Assembly (NCBI GenBank): GCA_963664115.2
Contig: CAXWPJ010000002.1
Coordinates: 320,001 to 384,000, forward strand
Direction of reading: 5' to 3'
Length of the DNA: 64,000 nt
DNA from: Terriglobia bacterium
GTDB taxonomy: Bacteria; Acidobacteriota; Terriglobia; 20CM-2-55-15
Part shown: positions 1 through 64,000 of the stretch, in pieces
Layout: each line of letters opens with the position of its first letter
Position numbering within the stretch: position 1 is the first letter of the stretch
Made by a program: the position numbers and the translations under genes
The notes under the pieces: model-generated
Databases searched by the model: none
What the model was told of the DNA's origin: nothing
What the model saw: only the letters and a program-made list of their open reading frames with translations

Positions 1-56
1 CAACTGGCTGTATCTCCCATTGTTTCAATGGAATGCGGCGACACGCTAAGCTTGCC

Positions 57-100
57 AATTCTCACTGTCCGACAATGTCGTTTCTCAGGACTTGAGAATT
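57..100 (-). repeat. Hairpin repeat R, inverted copy
   Basis: Reverse complement reads attctcaagtcctgagaaacgacattgtcggacagtgagaatt, closely matching 6838-6880. Confidence 0.85.
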
Positions 101-188
101 TAATGTTGAGAATTTAATAGCGCCTAACTCCCTGCCTTAGTATTCTTTACCGAGTTTTTCGCAGCTTTTTCAGCGACACACTTTAAAC

Positions 189-498
189 ATGGAATCTGGC
201 ACCAAACTCGGCCACTACGAGATCTCAACGCTCTTAGGTAAAGGGTGGAATGGGTGAGGTGTGGCGTGCCAAGGACACCAAACTCGGGCGTGAAGTTGCG
301 ATCAAGACACTTCCGGAAGAGTTTGCAAAGGATGCGGATCGCCTGGCCCGGTTTGAACGTGAAGCAAAGCTGCTTGCCTCTCTGAACCATCCGAACATTG
401 CCGCTATTCACGGGTTTGAGCAAGACGGCGAGACACACTTCCTGGTTCTTGAACTTGTTGAAGGCGACACGCTGGCGGATCAGCGAGTTGCCGGTTAG
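189..498 (+). pseudogene. Ser/Thr protein kinase N-terminal fragment, frameshifted and truncated
   Basis: ATG at 189; first 45 nt identical to the gene at 2937. Extra G in the glycine-rich loop (aaagggtggaatg). VAIK and LNHPNI motifs present; homology stops after GDTLADQ (~483). Confidence 0.9.
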
Positions 499-684
499 TT
501 TCCGCGGGGGAGTTGGGCGCCGGACGACACGATCGTCCTCGGACTGGGTGCCGGAGGGCTGGCTCGCGTTCCCGGAGGCGGTGGCAATCCGGAGATTGTC
601 GCTACCGCGACACTGCGGAGTTCTGACGTCAAGTTGACACTGCTCTTCTAATCCCCGCCCTCCTGCATCTCAAGCTCCTCCACG

Positions 685-1068
685 TTACTCTTCCCAACGG
701 CCGATCGTCGTTCCATCACCTAACTTCGCGCCGACAAAGCCGCCCAGAGGGCGGCCGCTAATATCTCGACGCAACATCATGATCACCTCATCGCCCGGGG
801 TAAACGTTGATGGGCCATAGCCTTGACGATACAGTTGAGCGGGGATACCCCATTCTGCGCTCCACTCAACTCTCTCACCCCCCTCGTCTGTGACATACAC
901 CTGAATCCATGAATGGGGATTCTGGTATTGGAACTCCTTTATGATGCCCTCGATTCTCGTAATCTCCTCACTACGCCTACCCACGGTCGAGTGATGGGCA
1001 GCAGCAAACTCCGCAAAAAACACCAAAGCAACCGCGCCGACAAAACCAAACTTAACCATCGATCGCAT
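685..1068 (-). CDS. DUF6152-like exported protein
   Basis: Signal peptide ending AAA-HHS, plus NPHSWI and WxxE motifs; RBS upstream of ATG 1068. Confidence 0.8.
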   Translation of the reverse strand: MRSMVKFGFVGAVALVFFAEFAAAHHSTVGRRSEEITRIEGIIKEFQYQNPHSWIQVYVTDEGGERVEWSAEWGIPAQLYRQGYGPSTFTPGDEVIMMLRRDISGRPLGGFVGAKLGDGTTIGRWEE

Positions 1069-1130
1069 TCCTCTTCTCCTTTGACAAGATAACTTAACCA
1101 TCGATCGCACTCCTCTACTCCTTTGACAAG
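1049..1130. repeat. 42-bp-period tandem duplication of RBS and start region
   Basis: aacttaaccatcgatcgcaYtcctctWctcctttgacaag at 1049 and 1091, with 2 mismatches. Confidence 0.9.
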
Positions 1131-1218
1131 GCATCGCGTAACACTGACTGCATGCCGCTATTCCACTGGAACACCTCACCGTCCGCCGCCACAGCCAAGC
1201 TTCGCCCCTCTTGATCGA

Positions 1219-2076
1219 CTAATACTCGATTGTTCTCCCCTCTTCATCGACTACCGCTCGATTGTTCTCCGCGCATACGTAGTCGAATATGCGGAACCCA
1301 TCGGGTTGCTGATAGAAGCGCTTCTCGACAACCCAGGGCCTTGTCAGAGCTTGAGGATCTTCGAGAGTTATTTCCACCAACAACACATCTTCCAGTTCCC
1401 CCTGGTCGTTTGCCTCCTGCACGCGTCGAATGCGCGTCGTACCACGCGATTCCTCGCTCAGGACGAGTCCGCTTCTGTCTAAGATACTGTCTTGGTCGCT
1501 CCAACCTTTCAAGCCGATAGTCGTAAAGACGAGAGTATCGCCCTCCCAATGACCAACGGAGTCTCCGTAGAACGTATTCCACGCATCCTCCAAGTGGGGG
1601 CGTCCGTCTGTGTAGATCCTCATGATGCCGCGAGTATGTTCGCTAAGGACCCAGACTTGTTCGGGGCGGACGATGAATTCCGCATTCATGTTCACATTGA
1701 ATATCCGCGGAAACCCGTGCGGAATGCACCTCGTGAGCGGATCGGGAAACCGTCCCTGATCCCTGAGTTCTACATGACTCTGGTAGATCGCCTCCCACTC
1801 CTCGGTATAGGGAGGATGGGCACGAGTGCCCACCGTGTTCACGCCGTATTCGCGGATGTTCGGGTCGGCAGGTTCCCCGTTCAGGGTCCAGGTCTCTTCG
1901 TCGAAAACTGGTCCGGCCCTCCTGGCCCAAACGCCACTCCAATCAGGAAGCGAATCGGAGTCTCGAAGCACCGCTTCTTGTTCCGACTCCAGCGTAGAAC
2001 CAGAAGAAATGGGAACCGCTGCGGTCACAACCGCCGTCAGCGTCAGCGCGACACAGGCCACGCGGCGAGTCAACAT
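1219..2076 (-). CDS. Exported uncharacterised protein of the 'GDSVGHWEGDTLV' family
   Basis: Signal peptide, PDWSGVW, RCIPHGFP, GDSVGHWEGDTLV and DYVCAENN motifs. Confidence 0.8.
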   Translation of the reverse strand: MLTRRVACVALTLTAVVTAAVPISSGSTLESEQEAVLRDSDSLPDWSGVWARRAGPVFDEETWTLNGEPADPNIREYGVNTVGTRAHPPYTEEWEAIYQSHVELRDQGRFPDPLTRCIPHGFPRIFNVNMNAEFIVRPEQVWVLSEHTRGIMRIYTDGRPHLEDAWNTFYGDSVGHWEGDTLVFTTIGLKGWSDQDSILDRSGLVLSEESRGTTRIRRVQEANDQGELEDVLLVEITLEDPQALTRPWVVEKRFYQQPDGFRIFDYVCAENNRAVVDEEGRTIEY

Positions 2077-2460
2077 CTTGAATCCCCTCTCTTGCATTGC
2101 CAAATTACCTCTCTGTCTAAAATGCTTTGCTGTCCCAGTCCGATGGGCTGCATCGATTCAAAACGTCAATAACAGCGAAGATACTCATCTTGATCCTGTG
2201 GACTGATGTTCGTTGGCTCATGAACGCTCACCCCCTAAACGGGGACGTTCAATTTGGTTGCTCAGATCACATCTTTTATACACTGACACCCGCCCGACAG
2301 GCCAGATTTTTCTGTCCCCTCTGTTCCAACATCAGCGAGACGCCTGCCTGATCGATAATTAGTGAGCAGGGCGGGAAGCCTTTTCTACGGTGCAGATCGA
2401 AGTGATGAGCCGGACCAGCTCGCCCTCCACTGGTCGTGCGTATGGTCTGGCCCGTGTGCT

Positions 2461-2677
2461 GGCGGCAGAATTCGTGGCCGGCGCGCCCGATATTGTTATG
2501 CAGGGAGACTACCTCGCGCCCAACAACGGCCGTCCGTATTCCGTTTCGTCTGACGGACAAAGGTTTCTTATGATCAAGGACGCCACGATAGCAGGGGATA
2601 GTGATGTCCTCCCACCCCAGGTCAACATTGTCTTGAACTGGACGAGTGAGCTGCTCGAGCGCGTGCCGGTCCCTTAA
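2461..2677 (+). pseudogene. C-terminal fragment of a kinase-TolB propeller paralog
   Basis: Reads YSVSSDGQRFLMIK...QVNIVLNWTSELLERVPVP*, homologous to the end of 4384-6822. The 5' boundary is approximate. Confidence 0.85.
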
Positions 2678-2724
2678 TTGTCTGGCAGCCTGCCCGCAGA
2701 GCTTCTTCCCTGTGCTTCAAGTCT

Positions 2725-2800
2725 GATTAGGTAACGAGTGGTCACGTAGTGTCTAGGAACCACTGGCACCTAACGTCCCAGAAGTCACCTTATGGGAAGT
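2725..2800 (+). repeat. Non-coding repeat S
   Basis: gattaggtaacga...ctaggaa...taacgtcccagaagtcaccttatgggaagt aligns with 12324-12397. Confidence 0.75.
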
Positions 2801-2839
2801 CAGGTCCCGATAAATCAATTGTCGGACAGTGAGAATTGG
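2799..2839 (+). repeat. Hairpin repeat R variant
   Basis: gtcaggtcccgataaatcaattgtcggacagtgagaattgg; the last 22 nt are identical to the reverse complement of 55-76. Confidence 0.75.
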
Positions 2840-3203
2840 ATGAGATCCGCCAGCTCACAACTTTCTTGCTTATAACCCATACCTGTAGTTAGATTTATCC
2901 AACTTTTTCACGTTTCGTTTCGGCACACACTAATTTATGGAATCTGGCACCAAACTCGGCCACTACGAGATCTCAACGCTCCTTGGAAAAGGAGGCATGG
3001 GGGAAGTGTGGCGTGCCCGGGACACGAAACTGGGGCGTGAAGTTGCGATCAAAACCCTGCCAGAAGAGTTTGCTAAAGATGCTGATCGGTTGGCACGCTT
3101 TGAACGTGAAGCCAAACTTCTGGCGTCGCTGAATCACCCAAACATTGCAGCCATCCACGGGTTTGAAGAGGACAACGGAACGCACTTCCTTGTGCTGGAA
3201 CTA

Positions 3204-4354
3204 GTGGTCCCCGTTAAACAGACTGTAACTTATCAAGATTTCGCCGGCCGCGCTGGACTTTAGCAAGGATGTCGGAAGCCGTTGCAGTCCAGATGAAGGG
3301 TTTCGGGTCTTCATTGTGACGAGCGAGGTAGTCCTCCACGGCCTGGATCAACTCGGGGACCGAGCGGAAAACGCCACGCCGGAGTCGTTGCTCGGACAGA
3401 TCCCGGAAAAAGCGCTCGACCATGTTGAGCCACGACGCACTGGTTGGCGTGAAGTGCACATGAAAACGCTTGTTACGCTTGAGCCAGTTGACGACTTTCT
3501 GATGTTTGTGAGTCGCATAGTTGTCGCAAATAATGTGGATCTCCTTATCTTTCGGCATGGCGCGTTTGATCTGATTCAGAAACCGGATCCATTCCTGATG
3601 GCGATGCTTTGGCATGCAGGTTCCGATGACCGAACCGTCCAGGATGTTGAGCGCGGCGAAAAGCGTGGTTGTCCCGTTACGTTTGTAATCGTGGGTCATG
3701 GTGCCACACCGCCCCTTCTTCAGAGGTAACCCGGGTTGCGTGCGGTCCAGGGCCTGCATCTGGCTCTTCTCATCGCAGGACAAGACAATGGCGTTTTCCG
3801 GTGGGCTCAGATACAGACCGACCACATCCTCCAGCTTTTCGGCGAATCGTTTGTCGTTGGATAGTTTGAAGGTTCGTGACAGATGAGGCTTCAGTCCATG
3901 GACCCGCCAGATTTTCCCGACCGTGGACTCGCTCACGCCAACGGCCTTCGCCATCGAGGCCCGACTCCAGTGCGTCGCGTTCGGGGGCTTCTCTTCCAGT
4001 GTCTTCTTGACGATCCGGGCTCGCTTCCGGCGACTGATCGTGGGAATCCGTCCGCTTCGCGGCGCATCCTTTTCGATCCCAGCCAAGCCCTGTTCCACAA
4101 AACGATTGCGCCAGCGGCCCGCTTTCTGGCGCGTGATCTCCAAGCGGGCGGCGATCTCATAATTGTTCCGACCTTCAGCGGCCAGTAATACAATTCGGGA
4201 TCGTTCCGCCAACCGGACCGATGTACTCCGGCTTCGACTCAGTCGCTCCAACTCCATCCGCTGCTTGTCATCCAATTCAATGGTCGGTGCTTTCCTCATT
4301 CTCTATTGGACGTTGGAAAGCTATTTTAGTTACATTACTTCGAGCGGGGTACAC
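3204..4354 (-). mobile_element. IS630-family insertion sequence, 1151 bp, copy 1
   Basis: Ends gtggtccccg / cggggtacac form imperfect terminal inverted repeats; TA duplicated within a CTAG target; same sequence as 35519-36669. Confidence 0.95.
3214..4299 (-). CDS. IS630-family transposase
   Basis: N-terminal HTH; DEKS, DNYATHK and SWLNMVERFF DDE motifs. Confidence 0.95.
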   Translation of the reverse strand: MRKAPTIELDDKQRMELERLSRSRSTSVRLAERSRIVLLAAEGRNNYEIAARLEITRQKAGRWRNRFVEQGLAGIEKDAPRSGRIPTISRRKRARIVKKTLEEKPPNATHWSRASMAKAVGVSESTVGKIWRVHGLKPHLSRTFKLSNDKRFAEKLEDVVGLYLSPPENAIVLSCDEKSQMQALDRTQPGLPLKKGRCGTMTHDYKRNGTTTLFAALNILDGSVIGTCMPKHRHQEWIRFLNQIKRAMPKDKEIHIICDNYATHKHQKVVNWLKRNKRFHVHFTPTSASWLNMVERFFRDLSEQRLRRGVFRSVPELIQAVEDYLARHNEDPKPFIWTATASDILAKVQRGRRNLDKLQSV

Positions 4355-6837
4355 TAGTAGAAGGCGACACGCTTGCGGATCAGTTGAAGCGTGGTGCCAT
4401 TCCTGTCGAAGAATCACTGAAGCTAGCCTTACAAATCGCGGAGGCTTTGGAGGCCGCGCATGAAAAAGGGGTCATCCACCGTGACCTGAAACCAGCGAAC
4501 GTCAAGGTCACACCAGACGGGAAAGTGAAGGTGTTGGATTTCGGCCTCGCAAAAGCCTTTGACGGGGGCGCCGCTGACGCAAACGTATCGAACTCTCCCA
4601 CGCTCAGCATGGCCGCGACACAGCAGGGTGTCATCCTCGGGACAGCGGCGTACATGTCGCCGGAGCAAGCCCGAGGTGAGAACGCTGACCAGAGGGTCGA
4701 TGTATGGGCTTTCGGAGTGGTTCTGTTTGAGATGCTGACCGGTCGCGGGACGTTTGATGGACACACAGTTTCTGATGTTCTGGCTGCCGTTCTTGCCAGA
4801 GACCCGGATTGGAATAGCCTTCCCCACAACCTACACGCGCAACTGCGGCGACTCCTTGAACGATGCCTATCGAAAGAGTTGAAAGACCGATACCACGGCA
4901 TTGCTGATGCGCGGGTGGATATTGAGAGCGTATTGGCTGATCCCAACGGTGTGATTGCGCAGCCAGTCGCTCAAGTTGTTCAGGCCACCCCGCCGAGACT
5001 CCACGTGGTGGCCGCAATCGCTCTGGCCGCCATGGTTGCCGGTGTGAGTGTCTGGACTCTGAAACCAACCGACCCTCGCCCGGTCAGCCGCCTTGAATAC
5101 AACCTGCCAGAGGGACTCGCTGTACTGGTTCCTAACGGGCGGCCTGCAGTCGCCATTTCACCCAACGGGGAGCAGTTCGTATACTACGCTAACAGTATTG
5201 GGGATAGTGAAGAAGGGCTCTACGTTCGCTCGATGGATGAACTTGAAGCCCGCATTATTCCGGGCGCGGAAAATCCGGAGAACCTCGTCTTCTCACCCGA
5301 CGGGCAGGAAATTGCCTACTACCAAGGAGCGGCGCCCGGGCGATTGATGAAGATCGCAGTTAGTGGTGGTGCACCTGTGACTCTTTCGGAACCAATTGGG
5401 AATCCTTTTGGCGTGAGCTGGGAGTCAGACGGCACGATTCTTTTCGGGCAATCAGATGGGATCTGGAGCGTGTCGGAAAGCGGTGGTGAACCAGACCATT
5501 TGATAGTAACAGAACCGGGTGAACAGGTTCACGGGCCGCAGCTTCTGCCCGGGGGAGAATGGATTCTGTTCACGCTTACTGGTGAGACTGGAGACAGCCG
5601 TTGGGACGAAGCCAACATCGTTGTCGAGTCGCTTTCCTCCGGCGAGCGTCGAGTATTGCGACAGGGCGGCAGCGACGCTCGTTATGTTCCGACTGGACAT
5701 CTCGTCTATGCTTTCGGAGATGGGCTCTTCGCCTTGCCCTTCGATGTGGACAGTCTGGAACTCAGTGGGGGACCCACATCGATACTTCAAGGTGTTCGAC
5801 GGGCCTTTGCCCCAGGACTCCAGACCGGCGTAGCGTATTATGGCTTTTCCAACAACGGGACGCTCGTTTATCTTCCCGCACCTCCTCCTTACGGTGTGTC
5901 CACGCTGGTCACAGTGGATCGTAGTGGGAACCCCCAGTCCTTCACCGGCGAAGCGCGCAACTATACCCGACCCCGGGTCTCACCCGACGGCAGCCGCGTT
6001 GCCGTAGAGGCCACCGAGACAGGCGGAGCTACACCTACCCACATTTGGATCGTGGATATTGAAACCGGGAATGGCACGCAACTGACGTTTGAAGGATCGC
6101 AGAATGAGTTTCCTGTGTGGGCGCCCGATAGTCAGACGGTCGTCTTCAGGTCTGACAGATCCGGGAGGATGGCGCTTTACACGAAGTCGGCGGCTGGCAG
6201 CGGAGAGGCTGAATTAGTGTTTGAAGGAAGCGGCACGCTGGTTGCCACCGACGTGCTACCCGATGGGACCCTGCTCTTGCAGGAGTCCAACGGTGACAAC
6301 GATGACATCTGGACACTGCCTTTAGACGGCGACGGCTCTCCCTCGGAGTTCCTGGCGACACCGGCCAATGAGCGGAGTGCACGCTTCTCTCCCGACGGCA
6401 GATGGATCGCATACATTTCCGACGAGTCCGGCCAGTTTCATGTCTACGTGCGACCCTACCCTAGGTCGAACGGAGGGCAGAGGCGCGTTTCAGAAAGTGG
6501 GTTTGGGAACTATGCGCCGGTCTGGTCTCCCGATGGGGGCCAGCTATACTATGTCGCGGGACCTCCAGAGATTCTGATGAACGTCCCGATACAGACAGAC
6601 CCCAACCTGCTGCCTGGCCGCCCACAAGAATTGTTCCCGATCGATGGAGCATTTCAGGCCGACGCGCGGACAACATTTGTCCCACTCTGGGGTCTCACTC
6701 CCGATGGGACACAATTCGTATTCGTCCAAGCGGCAGCGCGGGACAACCCCGACGTACCCACGCAATTCAACGTCGTCCTGAACTGGTTTGAAGAACTGAA
6801 AGAACGGGTGCCGGTGCCATAGATGACCGTGAAAATG

Positions 6838-6880
6838 ATTCTCAAGTCCTGAGAAATCATCTTGTCGGACATTGAGAATT
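6838..6880 (+). repeat. Hairpin repeat R
   Basis: attctcaa-gtcc-t-ga [loop] tc-ggac-a-ttgagaat: an inverted repeat with two unpaired bases. Confidence 0.85.
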
Positions 6881-7035
6881 CTTGAACATAGGTGCCGAGT
6901 CACGAAAAGTCCGGAGACGCCGTAAATGAAGCCGAAAAGCATGAACTTCCACTCAACTGTAAATTGCCTGCTCGTAGTGGCTGTTGCCATCGGGATGGAG
7001 GCCGCGTTCTGCGGTACTAACGCGGGGGGGGCGAT

Positions 7036-8559
7036 ATGAATCGACGAGAGTTCATTGGCAGTGCGACGGGCTTGGGTGCGGCATTGGCATTCCCCGCCGG
7101 GCGTTCAAGTAGACTCATGGCGATTCAACTGCCAACCGACATCGTCGGCTTCACTGCGTCGCAACTGTCGACGGCTATCCAACAAAGACAAGTTAGTTGC
7201 GTCGAAGTGATGGAAGCCTATCTACAACAGATTCACCGTTACAATCCAGTCTATAACGCCATCGTCAGCATGGCCGATGACGATCTGCTAATCAGCCAGG
7301 CGGAACTCGCCGATCAAGCCTTGGCCCGCGGCGAATATCGGGGTTGGATGCACGGAATGCCTCATGCCGTCAAGGACCTGTACGATGCGGAAGGCTTTCC
7401 AACAAGCAGGGGCTCTACCATCTACGCGGGAACCGTGGCGGAACAAGATAGTTTCATGATCGGCAGAATCCGTAGCCAGGGCGCGATCTTCATAGGAAAG
7501 ACGAATGTGCCTGAATTTGGTATGGGTTCGCAATCATACAACCCTGTATTCGGTGCCACGGGCAGCGCGTACAATCCGGCACTGACGGCAGGTGGTAGCA
7601 GTGGTGGCGCCGCAAGTGGTCTTGGGACCCACATGCTTCCGGTGGCTGACGGTGGTGACTTGATGGGGTCGCTTCGCAATCCAGGCGCCTTCAATAACGT
7701 GATCGGATTTAGGCCTAGTCAGGGGCGAGTGCCGGGCGGTGGCGGGGGCGACCTGTTTTACCAGCAGATGTCCACAGGTGGTCCGATGGGGCGTAACAGT
7801 GAAGATACGATTCGCCTTCTGCACAGTATCGCCGGCTACGACTCCGGCCAACCGCTGACCCTCAGGGGTGAAATACCGCCCTATGAGGAGTTCAGGGCGC
7901 GTGATCTACGGGACCTCAAAATCGGGTGGATGGAAAATTATGAAGGCTATCTCAACATCGAACCTGGCATTCTTGAACTCTGTGAAGCCAGCCTCGGTGG
8001 TCTCACAAGAGAGGGCGCGATTGTCGAGTCGTGCAGGCCACAGTACGACATGGACCGGCTTTGGCAGACTTGGCTGACGTTACGCCACTGGACCCGTCAC
8101 GGAACTAGGGCGCTCTACGACGATCCCGACACTCGAAAGCTGTTAAAGCCGGAAGCCATCTGGGAGATCGAAGGCTCGTTCGACGCTTCGGGGGCGGATA
8201 TATACGAGGCAGGAATCGCCCGTGCAGACTGGTTCCGTGCTTTGGATTCTCTGTTTGATGAGTACGACTTCTTGGTCTTGCCAACTGCTCAGGTATTTCC
8301 TTTCTCAAAGGAGATTCATTGGCCCGAGTCCATCAACGGCGTTCGGATGGACACCTATCATCGCTGGATGGAGGTAGTAATTGGGGGGACATTGGCTGGC
8401 CTCCCAGTGGTCAACGTACCCGTGGGGTTCGATCAGCGGGGCCGACCCATGGGCATGCAAGTCATGGGACGGTTCGGGGAGGATCAGAGGATTCTGGAAT
8501 TTGCCATGGCCTACGAACGAGTTACGGATCACCTAGACCTGCGTCCAGAATTGGTTTAA
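7036..8559 (+). CDS. Amidase signature family protein with Tat signal
   Basis: MNRREFI Tat motif, KD, GGSSGGAA, GGDLMGSLRNP. Confidence 0.92.
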   Translation: MNRREFIGSATGLGAALAFPAGRSSRLMAIQLPTDIVGFTASQLSTAIQQRQVSCVEVMEAYLQQIHRYNPVYNAIVSMADDDLLISQAELADQALARGEYRGWMHGMPHAVKDLYDAEGFPTSRGSTIYAGTVAEQDSFMIGRIRSQGAIFIGKTNVPEFGMGSQSYNPVFGATGSAYNPALTAGGSSGGAASGLGTHMLPVADGGDLMGSLRNPGAFNNVIGFRPSQGRVPGGGGGDLFYQQMSTGGPMGRNSEDTIRLLHSIAGYDSGQPLTLRGEIPPYEEFRARDLRDLKIGWMENYEGYLNIEPGILELCEASLGGLTREGAIVESCRPQYDMDRLWQTWLTLRHWTRHGTRALYDDPDTRKLLKPEAIWEIEGSFDASGADIYEAGIARADWFRALDSLFDEYDFLVLPTAQVFPFSKEIHWPESINGVRMDTYHRWMEVVIGGTLAGLPVVNVPVGFDQRGRPMGMQVMGRFGEDQRILEFAMAYERVTDHLDLRPELV

Positions 8560-8590
8560 AGAACTGAAGGAACGGGTGCCGGTGCCGTGA
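8549..8590 (+). repeat. Kinase 3'-tail copy (NWFKELKERVPVP*)
   Basis: aattggtttaaagaactgaaggaacgggtgccggtgccgtga versus 6781-6822. Confidence 0.92.
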
Positions 8591-8676
8591 TCGGTTTGCA
8601 TTTCCTACTCACCACTCGACCAGCGTCTCTTCCGTAATCGCCGCCCCGCAGCCATCGAAACGAACCCTGCGCTTCA

Positions 8677-8705
8677 TTGACAGTGCCATTCGCAAACTCT
8701 ACAAT
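8677..8705 (+). promoter_or_regulatory. sigma70-type promoter
   Basis: TTGACA-17 nt-TACAAT upstream of the MBL-fold gene. Confidence 0.7.
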
Positions 8706-8743
8706 TCGCTGAAAACTGCTCCGCATTACAAGAGGTGACTCCA

Positions 8744-9724
8744 ATGAAACGAGCTATGGTATATGTGGCGTCGGGCGCGGTGTGCGCTATTCTTTCCTGC
8801 GGTTCCGCCTTTTCCCAGGAAGCTATTCCGACTGGAGGCCCGATTCCCGACATACGCGGATTCACCAGCCGGCTCAACGATCCCGAGGCGGTTGCGGCGA
8901 TCGAGGTAGTTGTCCGCCATGTTGCCGGGCAGGTGTACGTGATTGCGGGCGCAGGTGGGAATGTGACGGTCATGGCGGGCGATGATGGCATTTTCATCGT
9001 CGACACGAATTACCCCGCTTTCTACGACCAGATCATAGCCGCAATTCGACGCATCTCGGACGGGCCCATCCGCTTCGTGGTCAACACGCACTCTCACCTA
9101 GACCACAGCGGCAACAACGAAAGCTTTGCCAGGGAGGGCGCGGTGATCATCACTCAGCCCAACCTGCGCCGGGCGTTGATAGGAGATCGCAGCGGTTCGG
9201 ATCTTCCGGGCGGATTGCCTGTGATCACATCGACGGAACCGATGTCGTTTCACTTCAACGGGGAGGAAGTTCTCTTCGTGCCGTTGAAGCCCTCGCACAC
9301 GGACGGAGACGCGGCGGTGTACTTCAGCGGTTCCGACGTGTGGTCCTTTGGTGACGTGTACCGGACGGACTATCCGTCCTTGAATCCCTCCGTTGGTGGC
9401 ACGATTGAGAATTTCGTTGATATTTACAGCATGGCGCTTGATATGACGACGCCGGCCACGATTTTTGTCCCCGGCCACGGCCAACTCTCGCCCAGAGAGG
9501 AGCTGAGCGGAGTGCTTGACGCCGTGATCACGATTCAGGGTCGTTTCCGCGACATGGTGGCACGGGGCATGACGCTCGACGAGATCATGGAGGCACGTCC
9601 GTCAAGGGAGTTCGATGCTCGCTTCTCCAGCGAATCCAAATCGCCCACCACGGGCAATACGGTAGAGCGCGTTTACACTCGCTTTTACGAAGATGTTTCA
9701 CGGGAGCTGGCGGAACAACAGTGA
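8744..9724 (+). CDS. Exported MBL-fold metallo-hydrolase (cyclase-like)
   Basis: THSHLDH, HTDGD, GD and PGHG motifs; signal peptide. Confidence 0.9.
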   Translation: MKRAMVYVASGAVCAILSCGSAFSQEAIPTGGPIPDIRGFTSRLNDPEAVAAIEVVVRHVAGQVYVIAGAGGNVTVMAGDDGIFIVDTNYPAFYDQIIAAIRRISDGPIRFVVNTHSHLDHSGNNESFAREGAVIITQPNLRRALIGDRSGSDLPGGLPVITSTEPMSFHFNGEEVLFVPLKPSHTDGDAAVYFSGSDVWSFGDVYRTDYPSLNPSVGGTIENFVDIYSMALDMTTPATIFVPGHGQLSPREELSGVLDAVITIQGRFRDMVARGMTLDEIMEARPSREFDARFSSESKSPTTGNTVERVYTRFYEDVSRELAEQQ

Positions 9725-9913
9725 AGGACTTCCCCGGATGGGTCCTGTCATGTTAGCTGGAATTCGTTCTGTTTCGAGGAGAAATCGATTCTAGCCAGGC
9801 CAGGAATCATCAACTTAGCTGGCATTGCGATCAGTGAAATCTTCATTTGATCGGTTTACTTGGCAACCCCTTTCTGTAGGACCGTCTTCTCTACACATGG
9901 TGGCCGCTAGAAA

Positions 9914-9969
9914 ATCAACATCGTCCTGAACTGCTTGAAGAACTGAAGGAACGGGTGCCGGTTCCTTAG
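9914..9969 (+). repeat. Kinase 3'-tail copy (INIVLN..EELKERVPVP*, 1-nt deletion)
   Basis: atcaacatcgtcctgaactgcttgaagaactgaaggaacgggtgccggttccttag, followed by gaccgtgaaaatgatt as after 6822. Confidence 0.92.
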
Positions 9970-10009
9970 ACGACCGTGAAAATGATTGTCAACGCCCGAT
10001 AAATCAATT

Positions 10010-10083
10010 CGGATCAACCGGTCGATGCAACACTTTACTGAAAAGGAGAGGTCAAGTGTTGCATCGATCTATTGAGACCACCC
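10010..10083. mobile_element. Miniature inverted-repeat element with IS30-like ends, inside an R copy
   Basis: tcaaccggtcgatgcaacactt ... aagtgttgcatcgatctattga inverted repeat around an 18-nt spacer, flanked by the two halves of R. Confidence 0.6.
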
Positions 10084-10156
10084 ATCTTCGCGGACGTTGA
10101 GAATGCGTCGATTCCAATCATTGCTTCCAACCCACTCGTTCTAAAGCATAGGACTG

Positions 10157-10217
10157 GTTGCCCTAAGCCGACTCCTGGGGCGTTGAATTTGGATCGGTAA
10201 ACGAAACGGCGTTACTC
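10157..10217 (-). repeat. Repeat S, inverted partial copy
   Basis: Reverse complement aacgccccaggagtcggcttagggc matches aacgacccagaagtcggcttaggg (~12369); gagtaacgcc is also shared. Confidence 0.65.
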
Positions 10218-10490
10218 GCGAGTAATCGTCGTTGATACCGCACGTCCTCAACCGCCGCGGACTGGGTGTCCGCAGCCCTTTCGACACTCTTGAACCTATA
10301 GTCGCTGTGCAAATCATCGAAAGATGGGGGTATGCGGTCATCTAGGTCTACAATGAGAGAAATCGGGATGGTAGCACTCCTCCATTAGCACCCACCGCAT
10401 CTGCTCTGCGAAGTCATCCTGTGCTGGTCCGGCCGTCCAAACCGAGGCACTGGATCGACGCTCCAAAACCTGTCGGTCACCCGGAGAACC

Positions 10491-12179
10491 ATGGAACTCG
10501 AAGAGAAATCTAATGAAGTGCAGAATCTCATCGCTAGGGGGAAGGAAAAGGGCTACTTGCTCTACGAGGACGTGAGCGATCTCCTGCCGCCCCAGATGAC
10601 GGCTTCGGCCGAGGCTCTCGAGGACCTGTTTTCTGCTTTCGACGCGGCCGGAATCGAGGTGATTGAGACCGAGGATCAGTCCTTTGCGACCGAGAAGCTG
10701 ACCCCATCGAAGAGACCCACTGCGGCGACGCGCACGAATGAAGTGACGTCGGACCTCACTCCGGGCGCTCGGGACAGGACGAATGACCCGATCCGCATGT
10801 ACCTGCGTGAGATGGGCACGGTTCCCCTCTTGACGCGTGCTGGCGAAGTACAGATTGCCAAGAGGATCGAACGGGGGCAGTTGCGGGTGCAGCAGTCGCT
10901 CTCTCGCTCCCCGCTGGTAATCCAGAAGATTCTGGCTGCAGGCGAGGCGTTGAAGAAGGATCCCAGCGTCATCAAAAACCTCGCGCAATTCACCCAAGAT
11001 GATCTGACTGAGGAGAGGATCGAAGAGATCCACGGCAACGTGGTTGAGACCATTGCTCAGATCAAGAGACTCAACCGCCGAGTGGGCACGCTCCAGACGA
11101 AACTGGTATCGATTCCGAGGTCTCGAAAGGCGAGGGAGCATCATAAGGCACGCTGGAAATTGGGTCGGAAACGAGTCGAACTCTCCAGGCTTGTCCGATC
11201 TTTGGATTATTCGGCAACGGAAAAGATGGCCTTGATTCTGCTCGTGCGCGAAGCTATCAGCATCATTCGACCGTTGGAGAAACAATTGGCCCATCTGGAG
11301 CGCAGTAAGGGCCACACGAGGAAGGAATACAGGAAGAACGTCCAGAAAGAAATCCGTGCGGTCAAGCGGAAGATCAAGGCTTTCGAACAAGAGCACGATA
11401 CGACCGCCCTGGAACTACGTCGCACGCTGCAGTCGATCGTGCGCGGCCAGAACCAGGCCGAAAACGCAAAGCGGGAACTCGTAGAAGCAAACTTGCGTTT
11501 GGTCGTTTCGATCGCTAAGAAGTACTCGAATCGAGGCTTGCAGTTGCTCGACATGATCCAGGAAGGCAACGTCGGCCTGATGAGGGCTACCGATAAGTTT
11601 GAGTACCGAAGAGGGTATAAGTTTTCGACCTACGCGACCTGGTGGATCCGGCAGGGGATTACGCGGGCGATCTCCGATCAGGCAAGAACAATCCGTGTTC
11701 CGGTCCACATGATGGAGATGATTAACAAAATGATACGGACTTCCCGGATGCTGGTTCACGAATTGGGGCATGAGCCGACCAACGACGAAATTGCAGAGAA
11801 GATGGGGATCCCCGTAGGGAAGGTCCGGAAAATCATGAAGGTCGCTCAGCAACCGATCTCACTGGAAACGCCGATCGGAGAAGAGGACGATTCCCATTTG
11901 GGGGATTTTATCGAGGACCCAGGCGCGGTCTCCCCTTCCGATGCGGTGGTCAAGCTGAACCTCAATGAGATGACCGAGCAGGTCCTGAACACGCTGACGC
12001 CTCGTGAGGAGCGCATCATCAAGATGAGATTTGGCTTGGAGGACGGCAGCGAACACACCTTAGAAGAAGTTGGACAGATCTTTGGCGTGACCCGAGAGAG
12101 GATCCGTCAGATTGAAGCGAAGGCTCTCAAAAGGCTGCGCCACCCGACGAAGAGTTCGCGCCTCAGGGGCCTTTTGTGA
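10491..12179 (+). CDS. rpoD: RNA polymerase sigma-70 factor, RpoD-like (probable accessory paralog)
   Basis: Region 1.1, [37 protein letters not shown] and TLEEVG...[13 protein letters not shown]. Confidence 0.92.
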
Positions 12180-12207
12180 CGGCACGGGGCTCGACTGATT
12201 TATCTTA

Positions 12208-12237
12208 AAATTGAAGGAACGGGTGCCGGTGCCCTGA
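12208..12237 (+). repeat. Kinase 3'-tail copy (KLKERVPVP*)
   Basis: aaattgaaggaacgggtgccggtgccctga. Confidence 0.9.
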
Positions 12238-12246
12238 TTTCCAAGT

Positions 12247-12285
12247 TCAAGTCCTGTTGAGATCACACCCGTTGTCGGACGTTGA
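12247..12285 (+). repeat. Hairpin repeat R variant
   Basis: tcaagtcctg...ttgtcggacgttga. Confidence 0.75.
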
Positions 12286-12323
12286 CCTTCGCGGAAAAGT
12301 GTCTAGGACCTGGAGTAACGCCG

Positions 12324-12397
12324 GATTAGTAACGATAAGTCGCCTAGCGTTTAGGAATCGGGGGCATTAACGACCCAGAAGTCGGCTTAGGGGAAGT
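12324..12397 (+). repeat. Non-coding repeat S
   Basis: Aligns with 2725-2800. Confidence 0.75.
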
Positions 12398-12418
12398 TGG
12401 CGGAGACAGAGATGACGG

Positions 12419-12454
12419 CTCAAGTCCTGAGAAATCATCTTCTCGGACATTGAG
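12419..12454 (+). repeat. Hairpin repeat R
   Basis: ctcaagtcctgagaaatcatcttctcggacattgag; one mismatch to 6841-6876. Confidence 0.9.
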
Positions 12455-12493
12455 AGTCGAAGCTACAACTTTCCGATAGGCCGACTGGAGTCT

Positions 12494-12970
12494 ATGTATG
12501 CCGTCGAACCGGCATCAACACACGAAAGGATAGGGATGGTTCCCTCGGAGAAAGAAATAACTGCACAAGAGTTCGAAAAGCGACTGGCGGCGCTCTGTCG
12601 CGGCACGAATTCCGGTCTGCCTAGAAAACATCGGGATCGTCACATCATATTCAGAAGTATCGTTCAGACACTCGACGCAAAGGTCATGTATTCCGAGCAA
12701 TCGCTCAACGAGGGCTTGAAGGCATGGGTGTCTGAAGTCGGCATGGGAATTGCGGTCGATCACGTAACACTTAGGCGCTATTTGGTCGATGCAGGGTATC
12801 TATGTCGTGATCGCCAAGGGACTAACTATCGGGTACAAATTGGTGGGGCTGGAGAGGTGAGATTCGAACCCTCGGTAGGCAGCGTAGATTCAGCCGCTGT
12901 CATTCATTCGGCGCGTGAGCAGGCAGCCATTCGGAAGCGCGATCGATCCGTACAATCTCCGCAGAACTGA
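12494..12970 (+). CDS. DUF2087-like winged-helix protein
   Basis: LPRK, YSEQSLN and DHVTLRRYLVDAGYLCRD..G..Y motifs. Confidence 0.75.
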   Translation: MYAVEPASTHERIGMVPSEKEITAQEFEKRLAALCRGTNSGLPRKHRDRHIIFRSIVQTLDAKVMYSEQSLNEGLKAWVSEVGMGIAVDHVTLRRYLVDAGYLCRDRQGTNYRVQIGGAGEVRFEPSVGSVDSAAVIHSAREQAAIRKRDRSVQSPQN

Positions 12971-12993
12971 AGGAACGGGTCCCGACCCCCTGA
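12964..12993 (+). repeat. Kinase 3'-tail copy (ELKERVPTP*)
   Basis: gaactgaaggaacgggtcccgaccccctga, followed by ttcttgagttcaggtcct (start of a truncated R). Confidence 0.85.
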
Positions 12994-13051
12994 TTCTTGA
13001 GTTCAGGTCCTTCCAGCATTTGACACCTGGGTGTGTTGACCTGTCGCATGG

Positions 13052-13456
13052 CTATCGCTGTCGAGCTCGGGGATTGGGACCCGCGAAGAGCCTGCGGCCG
13101 TCATCAAATGTCACCGTGGAAATATTCGCTGTCGGGCTGCCGTTGCGGGCCTGCCAGCCCTCGATCTTGAGAATGGTGCCCGTCGGTAAATCTTCCTTAC
13201 GCCAGCCACTCCGAATCAGGCCATTGGCCCCGCGAGTCTCAAGCGCCCAGTTCACTACATTACCGGTCTCATCTTCCACTTCGATGTAGATCCAGGCGTG
13301 CGGGTTCGACCATTTCATCTCGATGACTCGACCCGTCAATTCAACGGGTCTGTCGATATCGAATTCGGCCGAAAACGAGTGGTGCGCGATGGCGGTTCCA
13401 GCCAATATCGTGACGCTTAAGCTGGTGGCGAGCACTGAGATGAGTATGCGATTCAT
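13052..13456 (-). CDS. DUF6152-like exported protein
   Basis: AHHSFSAEFD and WSNPHAWI motifs. Confidence 0.85.
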   Translation of the reverse strand: MNRILISVLATSLSVTILAGTAIAHHSFSAEFDIDRPVELTGRVIEMKWSNPHAWIYIEVEDETGNVVNWALETRGANGLIRSGWRKEDLPTGTILKIEGWQARNGSPTANISTVTFDDGRRLFAGPNPRARQR

Positions 13457-13460
13457 GATC

Positions 13461-15008
13461 CTACTCCTCCGGGTTCAGACTTGATCGGTATTCGTCGCGG
13501 ACGTCCTTCAAAATTTGAAGATCGCCGTTGTCCTCTAAACAGGCGACTTCGAGCAACTCGTCCTCGGCCCGATTGAAAGGCATCTCGATGGTCCACGGCC
13601 GCGTGTATGGAATCGGGTCCGCAACCGTCGCACGGTAAACGATCTGTGTCGGGCTGACTGGCGTAAATGTCTCGACGACGGTCTGCATGTGGCTGACGAC
13701 ATCACCGGCCTCGTTGAGCCAGGCCTTGCCATTGAAATTCTTAGACTCGACAACGAGCGTATCGCCTTCCCAACGGCCAATCGAATCCCCCATCCAAAGC
13801 CGCAGTTGATCCGGCAGTGGGGGGCGCCCATCGAGCGAAATTTGCCGCCAGGACATGCGCTCGTGCAGCACCACAACGTACCCGGGAGGTTGCAAAATAT
13901 AAAACGGTGCCGGCACATAGTGCGAACGCGGCACACCTCCCACAAAACAGTGCGCTGTCGGGTCGTCGTAACCGCGATGCGGGCGCAGGCGGTCGTTCAG
14001 CTCGGAACGCGCCCAGGTTTGATATGGCAACCGACCCTCCGGTGGATCGATGACTTGACCGCGACTTGCAGGCAGCAAGAAGTCTCGCTCGTGTTCCTCG
14101 AGCCCGTAGTTCGCGCCGCCTGCGTCTGCCATGAAGTAGCCGGATATGTCGGGCGTACCGTCCCTAAGGCGCGGAATATCCTCCGACGCTTCAGGCAACG
14201 GCAGCTCGACACCCGCATCGGCATCGAAAGGCTCGTTGTCGACTGGGACCGCTGCCGGGTACCAGTTCCTGACATCACGCTCGAAAGCGCCGTTCGCCTC
14301 CTCCTTCTCTGCCTGACATTGATATTCGAGAATGCGATCCATGCCGGCCTGACGATAGAAAGCCATTCGAATCGTCCAGGGACGTGTAAACACGTTGGGG
14401 TCTTCGATTGTTGCTTCATAGTCGATCGTGTCCCCATCCCTCATGTGGTAACGCTCGGTCACACGCAGCGCGCTGCTGTGAAAATTACCGGCCGCATCGA
14501 ACCAGGTTTGATCGTTGTGATCCGTTATTTCAACGACGAGCATGTCGCCTTCCCAGCGCCCGCGTGAATTGCCCATCCACGATTCGATGCCGCCATAAAG
14601 TGGCGGCTGACCATTCGTATAAATAAGCCGGTGGACCTGCTGCCACTCGAACGTGATCGCCACATGCTCGTCCGTCTGAAAGATGTGAAACGGCCAATCC
14701 ATGTACATGACGCGCGGGGTTCCCGGCAGGAAGCAGTTGTTGAGCGGATCGGCCGTCGAGCGGTTCTCAAAATTGACCTGCCGCTCGGAGGCGGCCCAAG
14801 GCTGGTAAGGAATCGTGCCACCCTCGACGATGCTGCGGCCAGCCGGCATCGCGTTCCGCGCGACATGATCCTCGAGGTTGTAGGATGCGCGATTGGCCAC
14901 CTGCCAAATGCCCTGCAGGTTGGGCCGGCCTTCGGGGGTGCGCGGCAAGGTCTGTGCGGATGCAGAGCCCACGACGAACGCAAGCGCGATCACGGAATAA
15001 AATCGCAT
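13461..15008 (-). CDS. Exported protein with two tandem 'SxGRWEGD' domains
   Basis: GNSRGRWEGDMLVV and GDSIGRWEGDTLVV, each domain with a Cys pair. Confidence 0.85.
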   Translation of the reverse strand: MRFYSVIALAFVVGSASAQTLPRTPEGRPNLQGIWQVANRASYNLEDHVARNAMPAGRSIVEGGTIPYQPWAASERQVNFENRSTADPLNNCFLPGTPRVMYMDWPFHIFQTDEHVAITFEWQQVHRLIYTNGQPPLYGGIESWMGNSRGRWEGDMLVVEITDHNDQTWFDAAGNFHSSALRVTERYHMRDGDTIDYEATIEDPNVFTRPWTIRMAFYRQAGMDRILEYQCQAEKEEANGAFERDVRNWYPAAVPVDNEPFDADAGVELPLPEASEDIPRLRDGTPDISGYFMADAGGANYGLEEHERDFLLPASRGQVIDPPEGRLPYQTWARSELNDRLRPHRGYDDPTAHCFVGGVPRSHYVPAPFYILQPPGYVVVLHERMSWRQISLDGRPPLPDQLRLWMGDSIGRWEGDTLVVESKNFNGKAWLNEAGDVVSHMQTVVETFTPVSPTQIVYRATVADPIPYTRPWTIEMPFNRAEDELLEVACLEDNGDLQILKDVRDEYRSSLNPEE

Positions 15009-15526
15009 GATGTTCTCCGATCGTTCAATCCTACTCTCGACCACGAACGCCGCTCGTCGTTCAAGGGTTTCCCTTCAGAAAACACAGCTACCTGAAGCGT
15101 TCACGATCGAGCGTGATGATTCCCGAAACAGCATAGACGAAAAAGGACCCTTATCTCAATTACCGACAGGTACTCGAAGAGAGGTCCGAGGTGCAGAGGG
15201 TGGGAAGTCGCACGGCGGGAATGTCGCAGGTGGGGTGTGATGTTGAGCCGCACGAGGCAGGACGGCGGAATCAAGATGGTCAATCGCGCCTGGGCCGAAT
15301 CACATGGCCACATGGTATGGATGTGACCGCATCGTGGATTGGAAAATAGCACCAACGGTCCGGCCGACGCGGGTCACGAACCGGCCCGAAGGTGCCGGGA
15401 AGGTTTGTTGACAGTGATCGATTCCTTATGAGAGATTAGGCTTGCCAAAATCCTACAGGGTGCGTACATACTGAGGTCGGAGCGCAGGGAGTCCTGCGAT
15501 TGGCTCTGGGAACGGAGAGGTCTTTA

Positions 15527-16432
15527 ATGCACAGCGGGTTGAAAGTCGTAACCGTAGCTGTGGTGACGATCACCGTCATCGCTATCGTCTCTCCGGCGGT
15601 CGCGACCGCAGGCCAGACGCCGTCGGATGAGTTGTTTCCGCCCTACACGACCCCACGTACGGCGGACGGCAGACCCGACCTCGGCGGGATCTGGCAATCA
15701 TTCACCACAGCGAACCGGAATATTCTGGCGCATTCGGCGGAGCCGGGAGCACATCCCGAACTCCTGGGCGCGTGGGGCGCGAGTCGAGGGGCACTCAGCA
15801 TCGTCGAGGGCAATGAGCTGCCCTACCAGCCGTGGGCAGCAGCCCAGCAGATAGAGAATTACGAAAACCGAACCCTCGTCCAGGTCACGAACGACCCCAG
15901 TCGCTTCGACACGGGCGACCCGGAAATTCAGTGTTACCGGGCCGGCGTGCCACGCGCCAACTACATGCCGTATCCGTTTCAGATCTTTCAGACGCCAGAG
16001 CAGATTCTAATCGTGTACGAGTACAAGGGTGCGTCCCGCACCATTAACATGGATTCTGAACAGGGCGCGCCCGGTGATACGTGGATGGGTTGGTCGAATG
16101 GGCATTGGGAGGGCGACACGCTGGTCGTCGACGTAACGGGATTCAACGGCCACACCTGGTTCGATCGGGCCGGGAATTTCCATAGCGACGCCCTGCACGT
16201 GGTCGAGCGCTGGACGCGGGTCAGTGCCTACCACATGCGATATGAAGCGACCATCGAGGATCCGAATGTCTTCACGCGACCCTGGAAGATGAGCTTCCTG
16301 CTCTATCGACAGGTGGAAGAGAATGCCCGACTGATCGAGTTCAATTGCATACCTTTCGTAGAAGAGCTCATGTACGGGCCGCTCGGTTTTTTGGGCAGGC
16401 AAGAAGCAGAAAATCAAGAACCGGACGATTAG
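15527..16432 (+). CDS. Exported 'WEGDTLVV'-family protein
   Basis: PRTADGRPDLGGIW, GWSNGHWEGDTLVV, EFNC. Confidence 0.85.
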   Translation: MHSGLKVVTVAVVTITVIAIVSPAVATAGQTPSDELFPPYTTPRTADGRPDLGGIWQSFTTANRNILAHSAEPGAHPELLGAWGASRGALSIVEGNELPYQPWAAAQQIENYENRTLVQVTNDPSRFDTGDPEIQCYRAGVPRANYMPYPFQIFQTPEQILIVYEYKGASRTINMDSEQGAPGDTWMGWSNGHWEGDTLVVDVTGFNGHTWFDRAGNFHSDALHVVERWTRVSAYHMRYEATIEDPNVFTRPWKMSFLLYRQVEENARLIEFNCIPFVEELMYGPLGFLGRQEAENQEPDD

Positions 16433-16444
16433 GAGGGGTATGAG

Positions 16445-17563
16445 ATGGGTACTGTAGCATGGGCGCCACGGCGTGTTTCGATGCTCTTGCTGGCGGTGAT
16501 GTTGTGGGCGTCGATCCCGGTCACGGGCCAAGCCCCGCCGTCCGCGCTCATCAACCAGCGGTCAGAAGAAACCGTCGAGGCAGCCCGAGAGGCTTCTCCG
16601 CGCACTCCGGAAGAAACATTTGCGTACTTCGAGGATGAGGTCGACGAGGCGCTCGCACAAGCAATCCGGCAGGTGTGGGATCCCACCCGGATTCGACCGA
16701 ACTCCCCACGTACCCCGTGGGGCGACCCGGACCTCGGGGGATACTGGTTGAACGCGGCCTATACGCCCTTGGAACGGCCCGACGAGCTCGCAGGAAAGCC
16801 GCTGTATACGATAGAAGAAGCGATCGAAGCGTTCCGGGGATACGTCACCCGGGATGCATCCGTCGATCCGGCAACGGTGCATTATGATTGGACGGAGTTC
16901 GGGATGGACATCTGGCAGAGCCCGGTTCGACCGAACCGCCGCACGGCGCTGATCGTGGATCCGCCGGACGGGAAGCTTCCCGCTCTGACGCCTGAGGGGC
17001 GGGAACGATTACAAACGCAGGCCAGGCTGGACACACTCGAATCCCGGAGCCTGTATGAGCGCTGCATCTCCGGGAACCAGGGCCCGCCAGGGATTCCTTT
17101 CACCCAGCAAACCGGTGAGGCTCAGATTATCCAGACGCCGGACCACGTGGTACTCACCATGCAGTCGAATAGTGATGTGCGCATCATCCCCCTGGATGGA
17201 CGCCCGCGCCCTCCAGACAGCATTCGAGCTTGGTTGGGCGATGCACGCGGCCGCTGGGAGGGTGATACGCTCGTCGTTGAGACGACGAACTTCCATGAGG
17301 AGCGCAAGTGGAGAGGAGCTGCGGACAACCTGCACCTCGAGGAACGCTTCACACGAATCGACGAGGTCACACTTCTTTACGAAGCCACGATCACCGATCC
17401 GACGACGTGGGAGGCGCCCTGGACAGTGGAGTTTCCCTGGCCGAAATTGGAACCGCCGGGGCTGTTTGAGTTCGCGTGCCACGAGCAGAATTATGGCATC
17501 ATTAACGTCATGCGAGGCGTACAGGCTCGGGCAGCCGAATACGAAGCCGCGTTGGAGAGGTAA
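16445..17563 (+). CDS. Exported 'WEGDTLVV'-family protein
   Basis: PRTPWGDPDLGG, GDARGRWEGDTLVV, EFACHEQNY. Confidence 0.85.
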   Translation: MGTVAWAPRRVSMLLLAVMLWASIPVTGQAPPSALINQRSEETVEAAREASPRTPEETFAYFEDEVDEALAQAIRQVWDPTRIRPNSPRTPWGDPDLGGYWLNAAYTPLERPDELAGKPLYTIEEAIEAFRGYVTRDASVDPATVHYDWTEFGMDIWQSPVRPNRRTALIVDPPDGKLPALTPEGRERLQTQARLDTLESRSLYERCISGNQGPPGIPFTQQTGEAQIIQTPDHVVLTMQSNSDVRIIPLDGRPRPPDSIRAWLGDARGRWEGDTLVVETTNFHEERKWRGAADNLHLEERFTRIDEVTLLYEATITDPTTWEAPWTVEFPWPKLEPPGLFEFACHEQNYGIINVMRGVQARAAEYEAALER

Positions 17564-17632
17564 TCCTCAAGGAGACCTATATATCTTCGAATGGCCCAGA
17601 GCCGAAGCAGGCTTAGGGCAACGGGAGCCGCC

Positions 17633-18061
17633 ATGCGGAATGCAATCACGATAGTTTGCACGGTTGTCGCGGGTGCTGCGTTACTGTTCTCAGCGCCAGT
17701 TTCTGCACATCATTCGTTTGCAGCAGCGTACGACGAGAGTAAGCCGGTAAACCTGCAGGGAGTAGTCACTCAGGTGGAATTGGTCAACCCGCACTCCTGG
17801 ATCTGGATGGATGTGACCCAAGAAGACGGTACCGTGACCAACTGGGGGCTGGAAGGGGGTCCACCGATTAACCTCTTCAGGAACGGTGTAACGAAAGACA
17901 CCCTGCCGGTAGGGTCCGAGATCACGGTCTTTGCGTATCAGGCCAAGAGCGGAGAAAGCAAAGGCGTCGCGGTGTTCTTCGAGTATCTGGATGGACGAAA
18001 GGTGTTCATGGGCGGTTCTGCCCCGGGCGCTGATGGTAATCCAAGCCCTCGTACTCGGTAG
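17633..18061 (+). CDS. DUF6152-like exported protein
   Basis: AHHSFAAAYD and NPHSWI motifs. Confidence 0.85.
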   Translation: MRNAITIVCTVVAGAALLFSAPVSAHHSFAAAYDESKPVNLQGVVTQVELVNPHSWIWMDVTQEDGTVTNWGLEGGPPINLFRNGVTKDTLPVGSEITVFAYQAKSGESKGVAVFFEYLDGRKVFMGGSAPGADGNPSPRTR

Positions 18062-18120
18062 AGTTTCGGCCGGACAAGACCCACCCGCCTTGGGTGGGTG
18101 AGTGCCCACGGTGCCTTGAG

Positions 18121-18624
18121 ATGTCACTCCTCAGCTTCTGCGAATGGCTGGCGGCCACGCCGCCAAGCATCGCACTCCACGAGTCCCACTACATGTTCCT
18201 GATCGTCTTGACCGTACACGTGCTGACCCTGTGCGTGTTTGTAGGGACGGCCGTAATGATCGACCTGCGTCTTCTCGGCCTCACAATGCTACACGTGCCA
18301 GCATCGGAGGTTGTCCGACGGCTTGTCCCTTGGGCCGGCGGAGGCTTTCTGGTGATGGTTATCTCAGGATTGCTACTGTTCTATGCGGCGCCAGTGGACA
18401 GGTACGAAAATCTCTTCTTTCGGGCCAAGATGGCGATGCTGGTGCTCGCCGGTGTCAATGCGTGGGTGTTCCACAAGAAAGTGTATCGCAGCATCGCAGA
18501 ATGGGATCTGGATCCGGTCCCCCCACCGGGGGCCCGGCTGGCCGGCGGTTTGGCTTTGGCGTTGTGGGCTGGCCTTATCCTGGCGGGGCGCATGATTCCC
18601 TACCAACTCTATTGGTTTGGCTAG
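18121..18624 (+). CDS. DUF6644-like four-TM membrane protein
   Basis: H...DLRLLG, SGLLLF, F..KM and AGR motifs. Confidence 0.8.
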   Translation: MSLLSFCEWLAATPPSIALHESHYMFLIVLTVHVLTLCVFVGTAVMIDLRLLGLTMLHVPASEVVRRLVPWAGGGFLVMVISGLLLFYAAPVDRYENLFFRAKMAMLVLAGVNAWVFHKKVYRSIAEWDLDPVPPPGARLAGGLALALWAGLILAGRMIPYQLYWFG

Positions 18625-18629
18625 TGTCA

Positions 18630-19100
18630 ATGTTGGAATTCTTCGAATGGCTCCAATACTCCTCCCTGCTGGTCGCGATGCGCGGCTCGCCGTGGCTCTT
18701 TCCAATCATTGCAAGCATGCATCTGCTGGGCTTGGCCCTCCTCGGCGGAGCCGTTCTGGTGGTTGACCTGCGCCTCCTGGGGCTGGGCTTGTCGCGCCAG
18801 CCTGTCGCCAGACTTGCGCGTGACGCCGAGCGATGGTTGCTCGCCAGTCTTGCCGTAATGTTGCCGACCGGGACCCTGCTGTTCATGTGTTTCGCAACGA
18901 AGTACTACTACCTGACAGCCTTCTGGGTAAAGGTAATCTCCCTCCTCGCAGTGCTCGCCTTTACTTTCTCCGTCCGCCGCCGAGTGATCATGGCCGATGA
19001 GCGGAACATGAGCGCTATCGGGAGCAAGTTGGTAGCCCTGGCCTCACTCTCGCTGTGGACAGCCGTGGCGTTGGCGGGACGATTGATCGGGTTTCCGTAA
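18630..19100 (+). CDS. DUF6644-like four-TM membrane protein
   Basis: HLLG...DLRLLG...FWVK...AGRLIGF; ATG 18630 lies within the longer ORF. Confidence 0.8.
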   Translation: MLEFFEWLQYSSLLVAMRGSPWLFPIIASMHLLGLALLGGAVLVVDLRLLGLGLSRQPVARLARDAERWLLASLAVMLPTGTLLFMCFATKYYYLTAFWVKVISLLAVLAFTFSVRRRVIMADERNMSAIGSKLVALASLSLWTAVALAGRLIGFP

Positions 19101-19298
19101 CAGGCTTTATTGAATTCATGTCCGCGCACTCTCGTGTGGACATCGGGGCCTCGGCCCGTCAGCCGCTTTGGGGGAAGTTGATAAACCCTGCGATTGCGGT
19201 ATCTGGCGTCGACCCTTTCAATAAACTGTGGGCGGATTGCCCTCGAGACCTGGCAAATCATCTTCTCCGAAGTTGAGAACAGCCCCAGCCTCCGCGCA

Positions 19299-20813
19299 TC
19301 ACTGCGCGTCGCTCATGAACTCAACGAACTGGGACATCGGAGCTGGATTCCCGTGAATACCCACGATCGTTGTCACATCCAGGTTCAAGCGCTGCAGGTT
19401 TTCATACAAAGTCCGGTTGCTGGCGTTGGGGGCTGAAGCCCGCGGATTGTAAAGGTCAGCCTGCACAACGATTTGTTCCCTCGGGAAATATGCGATCAGC
19501 ATACCCGCAGCATGGGCGAGGCCCTGGACGTTGTAGAGTTCGACCGTTCTCGTGGCATCGGCGAGGACGTACTTCTCTCGCATTGTCTCGAAAATGTAGC
19601 CCTCCGACCACTCCTCGGGTGGGTACAGCGAAAATCGGTCCGGCTGCAGGGACCACGGCCCCGCCCGCAAAATTTCCTGGTAGTACGGGCGGTTTCCTTC
19701 ATGGGTGATGACGGTCGCGCCTTCGTGGACATACGTACGGATTCCCCCAAGATGGTCCCAGTGGTGATGCGTATTTACGATGAACCGGATCGGCTTGTTA
19801 GCAACGAGCCTGTTCACTTCGGCGATCACAGCAAGCGACCGTTCTTCATTCAAAGGCGTCTCGATAAGGACCACATGGTCAAGGAACTCGATCACCACGC
19901 TGTTGTGGGAGCCTCCTCCGATCAACCACAGGCCTTCACCCAGCGACTGTGACTCCACGCGGACAGGCGCCGGGGTAGCGTTCCGTACTTCGACTGGAAC
20001 CGTAAGTGCGGCGTTCACTACGTTCACCTGAACGTCCGAAACGGTTTCCAGGCCAAAGGCATGGTCGCCGCCACTGACATTCGGCAGGTGCGCGCCGTCG
20101 TCGAAATCCTGATGCTGATGGAACCGGGGAAACTGTACACCGCCCATGTCCCGGTAATTGGTGTAGACGTTTTCGTAGTACAGGTCGCCGACGACGGGAT
20201 TGGGAATCCAGGTCTGCACCCGCTGGACCAGATTCTGAGTGTTGATCGTGCCGTTGACCCGGTATTTGCCGAACGCGACAAACGAGACTACGCTGACCCT
20301 GCCTTCATACTCATTGCGCGTGACCATCGTCGGGTTGGCGCCAGCCGCCATCGCGCCCTTGAGGAACCCCCAGGGCGTAAGAAAGATTTCGAGCCGACCG
20401 AGCTCAGCGGTGGCGGGCCGCGGAACGGGCTCTCCTTGCGCGTTCAATGTCCAGGCATAGTCGCCGCTGACCAGACTGGTGACCCGCTGTTCGGCAAGGA
20501 AAGGGAACCCGGCGCCACCGCCTTGGAGCGGATTGTCGCCTTGTTCTCGGACGTATTCCTCTCTTGAGGACATCGTATTGAAATCGATGGTCCGCGTATA
20601 GCGCGTCAGATCCACTCGCGGCCAATCCCGATCCGGAGCGAAATTCTGCCCGACCATGCCTTGCCAGCCGGTCCCGGAGTATTGTATGGACTCCATGTTT
20701 TCTATGCCCATCGCGGTCGTGGCGGTCCTCAAGACGCTTTCTACATCCTGCGCCGCCGCTAATCCTGCCATCAGAGCGGCAAGGCCCAATGACAGCCAAA
20801 TTCGCTTAACCAT
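19299..20813 (-). CDS. Exported MBL-fold metallo-hydrolase with N-terminal extension
   Basis: THHHWDH, H, ADL and IHG motifs. Confidence 0.88.
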   Translation of the reverse strand: MVKRIWLSLGLAALMAGLAAAQDVESVLRTATTAMGIENMESIQYSGTGWQGMVGQNFAPDRDWPRVDLTRYTRTIDFNTMSSREEYVREQGDNPLQGGGAGFPFLAEQRVTSLVSGDYAWTLNAQGEPVPRPATAELGRLEIFLTPWGFLKGAMAAGANPTMVTRNEYEGRVSVVSFVAFGKYRVNGTINTQNLVQRVQTWIPNPVVGDLYYENVYTNYRDMGGVQFPRFHQHQDFDDGAHLPNVSGGDHAFGLETVSDVQVNVVNAALTVPVEVRNATPAPVRVESQSLGEGLWLIGGGSHNSVVIEFLDHVVLIETPLNEERSLAVIAEVNRLVANKPIRFIVNTHHHWDHLGGIRTYVHEGATVITHEGNRPYYQEILRAGPWSLQPDRFSLYPPEEWSEGYIFETMREKYVLADATRTVELYNVQGLAHAAGMLIAYFPREQIVVQADLYNPRASAPNASNRTLYENLQRLNLDVTTIVGIHGNPAPMSQFVEFMSDAQ

Positions 20814-21497
20814 GATTCGTCCTCCGGTGTGACTCTGCTCACTCACACCAAGCCTTGCAGTGCTTCCAGATGCGATCCCAGGCCCGATGCCAGTTTGCAG
20901 GGACCCCGAGCTGCGAAGACAACAAAGGGGTCATTGAAGCTGAGACGGTTGTTCCGCCGAAGAGACCCGATCAAAAGGCCCGCATTCGTTAACCCAGGCC
21001 CGGGTTATCATTCAGAAGGCGTTCCACATCCGGCAACGGGGCGGAGAGCGCAATAGACAAGGTCCGACAACCGATACGCAGTCTTCCCGCCTTCATTAGG
21101 GTCACCATCGCCTGTAATTGAGTTCGATCGGTGAATCTTATCATCCTGATTAAAGTTCTGCCGGATGATTCCCAGATGATGCCCGGAGAGGGGGATGGTT
21201 AGGACCCGGTGTCGCCTGCAAACCAGTCCGGCTGGGTCGCGCTCTTCCTCTCTCCCCAGTCTAAACTTCTTGTTAAATCTGATCGTCGCAACACATAGAC
21301 CGAACACTTTACGGACAATGAAGGAAAGGCGACGTATCGATAGCTTGAGGCAGCTCGTATGTCAGGCCTTGAAACTTTGATTGCTTCTAAAATCCTCCTC
21401 TAGTATTTTTTAGCAAGTTTTTCGCGGTGCACCGTGGAAGACGCTACGGCGATAAAATCAGGACACCACCTGCCACAGAATCCCCGGAGGGACACCG

Positions 21498-22871
21498 ATG
21501 TCACGGTATACGACTCTTTCCTGCCTACTCTTGTGTTGTGTCGCGGCTTGTGCACCGGGCGGGGAAGCCCCCCAGGCGTCGGGAGATGCGATGTGGTTCG
21601 AAGGCGCCCGATTGATCGTGGGAGACGGGGGCGCACCCATCGAGAACTCGGCCTTCCTCGTCGAGGGCAATACCTTCAGTTGGGTGGGGCGACAGGGTGA
21701 GGCAGAGCCACCGGAAGGGGCGGTGCGGGTGGATCTGACCGGTAAGACAGTGATCCCGGCACTGCTCGACGCTCACCAGCACATTGGGCTCACTAACATC
21801 AAGGATGGAACGAACACCCGGGAAAATTACACGCGCGAAAACCTCGTGGAGCATCTCGAACGAACCGCCTACCACGGCGGGGCGGCCACGATGAGCCTCG
21901 GGCTCGAGTTCGACGAGTCGCTCGCGTTCGCTCAGCGGGAGCAAGTGACCCCGAACGCCGCGCGCTTCCTCACTTCGGGTCGCGGCATCGCGGCCACACC
22001 CATTGCGGGGCCGCAATCGGAACACCTCCTCGGGATTCCACGTGGCGCGATCAACGAGGAAGAAGGAAGGGCGGCCATACAGGAGCTCAACGGCTACGGC
22101 GTGGAGCTCGTGAAGATTTGGGTCGACGGTCGCAGCGGCTCGGTGCCCAAGATCGGACCTGAGGTGTACCGTGCGATCATCGACGAAGCGCACTCCCATG
22201 GAATGCGGGTGGTCGCACACGTGGGAACGACGAGCGCCCTGGCCGATGCGAAGGACCTCTTTCGGGCAGGAATAGACGGCTTCGCACATACGGTCCGCGA
22301 CCGGGACGTGGACGAGGAGTACCTGGAGTTGGTCCGGGAATACCCAGAGGTCTGGACCATTCCGAACCTTCCGGGGAACCTTCCTACAATCGACGATCTG
22401 TCCTGGCTCGGCGAAACGCTACCACCCTTCGAAATCGAAAGGTTGCGCGAGCAGATCCTCCTCGATCAGGCTTCAGGCCCCCCCGATCCAAACTCGTTGT
22501 TCCCGCTTCAGTGCCGTAACCTCGGGAAGAATCACGAGGCCGGAATGATTATCGGCATGGGAACGGATTCTGGAGGAGTGACAATTCCCTTCAGCGTCGC
22601 CTGGACCGCGCACACGGAGATGCGAGACATGGTCAGGTGCGGGCTCAGCCCGATGGAGGCGATCATGGCGGCAACGAGCGTGAACGCTGAGATCCTCGGG
22701 CAGGAGGATCTCGGGACCATAAGCGAGGGGAAAAACGCTTCGTTCGTGGTGCTCGACATGAACCCCCTGGTCGACATCAACAACACCAGGCGAATCTCAA
22801 AAGTCTATCTGCGGGGTACGGAAGTCGATCGTGAAGCGCTGCGGGCCAAGTTCATGGATGGTGTGCTGTGA
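21498..22871 (+). CDS. Exported amidohydrolase
   Basis: DAHQH, VKIW, AH, GTDSG, GKNASFVVL. Confidence 0.88.
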   Translation: MSRYTTLSCLLLCCVAACAPGGEAPQASGDAMWFEGARLIVGDGGAPIENSAFLVEGNTFSWVGRQGEAEPPEGAVRVDLTGKTVIPALLDAHQHIGLTNIKDGTNTRENYTRENLVEHLERTAYHGGAATMSLGLEFDESLAFAQREQVTPNAARFLTSGRGIAATPIAGPQSEHLLGIPRGAINEEEGRAAIQELNGYGVELVKIWVDGRSGSVPKIGPEVYRAIIDEAHSHGMRVVAHVGTTSALADAKDLFRAGIDGFAHTVRDRDVDEEYLELVREYPEVWTIPNLPGNLPTIDDLSWLGETLPPFEIERLREQILLDQASGPPDPNSLFPLQCRNLGKNHEAGMIIGMGTDSGGVTIPFSVAWTAHTEMRDMVRCGLSPMEAIMAATSVNAEILGQEDLGTISEGKNASFVVLDMNPLVDINNTRRISKVYLRGTEVDREALRAKFMDGVL

Positions 22872-22994
22872 GAGAGAGAGTAAAGACAGGAGAGTTAAGA
22901 AAAACTCCGGCACCGATCAGGTGAGGGTTGGTCGAAAAGATCTGGACCGAAACGAAAGGACTCTCACTCCCACCATGTCTGTGATCTCAAAACA

Positions 22995-24365
22995 CTAATT
23001 CCCAGTTTCACCGGACCACATCGTCCGCAGTCTCGCCCGATCAACCTGATGGCCTCTGAGGTACACGCGGTCAATGTTGCGTGAGTTGGTGATCTCGTCG
23101 AGCGGGTTTTGGTTGAGCACGATGAAATCGGCGCTCTTGCCGACGGTGATCGTCCCCAGGTCACTTTCGAGACCGAGGATCTCGGCACCATTCTTGGTCC
23201 CGGCTACGATCGCCTCGGCCGGCGTCATCCCCGCCGCAACCATGTTCTCCAACTCTGTATGCGCCGTGAAGCCGATAAAACGATCACCGCCCTGACCGCC
23301 CCCATCACTCCCGATGCCAATTCGGACCCCTGCCGTATGGAGCTTCATGATGTTGCTTGCCGTATCCTCCCACGCCTGACGCGCCCGCTCAAGCGCTTCG
23401 GGTGCAGTGTTCGCGACTCTGTCTCGAAGCCGATTGATTTGCGCGGGTGTAACCGTCTCGAGCAACAGTGGCTCAGGCGGATCGAGATACGGCGAGTAGA
23501 TCGTCCGACGCCCGACCTGCGCCAGCAGGACGCTTGCCTCGGGTCGTTCCCTGAACAACTCTAGAAGCTCGTCGTCCACCTCTGTGATCATGTGCGCAAA
23601 CACATCGATGTCCGCCCTCAGCAGGTCCTTGGCTTCCTCCAGGCCAGTGGCATGCACCGCGACCCTCATATCGTTGCTGTGCGCTTCGTCGATAATCGCC
23701 CGATACAGGTTCGGTGCCAGCGGCTCGACGTTGCCGCCACGGGGGTCCACCCAGGTCTTGACGAGTGTCACCCCACGGGAGGCCAGTTCACGAACGTTTG
23801 CGCGGGCGCCCTCTTCGGTCGTGACCACGTAGGCCGCGTGCCGCATGTTGTCTGGGCTCAATTCGCTGAGCGGCGACAGCCCCCGGCCCGCAGTGAGGAA
23901 CCGCGCCGCGTCGGGGTACTCACCCGCCAGGATTGCGTCCCTCAACTGGAACGGCATCACTCCGAAGTCGGATCCCATAGCCTGGCTCACCGCGACCCCG
24001 TGATAGGCGAACCGATACATGTGGTCCAGAATGTGTTCGCGTGTGTAGTTCTCCGGCCCGCTCGTCAGGTCCTTCATGTAACCGATGTGGGAATGTGCGT
24101 CGACCAACGCCGGTATGACCGTCTTTCCCGTCAGGTCGATCCTCACCGCACCTGCCGGGACCTGGAACTCTCCCACGCGGCCAACCTGGCCGAACCTGTC
24201 TCCTTCGATTGAAAAAACCGAGTCTTCGATGGGTGGGCTGCCGTCGCCCACGATCAGACGCGCCCCTTCGAATACGGTCACCGCTTGGGGGGTCTGGTTT
24301 GTAGTTTGAGCGGAACACGCCGCGGTGACACAGAGCCAAGCAACCAAGAGAATCCTCGAACCCAT
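22995..24365 (-). CDS. Exported amidohydrolase, paralog of 21498
   Basis: DAHSH, VKTW, GSDGG, GKSADFIVL. Confidence 0.88.
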   Translation of the reverse strand: MGSRILLVAWLCVTAACSAQTTNQTPQAVTVFEGARLIVGDGSPPIEDSVFSIEGDRFGQVGRVGEFQVPAGAVRIDLTGKTVIPALVDAHSHIGYMKDLTSGPENYTREHILDHMYRFAYHGVAVSQAMGSDFGVMPFQLRDAILAGEYPDAARFLTAGRGLSPLSELSPDNMRHAAYVVTTEEGARANVRELASRGVTLVKTWVDPRGGNVEPLAPNLYRAIIDEAHSNDMRVAVHATGLEEAKDLLRADIDVFAHMITEVDDELLELFRERPEASVLLAQVGRRTIYSPYLDPPEPLLLETVTPAQINRLRDRVANTAPEALERARQAWEDTASNIMKLHTAGVRIGIGSDGGGQGGDRFIGFTAHTELENMVAAGMTPAEAIVAGTKNGAEILGLESDLGTITVGKSADFIVLNQNPLDEITNSRNIDRVYLRGHQVDRARLRTMWSGETGN

Positions 24366-24596
24366 GTTCCCTCCTCCAGTACGCGGGCATGAGCACACCT
24401 ACCCCGGCGCCTCGATGACAGGTCGATGCCCCACCTCGCTGTGTGGGTACTCAGGGCATTATATGAGGAATGTGCGGTTTTGTCGCTGTAAGCTGCCGAC
24501 GTCGTAGAGCCTCCCCCGCGCCGCATTATCGTCCCGATTCCCAAAACCTCCGCCACGGACTTCAGAGATGCGCTGTGGGTGGCTCATGGCGAATCC

Positions 24597-25981
24597 GAGT
24601 TATTGTCAAAAGTGGTGTTTAGGAGATTGATTCAAGCGGCGGCCTGATCGACTTGTGTCGCTTCGACACCATCGTTGAATTTCACTCCGATGATTACCTT
24701 GCTCAGATCATCGAATCCTCGTAATCGTCGCCAATTGTTCTCAGCGCACTGGCCCAGTTTGAACATCATGTGCAGCATGCCATCCCGTGTCAGGCAACCT
24801 CTGGATCGCTTCGTTCGGTGTCGAATGGTGGCAAAGGTCGACTCAATGGGATTCGTCGTTCTGATGCTCTGCCAGTGCTTGGCCGGAAAGTCGTAAAAGG
24901 CCAGCAGTTCCTCTCTGTCTTTCTGCAGGCAGAGTGTGGCTTTCGGATACTTCGGTTCATAGGTTTCAATGAACAAGTCGAATGCCTTCTCGGCGTCTGC
25001 CTTCGTCTCGGCCTGCCAGATCGAGTGCAGGGCCTGTTTCGCCTTCGCCTGGACCGACTTGGGCAGGCAGTTGAGGACGTTCATGACTTTGTGCATCCAG
25101 CAACGTTGTTGACGTGTCTCGGGATAGATTTCCTCCAGTGCGGCCCAGAACCCCATCGCACCGTCACCGATGGCCAACTTCGGAACATTCATCCCACGGG
25201 ACTTCAGCTTCAACAAGACCTCGCGCCAACTCTGTGTCGATTCCCGTACACCGTCTTCGATCGCCAGGAAACGCTTCTCTCCGCGTTCATTCACGCCGAT
25301 CACGACCAATGCACACAACTTGGTTTGTTCCGCCCGAAGTCCGCTGTAGATGCCGTCGGCCCAGACATAGACCCAGCGATCTGCATCCAAACGCTCCTCG
25401 CATCCGAGGCGGTACTGTTCGCCCCAAACCTGTTTCAACCGCGATACCGTGCTCGCCGACAGACCCTGCGCCTGGGGACCGACAAGAACTTTTAGGGCCT
25501 CACCCATCTCGCCGCTGGAAACGCCTTTCAAATACAACCACGGCACCGCTGCTTCCAGCGACTTCGTCTTCCGAATGTACGGTGGTACCAGGGCCGATCG
25601 GAACGTCACAGCTTCGCCCGTCTTGGCACGGACCTTCGGGATTTGGACTGTTACCGGACCCAATCCCGTCTGCAGTTCGCGTTCCGGCAGATAACCGTTG
25701 CGTACCACCCCGGCGTTTCCTGTCTCAGTTCGCCGGCCACCGTGCTGGGATAGCAGCTCTGCCAATTCGGCTTCCACTGCGCGTTGGATCAGTTGCTGTG
25801 CCCCAACTCGTAGTAGTTCTGTTACTGGATCCTCAATCGTTTCTCGACCTTCCGGTCCATTCACGTTACTCTTGCTCACAGTGGCGTATCTCCTATGGTT
25901 GCTTTGAAGTTTTGTCACAACAAATCAACCAGATACGCCGCTCTTATTCAATCCCTCAAACACCAGATTCGGTTATAACTC
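24597..25981 (-). mobile_element. IS256-family insertion sequence, 1385 bp
   Basis: Terminal inverted repeats gagttat..tggtgttt; 9-bp target duplication ggcgaatcc at 24588-24596 and 25982-25990. Confidence 0.95.
24632..25879 (-). CDS. IS256 (mutator-like) transposase
   Basis: RNGY, ADG, GDG, QRCWMHK, RTTNPIES; probable GTG start after AGGAG. Confidence 0.95.
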   Translation of the reverse strand: MSKSNVNGPEGRETIEDPVTELLRVGAQQLIQRAVEAELAELLSQHGGRRTETGNAGVVRNGYLPERELQTGLGPVTVQIPKVRAKTGEAVTFRSALVPPYIRKTKSLEAAVPWLYLKGVSSGEMGEALKVLVGPQAQGLSASTVSRLKQVWGEQYRLGCEERLDADRWVYVWADGIYSGLRAEQTKLCALVVIGVNERGEKRFLAIEDGVRESTQSWREVLLKLKSRGMNVPKLAIGDGAMGFWAALEEIYPETRQQRCWMHKVMNVLNCLPKSVQAKAKQALHSIWQAETKADAEKAFDLFIETYEPKYPKATLCLQKDREELLAFYDFPAKHWQSIRTTNPIESTFATIRHRTKRSRGCLTRDGMLHMMFKLGQCAENNWRRLRGFDDLSKVIIGVKFNDGVEATQVDQAAA

Positions 25982-26143
25982 GGCGAATCCGACGTGTAAT
26001 TCGTTGATATTTCAAGTCTTGTTTTCCTGAAAACGATCGCTATAATCGCCCGGTGCACGATCTGATCATCCTGCCCCTTCACTCCAGTGCGACGCGCGCC
26101 CGCTACCTGGGACCGGGCGGGCTGCGTGATGGGCAGTGCTAGC

Positions 26144-28570
26144 ATGAACGTGATGCGTCCTGCCTTGATTTGTATCTTGTTCGCCAGCGCTGCCTATGGG
26201 CAACTGACGGCACGCAATCCCGTCGACGAACTGAAAGACCAGGTGAGCGAAGCCCTGGCACTGGCCGGCGTGCCTTTCACCGCCGATCAGGAACGGCAGT
26301 TGGCCCTGCTGATTGAAGATGACCGGCAGGCTGCGGAAAACCTGTTTGGCGCAACCTGGGATTTCAGTCAGGGACCGCCTCAGGGCGAGCAGCAGGATCA
26401 GGCTCTGGCCGGCATCCGCTTTATGTATGACGAATTGCGTAGCAAGCTTCCCGCTTACATGACCGCGGTGCAGAGACGCGCCTGGGAGAACTACCAGAGT
26501 GAACAGGACGTGGCTTTTTATGAGGAGGATTCCTCAGACAACGGTGCCGGGAGCGGAAGAATTCAACAGATCCGCGTGACGAATAACGCTTTCAATGTCG
26601 AAACCGCCACCGCTAACGGAAGTCGGGGCCTGCATGAAGGCGGCGCGAGAACCGAAGTAATCGAGCGCGGCGGCGGCGGCGCCTTTCACGGCAATTTCGC
26701 GGCAACCTTCCAGGACGAGGCCCTGAACGCCCGAAATCCCTTCGCGGACAATAAACCGCCCTACTATGAACGGACCCTCAACGGCGACATCAGCGGTCCC
26801 GTCATTCAAGATCGCCTCTCACTGAACTTCGCCCTCAGGGACAACAGACGGGAAAATGTCGGCACCGTGAAGGCCGAAACACCGGACGGACCTTTTTCGC
26901 TCGGCGTCACCCGGCCCGTGTTGTTCCGGTCCTACGACACCCGGGGCGTGCTGCAGATTGCGGACGCACATTCGCTGCACATGCGTTTCCAGTACGCCAC
27001 CCACGACATCGAGAACGATAACGTGGGCAATTTCAGCCTGCCCGAACGCGCTTCCCACACTGAGACCCAAGACCATGTCGTCGATCTTCGCGCAGTCTCC
27101 ATTCTTTCCGAGCGCACCGTGCACGATCTCCACTTCATCTGGCGTAAAAATCGCAACGAGACCACGCCCCTAAGCAATGCCCTGGGGATTGTTGTCAAGG
27201 ACGCCTTCACCGGAGGGGGCTCACAGAACCGGGACCTGATCAACGGAAACGAATACGAACTGAACAACCTGATTTACTATGCCGGTCAAACTTTCACGAT
27301 GAGAAGCGGGTTTCGGGGCTGGCGCCGGAGCGAACATTCGGTTTTGGAAGACAATTTCTTTGGCGAATTCACGTTTTCGGATCTGGAAAGCTACCGGGCC
27401 AGAACACCGCTCAAGTACAGGATCAAATGCTGCGACCCCTCGTTTGACATGAGCCAGACGCACCTTGCTTTGTTCTCCCAGAACGATTTCAAACTCACGC
27501 CGACCTTCACCCTGATGCTGGGCATACGCTATTTCGTGCAAACGAACCTCGGTGACCGGAATAACGTGGACCCACGCATCGGTTTTGCATATGCGATTGG
27601 CAACTCGACGGTTATCCGCGGCGGTGCCGCTATCTTCACGCAAACGGCAAATTTCAGACAAATGAAGATTTCTAGAAGGTTGGACGGAGAACGGCTGTAC
27701 GAGATCCAGATCGACAATCCGGGTTGGCCCGACCCGTTCTCATCCGGCAGCCTCAGGCCCCGATCCCGCAACGTGATCGCGCCTGACTTGAGAAATCCGT
27801 ATTACGCGGTGACACAAGTGCAAGTGGAGCAGAGCCTGCCGCATAATCTTTTCGTGACGGTGGCTTACGACGTGAGCCGTGGGATCAAACCCCTCCGTCT
27901 CCGGGACCTCAACGCGCCGTTTCCGGAAACCGGCCTCCGACCGTTTCCTGATGAGGGTCAGATTATCCAACTCGAAAGTGGCCTGTCGACGCACCAACAT
28001 TTCAAGACCACCATGCGGCAGCGCATCAGCGTCTTCAATATCACCGCGGACTATCAATATTACCACGGCGTCAGCGATGGGCCTGGCACGGGCGGTTTTC
28101 AATCGTTGCCGGTCGATAGCCGTGACGTCCTGGGTAAGGAGTGGGGACGAACCGTCAACCCCGTGCATACCTTCAACACGAGCGTCAATTCGCGGTTGCC
28201 ACTGGACGTGTACCTGACGACGGTCATCGGGGCACGCAGCGGCAGGCGCTATACGATCACCACGGGTCGGGACGATAACGGCGATGGTGTGAGTAACGAT
28301 CGACCTGAGGGCGTCGTCAAGAACAGCGAAATCGGACCGAAGTATTTCGATATCAGCTTCAATATCTCAAAAGCCATTGAATTCAGACGCGACGGCTCGA
28401 GCGCCGCAGGCACCGGACCCAGAATGAATGTCTTCGCGAATCTCAGCAACGCCTTCAACATGACACACCTGGGAACACCCAGCGGTGTCCTGACGTCTCC
28501 TTTCTTTGGAAGATCTTTCAACGCGACGTCACCGCGGCAAATCGAGGTTGGAATGAGATTTCAGTTCTGA
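26144..28570 (+). CDS. TonB-dependent-receptor-like outer-membrane barrel with atypical helical N-terminus
   Basis: LNARNPF, QNDFK, PRIGFAY, IRGGA and terminal RQIEVGMRFQF. Confidence 0.8.
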   Translation: MNVMRPALICILFASAAYGQLTARNPVDELKDQVSEALALAGVPFTADQERQLALLIEDDRQAAENLFGATWDFSQGPPQGEQQDQALAGIRFMYDELRSKLPAYMTAVQRRAWENYQSEQDVAFYEEDSSDNGAGSGRIQQIRVTNNAFNVETATANGSRGLHEGGARTEVIERGGGGAFHGNFAATFQDEALNARNPFADNKPPYYERTLNGDISGPVIQDRLSLNFALRDNRRENVGTVKAETPDGPFSLGVTRPVLFRSYDTRGVLQIADAHSLHMRFQYATHDIENDNVGNFSLPERASHTETQDHVVDLRAVSILSERTVHDLHFIWRKNRNETTPLSNALGIVVKDAFTGGGSQNRDLINGNEYELNNLIYYAGQTFTMRSGFRGWRRSEHSVLEDNFFGEFTFSDLESYRARTPLKYRIKCCDPSFDMSQTHLALFSQNDFKLTPTFTLMLGIRYFVQTNLGDRNNVDPRIGFAYAIGNSTVIRGGAAIFTQTANFRQMKISRRLDGERLYEIQIDNPGWPDPFSSGSLRPRSRNVIAPDLRNPYYAVTQVQVEQSLPHNLFVTVAYDVSRGIKPLRLRDLNAPFPETGLRPFPDEGQIIQLESGLSTHQHFKTTMRQRISVFNITADYQYYHGVSDGPGTGGFQSLPVDSRDVLGKEWGRTVNPVHTFNTSVNSRLPLDVYLTTVIGARSGRRYTITTGRDDNGDGVSNDRPEGVVKNSEIGPKYFDISFNISKAIEFRRDGSSAAGTGPRMNVFANLSNAFNMTHLGTPSGVLTSPFFGRSFNATSPRQIEVGMRFQF

Positions 28571-28741
28571 TCGAGGTGGCGCACCCGGAACTGGATGGTT
28601 TCCCCCACCCCGACGCACATCGTCGTCGTGAATACCATCGTCACAATTGAGGTCGAAAAATCGGCACATATGACCCGTCGCGGCACGCGCGATGGCTTCA
28701 TTTGTCGCTCGGGTTCTGGCCGCCCTTCCTAACCGCTAAAG

Positions 28742-29788
28742 TCAGTTACTTGAGCGCCACGCCAACTGAGCATCCATGCATTCGGAAACCAGCGTTAGAT
28801 ACCGCCCGGTCGCTGTCTCGCTGACAAGGGTATGCGGATCGTCCGGCCCACGAAAATTCAAAGCGTGAAGCTTATCCAATGTCTTGTCCCAACTATGATG
28901 CAGCGAAAGAAAGGCGTCCGCGCCGGCACTGTCGGCAAGACTCTTAAACCGCTTGAGCGACGTGCTCCAGAGTCGCATACTTTCGATTTCAGTCGGGTAA
29001 TACTGGACTCCGTTTTGCAGCTGGGCCCCCCCGGCACCCCGGCCGCCAACCACGCTGCCCACATGCCTTTGGTTTCCGTCCTTCAGCGGTGAGACCAGAA
29101 GCGAAACGCTACCTGGAGTGTGGCCCGGGGTCACATAGAGGGTCACAGTGACATCACCCAGCGTCAGTTCCTGACCGTCCGTGATGACCATGTCTTTCCT
29201 TGGCTTGGTTTCGGCTCCTACATTCGACCTGGCGATCACATCCCAATCCGCCTCGGATATCAGGACGCGCGCTTCGTAACGGTCCTGGAGAAGTTTGGAT
29301 CCCCCGTAAAACTGAGGCTCGCCTTCATTCACGATGACATATTTGATCTGTCCCGGATCGAGACCCAGTTTCTCCAGCCCGTTCACAATCAATTCCTCAA
29401 CGTTGTAGTCGTGACCCGAATTGATCAGAATAATGCCCTCCGAGGTCGTCACCGCCCAGACATTAAAATTGTCGTCCCTGGAGCCACCGACATAGTACAG
29501 GTTGTCGAACACCTTCACCGGGTCGGTGTACCACTCGGAACGGGGCGGTATCGTTCGTGTGGCGACGGGCGCAGCGGTGGGCACGGCTGCGGGCCGGGCA
29601 GCGGCCGGATTGGGTTCGGCGCAAAGGTCAAAAGGGCTCCCGGTAAAATCGTGCCCTGGCTCGTAGGCCACAGCCCTGGCTGCGGCCACATGATCTTGAG
29701 CATCCCCGACCTGGGCGTTGGCTTCGGTCGCACCCCAACCCGTCAAAAGCAAAGCACTGCAAAATACCGATGCCAAATAGCACTTCAT
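28742..29788 (-). CDS. Subclass B3-like MBL-fold protein with degenerate metal motif
   Basis: KVFDNLYYVG and TPGHTPG present, but NEGEPQF replaces HxHxDH. Confidence 0.8.
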   Translation of the reverse strand: MKCYLASVFCSALLLTGWGATEANAQVGDAQDHVAAARAVAYEPGHDFTGSPFDLCAEPNPAAARPAAVPTAAPVATRTIPPRSEWYTDPVKVFDNLYYVGGSRDDNFNVWAVTTSEGIILINSGHDYNVEELIVNGLEKLGLDPGQIKYVIVNEGEPQFYGGSKLLQDRYEARVLISEADWDVIARSNVGAETKPRKDMVITDGQELTLGDVTVTLYVTPGHTPGSVSLLVSPLKDGNQRHVGSVVGGRGAGGAQLQNGVQYYPTEIESMRLWSTSLKRFKSLADSAGADAFLSLHHSWDKTLDKLHALNFRGPDDPHTLVSETATGRYLTLVSECMDAQLAWRSSN

Positions 29789-29871
29789 GGTCCGTCTCCT
29801 TTGACTGTGAATCACCGTCTGATATCGAATCGGGCACACACGATCACATCTGCATTTCGTGTCTTTCTGGA

Positions 29872-30840
29872 TCATCTCAAAGACTCCTCGGCAAACGGCA
29901 GGTAGCGGCCAAGGACAATGACCGCCAACCACAGAAACATCGAACTCGCCGCAATAAACTTAGCGAAGAGGGGTGCGTCGTCTCCGGGTCCCAGATGCGC
30001 CCAGGCGCGGAAAGCACCGGTGCAGTAGAACAGCAAAAGATTGGCTCCCGCAATCAAAATGGCCAACATCTTGAGGTGCACGTTGATGTTGAAAACATAG
30101 AAGTAGGGCATGCTCACAAAGAAGAGAAAGCCAGTGCTAACATTAATAATGAATCCGACGATACCCCAGGGCAGAAACCGGTGCAGGGGAGCGACGGGCA
30201 ACTGCTTCAAGAATCCCAGCAGGCGGAGATTGAGCACTCCAACTGCAGCCACAATCAGTATCAAGCCGAGAAAGTGAAGCGTCTCCAGAATTGGCCAGAC
30301 CCACCGGGAATAACCGGTCACCCAATATCCGATCCACGGAATAATGGCGGAGCCTAGGGTCCCTGTAATCGATTCTGATTCCGGGCCGGACAGAATTTCC
30401 GGATGGCGGATCCCGCCACCCGTGTTCCCGGTGATTGTCATGAGGCCCACCGTCACGATCGAAAAAAACACGACCGCTGACACGTTCCATCGCGCAAGCG
30501 GCCCCGGGGCCGGGTTCGAGATCCGACTGAACTGCCACAGTCCAAGCAAAGCGACGGCGCCAGTGATCTCCATGAACACGAATGCCAGCAGCGCCGCGCC
30601 CTGGTGCGTTTGAATCGAGGCTTCTGACACACCCGGGGATCCTCTAAGCACCTCCTGCGCCACATTGCCGCTCATATAAGTGGGAATCGCCAGAAGAGCC
30701 ATGAGCGAGAGAAGTGCAAGACTGGCTTGCTTCAGGTCGTCGCTATTCGCAAGCAGGGAGACAAGGAGAAGGCCAAGCCCGATGAAAGAGCCGATGATAG
30801 GCCAGTGATTCAATAAAAGGTGTATGTGCTCCAAATACAC
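29872..30840 (-). CDS. Membrane protein with DUF2231-like N-domain and DUF6644-like C-domain
   Basis: HLLLNHWP, H, GGGIRHPE; then ETLHF..NLRLLG..GRYLP. Confidence 0.7.
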   Translation of the reverse strand: MYLEHIHLLLNHWPIIGSFIGLGLLLVSLLANSDDLKQASLALLSLMALLAIPTYMSGNVAQEVLRGSPGVSEASIQTHQGAALLAFVFMEITGAVALLGLWQFSRISNPAPGPLARWNVSAVVFFSIVTVGLMTITGNTGGGIRHPEILSGPESESITGTLGSAIIPWIGYWVTGYSRWVWPILETLHFLGLILIVAAVGVLNLRLLGFLKQLPVAPLHRFLPWGIVGFIINVSTGFLFFVSMPYFYVFNINVHLKMLAILIAGANLLLFYCTGAFRAWAHLGPGDDAPLFAKFIAASSMFLWLAVIVLGRYLPFAEESLR

Positions 30841-30852
30841 GAGTGCATCCTC

Positions 30853-31359
30853 TTAACCGAGGTAGCTCACATAGCTGTACGTATAAGCCAGCAAGCGGCC
30901 CGACGAGACGGCCCCAATCCAAAAAATGAGGGACCATGCCGCAAAGAGCTTGCCCTTCGTCATCATGGCGGTGTCACTCAAGCCAGGGTCGCTGAACACA
31001 CGACTCTTAAGCATCTGCATCGTCGTCACGGCTAAGCCGATCAAAGCCAGCTTGATATAAAAATCCGGATTCGTAAGGGATTTGGTCGGATAAGCGATCA
31101 GAAGGAGTATGCCGGATGCGACCTGTATCCAGAAGCCGGCCCATATGATGCGGTACAAGCCCTTGAGGGGCGCCAGAGGCAGGTCCGGTGCCACGCCAAG
31201 AATGCGCAATGCAATTACGGCACTTGCGCCGACGAGTAACCCCATGCCGATCGCGTGAAAGGAAAGAACAAACCAGAATCCGAACAGCGACGTGGATTCG
31301 CGAAGCCATATGCTCAGACCACTTTCTTCGATCACCTCAAAAAACAGTGGTAGCTCCAA
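30853..31359 (-). CDS. DUF6644-like membrane protein
   Basis: HAIG...LRILG...SGILL...FYIKL...GRLLAY; probable TTG start after AGGAGG. Confidence 0.75.
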   Translation of the reverse strand: MELPLFFEVIEESGLSIWLRESTSLFGFWFVLSFHAIGMGLLVGASAVIALRILGVAPDLPLAPLKGLYRIIWAGFWIQVASGILLLIAYPTKSLTNPDFYIKLALIGLAVTTMQMLKSRVFSDPGLSDTAMMTKGKLFAAWSLIFWIGAVSSGRLLAYTYSYVSYLG

Positions 31360-31620
31360 GTTTGCCTCCTTGTCGGGTCTGCCGGCAACCAACCGAAACA
31401 ACCCGCCCCAAAACCAAAAACTTAGACAGGGGCCGTAATGTGTCATAGCCTCAACCGCTCGTCAAGCAGCGGTTCGACTCACAGGCAGTCATTGAAACGC
31501 GGTCACTGGGACGAAAATCGTCCACCCGCATGACACGCGTACGGTAGACTTGCCGCAACAACGGCGTCCGAAGAAATGCCGCGGGCAATCGAAGAACTGA
31601 ATGAACTGAGGAGAGCTGCG

Positions 31621-32871
31621 ATGGGGCGAATTTTGCTGAAGGGTCTGGCTGCATCCGTCCTGGTCGCCGTTGTAGTCACACTCGTCATGAACCCACGAAT
31701 GCTGGGCAGGTCTGGGGGCGCGCAGGGTTCACTTCAGATGCCGTTATTCCAGGTCGACCCTGCCTGGCTCAAGCTTCCCCAAAACTGGGTATTGGGCCAG
31801 GGCTCCGCGGTCGCCGTTGATAAGCACGATCATGTATGGATACTGCACCGTCCCCGCTATGTGGGCGCTCTCTACGAGCAACCGGCCGGCAAGACTGCCG
31901 CGCCTCCCGTTCTGGAATTCGACGCGACCGGTAAGTTTGTTCAAGCGTGGGGCGGACCGGGCATCGGATATGACTGGCCCGATCAGGAGCACGGAATTTA
32001 CGTTGATAATGAGGATAGTGTCTGGATCGGGGGGAGCGCGCGTCCCGCGTTGGCAGGACCCGGTCCCGGAAACGTAAGATCAGACAACATGCTGCTGAAG
32101 TTCACGAACACGGGGGAGTTCGTGATGCAAATCGGTCGCAGGGATCAGAGCACGGGAAACAACGATACGAAGAACCTGTATGCGCCCACCGACGTGTTTG
32201 TCTACGGCGAAACGAACGAGGTCTTCGTCTCCGACGGCTATATCAATCGGCGTGTGATTGTCTTTGACGCGGATACAGGGGCCTACAAGCGCATGTGGGG
32301 CGCGTTCGGCAACATGCCGGTGGATTTCCCAGACCAGTTGAAAAATGCAAGAACACCCCACCCCAACCCGGGTACCCGCAGGCCGGATCCTCGGGCAGCG
32401 CCCGCCGGGGGAGGCAACCAGCGACCGGTGGAAACAGGCCCGGGTCCGGACCAATTCAACACCGTTCATGCCGTTGAAGTATCAAACGATGGCTTGGTCT
32501 ATGTTGCTGACCGTTCCAATGATCGCGTCCAAGTGTTCACAATCGACGGTGAGTACCTCACCGAGGCGTTCATCAACCGCAGTGGTCCGGGTAACTCGGC
32601 TGCCGGGATGGCACTCTCCCCCGATCCGGAGCAAAGGTTCCTCTACGTCGCCGATTTCGGCGGAGCAAGCGTCGTCGTGATGGATCGCAGGACCCTCGAA
32701 GTGCTGGTCCAGTTCGGCGACAGCAGCGGCACAGCCGGAAACTTTGTGCTGCGGGGCCCGCACCATATGGCTGTCGATTCGAAGGGCAATCTATACACCG
32801 CGGAAGTTCACCCAGGGAACCGCGTCCAGAAGTTCGTGTTCATGGGCATGGGACCCCCACCACGGCAGTGA
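31621..32871 (+). CDS. NHL-repeat beta-propeller (peptidyl-alpha-hydroxyglycine lyase-like)
   Basis: VDPAWLKLP, EHGIYVD, DGYINRR, YVADRSNDRVQVF. Confidence 0.88.
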   Translation: MGRILLKGLAASVLVAVVVTLVMNPRMLGRSGGAQGSLQMPLFQVDPAWLKLPQNWVLGQGSAVAVDKHDHVWILHRPRYVGALYEQPAGKTAAPPVLEFDATGKFVQAWGGPGIGYDWPDQEHGIYVDNEDSVWIGGSARPALAGPGPGNVRSDNMLLKFTNTGEFVMQIGRRDQSTGNNDTKNLYAPTDVFVYGETNEVFVSDGYINRRVIVFDADTGAYKRMWGAFGNMPVDFPDQLKNARTPHPNPGTRRPDPRAAPAGGGNQRPVETGPGPDQFNTVHAVEVSNDGLVYVADRSNDRVQVFTIDGEYLTEAFINRSGPGNSAAGMALSPDPEQRFLYVADFGGASVVVMDRRTLEVLVQFGDSSGTAGNFVLRGPHHMAVDSKGNLYTAEVHPGNRVQKFVFMGMGPPPRQ

Positions 32872-32932
32872 CCGCCGGAAGCCAGCTTGAAGCTGGCGAA
32901 AACCGGGCCTGCGTTGCGGGTGTGGCCCGGCG

Positions 32933-32962
32933 TTGACAAGCATAGACCGCCCAACTTACAAT
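32933..32962 (+). promoter_or_regulatory. sigma70-type promoter
   Basis: TTGACA-18 nt-TACAAT. Confidence 0.6.
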
Positions 32963-33064
32963 GTTCACCTCTAAAAAAATCGATAGACAAAGACTGTTAG
33001 GAGGCTGTGCCAAAGGGCACCGTTCGCGTCGAAAACAGACGTGATCGTTCACGGGAGGTCTTAA

Positions 33065-34126
33065 ATGTTTTATCGCACTCTTATTGCAGGAACCGTTTTG
33101 GCTGTCCTGGTTGTGCCCTCGGCGCCGGGTGTGGTACCCCTTGCCGCCCAGGCCCCGTCGGACGCCGTAACAGCGGAGTGGCCTCCGCCCCCAACGACGT
33201 ACTCCCCGCCCCGAACGCCATGGGGCGATCCGGACCTCCAGGGCACGTGGGACTCCCTGAGCCGGATCCCGATGGAACGACAGGAAGTGTATGAGGGGAA
33301 ACCGGTTTTGACGGATGAAGAATGGGCTGAATGGTTAGTACGCGAGCCACCGGAAATGACCGGCTACAATGACTTCTGGAACAATCGGGACTTCGTAAGG
33401 GACAGACGGACGTCGCTCGTTGTGGATCCGCCGGATGGAAGAATCCCCGCGCTCACGCCTCAAGCACTTGCGAAAATGGACGCGTATGAAGCTGCTCGGA
33501 GTGCGCCCGGACGCGGCCGATACGATTCATGGGAGGACTTCCGCACCATGTCGCGTTGCATCGCGGCACACTCGCCCCAGGGTCCGATGGATTACAACAG
33601 TGCAGTGCTGATCATGCAGTCGCCCGGATGGGTGGTGATGGTCCGCGAGCGACTGGACACGCGCGTCATCCCGCTTGACGGGACTCCGCATCTGGACCCG
33701 GACCTCCGCCAGTGGAATGGGGACTCTCGGGGTCACTGGGAGGGGAATACCCTCGTCATCGAGACAAGGAATTTCACGGACAAGCAGATGGGGACCGGCA
33801 GTCGCCGCCCTGCCACCACACCCGGGGCTTCATCGGGACCATCCTTCATCAAAAGAGGTATCACCTTCGAGAACTTTCATCTGACCGAACGTTTCGTCGT
33901 CGTCAGCCCGACGCGGATGCACTACTATGCCACGCTCGAGGATCCGACGACGTGGACCCGACCCTGGACCTTCATGCTTCCCTGGGTGAAAGACGACAAT
34001 TATCAGATGCTCGAGTACGCGTGTGTCGAGGGAGACATCAGCGTTGGGGCGGCCCTGGCTGGCGAACGTATGATAGAAGAGAGAGAGCGCGCCGCCGGGG
34101 AAACCGCGAATGAGGAACAGCAGTGA
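33065..34126 (+). CDS. Exported 'WEGxTLV'-family protein
   Basis: PRTPWGDPDLQGTW, GDSRGHWEGNTLV, EYACVEG. Confidence 0.85.
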   Translation: MFYRTLIAGTVLAVLVVPSAPGVVPLAAQAPSDAVTAEWPPPPTTYSPPRTPWGDPDLQGTWDSLSRIPMERQEVYEGKPVLTDEEWAEWLVREPPEMTGYNDFWNNRDFVRDRRTSLVVDPPDGRIPALTPQALAKMDAYEAARSAPGRGRYDSWEDFRTMSRCIAAHSPQGPMDYNSAVLIMQSPGWVVMVRERLDTRVIPLDGTPHLDPDLRQWNGDSRGHWEGNTLVIETRNFTDKQMGTGSRRPATTPGASSGPSFIKRGITFENFHLTERFVVVSPTRMHYYATLEDPTTWTRPWTFMLPWVKDDNYQMLEYACVEGDISVGAALAGERMIEERERAAGETANEEQQ

Positions 34127-34159
34127 TCGTGCGTGTCAGAGAATTAGGAGCCCGATTGG

Positions 34160-35026
34160 ATGCGTAATCAACTAAGCCGCTCGCTGCCAAGAATTCTCAC
34201 AATCGCTGTAACGGCCTCTTTTTTGCTGCTTTCGGCGCCCGGGATCCCTGCTCAGACACCAGGGGGCGAGATACCACGATTGCCCGACGGCACGCCCGAC
34301 TTGAACGGCTTCTGGCAGGTCCTCAACACCGCACACTGGAACCTCGAAACCCAGGTCGGAGGACCCGCCCCGCCGGAAGGACTCATGCTTGGCGCGATCG
34401 CCGCCATTCCACCGGGCCTGGGCGTGGTTGAGGGGGGGGAGATCCCGTATCAGGCGTGGGCGCTGGAAAAGCGCAATGAGAATCGCGAGAACTGGACCAC
34501 ACTGGACACGGAATTGAACTGCTTTCTCCCGGGTGTGCCTCGGGTGACCTATCTTCCGCATCCGTTTCAGGTCCTCCAGTACAAGGACAGGATCCTGATT
34601 ATCTACCAGTATTCATACGCCCGTCGCGATATCCGGATGAGGGAGCCCGAGGAATTTCCGATCGAACAGTGGCTGGGATGGTCCTACGGCCGCTGGGAAG
34701 GGGACACGCTCGTCGTTGACGTGAGCGGTTTCTTGCCGGCCTCCGATCTCCGGCCGAATGAGCCACCGCTTGGAAACTGGCTGGACCGGTCGGGGAACTT
34801 CTACAGCGAAGGGCTTCATGTGGTCGAACGCTATACTCCCATAGACGCGACCCACATAATGTATGAAGCCACGATCGAGGATACAAACGTCTTTACACGG
34901 CCCTGGACAATCAGTATGCCACTCTATCGTCGTCTGGAGCCAAACATGCGAATTATGGAATTCAAATGCGCGGAATATATCGAAGAAATGAACTGGGGCC
35001 ATCTGCGAAGACAGCCCAGCAACTGA
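34160..35026 (+). CDS. Exported 'WEGDTLVV'-family protein
   Basis: PRLPDGTPDLNGFWQ, CFLPGVPR, GWSYGRWEGDTLVV, EFKC. Confidence 0.85.
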   Translation: MRNQLSRSLPRILTIAVTASFLLLSAPGIPAQTPGGEIPRLPDGTPDLNGFWQVLNTAHWNLETQVGGPAPPEGLMLGAIAAIPPGLGVVEGGEIPYQAWALEKRNENRENWTTLDTELNCFLPGVPRVTYLPHPFQVLQYKDRILIIYQYSYARRDIRMREPEEFPIEQWLGWSYGRWEGDTLVVDVSGFLPASDLRPNEPPLGNWLDRSGNFYSEGLHVVERYTPIDATHIMYEATIEDTNVFTRPWTISMPLYRRLEPNMRIMEFKCAEYIEEMNWGHLRRQPSN

Positions 35027-35078
35027 TCCGATATTCGAACATGAATATTACGAGACAACCCAACGGTCGGAGGTACAG

Positions 35079-35519
35079 GTGATGCGAAGAACGCTTTCGG
35101 TTATAGCTGTCGTTGTCGGTCTCTTGTTGCCGGGAACGCTACCCCTCAGCGCCCATCACGCTTTTTCGTCGGAATTCGATGGAAATAGGCCGGTTGAGCT
35201 GACAGGGACCGTCACCCGGATGGCATGGGTCAACCCCCATGCATGGATCTACATGGACGTCGAACAGGCGGACGGCACGGTGGAACAGTGGATGGTCGAA
35301 GGGGGCACCCCCAATACACTGATCCGGAGAGGCTTGAGGCGGTCGGACCTGCCGGCCGGAACGGAGATCAAGGTCAGTGGCTTTCGTTCCAAGGACGGAA
35401 CTCTCCGCGCCAATGGCACGAACATCACGCTGGCCGATGGACGACAGCTGTTTATTGGCTCGCCGGGTACGGGTGCCCCGTTAGAAGGGCGCGAAACTAT
35501 CGGAACGCAGGAGAACTAG
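35079..35519 (+). CDS. DUF6152-like exported protein
   Basis: AHHAFSSEFD and WVNPHAWI; its TAG stop is the IS630 target. Confidence 0.85.
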   Translation: MMRRTLSVIAVVVGLLLPGTLPLSAHHAFSSEFDGNRPVELTGTVTRMAWVNPHAWIYMDVEQADGTVEQWMVEGGTPNTLIRRGLRRSDLPAGTEIKVSGFRSKDGTLRANGTNITLADGRQLFIGSPGTGAPLEGRETIGTQEN

Positions 35520-36669
35520 TGTACCCCGCTCGAAGTAATGTAACTAAAATAGCTTTCCAACGTCCAATAGAGAATGAGGAAAGCACCGACCATTGAATTG
35601 GATGACAAGCAGCGGATGGAGTTGGAGCGACTGAGTCGAAGCCGGAGTACATCGGTCCGGTTGGCGGAACGATCCCGAATTGTATTACTGGCCGCTGAAG
35701 GTCGGAACAATTATGAGATCGCCGCCCGCTTGGAGATCACGCGCCAGAAAGCGGGCCGCTGGCGCAATCGTTTTGTGGAACAGGGCTTGGCTGGGATCGA
35801 AAAGGATGCGCCGCGAAGCGGACGGATTCCCACGATCAGTCGCCGGAAGCGAGCCCGGATCGTCAAGAAGACACTGGAAGAGAAGCCCCCGAACGCGACG
35901 CACTGGAGTCGGGCCTCGATGGCGAAGGCCGTTGGCGTGAGCGAGTCCACGGTCGGGAAAATCTGGCGGGTCCATGGACTGAAGCCTCATCTGTCACGAA
36001 CCTTCAAACTATCCAACGACAAACGATTCGCCGAAAAGCTGGAGGATGTGGTCGGTCTGTATCTGAGCCCACCGGAAAACGCCATTGTCTTGTCCTGCGA
36101 TGAGAAGAGCCAGATGCAGGCCCTGGACCGCACGCAACCCGGGTTACCTCTGAAGAAGGGGCGGTGTGGCACCATGACCCACGATTACAAACGTAACGGG
36201 ACAACCACGCTTTTCGCCGCGCTCAACATCCTGGACGGTTCGGTCATCGGAACCTGCATGCCAAAGCATCGCCATCAGGAATGGATCCGGTTTCTGAATC
36301 AGATCAAACGCGCCATGCCGAAAGATAAGGAGATCCACATTATTTGCGACAACTATGCGACTCACAAACATCAGAAAGTCGTCAACTGGCTCAAGCGTAA
36401 CAAGCGTTTTCATGTGCACTTCACGCCAACCAGTGCGTCGTGGCTCAACATGGTCGAGCGCTTTTTCCGGGATCTGTCCGAGCAACGACTCCGGCGTGGC
36501 GTTTTCCGCTCGGTCCCCGAGTTGATCCAGGCCGTGGAGGACTACCTCGCTCGTCACAATGAAGACCCGAAACCCTTCATCTGGACTGCAACGGCTTCCG
36601 ACATCCTTGCTAAAGTCCAGCGCGGCCGGCGAAATCTTGATAAGTTACAGTCTGTTTAACGGGGACCAC
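35519..36669 (+). mobile_element. IS630-family insertion sequence, 1151 bp, copy 2
   Basis: Same ends and transposase as copy 1 in opposite orientation; TA duplication at CTAG. Confidence 0.95.
35574..36659 (+). CDS. IS630-family transposase
   Basis: Protein identical to 3214-4299. Confidence 0.95.
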   Translation: MRKAPTIELDDKQRMELERLSRSRSTSVRLAERSRIVLLAAEGRNNYEIAARLEITRQKAGRWRNRFVEQGLAGIEKDAPRSGRIPTISRRKRARIVKKTLEEKPPNATHWSRASMAKAVGVSESTVGKIWRVHGLKPHLSRTFKLSNDKRFAEKLEDVVGLYLSPPENAIVLSCDEKSQMQALDRTQPGLPLKKGRCGTMTHDYKRNGTTTLFAALNILDGSVIGTCMPKHRHQEWIRFLNQIKRAMPKDKEIHIICDNYATHKHQKVVNWLKRNKRFHVHFTPTSASWLNMVERFFRDLSEQRLRRGVFRSVPELIQAVEDYLARHNEDPKPFIWTATASDILAKVQRGRRNLDKLQSV

Positions 36670-37004
36670 TAGCAGGACGAACTGAAACAGAGTTCAATGG
36701 GGGCGGGACCGGACCGCAACCGATTCCGGGTTCTTCAGCTCGTGGGGCGGACCCTATTTCCCTTGCATTTCGGTTGCTGGAGCGAAAGAATTGCCACACA
36801 CTCATCCCTCCAGCGGGAACGGGCCTCGTGTTCTTCCTAAACCGATGTACAAGGGTTCCGTATGAATGAATATGTGAGTGGTGAGTTGTAAGTTCTAAGT
36901 TTTAAGTAATGGATGAGTTACCACGAAGCTATTCGCTACGCTTGCGGCGCGATCGGCGTCCCTGCCGATCTGACTGCACCGCAGTTTTCTAAAGAGGGGA
37001 CTTC

Positions 37005-39326
37005 ATGCACGTAACGCAAAGTAAAACGTTAATGGCAATTTTGGCGGTCACCGTGATCGGGATTGCGGGCGTCTGGGCCGGGCTTGTTCCGGAGTCGGCC
37101 CCGGGAGTTGTTCCGGAGGCGACCCCGGAAACCGCCGAGAGCGTCGCGCGACTGGTTTCCGTCCAGGAATTCCCCCAACTCGACGCCTGCGCATGGGATA
37201 CCCCTGCCAGCTTCAGTTCGGGTCCAGCGCCATCGTTAAGTTCGGAAAATCTGCTCGGTGCCTTGGAGCAACGGGGGGGCGCTTCGTTTCTGCTAGCTGG
37301 CTTCCAGCAAGAAGCGCTGGAAATGCGACGGGCGGGACGGGGTGGACCCGCGGAATTCGATGCCGACAGGCAGGGGACCGCGACCCATCTGCGCACGCTG
37401 GCGGATACCTATCCCACCTTTACCGCTGTCGGCGTCAATACCAACACCAATGAAGTGATCCTGCAGGACAACAATCTATGGTCCGCCTACATCTTCAACC
37501 GGCTGGATAACACACCGCCGCGCGCGCGATTCAGCGAGCCGAAGCGGATCATCCAGGGGCCTGAGACCGAGATGCAGTTCAACAACGGCCTCTACATCGA
37601 TCCGGTGAACGGGGATATGTATTCGGTCGAATCGGACACGGGCGACAAGATGGTGGTGTTTGCCCAGGACGCCGGGGGTAACGTCGCGCCCAAGCGCATC
37701 CTGAACACACCCCATCGAGTGTACAGCGTTGCCGTCGACGAAGTGAGGGAGGAGCTCTACATCACCGTGGAGTACCCGCCCGAGGTGGTCGTGTACAACA
37801 AGAATGCCGAGGGGGATGAACTGCCGCTGCGGCGCATCGTCGGGGACAACACCCAGCTGGAAACACCCCACGGGATCGCCGTCGACTCGAATCTCGGGCT
37901 CTTGTACGTGAACAACTGGGGCCATACCACGGATTTTGGAGATTCACGAGGTGGGACGACGGGTTACGAAGATAATGGCAGGAATATTTCTCCTGTTGGC
38001 GATCCCTCTACGGGCCGGTTCAATCCGACTTCGATCACGATCTATTCGATCGAGGCGAACGGGGACGTGGCACCGATACGTGTGATTGAAGGGGACCGGA
38101 CGCAGTTGAATTGGCCTGGAAACATGACCGTGAACCAGGAGACCGGGGACCTGTATGTTGCCAATGACATGGATCACTCGATCCTGGTTTTCACAGGGTT
38201 GGACACCGCCGACGGCAACGTGGCGCCGACGCGGGTCATCAAGGGTGATCAGACCAAGCTGGTCCACCCGACCGGAGTGGCTGTGGACACCGTGAACCAG
38301 GAGTTGTGGGTGTCCAACCTGGGTAACGCATCGGGGGTGGCGTTTCCGCTCGAGGCCGATGGGAACGTGGCGCCCTTGCGGGTCGTACGTGCGGCGCCGG
38401 AGGAACACCAGTCGTTGATTTTCGGTCGGACCGCGGCGGTGACGTATGACCCCAACCGGGAAGAAATCCTGGTACCGAACTGAGTGAACCATCCGCAGGT
38501 TGCGGCCTTCGCCAGGTTGGCGGAGGAGAACGCGGTTCCGACACGTGTGATTGAAGGTGTGGCGTCGCGGCTCGGCCGGACAATGCATGATGTGATGTTC
38601 GATGCGATTCACGATGAACTCGTCGTGACGAGTCCATTCGCCCAGGCGATTTTGACATTCCGGGGCGATGCGGACGGCGAAGAAGCCCCCCTGCGCATCA
38701 TCCAGGGTCCAAACACCCAGATCGTGAGCGAACGGGGTTTGGATAAAGTCACCATCGACCCGGTCAACAACGAGATCCTGATCGCGACCAACCACGGAGA
38801 CGATCGAGACCCACTCGGAGCCATTCTGGTATTTCCGCGGGAAGCGGACGGCGATGTCGCTCCGATCCGGGTTCTGAGCGGGCCCGCCACCCAGTTCGGG
38901 GGCGGCCGTCCATCGATGCGGGTCGACAACAAGAACGACCTGTTGCTCGTCGCTGAGAGTGGCGGTATTTTGATCTTTGATAGAACCGCGAGCGGGAATA
39001 CGGCGCCGATTGGAAGGATTCCAGGACCGAGCGGCAACCAGTTCGACGTCTACAACAATCTGATCATCACGCTGAGGGGCGACTACCTCTACGCCTGGGA
39101 CATCCACACCAGGGGCGAGGGCATCCGTCCGGTCTGGAAGATCTCAACTCCACTCGGGGCGCGGGCCAACCAGACGGGACTTGTTCTGGATCCTGTTCAT
39201 GAGGAGGTCATCGTCGCGACCGGAGCCGGAAACCAGATTCTGGTGTTTCACGTTCCCGAAATATTCGCGGATCGCAGCGAGACGCCACGCGCCTCGACAC
39301 CATTCCGCTTCTCAGCTGAGGAGTAG
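37005..39326 (+). CDS. Exported beta-propeller repeat protein, putative selenoprotein (TGA 38481-38483)
   Basis: Two same-frame ORFs separated only by TGA; the blade repeat (GNVAPxRxI type) continues across it; SECIS-like hairpin follows. Confidence 0.75.
38484..38512 (+). promoter_or_regulatory. Putative bacterial SECIS element
   Basis: GUGAA-ccau-CCGCA-[GGU]-UGCGG-cc-UUCGC directly 3' of the UGA. Confidence 0.6.
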
Positions 39327-39712
39327 TTCCAGCCCTCGTCATCGGTGAGAAACCGCTGAACTTCATGGGAGCCGATCTTCGCGGTCGGCTCCCCCGCTAC
39401 CCTGTTCGAGAGTCGTCGATATCGCATGGCCCGCGCGCGCGCAAAATTCATCAGAGTCCAAACACGGACGTTCAAAAACCCCATTATTCCATCCCGTTCT
39501 CATTAGTGTCTGCGGACCCGAACGCGCATTAGTCTCTGTCGACAATCATTAAGATTCCAGCGATTCGGCGTCCGGGGCTTTTCAATTGACCCGCCTGGCA
39601 TCGATCTATAGAGTTTCGCATTAGAGTGTCGGCCTTGGATTCGACTTGCAGGTAAGAATCGATTCTCGTTATCGGAATTTTCTGAAAGACATCTATAGAC
39701 GGCGGGGTGCCT

Positions 39713-40753
39713 ATGCTTAAGGGATCTAAGTTCTGGGGCAGTTTCTTTGTAGTCGCGGTTTTGAGCACGGTCATACAACCTGCGGCTCTCGCTGCCCAAT
39801 TCACGACGGCTGAGACTTTCGATATCAACCGCTTCTCGCCGAATGGTGGTCAGTTCGAAACGTTTTACGTGACCGACTCCGAACCACTGGGGGCCTTGCT
39901 GGATTCAAACCTGATCTCCGCTGAAACCCGGGTCCTGCTGACCGAAACTGCGACGGGAAAGCTTGCTTTCCTGACGGACCAGATGTCCTTTCACCATATT
40001 GCTCAAGGCGAGGCAAACGGGCAGCCGTGGATGGTGACGTTTTGAGTGGTCTGTAATACCGGGGTCAGTATGATCCCGACGATAGACGGAAAGCTGTACC
40101 ATTTCGAAAACCCTGGTATCTATGACGGCCTCTTCCTGATGGCCGATACCGAGACCTCCACGTTCTGGAACCACATCACGGGTGAAGCTCTTTACGGAGA
40201 GTTGGTGGGGCAGCGCCTGCCGCTATCGAACCTGCTCCAGATGAACGTCGAACAGGCGTTGGCGATGGATCCCGACATTGAAATCGCGCTCTCGCCGTAT
40301 GAGGGACCACGGATCGCGGGCGGGCAGTACGCCCGGGACGACGAGACCAGGGATCTGATGCCCCGATTTGCTGGAACGCTCGGCACCGAGGATGAACGCC
40401 GCCCCCGGATGGAACTGGGCCTCGGTGTCTGGACAGATCAGACGAACCGTTACTACGCGGTTGAAAGCATTCGTGCACAAGGGAATTTCGTCATCGACGA
40501 GCTCGACGGGCGGAGCGTTCTCGTATACGTCGATCCGATTTCATCCACGCCCGCCGCTCTTTACGTGGATGCCGGTGAAGCGCGTTTCGAAGGAAGCGAA
40601 ATCCATCTCAGTGACGGCACGGTCGTTCGGGCGGGGAGTCTCGTTGGGCCCGATGGCGGGCCCAGAAGCGTGGACCGTCCCCTGCAGCTGTTTACCCGGT
40701 GGTATGGGTATGCCCGGACGTTTCCAGGAACAGAGATCTTTGGCGAAGATTAG
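39713..40753 (+). CDS. DUF3179-like selenoprotein (UxxC, TGA 40043-40045)
   Basis: MVTF-U-VVC-NTG sits at the family's CxxC position; M.D.ET.T.W.H.TGEA..G motif follows. Confidence 0.85.
40049..40087 (+). promoter_or_regulatory. Putative bacterial SECIS element
   Basis: Upper stem CGGGGUCA-[GUA]-UGAUCCCG; lower stem GUCUGU/AUAGAC. Confidence 0.7.
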
Positions 40754-40789
40754 GGGTAAGACGCGTTGAATCTATTGGAGGCGAGAGCG

Positions 40790-41359
40790 ATGAAACTGTG
40801 GGTGGGTGTCTTCGTTCTGATGGCGTTGATGGCCGTAGGAGCAATAGCGGAGCCTGTGGAGTCAGGAGCGCAAGAACTCGAAGTGTGCGAGGCAGACGCT
40901 GAGATCGCAAACCTCAGCTTCACGCTGAAGGATATAAACGGTGAAGACCTCGCCCTCAGCGACTATGCAGGCAAAGTCATCCTGTTGGACTTCTGGGCCA
41001 CGTGGTGTGTCCCGTGCCGGATCGAGATCCCGGGTTTCATTGAGCTGTTCGACACATACGAATCAGAAGGTTTCATCGTCCTGGGCGTGTCGGTGGACGG
41101 TCTGGACGAGCCCGACGTGTCACTCGATGAAACCGTCACCAGGCTCCAGGCCTTCGCCGAGGAGTTACAGATGGACTACCCCATCCTGCTCGGCGCTCGG
41201 CGTCAGGACGTACTGGATGCGTATGGGCCACCGTACGGTTTCCCAACTACATTTGTGATCGGGCGGGATCTCAGGATTTGTGGTCAGCACACGGGCTTTG
41301 CTACCAAGGAAACTTTTGAAGCCGAGATCCGCGCCGCCCTCGCGGATTCCGGCCGCTAG
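40790..41359 (+). CDS. TlpA/ResA-like thiol-disulfide oxidoreductase
   Basis: DFWATWCVPCRIEIP and cis-Pro FPTT. Confidence 0.9.
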   Translation: MKLWVGVFVLMALMAVGAIAEPVESGAQELEVCEADAEIANLSFTLKDINGEDLALSDYAGKVILLDFWATWCVPCRIEIPGFIELFDTYESEGFIVLGVSVDGLDEPDVSLDETVTRLQAFAEELQMDYPILLGARRQDVLDAYGPPYGFPTTFVIGRDLRICGQHTGFATKETFEAEIRAALADSGR

Positions 41360-41519
41360 GACAGCCCCGGAATCAGTCCCGATTCCAATCTCAATACCCG
41401 ATAATTGCTGTCGGAAGTTGACTTGTCCCCGCATGGTCCGTTTGTGATCCAATAAGACTGTGGAGTCCACAAAGTCAATGTGTGGTGTCTCTCCCCGTTC
41501 ACACAAATTTGGAGAAACT

Positions 41520-42473
41520 ATGAAAACCAAGGCAACGTTCGCGATCATGGGATGTCTTTTGGCGTCGACTCTGATCGTCAGCCCACTCGCCCGCGCGCAG
41601 GCGCCGACCGGGACCCTCGCACCCGACATCGCCGGCGTCGTCGCGGCCGGCACTCCGGTCGAACTGATCTGGACGACGTTGACTGATAGCGCTGACGGTA
41701 TCGTGGGCGCTGCCGACGGCAGCCTCCTGTTTGCGCAGGAACCGGTAAGTAGGGTGAGCCGGATCGATGCCCAGGGACAGGTCACGACATATATGGAGAA
41801 TACGAACGGGACCGGTGCGCTTGCGCTCGATGCCCAGGGCCGCATCTTTGCATGCCAGAGACACGATGTTGCGGTCGGTATTCTGGCCCCGGAGGGTCAG
41901 ATTCTCACGGATAACTTCCAGGGTGAACCGCTGTTCGGCGCCAATGATCTGGTCGTCGACAAAAAGGGCGGCGTTTACTTTACCGAGAGCGGACGGATGC
42001 CGTTTCCAGGGGTTTACTACATCAGTCCTGCCGGACAAATGACGAGCCTGGGCAACGATATTCGTGCGAACGGGATCATGCTCAGCGGAGACGAAGGAAC
42101 ACTGTATGTCACTAACAGACAGACAATCCTGGCCTTCGATGTTCTGTCCGACGGAGGGGTGAACAACCGGCGAACCTTTGGCACCGTCGCAGGCGGGCCC
42201 GAGGTTCGCGCCGACGGACTCGCCATCGACGCCATGGGTCGCGTGTATGCCGCGTCCCAGGTCGGCGTCCAGGTGTTCAGCGCGCAAGGAGAGCACCTGG
42301 GCCTCATTCCGGTGCCGCGCCCCACCACGAGCGTTGCCTTTGCAGGAGCAGAAAAGCAGACCCTTTACATGACCGCGCGGGGAGCGGAAGGCGCCGCACC
42401 CGATCAACGGAACGCAAGGTCAATGTACAAAGTAAGGATGCTTGCCAAAGGGTTCGCCGGCCGCGCGAAGTAG
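41520..42473 (+). CDS. SMP-30/gluconolactonase family protein
   Basis: ANDL, ANGI, ADGLAID..GRVY. Confidence 0.88.
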   Translation: MKTKATFAIMGCLLASTLIVSPLARAQAPTGTLAPDIAGVVAAGTPVELIWTTLTDSADGIVGAADGSLLFAQEPVSRVSRIDAQGQVTTYMENTNGTGALALDAQGRIFACQRHDVAVGILAPEGQILTDNFQGEPLFGANDLVVDKKGGVYFTESGRMPFPGVYYISPAGQMTSLGNDIRANGIMLSGDEGTLYVTNRQTILAFDVLSDGGVNNRRTFGTVAGGPEVRADGLAIDAMGRVYAASQVGVQVFSAQGEHLGLIPVPRPTTSVAFAGAEKQTLYMTARGAEGAAPDQRNARSMYKVRMLAKGFAGRAK

Positions 42474-42499
42474 GGCCCGAAGAAGAGCGCAGCAACTGA

Positions 42500-44773
42500 T
42501 TAAAAGCGATGGGTGTACACAATCTTCGTGGCAGCGGTGCGGTCCAGTGTCCTGCGCCGGCCGTCGACATCGTCGATCCAGTTCTGGGCGTAAACGAAGT
42601 AGATGTCGTTTCCCGGTCGCAGGATCCAGCGCGACCGGAACTGCCAGCCCAGGACTCCGCTGACCGAGTCATACTGCACGTTGTTGACAACGGAGATCCT
42701 CGGGCCGAACTGCGCGTTTGCATTCAAACGGTGTACCCGGGTCGAGAACTGACCCTCCAGCAGCTCGACGCGATTCCACTCATTCTCCAGGTTGATGAGC
42801 AGACCCGGACGTGGCCGGATGCCAAGATCGAGTGAAAAATCCCGGCGGCTGCCCGAAAAAAAATCTCCGTCTTCGAAGGTTGACGACACCGACAGAACCC
42901 TCTGGTTCGCAGTCCGCAACTGAACCACATACCGCGTGAAGGAATACTGACCGCCACCGGGCAAGGTCACACCGTCAGAAATCTCGAAGTCTTCTTCAAG
43001 ACGCTCATACATGCGGTGGATATTTGTCGTAATAGTGTCTCCCGACTGGAAATCCACACCAAAGGGGATGACCTGTAAATCCCGGCTGGCCAAACGATTC
43101 TGAGTATCGGTAATGAACTCGGTATCGATCCTGAAATTGAAACGCCTGACAACACTGGAGTCTCGCGGCCGTGGGGTAATATTGAGCTCGGGGTTGTATC
43201 GCCGGATGTTACGTCGCGCAACAAAACCAACGGCCGGATCATAGTTCGCTTGAATCTCACGAAACGGCAGCCGCAATTGGAACAGGTCGTTGGGGTAATC
43301 CATTCGGATCCCGTACATAGCCCGCTGGGTAGGGCCCTTTCCGGTGGTCCAGACGTAATATCCGTTGAGGCTGAGATTTTGAGAGCCCCGGAATTGTGAT
43401 GTGGCCAGGAAGAAGTCGACCCCCATGGTGTGGCGGTCCTTGACAACATTTTTCGGGTCAGGCGCGCCGCTGTTCGGACCAGGCGCGCCGCTTTCGCGCT
43501 CGGCCCTCCGCGTGTACATCCCGCCGACGAAGGACTGCTGAAAGATTTTTCTTTTGCCACGAACGACGGTGAAGTCTTCGCCGACCCGGTCGGCCTCGGC
43601 CGCTGTACTCACCTGGAGGATTCCGATGTCGTTCGACCCCACCTGGCCCGTGATCTTTGCGCCGTAGTTGATGCGTTGCGGCCGCCCGTCGGTCAGGCCG
43701 ATGCGGCGGCTGAAGAACGGCACGACCACGGGGCCAAACTCGCGCCCGAAATCGAAGAAATTGTTCCCTTCGAGGAAAAAGTCGCGCCGCTCGGGAAAGA
43801 ACAGTCGGAAGCGGGTCAGGTTGACTTGCCGCTGGTCGACTTCCGTCTGGGCAAAATCGGTGTTAATCGTGAAGTTGGCCTTCAGTTGAGGCGTGATGCT
43901 GTAGATGAAATCAACTCCGGCATCACCCGTGTATGTCGAATCGACACCTCGGCCCGGAGCGGCGCTGTAGTTACCGACGGCATACGGTTGGACGTCCAGG
44001 CCGATCCCCTGGCTCACCTCTGTGATGCCCTCCAGCAGGCCCGCGTTGATCATTCGGAACAGTCCCTGATTGCGTGCATATCCCGTCCAGAGACTCTCTT
44101 CGTTCTTGCGCCGGATGGTGCGCTGGAAGTTCACGCCCCAGGCGGGAGCGGCGGGATCGAAGTTCAGTGTCCGGAAAGGGATTTCGATCTCGATCGTCCA
44201 TCCGATCTCGGTCTTCTGGACCCGCGCATTCCAGATGCCGTCCCAGGCCCGCTCCGTAGCACCTGTGTTTACACTCAGCAACAGGGTGCCATCGCCCATT
44301 GCGCCGCTCGGGTTCACTTCGAATGAATATCCGGATGTCCCGTCCAGATTGGGATCAAACGTCCACATGAAACGGTCGTCAGCCGAAAGCGAACCGTCCC
44401 TCTGCATGGTGTTTCCCAGCACCGCGTCCGGCTGGGAGTCAAAACAGATCACGCCCATGAAGAGGCTGTTTTCGCTAAACAAGAAGCGGACTTCCGTGCG
44501 TTCCGTCGCCGGCGCGCCATTGTCGGGATCTTCCTGCCTGAAGTCGGTCGCAGGAACTGCACGTTCCCATGCTGTCTCGTTGAGGTTGCCGTCGAGTACG
44601 ATCTCCTCCCCCGACGCCAGGCGTTCTGCCCGGACCCGCGGTGCGCCCTCATAGCCCGAAAGATCGCCCCCACCTGCCGGATTCTGGGCGAGGGACGAAA
44701 TCGGAACCGAAGCGATGACAAACAAGAATAAACAACAGAGTTTCTTGTTCCGGATAGATGGACGCTGCACCAA
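42500..44773 (-). CDS. DUF5916-like outer-membrane protein with CBM9-like N-domain
   Basis: LDGxLxE..W, GWTIEIEIPF, NTDFAQTEVD, FFPERRDFFLEG, FFSRRIG. Confidence 0.85.
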   Translation of the reverse strand: MVQRPSIRNKKLCCLFLFVIASVPISSLAQNPAGGGDLSGYEGAPRVRAERLASGEEIVLDGNLNETAWERAVPATDFRQEDPDNGAPATERTEVRFLFSENSLFMGVICFDSQPDAVLGNTMQRDGSLSADDRFMWTFDPNLDGTSGYSFEVNPSGAMGDGTLLLSVNTGATERAWDGIWNARVQKTEIGWTIEIEIPFRTLNFDPAAPAWGVNFQRTIRRKNEESLWTGYARNQGLFRMINAGLLEGITEVSQGIGLDVQPYAVGNYSAAPGRGVDSTYTGDAGVDFIYSITPQLKANFTINTDFAQTEVDQRQVNLTRFRLFFPERRDFFLEGNNFFDFGREFGPVVVPFFSRRIGLTDGRPQRINYGAKITGQVGSNDIGILQVSTAAEADRVGEDFTVVRGKRKIFQQSFVGGMYTRRAERESGAPGPNSGAPDPKNVVKDRHTMGVDFFLATSQFRGSQNLSLNGYYVWTTGKGPTQRAMYGIRMDYPNDLFQLRLPFREIQANYDPAVGFVARRNIRRYNPELNITPRPRDSSVVRRFNFRIDTEFITDTQNRLASRDLQVIPFGVDFQSGDTITTNIHRMYERLEEDFEISDGVTLPGGGQYSFTRYVVQLRTANQRVLSVSSTFEDGDFFSGSRRDFSLDLGIRPRPGLLINLENEWNRVELLEGQFSTRVHRLNANAQFGPRISVVNNVQYDSVSGVLGWQFRSRWILRPGNDIYFVYAQNWIDDVDGRRRTLDRTAATKIVYTHRF

Positions 44774-44822
44774 TTTTAAGTAGTTCTCCTGAAGTTTCCG
44801 CGGTCTGCGTCCGCTCTCGGGG

Positions 44823-47255
44823 TCAAAACTGGTATCTCAGTCCGACTTCGATTTCGCGGGGTGCGAACGCGCTCGTCGACAGCCCGAAATTCCTCGACGT
44901 CATCACGCCGACTGGAGCTTCAAGGTTCGTCATGTTGAAGGCGTTGTCGATGTTTGCAAAGAGACTGATCTGGGTGCCGCCGCTGGTGTTGCCCCCCGGC
45001 CCCAAGTTGAGTTGGAAAGCCTTTGAGACATTGAAGCCGACCGCGAAGAAACGGGGGCCGGTTTCGCTGTTGCGGCGAACCCCTTCGGGACGGTCGCTGA
45101 ACTGTCCGTCCTTGTTGTCATCCGTCCCTGTGGTGATGTTGTAAATCTCACCGCTGTTGGCGGAGAAACTCGTGGTCAAGTACACGTCCCGTGGCAGGCG
45201 GGAATTGATGCTGGCTGTGAGCGTGTGGTTTTCCTGCGATCCGGCCCGGCCCCAGTCCCAAAACAGGTCATAGGCGTTCGAGAGCATATTGCCATCGCTA
45301 TAGCCTCTGTTACCGACGTAGTTTGCAACGATGTTGAAGATGCTGAAGCGCTGCCGAAGAGAGATCCTGTAGTTCGTGTGCGAGGAAAGACCTGCGGTGC
45401 GTTCCTCGATGATGTCGCCTTCGTTCGGAAAGGGCTTAAGACCGTCGGGGTTCTCCGGAGTGATCGATCCGGGAAAAGGCGTGTTGATATTCCGCCGCCG
45501 TTTCAGATTGACGCCACGATTGTGATCCACGCTGAAGTTGATTTGCAAATTCCCGGGCAGGCTCCTCTCCAGGGCGATAACAGTAGTCACGTAGTACGGA
45601 GTCCGCATGTCCGAGGTAGCTATTCTCCGCGATCTGGGGGGAATGGTCTCAATGTCGCCCGACTGGAACGGATCGGGCCAACCCGGTTGTGAAACGCGAA
45701 GACCAAACTGTCGCTGGCCGTCAAATCGCAGCAGTCGCTTTTGGTCTCGGATGGTCCAGGGTTCGTGAATGGTTCCAATCCCCGCGCGGATGACGGTGGA
45801 ACTCCCGGCTGCGTATGCGATGTTCAGTCGCGGATCCATTGCATGATTCCCGTCCACGTTGTTCTGCCCCTGGTAGCGGAACCCGAGCATCAGCGTGAGC
45901 CGGTTCGTCAAACGCAGATCGTTCTGCACGAAAGCGGCAATCTGCAAGTGATTGACGTCCAGTACCGGATCCCCACGGTTCACGTCGTACTGGGAAGGCG
46001 TCCGGTTTCGATAATTTTCGAGATCTGAAAATGTATACAGGCCCAGAAAATTGTTCTCGTCCACCTCGCGTTCCCTGCGATAGGTCCCTTCCGTACCGGC
46101 CCTCAGGGTCAGTCGACCGTCGGTGAAATAAAGAAGGTTCCCGAATCCAAAATCAGTGGCGTCGCTCTCACTGCGGTTCTGTCCACCCCCACCGTTGAAC
46201 GCGGCCAGGACATTGACCCCCGGACCGATGGTCAGCGGTGTTGTTTCACTGTGTCCCTGCTGCCATGAAAAGCGAGTTTCATACACTGCCCGGTCAGAAA
46301 GAACGGCGATATGACGCAGGTCCACCTCGTAGTTGTTACTCCTGGAATCGGACCCGCGCTCGGGGAGGGTGAAGTTTCCAATGCCCTGGTTCTCGCGGCT
46401 GAAGGACCGATGCTCTACTCCGAAGTGCAGAGATTGGGTATCGGTGAACTGCAAGATTCCCCGCCCCTCGTAAAATTTGCCGACGTTGGGCCGCGTGATA
46501 CCCAGGGCAAAAGGCCCATCCAAGGTCTCCGCCTTGACCGTACCCACGTTCTCTCTTCGGTTGTTACGCAGGCTGAAGCTGACCGTCAAGCGATCGCGAA
46601 TGACAGGGCCACTGATGTTGCCGCTGATCGTCCTCTCGTGATACGGAGGCTTGTTTTCGGCCGCGGGGTTTCGGGCATTCAGAACGTCGTCCTGGAACGC
46701 CGCCGAGAAGTTCCCATGGAAGGCGCCAGTCCCTCCACGCTCGATCACCTCGGTCGACTGTCGGAGGCTGCCAGGCCCCGTACCGCCACCCACGCTGTTT
46801 TCAGCGGTCAGCGGATTGTTGACGACCCGGATTTCCTGGATGCGGTCGGGTTGTGGGCTATCGTCACCGGCGATCTGCCCACCGATCAACGCACCGCTAG
46901 ATTCGAACTCCTCCCACACCTCGCGCTGGGCAGGAGTCAGGAAGTCTGAAAGGATAGCCCGGAACTCGTCGTGGATCCACTGAATGCCGGCCAGGGCCCG
47001 GTCTCTCTGATCCCCTTCGGGAACCCCGCTGCTGAAATCCATGATCTCGCCGAAGAGACTCTCGGAAGCCTGGCGCCGGTCTTCGAGCAGGAGCGCGATC
47101 TGCCTTTCCTGTTCTGGCGTGAACGGGACCCCGGCAGCGGCAAGCACTTCGGCCACCTGGGTTCTCAGTTCATCGAGTGGATTCTGGGTAACAAGTTGTC
47201 CCAAAGCGACGGTCGTCAACAGGGCGCAAACCAGCCACAGTCTCATCAAGTTCAC
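44823..47255 (-). CDS. TonB-dependent-receptor-like barrel, paralog of 26144
   Basis: NPLDELR N-domain, LNARNP, terminal REIEVGLRYQF. Confidence 0.8.
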   Translation of the reverse strand: MNLMRLWLVCALLTTVALGQLVTQNPLDELRTQVAEVLAAAGVPFTPEQERQIALLLEDRRQASESLFGEIMDFSSGVPEGDQRDRALAGIQWIHDEFRAILSDFLTPAQREVWEEFESSGALIGGQIAGDDSPQPDRIQEIRVVNNPLTAENSVGGGTGPGSLRQSTEVIERGGTGAFHGNFSAAFQDDVLNARNPAAENKPPYHERTISGNISGPVIRDRLTVSFSLRNNRRENVGTVKAETLDGPFALGITRPNVGKFYEGRGILQFTDTQSLHFGVEHRSFSRENQGIGNFTLPERGSDSRSNNYEVDLRHIAVLSDRAVYETRFSWQQGHSETTPLTIGPGVNVLAAFNGGGGQNRSESDATDFGFGNLLYFTDGRLTLRAGTEGTYRREREVDENNFLGLYTFSDLENYRNRTPSQYDVNRGDPVLDVNHLQIAAFVQNDLRLTNRLTLMLGFRYQGQNNVDGNHAMDPRLNIAYAAGSSTVIRAGIGTIHEPWTIRDQKRLLRFDGQRQFGLRVSQPGWPDPFQSGDIETIPPRSRRIATSDMRTPYYVTTVIALERSLPGNLQINFSVDHNRGVNLKRRRNINTPFPGSITPENPDGLKPFPNEGDIIEERTAGLSSHTNYRISLRQRFSIFNIVANYVGNRGYSDGNMLSNAYDLFWDWGRAGSQENHTLTASINSRLPRDVYLTTSFSANSGEIYNITTGTDDNKDGQFSDRPEGVRRNSETGPRFFAVGFNVSKAFQLNLGPGGNTSGGTQISLFANIDNAFNMTNLEAPVGVMTSRNFGLSTSAFAPREIEVGLRYQF

Positions 47256-47680
47256 AGTCGGCGCTATCCTCCTCCATCCTCAATCCTTTTGATTGTACTT
47301 CGGGTCAGGTGACCTCGCCAAATCCGTGCCAATACACGTCCTCAGATACCCACTAATCGAAATCACCCTTGAGAAACCCGCCACCTCGCAGTTCCTGTCA
47401 TTAGTACTAAGTACTAAATGATGGGACGCCAGATCACAGTAATGCCGCCAACACCAGTCACATGACTCGTTTCGCGCGCACCGTGCCAAAGCAGACTCCA
47501 TGGTGCGTGCCGATCGGCGTCGCATACGCTTCCAGCGAGCGTGGGATTGCTGAGTAACGCCACCTCTAGCCGGTCGATGTACGATGCGTATGGTCCAGCC
47601 GCGGGCTGTGGTATATTGCGCGCCTATATCGAGGAACTAACAGCGCTGAGAAAATTCTCATTTTTGTCAGGAGGCAGGGT

Positions 47681-48844
47681 ATGAAGAACATGTCCTTACG
47701 CACTCATCTTTTCCCGTCCCTAATCATTGCCATGCTGATCCTGGTACTTGCGACCGGTTGCGCTCCGGGGGAACCGGAGGCCGGGCCGGAACCCGTGGCG
47801 GATGGTGTACCGGCCGAGTTCGACACGGCGGAATATGGGATTCGTCTCGTGACCGTCGCCGACGGCCTCGCTTACCCCTATTCGATGGTATTTCTGCCAG
47901 ACGGCAACATGCTGTTTACGGAGATGGATGGACAGTTGCGCATGATTCGTGACGGTGTGCTCCAGGAGCAGCCGATCTCAGGAATACCTGAGGTGTTTCA
48001 CGATGGGCCTTCGAAGGGCTTGATGGATCTCGCGCTCCATCCCGACTTCACCGAAAATAATTTGGTGTATTTTACCTACGACAAGGAAGGCGAAGACGGC
48101 GTCACCGAAGCCCTCGCGCGGGGAGTGTTCGACGGAACCACGTTAAGCGATGTCGAAGACGTTTTTATCGCCGACGCCTGGGCAGTAACAAACGGGCGGC
48201 AAAACTCCCGCATCACGTTTGCTCCCGATGGGACTATCTTCATGTCGGCCAGTGCTGGAGGCCGGCCGAACCTGGGGCGCGGGCAGGAGCTCGACAATCA
48301 CGCCGGGAAGATCCTACGGATCCGCGATGACGGCTCCGTACCGGACGACAACCCTTTCGTCGGCCGCGCAGGCACCAGCCCCGAAATCTTCACCTACGGG
48401 CATCAGAATATCCATGCGATGGCCACGCATCCGGTGACCGGCGATATCTGGTCCGTTGAGCACGGCGACGAGGCCAACATCCTCAGCGCCGGAGCCAACT
48501 ACGGAGTCGGGCTTGAAGACGAGTCCGCAGCCGAGGTAGACGTGACCGAAGCGCATATCTCCTGGATCGATCCGGACATTCATCCTTCGGGTATGTTGTT
48601 CTATACCGGAGACGCCTTCCCCGCGTGGAAGGGCAGCCTATTTCTCGGTGGCCTGAATACGAATCAAATTCATCGGGTCTCGTTCGACGAGGCAGGCAAC
48701 GCCGAGTTCCGTGAGAATCTCTTCAGCAATATCGGCCAGTGGGTCCGCGACTTGCGGCAGGGACCGGATGGATTTATCTATTTCACGAGCTACGATGATC
48801 CGGACGCTCTGGGTATGATCCGGCGCATCGAACCAGCGGAATAA
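47681..48844 (+). CDS. PQQ-dependent aldose sugar dehydrogenase (GSDH/YliI-like) lipoprotein
   Basis: Lipobox LATGC; FLPDG, LHPDF, GKILRI, PDDNPF, QGPDG. Confidence 0.88.
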   Translation: MKNMSLRTHLFPSLIIAMLILVLATGCAPGEPEAGPEPVADGVPAEFDTAEYGIRLVTVADGLAYPYSMVFLPDGNMLFTEMDGQLRMIRDGVLQEQPISGIPEVFHDGPSKGLMDLALHPDFTENNLVYFTYDKEGEDGVTEALARGVFDGTTLSDVEDVFIADAWAVTNGRQNSRITFAPDGTIFMSASAGGRPNLGRGQELDNHAGKILRIRDDGSVPDDNPFVGRAGTSPEIFTYGHQNIHAMATHPVTGDIWSVEHGDEANILSAGANYGVGLEDESAAEVDVTEAHISWIDPDIHPSGMLFYTGDAFPAWKGSLFLGGLNTNQIHRVSFDEAGNAEFRENLFSNIGQWVRDLRQGPDGFIYFTSYDDPDALGMIRRIEPAE

Positions 48845-48951
48845 ACGCCAGCCGTCAGGTATCTCACCGATACCTGCTGCCGTTCTTCTCCGCTGATTGC
48901 AATCACAAGGCAGGCGACGTACTGCCTTGGACAAGGGGAGCTTGGATTGTC

Positions 48952-50400
48952 ATGCCATTGCTAAAATTTGCATCGGGTCCGATTGTTTTTCTCTTGGTCT
49001 ATTTGCTCCCTATTGAGGGCGCGACACAGCAGGGCCGCCTTGCCTTGGCTGTCTTCGGGTGGATGGTCAGTTGGTGGATGTTGCGACCTGTTCCATGGGC
49101 TGTCGCTTCTATCATGCCTCTGATCCTGTTCCCGATGTTCAATGTCATGAGTGTCGGCGCTACGGTGGGGCTTTACGGCCAGAACATCTTCTTCTGGATC
49201 TGGGGAACCATAATGATGGGCTACGCCATGGACCGCCACGGGCTGGCGAAACGTTTTGCCCTCTGGTTCATGTCCTTGAAATGGGTCAGCGGAAGCTCCT
49301 ACCGCGTCGCGTTCGGATTTATGCTGGCAACCGCATTGATTTCAATGATCGTCTCCGACGCGGCGACTGTTGCGATGATGATTCCAGTGGCAGTCTCTCT
49401 CGTGGCTTTCATCCGCAGCGTCCAGCCCGAAGGGCAGACGGGCAAATCCAATTTCGGCGCCTTCCTGGTACTGGGGGCGCTATATGGCAGTGTTGCCGGG
49501 GGGACCGCCACAATCGCTGGAATTCCCCACAATGCCCTGAGCGTCACGTTACTGGAGCAGTTTACCGGCAGGGCCTTGGGCTGGTTTGAATGGATGTCGG
49601 CGGGTTTCCCTGTATTCGTGGTCTTACTGTTGGTGTTCTATTTCGTTCTGCGGGTCTTCCTGCCCCCGGAATTCAAGATCGTTCCGGGAGGCAGCGAGTT
49701 TCTCCAGAGGGAGCGCGAAAAACTCGGCCCCATCACCCCAGGCGAGCGAGCAACATTGTTTGTGTTCGTCACGATGGTTACTCTGTTCGTTTTGCCGACC
49801 GCGTTTAACCTTCTCCTCGGATCACAACACGCGGTAACCGTCTGGGGCGCCCGGGCCCTGAACCTGTACGTGGTGCCGCCGATTGTTCTTCTCTTGCTCT
49901 TTAGCACGCCCGTAGATTTGAAGAAGGGTCAGTTTGTGCTCGGGTGGAAAGAGGTGGTGGTCAACACCCCCTGGGACATCATGATCCTTGTGACGGCTGC
50001 AGCCGCTGTCATGGACGCCCTGGTCGATTTCGGGTTTGTGGATTTAGCGGGAGAGGCCGTGGCGGGCCTGGGCTTAGGATCCACGGCCCTTGCCTTTGTG
50101 GCGTCCTATGTCGTCGCTTTCAGCACCAACATGATCTCAGGAGTCGCGGCGACCAGTTTCTTCAGTGGCATATTCATTCCCGCGGCCGAGCAGGTCGGGT
50201 TCAATCCCGCCTCGATGGCTATTCTGATTCCGAACGCCGCCGTGGGCATCGCTCTCCCGTGGGCCGGGGCCTCATGTGCAACCGCTTTCGCAACAGGTCA
50301 GATCGACATGAAGGACATGATTAAGATTGGGCTGGTCGCGACGTTCCTCTTTGCCTTCACCACAGCCGTCGTTCATATCCTGCTGGCTCCATTCGTGTGA
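48952..50400 (+). CDS. DASS/SLC13 sodium:anion symporter
   Basis: Multi-TM; SMIVSDAAT, GGTATIAGIPHN, DMIKIG. Confidence 0.85.
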   Translation: MPLLKFASGPIVFLLVYLLPIEGATQQGRLALAVFGWMVSWWMLRPVPWAVASIMPLILFPMFNVMSVGATVGLYGQNIFFWIWGTIMMGYAMDRHGLAKRFALWFMSLKWVSGSSYRVAFGFMLATALISMIVSDAATVAMMIPVAVSLVAFIRSVQPEGQTGKSNFGAFLVLGALYGSVAGGTATIAGIPHNALSVTLLEQFTGRALGWFEWMSAGFPVFVVLLLVFYFVLRVFLPPEFKIVPGGSEFLQREREKLGPITPGERATLFVFVTMVTLFVLPTAFNLLLGSQHAVTVWGARALNLYVVPPIVLLLLFSTPVDLKKGQFVLGWKEVVVNTPWDIMILVTAAAAVMDALVDFGFVDLAGEAVAGLGLGSTALAFVASYVVAFSTNMISGVAATSFFSGIFIPAAEQVGFNPASMAILIPNAAVGIALPWAGASCATAFATGQIDMKDMIKIGLVATFLFAFTTAVVHILLAPFV

Positions 50401-50453
50401 TTGGCTAGCGACTTAGGGTGATAGACGGGTACCGTGAGCCGCTGGAAATGTCT

Positions 50454-50483
50454 TTGACAGCACCAGACACCCACAACTATACT
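50454..50483 (+). promoter_or_regulatory. sigma70-type promoter
   Basis: TTGACA-18 nt-TATACT. Confidence 0.65.
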
Positions 50484-50564
50484 CACACTAATCGGACAAC
50501 GGTTCCGCGGCATCGCAGCAATTATTGAAAGCAGCAAAACAGTAGCAATGGAGCAATCAGAAAT

Positions 50565-50963
50565 ATGAAGGTTTCCACTTTAGCCGTTCTGGTTATTGTC
50601 GGACTTGCGGCCTTTCCGGCTATGGCCCACCATTCGTTCACTACTTTCTGGCACATGGACCAAACGGTTGAAATCACCGGGATCGTGAGGTCGACCCGGA
50701 TAATCAATCCACACGGGGAACTGACTATCGAAGTCACGGAACCGAACGGTGAGACGGCTCTTTGGTACATCACCTCGAGAGGCCCGGCGCAAGCGACAAG
50801 AAGAGCCGGTTGGGAGAACGGGTTGTTGGTTGGTGAGACGGTCACCGTTGAGGGCAGCCCCTCACGTAAAGAAGGTGCGAAGGCCCTGGCTGCGGGTAAG
50901 GTAACCCTGTCCGACGGCAAAGTGATGTGGCTTGGCGGCGGCGGGGGCGTTCCCGGACAATAG
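50565..50963 (+). CDS. DUF6152-like exported protein
   Basis: AMA-HHSF and INPHG motifs. Confidence 0.8.
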   Translation: MKVSTLAVLVIVGLAAFPAMAHHSFTTFWHMDQTVEITGIVRSTRIINPHGELTIEVTEPNGETALWYITSRGPAQATRRAGWENGLLVGETVTVEGSPSRKEGAKALAAGKVTLSDGKVMWLGGGGGVPGQ

Positions 50964-51160
50964 CCTGCCGATTCGAAACAGATCGCGGTTTCGCCGCAGC
51001 TGAAGAATCGGCGAGTATTTCGCGTCTTTGACGACTTCCGCGCTGAGTTTAGGTATAGATATGTCGGGGGAGCTAGCGCTCCCCTTTCCGATGGAGAGTC
51101 GTGGATTCGTGGTCTGCGAGCATCTGCTTCTGGAATTGGCTTTCGAACTGGAGAAGATCG

Positions 51161-52006
51161 ATGAAATACGAACATAAGGCAAGTCTAAGTCTCGAGAAAG
51201 CACCTCAGAAGAGAGCATGGGCCGGGTTTTTGGCAAGTGCATATCTGGTGGTGTCCACGCTGGCACTCGCGCCGGCGGACCTCGCGGCTCAGGCCCAGTA
51301 TCCCGACGAGCAGATTATCCCGGACCACGTTGATAAATTTACGAAGACAAATTGGACACGGGACCGCCGGTGGCCGAGGGGCGATTGCGGCGATTTGACT
51401 GACGCTTATGGCCGCAATCTTACCGATTGCTCGATACCATGGCCCGAAGTGCAGGTTAACGAGAGAGGCCGCACCTGGCTGGAATACTTTGATGCGCAGC
51501 AGTCACCGACGTTGAGCGAGTGTGCCGCGGTTACAACTCCGGGAATATTGGGTGACGTTCGTCCGTTCAGCTTCTTGTTCAAGACCGACAGCTTGATCAT
51601 CAACTACGAACATGCCGGTATCGTGCGCACGGTCTGGATGGACGGTCGCCGTCACCCACCGCCGACCGACCTGTTCCAACACGGACATGCGATCGCTCGG
51701 TGGGAAGGTGAGGAACTGATCATAGAAACCCAGAACTTCACCTGGGATCCCGATGGCCTCGACGACCACATCCATCTCGCTGCTTCGACACGAAAACGAG
51801 TGATCGAACGCTACAGCATGGTCGACGATGAGACCATGAGCATTATGATCACCTACGAAGATCCTGTCTTCTTAAACGCACCTATCACGTGGGAGCAGAG
51901 ATGGGTCAAAGAAGAAACGCCCCAGGATGGCTGGTGGGAGTGCAATCCCGAAATCACACGGACAGAAATAGAAAACACGTATCCGGATCGATACGGGAAC
52001 GAATAA
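51161..52006 (+). CDS. Exported 'WEG'-family protein
   Basis: RTVWMDGR, GHAIARWEGEELII, WECNPE. Confidence 0.8.
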   Translation: MKYEHKASLSLEKAPQKRAWAGFLASAYLVVSTLALAPADLAAQAQYPDEQIIPDHVDKFTKTNWTRDRRWPRGDCGDLTDAYGRNLTDCSIPWPEVQVNERGRTWLEYFDAQQSPTLSECAAVTTPGILGDVRPFSFLFKTDSLIINYEHAGIVRTVWMDGRRHPPPTDLFQHGHAIARWEGEELIIETQNFTWDPDGLDDHIHLAASTRKRVIERYSMVDDETMSIMITYEDPVFLNAPITWEQRWVKEETPQDGWWECNPEITRTEIENTYPDRYGNE

Positions 52007-52016
52007 TTTCAGTTTG

Positions 52017-52044
52017 GAATGCCCCCGCTCCGGAGGGGGCATTC
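52017..52044 (+). terminator. GC-rich hairpin, possible terminator
   Basis: gaatgccccc-N8-gggggcattc just after the stop; U-tract is weak. Confidence 0.5.
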
Positions 52045-52234
52045 AACCCGAACCCGCCGCAGCCTGCCGCAGACCGCATAGAGTCAGTCGCCTTACAACC
52101 GCCTTCCCTGCTTGCAATTAAGAGTGGTCCTTCGGATAATCCTGTCTTCACCAAGACTTCATGAAGCTCGTGCCCGAAGACAGTCTTTTAAGAACGCAAC
52201 CGTTCAGTTCGAAAGATTAGGGAGGATCGGTATC

Positions 52235-53638
52235 GTGGGGAAGCATTCGGCGGTCATGTTTGCAGTTTTGTTGTTCGTTGCGGGAAGTGGTGCCGCCGCC
52301 AGCGGCCAAACGCTCGTCCTCGAGGGGGGAACCGTGATCGACGGCACCGGCGGACCTCCGATTCCCGATGCCGTGGTTGTGATCGAAGGTTCCAGAATTC
52401 GGGCAGTCGGGACGAGGGAACAGGTGTCCTATCCAGGCGATGCCCAGGTCATCAACACCGAAGGCCGAACCATACTTCCGGGCCTGGTCGACTCCCACAT
52501 TCACCTTCGGGACCATGTGTTGCCGATGTTCCTGCCCTATGGGGTGACGACTGTAGCGGATACGAATAACTACACGAGCTGGAGCATTGCGTTGCGGGAA
52601 GCTCTAACAGACGGAAGGATCAAGGGTCCCAGACTCTTTGTGTCCGGTATCGCCGCGGGTGGGCCGATGGCCGGAGACGGTGCCACACTGGCTTCACCAA
52701 GCCGGGAATTTGGTGCCTATGCCCGGAACTCGTCCGATGGATCCGTGAGCCCCGGCGTCGCTCTCGAGACCGTAGAGGAAGCCCGGGCCTACGTCGGAAG
52801 TCTCCTCGCAAAGGGCGTGGATATGCTCAAGGTGGATCTCGATGTGACGCTCGAACAATTACGAGCCATCATCGAAGAAGCAAATCGTGCCGGGGTCGTG
52901 GTTGTCGGGCATTCAGAGAACATGGCGACGGCGGCCGAGATCGGGCTCAAATACATGGAACACACCGACACCGTAGGACGGGCCATCCTTGAGAAAATGA
53001 ACGTCGTTCCAGAGCAGGGGTCGAGCCCCGAAAGTTTGATGGACACGCGCCTCTTCGATCCCCTCATCGAGCTGATGGTGCGGCAGGGCGTCTACGCGAA
53101 CCCAACACTATTTGTACGTTGGGGGGCCTCGACGCCTCGAGCGCGGGAATGGGCGGATGCCGCAAGGGAGCTGATCCAGGACCCCGGACTTGCGTTTGTA
53201 CCCGCCACCGTCCGCGAACCCTGGACGCGCCCCCGCGGACGCGCCGACATCCAGGGCTTCACGAAAGTGGCAGAATTTTTGCGACGGTTTGTAGAGGCGG
53301 GCGGCAAGATTGCGGCAGGCACCGATTCAGGGTATATGCCGGGTCTCAGCCTCCACTACGAAATGCAGATGATGGTCGACATCGGCATGTCGCCGATGCA
53401 GGCGATTCAGGGTGCAACCCTGTGGGGTGCGGAATCGATCGGTCAAGAGACGGATCTTGGCAGCCTCGAAGCAGGAAAGTTGGCCGACATTACGGTGGTT
53501 GAAGGCAATCCGCTCGACGACATCTCGGCGACACGAAACGTTAGGATGGTCATCAAAGGCGGAAACATCATGGACACGTCCTACGACCCCGCATTCGTGA
53601 CGCCCATCCCGCGGCCGCGGGATGGAAACATCGACTGA
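52235..53638 (+). CDS. Exported amidohydrolase
   Basis: DSHIH, GVTT, K, GH, EH, GTDSG, GKLADI. Confidence 0.88.
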   Translation: MGKHSAVMFAVLLFVAGSGAAASGQTLVLEGGTVIDGTGGPPIPDAVVVIEGSRIRAVGTREQVSYPGDAQVINTEGRTILPGLVDSHIHLRDHVLPMFLPYGVTTVADTNNYTSWSIALREALTDGRIKGPRLFVSGIAAGGPMAGDGATLASPSREFGAYARNSSDGSVSPGVALETVEEARAYVGSLLAKGVDMLKVDLDVTLEQLRAIIEEANRAGVVVVGHSENMATAAEIGLKYMEHTDTVGRAILEKMNVVPEQGSSPESLMDTRLFDPLIELMVRQGVYANPTLFVRWGASTPRAREWADAARELIQDPGLAFVPATVREPWTRPRGRADIQGFTKVAEFLRRFVEAGGKIAAGTDSGYMPGLSLHYEMQMMVDIGMSPMQAIQGATLWGAESIGQETDLGSLEAGKLADITVVEGNPLDDISATRNVRMVIKGGNIMDTSYDPAFVTPIPRPRDGNID

Positions 53639-53727
53639 GTCCAGGGTACATTTCCTCCCATTGCTAGCCGATAGCGGCCGCTATAGTGTGCCCTGGTTTG
53701 TGGGCGAAGCTTCCCAGGACGGAAGAC

Positions 53728-54540
53728 TTAGTTGTCGGTCCCGAATATACCCGGATCACGAATTCTGAGGTTGAAGTCGCCCAACTCATTCATCGGCGCA
53801 CAGATCGCTTCCGTAATTCCAGAGAACAATCCTTTCCATCCAAAGTAGTTCACGTCATCTTCTGGCAATCGACTGAAAATCGTCGGCAGCGGGGCCCAGG
53901 GTGCGGTGTAGTTCTTCGGGTCAACGACGACCACCCGACCCTCTATGGTGTCGACGCCGGTCCGCGTATACCGCTCGTATATCTGCGCGTCGAAGCCCAG
54001 TGGATTGCCGTTCACATCGATCCACGTTCTCTCATCGAAACCGGTGGTAACGACGAAGAGCGTGTCTCCCTCCCACTCGGCAACTGAGTGTCCGTACCAG
54101 GCCGGTCCAAGGCTCTCGAGGTTCTCACCCGAGGGCAGTTCCCGCCCGTCCAACCACAGTTCGCGTAGCGTACGCTCCCACTGGAAAAACTGAAGTACCC
54201 GGTCGCCGGTGTGGACAAACTCGAGGGGTTCGTTCTCCTCCCACACCAGCCGCGGAAAACCCTGAGGATTGCACTGATACATCGGATCGTTGCTCTCGGC
54301 CGCGTTTTCGGCCTCGCGGTCCGGGACACGTCCAGCCATCATCGCAATACCCGCCGGCGTCAAGGGAGGATGATCGTTGTCTCGAGGCGTGCGCCCGATC
54401 CAGTAACCGGAGAGATCCCGCGGATCAAAGTCACCCGCCGCAGCTCCCCTCTGTCCCAAAGACACCTCAGGGACTGCGAGGACTCCAATCGAAAGAACAA
54501 ACGCCCAGATTAAGACTGGCACCACCCACCGATTTCGCAT
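53728..54540 (-). CDS. Exported 'WEGDTL'-family protein
   Basis: DLSGYW, CNPQGFPR, GHSVAEWEGDTL, EAICAP. Confidence 0.82.
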   Translation of the reverse strand: MRNRWVVPVLIWAFVLSIGVLAVPEVSLGQRGAAAGDFDPRDLSGYWIGRTPRDNDHPPLTPAGIAMMAGRVPDREAENAAESNDPMYQCNPQGFPRLVWEENEPLEFVHTGDRVLQFFQWERTLRELWLDGRELPSGENLESLGPAWYGHSVAEWEGDTLFVVTTGFDERTWIDVNGNPLGFDAQIYERYTRTGVDTIEGRVVVVDPKNYTAPWAPLPTIFSRLPEDDVNYFGWKGLFSGITEAICAPMNELGDFNLRIRDPGIFGTDN

Positions 54541-54704
54541 TTTCGGATCTCCTTAGCTAATCCTGATCGTATTGAAGTCATGAGAATCGACGTTCTCAAG
54601 CGACGCCTTCCGTGTGTCGCTAACGCTCGTAGATTGTTCGATTTCTGACTTATTTGGATGCTAGACCGCGACAGCTTAGCTGTCAACTCGTTTCCCCGCC
54701 GAAA

Positions 54705-55604
54705 CTATGGGGCTCGGACTGCGGCCTTTGACTGTTCCTCCAACTTGTAGTTGAAGAGCTTCTCGTAGTTGTCGATTGCATGATGGTAGCCTTCGGGATC
54801 CACGAAGGGGTTCGGACCCCGCCCGATGGCCGCATGTTTCTCTACCATATTGTAATGATCGTTGTGCGAACCCAGGAACACGTCGGCGTCCAATGACCGG
54901 AGGAGCGCATAGGTGCGCTTGAAATCGTCCGCGATCTCGGGGTAATCCTCGTTGTCTACCAGAACGATACGGCCGTTCGCACCGATGCAACCCATAATGA
55001 CGACATTGTAGGATCTCCCGCCTTCCATCGTTTCCGTGGTCCAGGACGTGCAGCCACGCGTATGACCGGGAGTGAGGCGGGCTACCAGCGTCGTGTCACC
55101 CAGAGTAACCCGATCGAATTCATGCAGTACGCGATCAATCGGATGCGGCTTACCACCCGGACGCAACTGTTCCAGTCCCGGAACGTCAAGGTCCAGTGCC
55201 ATAACCTGGGCACCGGTCAGTTCCTTTACAAGCGCGTCGCCTTCCATATGGTCCGCATGAGCGTGACTGCCAAGGACGATCTTGATGTCGTCAAAATCGA
55301 AACCCAGCTGCGCTATCGAGTCGCGAATCCAGGGCAGGTTGCGTTCGTAGTTGCTGTTGATGAGGATGAGTCCCTCGGGCGTCGTGATCAGAAAGGATGC
55401 GTGTCTGCTCTCACCCACGAAATAAATATTCCCGACTATTTTGTGCGCCGGAAACGGCATGTCGGGGGCGCGTAGCGCACGTGCCTCGGGGCTGTCGCGA
55501 TAGAGCAGAAATTCGAGCGTCAATGGCTCGGTCCCCTGTGCCCCAGAATGCAAAGGACCAGACACGACCAACATTAAAGCCATAACCCATTTGTTTATTC
55601 GCAT
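54705..55604 (-). CDS. Subclass B3 MBL-like hydrolase
   Basis: SHAHADH, TPGHTRGC, LGSH. Substrate unknown; not necessarily a resistance gene. Confidence 0.85.
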   Translation of the reverse strand: MRINKWVMALMLVVSGPLHSGAQGTEPLTLEFLLYRDSPEARALRAPDMPFPAHKIVGNIYFVGESRHASFLITTPEGLILINSNYERNLPWIRDSIAQLGFDFDDIKIVLGSHAHADHMEGDALVKELTGAQVMALDLDVPGLEQLRPGGKPHPIDRVLHEFDRVTLGDTTLVARLTPGHTRGCTSWTTETMEGGRSYNVVIMGCIGANGRIVLVDNEDYPEIADDFKRTYALLRSLDADVFLGSHNDHYNMVEKHAAIGRGPNPFVDPEGYHHAIDNYEKLFNYKLEEQSKAAVRAP

Positions 55605-55803
55605 AGGGCTTCCTCCCATAGAAATCTCATGGTCGAGACTTGTCGGCGATAGTAACGGTATCGGGAATCGAGAACAACAGTTTGTCTCTCACCTCCGAGG
55701 TCAATGGCGACACATCCCCATCCGCCGAACCGTTATTGAGTCTTGACGTCAAACTGTGGGAGTGGGATTGTTTACGGCTGACTCTGTCGGCTGAGGCCTT
55801 ACA

Positions 55804-58038
55804 GTGAAATTTATGATACTCGTCTTTATCTGCTTGTTACTCCTTGCCCTGCCTCACGGTATGAGTGCGCAAGACGGCAACCCGACCGCAGGATCAACGC
55901 CGCCGGATGAGCTCTCCATATACGCGGGGAGACCCCGAGTAAGCGCGCTGCGCCTCGGCGCGGACGAAACCGTAGATATCGACGGCCGTCTCGATGAAGC
56001 CGCATGGGGGCGCGCCATTCCCGCCATGGATTTCACGCAGCAAGATCCGGATCTCGGCCAACCCGCAACTGAACGCACGGAGGTCCGATTCCTGTTGAGC
56101 GGCAACACGCTTTACATGGGAGTCGTCTGTTACGACTCCGACCCCGGTGGCGTGATGGCGAACACGATGCAACGCGATGCGCCGCTGTCCGCCGATGACC
56201 GGTTCATGTGGACATTCGATACGTATCTGGACGCCCGTTCTGCATATTATTTTGAAATGAATCCCAATGGCTCCATGGGAGATGCGCTGATCCTTTCCAC
56301 TAACTCTACCAACGCCAGCGATGCGGGCCGCGCCTGGGACGGCATCTGGAACGGAGAGGTTCAGGTGAGCGAAATCGGATGGACCCTCGAAATCGCAATT
56401 CCGTTCCGAACCCTCAACTTCGATCCGAATGCACCGGCATGGGGTGTGAACTTCCAGCGGACAATCCGGCGGAAAGAGGAAGAAAGTCTCTGGACAGGAT
56501 TTGAACGCAACCAGGGATTGAATCGAGTGTCGAATTCCGGATTGCTGGTAGGAATTTCCAACGTCAGCCAGGGTGTAGGACTCGATGTGCAGCCTTATGT
56601 CACCGGGAGATACATCGATGCTCCCGGACGAAATCGGGCATCCGAGTTCGAGGGAGATGGCGGTGTCGATTTCACTTACGCCATCACACCCGCACTGAGA
56701 GGACAATTCACCATAAACACGGACTTCGCCGAAACCGAGGTCGATCAGCGACGGGTCAACCTGACACGCTTTCCACTGTTTTTTCCGGAGAGGCGTCTGT
56801 TCTTCCTCGAGGGCACGACAGTTTTTGAGTTCTCAAGGGACCCGGGCGCCGTCAGGCCTTTCTTCAGCCGCCAGATCGGACTCGACGTCGACGGCCAGCC
56901 GCAGCGGGTTGAATACGGTGCAAAGCTGACGGGTCAAATCGCAGGCAGAGACATTGGCTTGATCCATGTCCGCACTGCGCGTTCGGGTGACCGTGTCGGC
57001 GAAGACTTTACCGTCTTGCGAGGCAAAACGAACTTCTTCCTGCAGTCCTATGCAGGCCTGATTTACACCCGACGAGCGGAGCGAGACACCGAGGTCTCGG
57101 ACCGCCACACGGTCGGGGCCGATTTCTCCTTGCGCACGTCCAGCTTTCGGGGAAACGAAAACCTCGAGCTGAGCGGTTACTACGTCTGGAACACAAGCAT
57201 CGACACCGAATCCGGAGGCGCGAACTTCGGCTTCCGGCTCGATTATCCGAACGAATTTTGGGACGCACGGGTATCGGTCCGCGAGGTAGGGGAGGGTCAC
57301 AACCCCGCCGTCGGTTTTATTGACCGTCGGTGAGTCAGACACTACCGTCCCGCTGTGGGGTTTATGCCACGGCCCGCCAATAGCCGTTACGTCCGCAATT
57401 TTTTGTTTGACGGGGGCCTGCGCCTGACCACAGATCTCGAAAACCGTACGCTCACACGCACGACCCCAGTCCGGGCGGATGTGTACTTTCAGTCCGGAGA
57501 CAGCATTCGATTCACGCTGACGCCCACGTATGAGTTACTGGAACGAGACTTCGAGATTTCACCGGGGGTGGTGCTTCCCGCTAACGGCGCGTACGACTTC
57601 ACGCGCTACCGCGTGACGCTTTCAACAGCGGATCGGCGTGCATTATCTGTCACCACCCAGTATGAAAACGGAGGTTTTTTCTCGGGAAACCGTCGGAACT
57701 TCGACTTGAATATCGGCATCCGGCCGATTCCGGGTGTCCTCGTCAATGTGAACAACGAGTGGAATCGCATCGAATTGCCGGAAGGTAGTTTCTCGACACG
57801 GGTACTGCGGCTCAACGCGAACACACAGTTCAGCCCTTCGATCTCTCTGGTCAACAACCTGCAGCACGATTCGGTGAGCCATGTTCTTGGCTGGCAGTCC
57901 CGCCTTCGATGGATTTTGCGGCCGGGCAACAATTTCTATTTCGTGTACGCCCACAACTGGCTGGACGAAACGGGGACCGAATGGGTCACTCTCGACCGCA
58001 GCGCCACTACGAAGCTCACCTACACGCACCGATTCTGA
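55804..58038 (+). pseudogene. DUF5916-like protein interrupted by an in-frame TGA (57331-57333)
   Basis: Collinear with 42500-44773 on both sides of the TGA and ends YTHRF. Confidence 0.75.
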
Positions 58039-58079
58039 ATCTAGCTTTGGGACAACCCGAAGTGAGGTGCTCGCCTCTC

Positions 58080-58109
58080 TTGACACTCCCGAGCCGGAGG
58101 AGTCAGAAT
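58080..58109 (+). promoter_or_regulatory. Putative promoter shared with 61615-61644
   Basis: TTGACA-18 nt-CAGAAT followed by gctccc in both copies. Confidence 0.55.
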
Positions 58110-58166
58110 GCTCCCCAACCGGACTGTGATTTCTGAAACAAACCGGAACAATCGACGGAGGTCTCC

Positions 58167-59081
58167 ATGAGTAAGTGCATCTGGGCGATAGTGGTTATCT
58201 TTACCCTGGCCGCGGGTGTCTCTGCCCAGACCACGAACCCCAATTACGAGGTCACGCCCTTTGGTGATCCTCCCTACGCAGACGCAACCGGGCGAGACAG
58301 AGACACGATATCGGTCGCCGCTGATGGTAAGGGATCCATACTCGTCTTGCGGCGCTCCCAACCGCCCGTGCTTGTTTTCAACCGCGCGGGAGAACTCCAG
58401 AAGGCCTGGGGGACGGACTTGTTCACCGACACGCACAACATCGATGTCGACCGTGATGGATTCGTCTGGATCGGCGACCGCAACGGTCAGATGGTCTACA
58501 AATTCACGATGGACGGCGAACAGCTTCTGGCACTTGGAACGAAGGGCGTCAGAGGCGACAACAGCTCGAGGGTCGCCTTCAACCGTCCCAGTGACGTCGC
58601 CATCGCCGCAAACGGCGATATCTTCGTGGCGGACGGCTACGACAATAACCGCGTCGTGCACTTCTCGAAAGATGGCGCGTTCATCAAGATCATCGGCGGC
58701 ACGCCCGGAAGCGCACCCGGAGAATTCGAAGAAGTTCATGGTGTCCAGATTGACTCGCGCGGCCGACTGATTGTCATGGACGGTCATTCCGACCACCCCC
58801 GCCTTCAGGTCTGGGCCCAGAACGGCACGTTCATCGAAGAGTGGGCCGATCTCGGACTCACGATGGGCTCGGGACTTGTGATGGGTGACAACGACACGTT
58901 CTACATCGGGGACACCGATGCTCAGACGATCAAGGTCGTGAAAGACGGTCGCGTGATTGATGTGATCGCAGGACTCGAAGCCCGACCGCACAACATTGCG
59001 CTAGATGCAGGAACGGGCGACTTGTACCTGGCCGATACCATGACACCCGGAGGCATGGTCAGAAAAGTTTCTAAGAAGTAG
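58167..59081 (+). CDS. Exported NHL-repeat beta-propeller
   Basis: FNRPSDVAIAANGDIFVADGYDNNR. Confidence 0.88.
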   Translation: MSKCIWAIVVIFTLAAGVSAQTTNPNYEVTPFGDPPYADATGRDRDTISVAADGKGSILVLRRSQPPVLVFNRAGELQKAWGTDLFTDTHNIDVDRDGFVWIGDRNGQMVYKFTMDGEQLLALGTKGVRGDNSSRVAFNRPSDVAIAANGDIFVADGYDNNRVVHFSKDGAFIKIIGGTPGSAPGEFEEVHGVQIDSRGRLIVMDGHSDHPRLQVWAQNGTFIEEWADLGLTMGSGLVMGDNDTFYIGDTDAQTIKVVKDGRVIDVIAGLEARPHNIALDAGTGDLYLADTMTPGGMVRKVSKK

Positions 59082-59173
59082 CCGATGGATCCCCGGGAAG
59101 CGTCGATCTCATCAGCCGCGCTGATCTAGACCGATCTGAAAGGTGGACCAAGAAAAATAGGTAGGGAAGATTC

Positions 59174-60208
59174 ATGAAACCTTATTTAACGCCTCTGTTC
59201 TGCGGTGCCCTGCTGCTGTCTGGTCCCGGCACGACTACGGCAAAAGCACAAATGGCTGACCGGACAGTCGAGGAACGCATTGCGATCGCCCGGGCCGCTG
59301 CCTATAGACCCGGACACGATCTTATCGACGTTTTCGAAACGCTTTGCAGGGACGCGATGTCGGAGGCCGGCCCCCAGCCACGGGGCCTTCAGATCGCCCC
59401 GTCATTAGCTGAACGAGAGGTTCCGCCAAGATCCGAGTGGTATGCCGAGCCCGGAAAGGTGTTCGATAACCTCTACTACGTCGGCAGCACAAACGATTCG
59501 ATATGGGCGGTCACGACGTCCGAAGGCATTATCGTCGTCGATACCGGCTACGACTACAGCATTGAGGAACTGACGAACGGGCTCAAGGAATTTGGCCTCG
59601 ATCCGGCCGACATCGAGTATGTCGTCCTCAGTCACGCCCATGGCGACCGCTACTTCGGCGCTAAGTTCCTTCAGGACACGTACGGCTCACGCATTATCAT
59701 GTCCGAGGCCGACTGGGAAACCATGGCGAAGAGCAATGAGCCCCCGGAGCTGAAAGCCGCGAAAGACATGGTCGCGACCGATGGCATGCGGCTAACGCTC
59801 GGCGATATGACGCTGACGCTCTACATCACTCCGGGCCACACTCCCGGCACGATCTCGACGGTGATCCCCGGACTGCGGGACGGAAACCAGCAGCATGTCG
59901 GTGTGGTCTGGGGTGGCATGAATCCGAGTTTCGAGCGATACGGAATCCAGTACTACTCAAGCCTTGCCGAAACCTTTAAGACATGGAGCGATTCCACATG
60001 GCGCTTTAAGGATATTGCCGAGAATGCCGGCGCCGATGTGTATCTGGCTATCCACGCGCACTACGACAGAACCCTGGACAAGCTCCGGGCCTTAAAATAC
60101 CGCCGAGCTGGCGATCCTCATCCCTTCATCAGCAAGGACGCCGTCGATCGCTTTTTCACGATCATGGGCGAATGTACGGATGGGCAACTGGGAAGAGTGA
60201 GCGAGTAG
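59174..60208 (+). CDS. Exported MBL-fold hydrolase (B3-like)
   Basis: KVFDNLYYVG, SHAHGDR, TPGHTPG. Confidence 0.85.
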   Translation: MKPYLTPLFCGALLLSGPGTTTAKAQMADRTVEERIAIARAAAYRPGHDLIDVFETLCRDAMSEAGPQPRGLQIAPSLAEREVPPRSEWYAEPGKVFDNLYYVGSTNDSIWAVTTSEGIIVVDTGYDYSIEELTNGLKEFGLDPADIEYVVLSHAHGDRYFGAKFLQDTYGSRIIMSEADWETMAKSNEPPELKAAKDMVATDGMRLTLGDMTLTLYITPGHTPGTISTVIPGLRDGNQQHVGVVWGGMNPSFERYGIQYYSSLAETFKTWSDSTWRFKDIAENAGADVYLAIHAHYDRTLDKLRALKYRRAGDPHPFISKDAVDRFFTIMGECTDGQLGRVSE

Positions 60209-60451
60209 TTCCCTGTCGCCCTTGAATGCAGACACGACGCGGTTGAGGCGTGGGCCGGGCCGCGTCGTTTGCTTTCCTATGACAACGATTTCCCCTTGGC
60301 TCAATCCATCAGACAACCTATGATTACCCGTTGTTGCCGCCGTCGCGGTTCAGGTTTGGCAAGCGTTTGAGGTTCCTTTGCGCCCGAACGCAGCACGCGG
60401 TTACGAACACGGCGTCTAAATCACCTAAATTGAAATCGGAGAACTGAAAGA

Positions 60452-61420
60452 ATGGAAGGCAAGATTGCCCTAGAAGAGCATTTCGCGCTCGAAGAAACGC
60501 TTAAAGACGAGTTGTACAAAGTATGGTTCGCAGCGTGGGATGACATGCGTCGCCGCCTGCTCGAACTTGGCGACCTCCGGCTTGTAGAGATGGACAAGCA
60601 TGGAATCGAGCTGTCGATCATATCGCTGCACAATCCGGCCGTGCAGGGCGTTCCTGAGGCCGACAAAGCGATCGCATTGGCACAGAAAGCCAACGATGTG
60701 CTGGCTGAGGCCATCGCGAAACGGAGTGATCGATTTAAAGGCTTCGCCGCACTGCCGATGCAGGATCCCGACGCCGCCATCGTCGAACTGAACCGATGTG
60801 TGAAGGACCTGGGCTTCATGGGAGCCAACGTAAACGGCTTTTCCGAGGTTGGCGAAGCCGGTGCGGTCGTCTATCTGGATGACAAGCGTTATGAGCCATT
60901 CTGGGCGGAAGTAGAAAAGCTCGATGTCCCCTTCTACCTCCACCCCCGTGACCCCGTGAGCCAGGAAGCGATTTACGAAGGCCATCCCTGGTTTCGCGGT
61001 TCGGCATGGGCGTTTGGAGCCGAAACCTCGCTTCACGCGCTGCGTCTCATGGCGAGCGGTCTGTTTGACCGTTATCCGAAAGTGAACGTTATTCTTGGCC
61101 ATCTGGGCGAAGGCCTGCCCTACATGATCTGGCGTGTAGATCACCGTATTTCCAGAACACCTCGGGGCATTCCTGCTAAAAAGAAGATGGCGGACTATCT
61201 TCGCGAGAATTTCTATCACACGACGAGCGGCAATTTTCGCACCCAGTCGATGGTCGACGCGATGCTGGAGGTTGGATCCGATCGCATTCTGTTCTCCGTC
61301 GACTATCCCTTCGAAGACGCCATCGAGGCTTCGACTTGGTTCGATGACGCCCCCATTTCGGAAACAGACCGCTTGAAGATCGGTCGTACCAATGCCCAGA
61401 AGTTGTTCAAGCTCAGCTAG
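60452..61420 (+). CDS. Amidohydrolase-2 family decarboxylase (gamma-resorcylate/2,3-dihydroxybenzoate decarboxylase-like)
   Basis: KIALEEHF, YLHP, GHLGEGLP, TTSGNF, FSVDYPFE. Confidence 0.85.
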   Translation: MEGKIALEEHFALEETLKDELYKVWFAAWDDMRRRLLELGDLRLVEMDKHGIELSIISLHNPAVQGVPEADKAIALAQKANDVLAEAIAKRSDRFKGFAALPMQDPDAAIVELNRCVKDLGFMGANVNGFSEVGEAGAVVYLDDKRYEPFWAEVEKLDVPFYLHPRDPVSQEAIYEGHPWFRGSAWAFGAETSLHALRLMASGLFDRYPKVNVILGHLGEGLPYMIWRVDHRISRTPRGIPAKKKMADYLRENFYHTTSGNFRTQSMVDAMLEVGSDRILFSVDYPFEDAIEASTWFDDAPISETDRLKIGRTNAQKLFKLS

Positions 61421-61614
61421 TAGTCATATTCGGCAAATCTCCGGACTGCCACAACGGCAGTCCGGATCCCCCATTGCCCCACCTTGATAATCTCTTGCGG
61501 TCTCCCACGCGCATCTCACAAGCATGTCTGTTGGGAATGTGGTGGCATTTCGCCCCCCGCCGGGCGATCCATGCGCGCCGGGACGACAAACACTCCCGAG
61601 TCGCGAGCCAGGGT

Positions 61615-61644
61615 TTGACAGGTCCAAGCCAGCCGGGTCAGAAT
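61615..61644 (+). promoter_or_regulatory. Putative promoter shared with 58080-58109
   Basis: TTGACA-18 nt-CAGAAT. Confidence 0.55.
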
Positions 61645-61702
61645 GCTCCCACATCTTGTGCTCATCCTTCCAACAAACCGGAAGAATAGACGGAGGGTTC
61701 CC

Positions 61703-62629
61703 ATGAAGAAGTGCATCTGGACGATAGTGGCTGTATTGACACTGACTGTGAGTGTTTCCGCACAAATCACCACGAACAGTGATTACACAGTCGAACCCTT
61801 CGGCACGCCGCCTGAAGGCGGTGAATGGGGCGATACGGTGTCGATTGCTGCCGACGGCCGGGGATCCATCATCGTGCTCCGACGTGCACAACCGCCGGTT
61901 CTGATTTTCGACCGCGAAGGAGACCTGCTCGACAGCTGGGGTACCGGTCTCTTCCCTGACATCCACAGTGTTGATGTCGATCATGAAGGCTATGTCTGGA
62001 TCACGGACACGACCGACCATATGGTCTACAAATTCACGATGGACGGGCAGGAGCTTCTGGCCCTGGGAACGAAAGGCGTGACCGGTGACGACAGCTCAAA
62101 GACGGCTTTCAATCGTCCTACCGATGTGGCCGTCGCAAGAAACGGCGATATCTTCGTGACCGATGGCTACGGCAATTCCCGCATCGTGCATTTTACGAAA
62201 GATGGAAGCTTCATCAAGGTTATTGGTGGCATCGAGGGAAGCGGGCCAGGGGAATTCAAGACCCCGCACGCGATTCGAATCGACTCAAGAGGCCGCTTGA
62301 TTGTCCTGGACTGGCAGCGTGAAGCCCGCGATCCCCGCATTCAACTTTTCAGTCAAGATGGAGAGCTCTTAGAGATATGGGCGGGGCTGGGCATCGTCAG
62401 ACCGACCGGGCTCGCGATCACCGGCGACGACACCGTCTACATCGGAGATACCGATGGCCGTACGATCTGGATGTTGCAGGACGGAAAAGTAGTTGAAGAA
62501 ATCGGAGGCCTTCAGGCCCGGCCCCACAACATCGTGTGGGATCTGGGCACCGGCGACCTCTACTTCGCCAACACGCTATTGCCCGGACAGATCAATAAGG
62601 TCACTAAAAAAAGTAGCCCCACACCTTGA
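61703..62629 (+). CDS. Exported NHL-repeat beta-propeller
   Basis: FNRPTDVAVARNGDIFVTDGYGNSR; paralog of 58167. Confidence 0.88.
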   Translation: MKKCIWTIVAVLTLTVSVSAQITTNSDYTVEPFGTPPEGGEWGDTVSIAADGRGSIIVLRRAQPPVLIFDREGDLLDSWGTGLFPDIHSVDVDHEGYVWITDTTDHMVYKFTMDGQELLALGTKGVTGDDSSKTAFNRPTDVAVARNGDIFVTDGYGNSRIVHFTKDGSFIKVIGGIEGSGPGEFKTPHAIRIDSRGRLIVLDWQREARDPRIQLFSQDGELLEIWAGLGIVRPTGLAITGDDTVYIGDTDGRTIWMLQDGKVVEEIGGLQARPHNIVWDLGTGDLYFANTLLPGQINKVTKKSSPTP

Positions 62630-62704
62630 TCGGTGCGACGGTCGACGCCCCACACCGTCTTCCATTGTCATCGACACGAAAATGGGGAAATAGGGCTCTG
62701 ACCC

Positions 62705-63613
62705 CTATTTTCTAATTATTTTCTTGATGTCTCCGGGTGCGTTGGAATCCGCCAGATACAGGTCACCGGTGCCCGCGTCCCATACGATGTTGTGTGGCCG
62801 GGCTTCCAGGCCTGCGATCCATTCGACGACCTCTCCATCCCGCACGATTGTGATGTTCGCGTCGTCGCTTTCCGAAATGTAAACGGTGCCATCCCCCCCA
62901 ACCGTTATTCCCGAGGGATGCAACAGACCGGTGATTCTGGGCCACTCTTCGACGAAGCGTCCGTTCTGGTCGAATATCTGAATACGCGGGTTGTGCGCTT
63001 CCTCCTGGCGGTCCACGACGAGCAATCGGCCTTCCGTGTCCAGCGCAAGCGCGTGTGCTCCCGAGAATTCTCCCGGTCCGGTGCCCTCAACGCCGCCAAT
63101 GATCTTGACGAAGCTTCCATCGCTCGCAAAATGTACGATGCGAGCGTTGCCGTCCAGGACGAAGATGTCGCCGTTGGGCGCGACGGCGACGTCGCCGGGT
63201 CCATCAAAGGCATCCGTCGAGTCCTTGTCGCCGGTCACACCTTTTGTTCCCAGCGACATCAGCGGCCGACCGTCCATGGTGAATTTGTGGACCATGTTGT
63301 TCGTTCTGTCCGTAATCCAGACAGAACCCTCATGGTCGACATCGATGCTGTGGTTGTTTGGAAACAGACCGTCTCCCCAGCTATCCAGGAGTTCTCCATT
63401 GCGATCGAAAACGAGAACCGGCGGATCCGCCCTCCGGAGCGCAAGAATGGATCCCTGGCCGTCGGCAGCGACCGAGATCGTGTCGCCGCTCCACGCCCCT
63501 CCCCCGGGAGGTGAGCCGAAGGTCGCTACTTCGTAACTACTGTTCGTGGTCTGTGCGGAGGCGGCTCCGGCAAAAGCTAAGACCACGCAAACTACACAGG
63601 CATATGTTTTCAT
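62705..63613 (-). CDS. Exported NHL-repeat beta-propeller
   Basis: Paralog of 58167 and 61703, sharing ARPHNI..D.GTGDLY. Confidence 0.88.
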   Translation of the reverse strand: MKTYACVVCVVLAFAGAASAQTTNSSYEVATFGSPPGGGAWSGDTISVAADGQGSILALRRADPPVLVFDRNGELLDSWGDGLFPNNHSIDVDHEGSVWITDRTNNMVHKFTMDGRPLMSLGTKGVTGDKDSTDAFDGPGDVAVAPNGDIFVLDGNARIVHFASDGSFVKIIGGVEGTGPGEFSGAHALALDTEGRLLVVDRQEEAHNPRIQIFDQNGRFVEEWPRITGLLHPSGITVGGDGTVYISESDDANITIVRDGEVVEWIAGLEARPHNIVWDAGTGDLYLADSNAPGDIKKIIRK

Positions 63614-63883
63614 GGAAAACCTCGTCCAGTTTTGACGTTGCGTTAACAAAATCTTGCACCCGTTCGATCCTGTTACCTAAGGAAAATGTTTAAATATTGC
63701 AACCGGGCCGGTTTGAGGCCGCAACCCGCAAGAGGCCACTTTATCAGAAGACGTATTTCAGTGCGAACTGCGTTGTGAGGCCTTAAATCAGTGATCGGGC
63801 GCGCGTCGAGTCATCCCCGGTGCGTGTGGGTCGCAATTTGCGGGCAGGAGGATGGGCACAGGAGTAGGCGGGTTGCGTTCCGC

Positions 63884-63913
63884 TTGACAAGCGCCTCTGC
63901 CGACAAATACTAT
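63884..63913 (+). promoter_or_regulatory. sigma70-type promoter for a gene beyond the window
   Basis: TTGACA-18 nt-TACTAT. Confidence 0.55.
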
Positions 63914-64000
63914 CGCGGTTAACATAAAAGAACTGATAGACTTATAGCATTGGCGGCTTGTCGCTAAGCCGGCTCACGCGAGGACACACGAACTTTAGGG

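Follow-up and report, generated by a model that had tools for sequence, protein, structure and literature searches.

Integrons contain many cassettes, each with one or two genes in a common orientation, that are separated by bulged hairpins, and crossover takes place at one base. In integrative elements that target the 3' ends of genes, every displaced fragment begins at a single crossover core, and each block has, or once had, an integrase.

Other repeat systems have been described. In the T4-type phages RB49 and phi1, composite intergenic repeats of about 100 bp, consisting of a stem-loop and a promoter (PeSLs), flank nonessential genes of the variable regions (PMC2839356). PeSL crossovers occur at differing points of the repeat with no dedicated integrase, and both mini-circles and a terminator function have been shown experimentally (PMC2839356). 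Rhs loci build arrays of orphan gene ends by homologous recombination in the conserved part of a large gene, with circular intermediates proposed (PMC2935791). In Neisseria, the abundant short repeats of NIME/dRS3 arrays have been proposed to promote the exchange of neighboring genes, for which they would provide homology or be acted on by mobile-element recombinases (PMC1797815).

Here we compare with these systems an array in a 64,000-nucleotide stretch (the window) of a Terriglobia genome, G000, which a preliminary description had read as single-gene cassettes delimited by copies of the 3' end of a Ser/Thr kinase gene. Throughout, T denotes the kinase tail, R the hairpin, and H the kinase head.

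Results

Repeats and cassettes in the window. The tail repeats recurred where they had been reported, as copies of repeat family D3 at 6774, 8542, 9921, 12189, and 12945, and their spacings (1768, 1379, 2268, and 756 bp) were reproduced; a sixth, diverged D3 copy at 2629 to 2673 had been missed. Each interval does hold one co-oriented gene (amidase, MBL-fold, RpoD-like, and DUF2087), the differences among the tails are indeed mostly in third positions of codons and in the choice of stop codon, with one residue change in the last copy, and the window has no integrase (zero PF00589 matches). R is intact after the kinase's own tail, absent after 8590, split by a 62-bp palindrome after 9969, and degenerate after 12237 and 12993. 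The preliminary description noted neither the splitting of the kinase gene by an IS630-type element nor the full extent of the array, which in window coordinates begins near -8700 and ends near 19280. A 27-nt tail core had 140 matches in the genome; when contig C2 was shuffled once and searched on one strand, the core had none at six mismatches. These results confirm that the repeats are real and belong to something much larger.

The first feature in the window is an inverted hairpin, R' (55 to 99, minus strand; R profile match, E = 3e-6), which precedes an orphan kinase head (129 to 483, plus strand; head profile, E = 4e-105; repeats D2 and D14) comprising the upstream region and the first ~100 codons, with its ATG at 189. 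Two cargo genes (685 to 2103, minus strand), encoding a DUF6152 protein and a partner without a Pfam family, stand in place of the kinase body; this unit is found at 94 to 98% identity, in a different context, in the congeneric genome G002 (loci L027 and L028). An orphan kinase 3' fragment with a diverged tail follows (2390 to 2677, plus strand; the open reading frame ends in the tail motif, with a D3 copy at 67%). Head-cargo-tail units such as this one (189 to 2677) bear out the earlier suggestion that cargo has replaced kinase bodies.

The remaining features are on the plus strand unless noted. After an R (2798 to 2839) comes the Ser/Thr kinase gene with a TolB-like (PD40) propeller (2937 to 6822; PF00069 and PF07676), which is split by an IS630-type insertion sequence (3201 to 4358, minus strand; repeat I1, 24 genome copies) and has an 88% orthologue in another context in G002. 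Its tail (6763 to 6822) is followed by an R with 14-bp arms and an asymmetric 6-bp spacer (6837 to 6880). The cargo amidase (7036 to 8559; PF01425) is three terminal codons shorter than its relatives because the joint with T falls within the gene end; the orphan T (8542 to 8590) has no R after it, and its joint to the MBL cassette is also present in G001. The MBL-fold hydrolase gene (8735 to 9724; PF00753), with its own predicted sigma70-like promoter upstream, precedes an orphan T (9912 to 9969) and the split R (9989 to 10104), in which the arms of the palindrome (10014 to 10075) are similar to the ends of the genome's IS30-type element. Next is a second RpoD-type sigma factor gene (10491 to 12179), whose last codons are shifted by one base compared with its homologues; its joint with T also occurs in G004. 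It is followed by a 30-nt orphan T (12208 to 12237) and a degenerate R read from the sequence (12247 to 12285). A free R (12418 to 12459) forms the upstream border of the DUF2087 cassette, which from R to T is 92% identical in G002 with different neighbors; the gene (12494 to 12970, likelier start 12536) now has its stop codon within the orphan T (12962 to 12993), and a strongly degenerate R (13003 to 13039) follows. The last R of the array lies at 19243 to 19280 (repeat D8).

Scale and content across the genome. Profile matches (E ≤ 0.01) numbered about 152 T, 221 R, and 99 H in G000, compared with four uninterrupted kinases, so that orphan tails are far in excess of intact kinases; ten tails retain more than 600 nt of kinase. 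Twenty-eight co-oriented arrays, spanning 525 kb or ~11% of the genome, contain 323 of 373 T and R. The window is tidier than this genome-wide pattern: its layout of one gene per repeat does not extend to the genome, where intervals with a single non-IS gene number only 96 of 227, and 176 of 293 cargo genes share the orientation of their array (40% inverted). T stands alone in 57 of 314 units. The tail length kept ranges continuously from less than 30 to more than 600 nt, and heads keep 17 to about 300 coding nt. Between the tail and the end of the nearest gene upstream, the median distance is 125 bp, and cargo genes stop before T or within it in another frame; the positions of the cargo-tail joints vary, and microhomology is short or absent. 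Cargo includes second copies of core genes (RpoD and ribosomal S1) and many hydrolases, and the MBL cargo retains its native upstream region. A scan of 150 of the 288 cargo proteins revealed no recombinase family. Insertion sequences are very abundant in the genome, which has more than 200 multicopy elements.

Cassette order in relatives. Low-copy segments were compared between 40 G002 loci and the G000 arrays; the loci of relatives were picked for holding anchors, and the segments are not independent, which qualifies the finding that 1 of 59 shared segments spans an internal T or R. Median identity was 93.9% for shared segments and 88.2% for 85 other segments. Segments ended at anchors in both genomes in 47 of 115 cases, anchors ±50 bp making up 10% of array DNA, and 50 of 115 shared segment ends had no anchor in either genome. 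The kinase, amidase, MBL, and DUF2087 genes of the window lie in four distant places in G002. The same cassettes therefore occur in other orders in a congeneric genome, which refutes a fixed gene order left by simple deletion decay.

Within G000, an R-to-R duplicate (C2:264297-265623 and C6:43763-45089) is 99.3% identical between unrelated flanks; some R-to-R duplicates are free of insertion sequences, and the same amidase acquired its tail in separate events in G000 and G002. In three sets of anchors with one shared flank, the other side differed in 26 of 28, 16 of 16, and 10 of 11 cases; R was present in one genome only at 14 of 28 anchors, and T in one genome only at 11 of 16. Cassettes are thus swapped at just T in some cases and just R in others. 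The contigs, which break at repeats, showed no circle, no excision scar, and no filled/empty pair, and the G002 comparison gave no empty site with both flanks adjoining. Among the relatives, G007, G013, G017, and G021 have rows of kinases, whereas the arrays of G000 and G002 are nearly all cargo; G007 has more than 20 near-full kinase bodies against 22 tail-pattern matches. G004 has 56 tail-pattern and no R-pattern matches, and diverged R-like sites are present.

Exchange within the anchors. Around matched cassettes, anchors mismatched at 11 to 16% of positions, compared with 3.5 to 5.8% in the shared flank; anchors thus diverge about two to four times as much as cargo, and toward other anchors. 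The 3' end of T is randomized relative to the upstream flank, while its stop codon tracks the downstream flank; crossovers lie at variable points of the repeat. The variable sites of R are random relative to both flanks, so that frequent conversion would be needed besides crossing over. In 15 kinase pairs, fourfold-site identity was 0.75 for tails, 0.50 for heads, and 0.27 to 0.34 for bodies, where codon use predicts 0.27 to 0.37. The RpoD-T joint common to G000 and G004 has a flank identity of 74%, yet both tails are near the consensus, as would be expected if tails are renewed.

The preliminary description had attributed each tail to one lost paralogue. The synonymous variation is better read as a continually exchanged tail pool, because orphan tails are no further from the consensus than kinase-borne tails; differences at first, second, and third positions numbered 57, 46, and 247 in 111 orphans and 13, 6, and 45 in 20 kinase-borne tails, although detection by similarity favors fresh copies. 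The longest exact match between two anchors had a median of 15 nt and reached at least 25 nt in 13% of pairs; 83% of anchors had some partner at this length, and the window's own tails share 9 to 25 nt. Homology this short is at the lower limit for RecA.

The hairpin and its insertions. R consists of two 14-bp arms and a 6-bp asymmetric spacer, with most positions at least 97% conserved and few spacer classes, and its conservation exceeds what passive homology would require. This is the anatomy of a tyrosine recombinase core site (inverted arms and an asymmetric spacer of 6 to 8 bp). The degenerate positions 18 and 29 are symmetric without base-pair-like covariation (mutual information, P = 0.18, n = 134), which fits a predicted recognition of the double strand by protein. 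No U-tract was seen in R by eye. As reported earlier, attC cores (RYYYAAC/GTTRRRY) are not evident at the base of the hairpin; the consensus left arm has AAG (G in 97%), and the facing base is G in only 52%.

All eight elements in G000 that combine an integrase with an IS91 transposase are inserted in R or a degenerate R or lie about 20 to 30 bp away from one. Three copies, at C12:569262 and at two G002 loci, coincide exactly with the boundary between spacer and arm of R', and the one on C3 is at the R spacer. Their recombinase scores best against the integron-integrase model, below the cut-off (187 of 265 bits). The IS30-type element is at R in four of six copies and at some anchor in all six, and two IS110-type families are at R in six of six and four of five copies. 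Several insertion-sequence families therefore exploit the abundant anchors as targets.

Discussion

In our judgment, pieces of kinase tail, hairpin R, promoter, and head border the shuffled blocks and probably serve as short anchors for homologous recombination, with no dedicated integrase. The gene-capture platform suggested earlier survives in that the tails are cassette borders and exchange points; there is no fixed crossover site and no dedicated recombinase, and the anchor is not the kinase tail alone but the whole tandem-kinase junction, in variable pieces.

As comparison shows, the probable starting point is the rows of Ser/Thr kinase-propeller genes in these Terriglobia, which keep both gene ends alike in DNA while their bodies diverge. 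Foreign or relocated genes would then have been joined to a tail or head; such joints are present, at variable positions with little or no microhomology, and illegitimate recombination is their likely cause. The exchange patterns suggest that crossovers at any point of T, R, or H, probably mediated by RecA, may then cut out, copy, insert, or replace a block that lies between anchors. Each inserted circle would contribute one more anchor, which would explain why anchors exceed kinases about 15 to 1 or more. Blocks may also travel between species. The genome has RecA and DprA; ComEC, which five of five relatives have, was not detected in G000, searches for RecT and Ku found neither, and viral contigs gave no match to T or R.

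It is possible, but unlikely, that R is instead a tyrosine recombinase core site at which R x R site-specific moves are catalyzed in trans by enzymes of the integrase-IS91 elements, T being a passenger and back-up homology. The arms and asymmetric spacer, the conservation, the symmetric degenerate positions, and the few spacer classes would all suit such a site, as would the insertion of these elements in or near R, their integron-integrase-like recombinase, and the fact that R is the sole shared homology in 11 of 16 swaps. However, the arms do not move with the flanks as a central crossover demands, even in the 99.3% duplicate: the left arm is unlinked to the upstream flank and the right arm to the downstream flank, although later conversion could hide linkage. 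Moreover, 5 of 11 swaps were at a T that no R follows, G004 combines its many tails with only diverged R-like sites, and the IS30-type and both IS110-type families also target R, as parasites of any abundant repeat would. A site-specific helper is possible because R has the anatomy of such a site and attracts integrase elements. A more speculative extension, to which we give equally little credence, is a distributed super-integron, in which a tenth of the chromosome would be covered by a network of exchange sites, dedicated and under selection, made up of kinase ends and R, with outsourced enzymes. R would truly be a site for a recombinase or for recombination loading, and the IS91 elements would supply the integron-integrase-like proteins that act on it; metabolic genes and the sensor bodies of kinases would belong to one cross-species cassette pool.

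Somewhat less probable is the reading of the stubs as passive debris of a collapsed kinase expansion in IS-rich accessory islands, where they would merely mark old boundaries while transposons and ordinary deletion rearrange the DNA. Relatives from other genera retain many full kinases (G007), and fragments of every length and the multitude of multicopy elements would be expected of such decay; against this, anchors diverge faster than cargo and toward one another, orphan tails are no more decayed than kinase-borne tails, and there are IS-free R-to-R duplicates and an independent amidase-tail joining in G000 and G002. Very improbable is a REP-like R spread by an HUH (RAYT) transposase that drags along a variable tail or head while the cargo stays immobile. 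Targeting by insertion sequences is known for REPs (PMC1525189) and is seen at R, which forms a bulged hairpin in about 200 copies, occurs in inverted R-R' pairs, and in G000 precedes one Y1 transposase gene by about 260 bp; yet none of 19 Y1 transposase loci in five relatives contains R, no empty site emerged from the G002 comparison, many units consist of T alone, and the neighbors of cargo clearly change. That the array is an assembly artifact is extremely unlikely. Although no independent contig spans the whole stretch and a few identical duplications lie at contig ends, the tails at 12208 and 12964 and the MBL-to-T joint are each crossed by contigs from other runs, G001, G002, and G004 have the same joints, and the repeats are about 100 bp and 10 to 25% diverged.

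Exchange at kinase-derived anchors would offer a route by which a bacterial chromosome gains an integron-like accessory genome without an integron, the concerted evolution of the ends of one gene family having created compatible docking points genome-wide. The gradient from kinase rows to cargo-filled arrays would make the origin of the cassette system traceable, and the defined sites make it testable how genes first become cassettes and whether 30 to 100 bp of shared sequence suffices for gene traffic across species.

Among the known systems, 3'-end-targeting integrative elements are similar in that copies of a gene 3' end separate inserted blocks; they were rejected because fragment lengths are continuous and the cargo proteins scanned contained no recombinase. 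REP/RAYT elements share an abundant extragenic hairpin targeted by insertion sequences, but a cognate RAYT gene flanked by the repeat was not found, R accompanying one Y1 gene in G000 and none of the relatives' loci. Integrons are similar in their co-oriented cassettes and bulged hairpin, which IS110-type elements target. Nevertheless, an integron was rejected: no intI adjoins the arrays, there is no AAC/GTT core pair, crossovers are not at one base, cassettes keep their promoters, and 40% of the genes are inverted. The genome does have a separate true integron, with its one full integron integrase (439 bits) and a canonical attC-like site of its own, but the distance from this integrase to the nearest anchor is about 190 kb.

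For NIME arrays, the same two rival mechanisms apply as for the T and R anchors; unlike those arrays, which are described as syntenic and as diversifying flanking alleles (PMC1797815), whole genes relocate here, and the repeat derives from a kinase family. Arrays of orphan gene ends are shared with Rhs; however, the rhs orphan is the variable payload, whereas a kinase orphan is the constant end, its payload being an unrelated gene that is not fused to the kinase. C-terminal displacement of the Rhs type was rejected, since cargo ends before T or inside it in another frame. The best likeness, by analogy, appears to be the PeSL shuffling of T4-type phages: here too, anchors border genes gained, lost, or moved between relatives, and crossovers fall at variable points within them. 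The present system, known from sequence alone, differs in residing on a bacterial chromosome, where it comprises about 230 intervals and 11% of the genome, in deriving its anchor from the ends of coding genes, and in carrying full-size cargo with its own upstream regions that is apparently exchanged between species.

The window array and its genome-wide setting

Re-examination bore out the preliminary description of the window, which had reported five copies of a kinase gene's 3' end (the tail, T), their spacings, four single cargo genes between them and no integrase; matches to the phage-integrase family in the window numbered zero. The array continues past that stretch in both directions. 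Upstream, an orphan kinase head (H) lies at 189, and two inverted cargo genes separate it from a kinase 3' fragment (2390-2677) followed by a copy of the hairpin repeat (R), downstream of which is a kinase interrupted by an IS630-type element; on the downstream side, the final R lies at 19243. Contigs of other runs bridge the joint of the MBL-fold gene to T as well as the tails at 12208 and 12964; no array-spanning contig or circle was found among them. When the contigs of 8 of 23 runs were examined for circles or excision scars, the joints reported were repeat to repeat, possibly came from other loci and were set aside. A gene-free spacer of about 130 bp (12286-12417), flanked by two R copies, resembles an empty mini-cassette, and its 3' part is found again ahead of R in the congeneric genome G002 (locus L035). 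At 10014-10075, R is interrupted by a 62-bp palindrome whose arms are similar to the terminal sequences of the IS30-type element in this genome.

Profile searches of the whole genome (G000), in which the window occupies C2:320001-384000, returned 152 tails, 221 R copies and 99 heads at E ≤ 0.01, with identical duplicates in repeated stretches accounting for six tail pairs. The proposal that orphan tails far outnumber intact kinases was confirmed, since these 152 tails are accompanied by only four uninterrupted kinases; kinase sequence of more than 600 nt is attached to 10 tails. These anchors form 314 units ordered T-R-H, in whole or in part (88 R, 66 TR, 57 T, 41 H, 27 RH, 11 TRH, and others), and the T-R-H unit is a tandem-kinase junction. 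Twenty-eight arrays, mostly co-oriented and 525 kb in total, contain 323 of the 373 T and R copies; by our own gene calls, 227 intervals (median, 1.74 kb) hold no non-IS gene in 42 cases, one in 96, two in 56 and more in 33.

Among the 150 of 288 cargo proteins (at least 110 aa) that were scanned, there were 18 DUF6152, 10 MBL-fold and 5 NHL proteins, diverse enzymes, transporters, one S1 protein, four transposases, one reverse transcriptase and a few kinase fragments; 44 had no family, and none was a recombinase. DUF6152 together with a protein that matches no Pfam family forms the most frequent cargo pair (window 685-2103, 13052-18061 and many arrays), and this pair is plentiful beyond the arrays too. 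Core genes also have second copies among the cargo, namely RpoD (window 10491-12179), an old cassette common to the related genome G004, and ribosomal protein S1 (L112:9973-11403). T is not, in general, an in-frame C-terminal tag of the cargo.

The cargo-anchor junctions are illegitimate joints. The retained tail, determined for 148 copies, varies continuously in length (≤30 nt in 12, 31 to 45 nt in 45, 46 to 56 nt in 18, 57 to 75 nt in 29, 76 to 150 nt in 25 and longer in 19), and heads keep from 17 to about 300 coding nt. The amidase is three codons longer in four relatives, the window copy passing into T over a stretch of about 8 similar bases; the G002 amidase has an independent joint to T some 70 bp further along. 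DUF2087 of G004 lacks T, and the RpoD-T joint is common to the window and G004. Most other testable joints are without microhomology: among 22 T-less homologues, the exact overlap was 0 nt in 13 and 2 to 7 nt in 8, although several rows, the 27-nt one included, reflect degenerate tails or fortuitous matches at the ends, and inspection by eye was limited to the amidase, DUF2087 and head-to-tail cases.

Cassette order and exchange within anchors

The kinase, amidase, MBL-fold and DUF2087 genes of the window lie in four places far apart in G002. Between the G000 arrays and 40 G002 loci, selected for anchors or homologues, 59 low-copy segments are shared, only one of which crosses an internal T or R with 300 bp on either side. 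Of 115 segment ends, 47 coincide with an anchor in both genomes, 18 do so in just one genome and 50 in neither; anchors with 50 bp on each side make up 10% of array DNA. Median identity was 93.9% for array segments versus 88.2% for the 85 segments lying outside arrays (P = 8e-7, the segments not being independent). Individual arrays of G001 and G002 are strings of blocks drawn from many G000 arrays, and within G000 a 1,327-bp R-to-R block occurs in two arrays at 99.3% identity with unrelated flanks; several further in-genome duplicates terminate at anchors. The suggestion that gene order at this locus varies between relatives is thus upheld, with shared segments rarely crossing anchors and neighbours differing, and the reordered blocks and R-to-R duplicates refute the alternative that the arrays are the decayed remains of a fixed gene order.

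Anchors that share one flank mismatch at 10.9 to 16.2% of positions in the anchor and at 3.5 to 5.8% in the flank, random anchor pairs differing at 16 to 25%. In T, neither the 3' end nor the stop codon is linked to the upstream flank, but both track the downstream flank; therefore, crossovers fall inside T. The variable sites of R are linked to neither flank. The far side differs for 26 of 28 T copies whose upstream flank is shared; where the downstream flank is shared, it differs for 16 of 16 R copies and for 10 of 11 T copies. Since the other anchor part is missing in at least one genome in 14, 11 and 5 of these cases, respectively, either T or R can serve on its own.

The anchors also appear to be kept alike. 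In 15 full-kinase pairs from G000, G001 and G002, fourfold-site identity was 0.75 over the last 16 codons (n = 93), 0.50 over the first 60 and 0.27 to 0.34 in the remaining parts (expected, 0.27 to 0.37); because it is raised at the ends and not elsewhere, we conclude that kinase ends are homogenised. Orphan tails have the third-position bias of kinase-borne tails without excess decay, and in an old cassette with a flank identity of 74%, the tails are near consensus in both genomes. The longest exact match between anchors had a median of 15 nt, and 83% had a partner matching exactly over at least 25 nt. G000 encodes RecA and DprA; RecT and Ku were not found in this 97% complete genome, nor was ComEC, which is present in five of five relatives.

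Anchors in related genomes

When the genome collection was scanned with the tail pattern, all 41 loci among the matches listed were titled Terriglobia (Acidobacteriota) MAGs. Tail- and R-pattern matches numbered, respectively, 112 and 121 in G000, 99 and 79 in G002, 56 and 0 in G004, 39 and 8 in G001, 23 and 35 in G003, 22 and 1 in G007, 20 and 0 in G021, 14 and 0 in G013, and 9 and 1 in G017, with 13 of 41 genomes positive for the tail and 6 of 41 for R. The sole R copies of G007 and G017 likewise follow kinase tails. Sensor bodies of nearly full length, tallied by eye in hit lists, numbered about 7 in G002, 17 in G004, 3 to 5 in G001 and G003 and more than 20 in G007, and were also many in G013, G017 and G021. 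From these tail, R and body counts, rows of kinases are the usual arrangement, and R-bearing, orphan-dominated arrays a mark of the genus. Genomes with little or no canonical R also carry orphan tails. For G001 to G004, G007, G013, G017 and G021, the comparison of anchors and cassettes drew on selected regions. In other Terriglobia MAGs (L123, L125, L127, L134 and L146), the stop codon of one kinase and the start codon of the following one overlap (ATGA), and tail-head junctions in truncated form are present as orphans too, so the anchor occurs there in the absence of R.

The hairpin repeat and candidate enzymes

R has 14-bp arms and an asymmetric 6-bp spacer and, when folded, would have two bulges, at about -11 kcal/mol (DNA parameters). 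Base-pair covariation at positions 18/29 was rejected, about two-thirds of copies not being Watson-Crick paired there, and Rfam gave no match at E ≤ 1 in window positions 1 to 20000. R may be a piece of coding sequence: the positions that vary, 15, 18, 30 and 36, are all in one codon phase, although no source gene was seen.

The main rival to homologous-recombination shuffling at anchors is site-specific R × R recombination by an enzyme supplied in trans, which insertions in or beside R keep in play. These comprise an IS30-type family, two IS110-type families and elements pairing an integron-integrase-like tyrosine recombinase with an IS91 transposase, one lineage of which lies exactly at the spacer edge of inverted R in G000 and at two G002 loci. 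The integrase-IS91 elements (G000 contigs C12:569262 and C3:2939; G002 L044 and L032; in G000 also six identical copies, e.g., L003:900-3400) insert in R or 20 to 30 bp away, with the crossover apparently at a short GTT-containing core. Such insertions may be parasitism only, because targeting of abundant palindromes by IS is known behaviour (PMC1525189). A lone crossover at the centre of R is at odds even with the 99.3% duplicate, unless conversion afterwards removed the trace.

Other candidates fared worse. The genome's IntI is distant from the arrays and has its own site; it belongs to a true integron (L002:576-5760, contig C9), with IntI above the cut-off, co-oriented downstream genes and a canonical attC-like site that lacks R and is unrelated to it. 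RAYT as a mobiliser was not supported, 19 Y1-transposase loci of relatives being without R. At L001:4040-7159, a nucleotidyltransferase-like gene pair (by eye) lies between two near-identical Y1 (RAYT-like) genes, adjoining a tRNA-like fragment and one R. Phage as a vector was rejected, viral contigs giving no match to either the T or the R pattern.

Seven of seven copies of a roughly 123-bp non-coding element (C2:744680, C2:764511, C6:31871, C9:937978, C12:562362, C12:577991 and C12:585432) interrupt T at the same base, and the joint is found in relatives too; the element may be a MITE, or else a scar left by an integrative element targeting kinase tails. The IS load of G000 is very high, with three families, named by protein resemblance, present as 70 IS1380-type, 50 IS256-type and 24 IS630-type copies, and with group II intron fragments.

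Discussion

The arrays constitute a real, integrase-independent cassette network that is probably active and whose enzyme and vector we infer. No published description of this system was found in the main texts of open-licence PMC and bioRxiv papers. By the attC rules, the network is not an integron, and it differs likewise from RAYT systems and integrative elements. Some features are common to rhs displacement (PMC2935791) and to the Neisseria repeat arrays (PMC1797815), and the closest working likeness is PeSL shuffling (PMC2839356). The cassette network is a new variant of repeat-mediated modular shuffling, set apart by its scale, the traffic between species, the recent copies within the genome and the evidence of anchor exchange.

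Follow-up and report, generated by a model that had tools for sequence, protein, structure and literature searches.

A predicted selenoprotein family with a double beta-propeller fold in Terriglobia

Two adjacent open reading frames (ORFs) in a 64,000-nucleotide stretch of the genome of a Terriglobia bacterium (in the following called the window) very likely form one gene, in which an in-frame UGA is read as selenocysteine (Sec) by means of SelB and a stem-loop downstream of the codon. As the best explanation of all the evidence taken together, it is reasonably likely that the product is a SelB-decoded, exported double propeller acting as a periplasmic enzyme through the selenolate of Sec493. 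The family is apparently unpublished and uncatalogued; its decoding mechanism is known, its fold class is new and its copy number is unusual.

Reading frame and decoding of the UGA codon

The ORFs 37005–38483 and 38484–39326, like all features of the gene described here located on the forward (+) strand, share a common frame and are separated solely by the TGA at 38481–38483, which is codon 493 of 773. Read through, the gene (37005–39326) encodes a protein of 773 residues (P0001) with U493 and a single cysteine, C62; full-length Cys homologues comprise 620–816 amino acids. The ORF coordinates, the single TGA, the lone Cys and the joined sequence YDPNREEILVPN-U-VNHPQV given in the original prediction all agree with the DNA. 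A Shine-Dalgarno-like GAGGGG (36994–36999) lies 5 nt 5' of the ATG at 37005, whereas the 25 nt upstream of the GTG at 38484 contain no Shine-Dalgarno sequence and the second part has neither a ribosome binding site (RBS) nor a signal peptide, as had been noticed before. Equally, the context PN-U-VNHP is free of CxxU, as claimed, and also of UxxC and UxxT, and the only Cys is located 431 residues upstream of U. Because two contigs from two RNA runs, X12 (38129–39073) and X15 (37945–38690), span the TGA with 0 differing letters and the TGA recurs in 13 of 13 paralogs, an assembly error is ruled out. A third RNA-run contig across the TGA has 19 differences over 571 nt; neither strand nor level can be obtained from such contigs.

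A tblastn search, which had been proposed for homologues with Cys or TGA at this position, gave 13 family genes in the genome (designated G000) with pairwise identities of 38–97 % (median 44 %), and all of them carry TGA at the aligned codon. Two database searches yielded 233 distinct homologues, the 13 of the genome itself excluded. Among the 159 of these proteins that run through the site 158 have Cys and one (P0039) has Trp, and the remaining 74, known as protein records, end exactly one residue before it. At 131 distinct sites in fetched DNA the codon is TGA in 122 and TGC or TGT in 8 cases, one misaligned row reading CCG, and TAA or TAG occurs at none of the 131. Trp, Arg or Gly homologues or pairs of genes with other stop codons, named in advance as speaking against Sec, are therefore not the pattern found. 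Among the best 150 matches to representatives at 50 % identity, 17 of the rows spanning the site have Cys, Ser or Gly stands there in 2 weak ones, and another 25 rows end at the site. An in-frame TGA is present in 148 of the 150 matches listed from genomes of the order and in 149 of the 150 listed from 16 further genomes, a frequency far beyond chance.

The genome (4.89 Mb, 97 % complete, 1 % contaminated) possesses the complete set of genes whose presence was to be confirmed, namely selA (E 2.6e-129), selB (over the cut-off), selD and the tRNA-Sec (71.6 bits), and its selD itself has an in-frame TGA. Of 18 carrier genomes tested, 15 possess a selB gene, among them 10 of 10 high-quality ones. 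Since selA is also present in most members of the order that lack the family (30 of the 35 genomes of the order have it), this co-occurrence is necessary but not specific. One genome (G456; 91 % complete, 1 % contaminated) contains two selB genes over the cut-off (C197:6211–8094 and C17:10596–12518).

It is very improbable that the two ORFs are separate genes coupled by TGA-GTG, or the remains of a gene destroyed by a nonsense mutation. Although the codon directly behind the TGA is GTG in 106 of 121 genes, other codons, GTA, GTC and CTG among them, stand there in the remaining 15, and 167 of 169 full-length proteins retain the Val, which argues for a conserved residue and not for a start. The first ORF would stop soon after a complete propeller and the halves are stored separately in databases as well as in ESM Atlas clusters; however, the cut falls inside a blade, RBS and signal are absent from the second part, TAA and TAG never occupy the site and the hairpin described below is under selection in TGA genes only. 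A true nonsense-type TGA in the window offers a contrast: the in-frame TGA at 57331 (G000:C2:377331) in a DUF5916-like gene, which is accompanied by a SECIS-like hairpin matching the rules, aligns to N, G, D or A in 22 paralogs and is likely a nonsense mutation rather than a Sec codon. A reading of UGA as Trp or Cys through a changed code or suppression, for which the Trp of P0039 could be quoted, can practically be dismissed, as TGA terminates 48 % of 1128 long ORFs in the genome, the sole tRNA with a UCA anticodon is the tRNA-Sec and Cys stands at the site in 158 homologues, Trp in one.

Two hairpins downstream of the UGA

For the reading as Sec the stem-loops behind the codon are of particular weight. 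The hairpin CCGCA-GGU-UGCGG, originally regarded as SECIS-like in spite of its short spacing of 14 nt from UGA to loop, is present at 38493–38505 (hairpin 1), but the likely SECIS is the stronger next one at 38506–38526 (hairpin 2), which had been overlooked. The latter, CCUUCGCCA-GGU-UGGCGGAGG, has 9 base pairs and a loop at 38515–38517, 31 nt after the UGA, and folds with −13.5 kcal/mol (z −3.7). According to the available part of a recent catalogue, the bacterial SECIS (bSECIS) consensus comprises a loop of 3–9 nt, a G in the first two loop positions, a distance of 16–37 nt from the UGA and a minimum free energy (MFE) of at most −7.5 kcal/mol (PMC13188914). Hairpin 2 agrees with this consensus in all four points. 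Hairpin 1 was rejected as SECIS: its loop is poorly conserved (GAU in 97 and GGU in 7 of 121 TGA genes), its spacing lies outside the 16–37 nt and its −5.3 kcal/mol is above −7.5. Judged by sequence conservation, SelB probably binds to hairpin 2 and not to the GGU hairpin 1.

The loop of hairpin 2 contains GG in 121 of 121 TGA genes, and its MFE is −7.5 kcal/mol or lower in 116 of the 121 as compared to 0 of the 8 Cys genes known as DNA, a small control; one misaligned row was dropped from the comparison. In an alignment of 118 sites 94 % of its cells are paired and 31 cells are compensatory, with change on both sides, against a mean of 7.1 after shuffling and with 0 of 500 shuffles as high; the sites were picked by sequence pattern, and the relatedness of the sequences inflates such tests. 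In five genes a synonymous double change from C-G to U-A was found. Furthermore, synonymous codons are frozen in this region, namely Arg AGG in 115 of 121 TGA genes (genome usage 7 %), Pro CCG in 118 and Ala GCG in 117. Hairpin 1 is partly conserved: it has four compensatory cells, and its pair +11/+21 is intact in 119 of 121 TGA genes as compared to 2 of the 8 with Cys. It is thus not neutral and may serve as an auxiliary element.

The family shares with known bacterial selenoproteins (FdhA/fdhF, SelD) the in-frame UGA, the Cys homologues, SelA, SelB, SelC and SelD and, 16–37 nt downstream, a stem-loop whose loop reads G[G/U] and whose MFE is −7.5 or lower. It differs from them in its beta-propeller fold, its predicted export and the lack of a redox motif, in having two hairpins stacked, with a loop distance of 31 nt (16–25 nt in the other candidates of the genome), in having up to 27–41 matches per genome and in apparently many switches between Sec and Cys. 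The SelD, the DUF3179 and two Prx-like genes of the same genome likewise have G-starting triloops, on stems of 7 bp. A first scan of the genome for SECIS patterns was too permissive (82 matches, mostly noise); a stricter one gave 23 candidates and recovered only 6 of the 13 family genes, and hence is no census. Other Sec candidates, of kinds already known, lie at C2:701068, C2:786105, C5:131175, C9:74840 and C10:288080, which we take from their motifs to be Prx-like (UPYC, UPFC), OsmC-like, deiodinase-like and rhodanese-like.

Fold, conserved residues and proposed function

A hydrophobic N-terminal segment (residues 9–23; 37029–37073) with a mean Kyte-Doolittle value of 2.63 over 15 residues is predicted to be a signal peptide or membrane anchor. 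Such a segment is present in 195 of 218 family proteins starting with M, in the N-termini of which Tat or lipobox motifs are nearly absent. AlphaFold predicts twelve blades (pTM 0.81 for P0001 and 0.86 for the Cys homologue P0002). Propeller 1 (residues ~134–465; 37404–38399) consists of six NHL-type blades, mostly with a pLDDT above 90 and with conserved residues (D155, N157, D211, H289 and N387), and residues 134–465 match the NHL domain of TRIM71 (Z 28.4, rmsd 2.2, 246 aligned) as well as SOQ1, NHLRC2 and PAL. Propeller 2 (residues ~473–752; 38421–39260) has six blades according to the DSSP pattern and the blade register and is likely closed by strand 128–133; the rows of 7x36 and 2qe8 span 121–757. 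The beta-propeller of the original prediction is therefore borne out as a predicted fold, but as two six-bladed propellers and not as one.

The NHL profile PF01436 reaches 28.9 bits, over its cut-off of 20, while SGL (22.6 < 26.3), YncE (22.1 < 400) and Pgl (21.1 < 370) stay below their curated cut-offs, although homologues bear the names SMP-30/lactonase, YncE or 6-phosphogluconolactonase in databases. A sequence search of the PDB gave only weak matches to Pizza and TRIM NHL proteins, and among the solved double propellers searched by Foldseek none matches the whole protein (TM ≤ 0.34). Six-bladed NHL propellers (TRIM2/3/71, Brat, the PknD sensor, NHLRC2, SOQ1) superpose on propeller 1 with Z 25–29 and an rmsd of 2–3 Å over ~250 residues, but share only 15–22 % identity and are not arranged in tandem as in the family. 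NHLRC2 and SOQ1 pair NHL with a thioredoxin-like domain, whereas the reactive Cys/Sec of the family is located inside the propeller and not in an attached thioredoxin domain.

In the predicted model U493 occupies the B-C turn of blade 7, and H528 stands where blade 8 begins; by general propeller topology, both are presumably on the top face of propeller 2. The motif R525-T-x-H528 (38577–38588) is conserved and provides the predicted partners of Sec. R525 and H528 are present in 169 of 169 full-length proteins and 131 of 131 TGA genes and are kept in the majority of distant relatives; together with the Cys/Sec they are the near-invariant non-structural residues. Conservation also marks Cys62 (37188–37190) in an N-terminal RLVSV..CxW motif as a candidate resolving Cys. 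It is invariant in an alignment of 143 sequences (A3) and present in 150 of 169 full-length proteins; the segment around it is unplaced in two AlphaFold models (pLDDT under or near 50). Of 234 closer members whose N-terminus is complete, 233 have Cys62 or Cys194, and Cys62 is missing almost only where Cys194 is present; in the 13 paralogs of the genome, 10 have Cys194 and the other 3 Cys62. A strict swap between the two is only partly true, as both are found in 22 of the 234 proteins and in 26 of 117 TGA genes. The Cys at the site is not simply half of a structural disulfide, because it is the only Cys in the distant relatives P0251, P0265 and P0268. Nor is a resolving Cys universal, since a second Cys is absent from several of the distant Cys relatives. 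Coevolution, analysed on 288 sequences with an effective number of ~133, yielded nothing usable, either between the domains or for Cys62.

From these features the following course can be proposed. SelB bound to the hairpin at 38506–38526 would cause the UGA to be read as Sec, and the product would be an exported, periplasmic double propeller with the Sec493 selenolate as reactive group. Arg525 and His528 would be close to Sec493 on the top face of propeller 2 and may tune and position it. Sec493 might attack or reduce a small substrate; a second Cys (Cys62, or Cys194 in other paralogs) would then resolve the selenium intermediate. The paralogs, often encoded beside genes resembling those of TonB-dependent receptors, would be substrate variants. 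For the functional part, in which an exported or periplasmic enzyme uses the selenolate at a Sec-His-Arg site, the resolving Cys is mobile and the paralogs are specialised for different substrates, we infer a chance slightly better than even. Against it speak the absence of a thioredoxin fold and of a CxxU or UxxC motif, and the fact that TRIM2/3/71 NHL, Brat and LRP6, to which the fold is most similar, are domains for binding and not enzymes.

Sec493 could also be decoded in the same way but serve, with His528, as a metal ligand in a propeller of the hydrolase or lyase type, such as PAL, paraoxonase or the SMP-30 lactonases, which we consider unlikely. These proteins belong to the same fold class (Z 20–25), with conserved His, Asp and Asn on the top face; in propeller 1 of the family D155, N157, D211, H237, H289, N387 and N438 are conserved on the presumed top face and could bind a metal. 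PAL (Z 25.0), lactonases (Z 24.0) and PON1 (Z 21.1) are among the fold matches, in line with this role, but the weak Pfam matches to SGL, lactonase and arylesterase fall below the cut-offs and several of the conserved residues are generic positions of NHL blades. The Cys/Sec-Arg-His site of the family is on the second propeller. The paired presence of Cys62 or Cys194 suits redox cycling better. We know of no Sec in PAL, SMP-30/gluconolactonase or paraoxonase.

Still less likely is a decoded but non-catalytic protein that would work with TonB-dependent transporters in the periplasm, as a binding or sensor partner, and use a Sec-Cys bond as redox latch. The ligand-binding NHL/YWTD propellers among the top fold matches, the enrichment beside TonB-receptor-like genes and the large expansions of paralogs would all suit binding proteins; yet Cys/Sec-Arg-His is invariant even in relatives without a second Cys, and most characterised selenoproteins are catalytic, as far as the available part of the catalogue goes (PMC13188914). 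Since the UGA falls just after the complete propeller 1, it is conceivable that the selenium supply switches between a one-propeller and a two-propeller product, albeit improbable. SELENBP1 (selenium-binding protein/methanethiol oxidase), which is not known to be UGA-encoded, is not among the fold or profile matches listed for the family. It is likewise a propeller linked to selenium, according to the accessible part of the source (PMC10362175).

Distribution, evolution and genomic surroundings

The family is present in 13 of 35 genomes of the order and in 28 of 301 genomes of the class, chiefly in two families (12 of 34 and 12 of 14 genomes). Among 400 other genomes sampled across the phylum it was found in one, using a short query. 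Up to 27 and 29 matches per genome occur in the same genus, and 27 were counted in a single-contig genome and 41 in a draft of 83 % completeness. The named records are mostly from Acidobacteriota/Terriglobia, and one short contig is titled Verrucomicrobiae. A DNA run labelled 'sponge metagenome' contains 59 % of the words, from which no habitat claim is drawn. A large sister group of multi-repeat proteins (P0243, P0248, P0256 and others; up to 1792 amino acids, 4–11 matched stretches) shares the blade repeat; the Cys/Sec site is absent where checked.

On a FastTree tree of 274 sequences, which is rooted at the midpoint and biased in its sampling, the site has changed its state at least 27 times, compared to 80–90 times after shuffling. 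Several Cys groups are nested among Sec genes, and the AGG codon persists in 5 of the 8 Cys genes. These patterns suggest repeated reversion from Sec to Cys, which is called rare in bacteria in the available part of the catalogue (PMC13188914). The most distant relatives have Cys, and we infer one early gain of Sec from Cys followed by reversions. A recent duplicate of the region 36909–39329 lies at G000:C9:1076925–1079345 (96.8 % identity). The two copies differ at only 1 position in 37455–38504 but at 42 over the gene's initial 450 nt, which hints at gene conversion.

A TonB-receptor-like gene is located within 5 kb of 8 of the 13 paralogs as compared to 7.6 % of random positions, a count that comes from clustered, non-independent sites with seeds drawn from the neighbours. 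In loci of at least 6 kb from other genomes, 14 of 39 contain such a gene; the assignment has support from Pfam. No fixed operon was found around the family genes; a molybdopterin oxidoreductase, accompanied by a HAD hydrolase, and genes of the DUF6152 type also recur nearby. One subfamily lies beside the molybdopterin oxidoreductase cluster and the HAD hydrolase in 6–8 of 84 loci, and the same genes are next to the duplicate copy (G000:C9:1080438–1085940). Downstream in the window the gene 39707–40753 (+) has an in-frame TGA at 40043–40045 (TF-U-VVC) with the hairpin GGGGUCA-GUA-UGAUCCC and belongs to the DUF3179 UxxC selenoproteins, a known family; it is followed by a TlpA-like redoxin (40766–41359). 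An IS630-like element (35516–36672) lies ~330 nt upstream of the propeller gene, and the genome contains 25 further full-length copies with at least 99.5 % identity.

The original prediction stated that NHL-type selenoproteins had been reported, but none was found in the literature searched. In the available part of a 2026 catalogue no propeller or NHL family is among the 119 families, and the families of Haft and Tolstoy 2025 appear in its table (PMC13188914). The parts seen of BSepDB (PMC13326102), of the deep-Sep study (PMC12013277) and of PMC1088965 likewise contain no mention of NHL or propellers. With P0001, each of its two halves and five homologues as queries, NCBIfam 20.0 gave no match near the cut-off. 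Literature searches brought up no description of the family; a groundwater MAG study with unvalidated candidates could list it. We regard it as an even chance that this is the first class of beta-propeller selenoenzymes, with a Sec-His-Arg site, a moved resolving Cys, 20–40 copies per genome in two families of Acidobacteriota and many reversions from Sec to Cys.

If this is true, the catalogue of selenoproteins would gain a fold without listed precedent. Among 8000 candidates the two database searches gave 841 and 3226 matches, and it is probable that databases contain thousands of 'YncE/lactonase' entries which are wrongly split halves. In bacteria the largest selenoproteomes known so far comprise 46–63 selenoproteins per genome, as given in the accessible part of BSepDB (PMC13326102); a single uncatalogued family alone would approach this size, and in some Acidobacteriota a single Sec family may take up tens of genes. 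With its many natural pairs of Sec and Cys genes, the family would offer material for testing why Sec is kept or lost.
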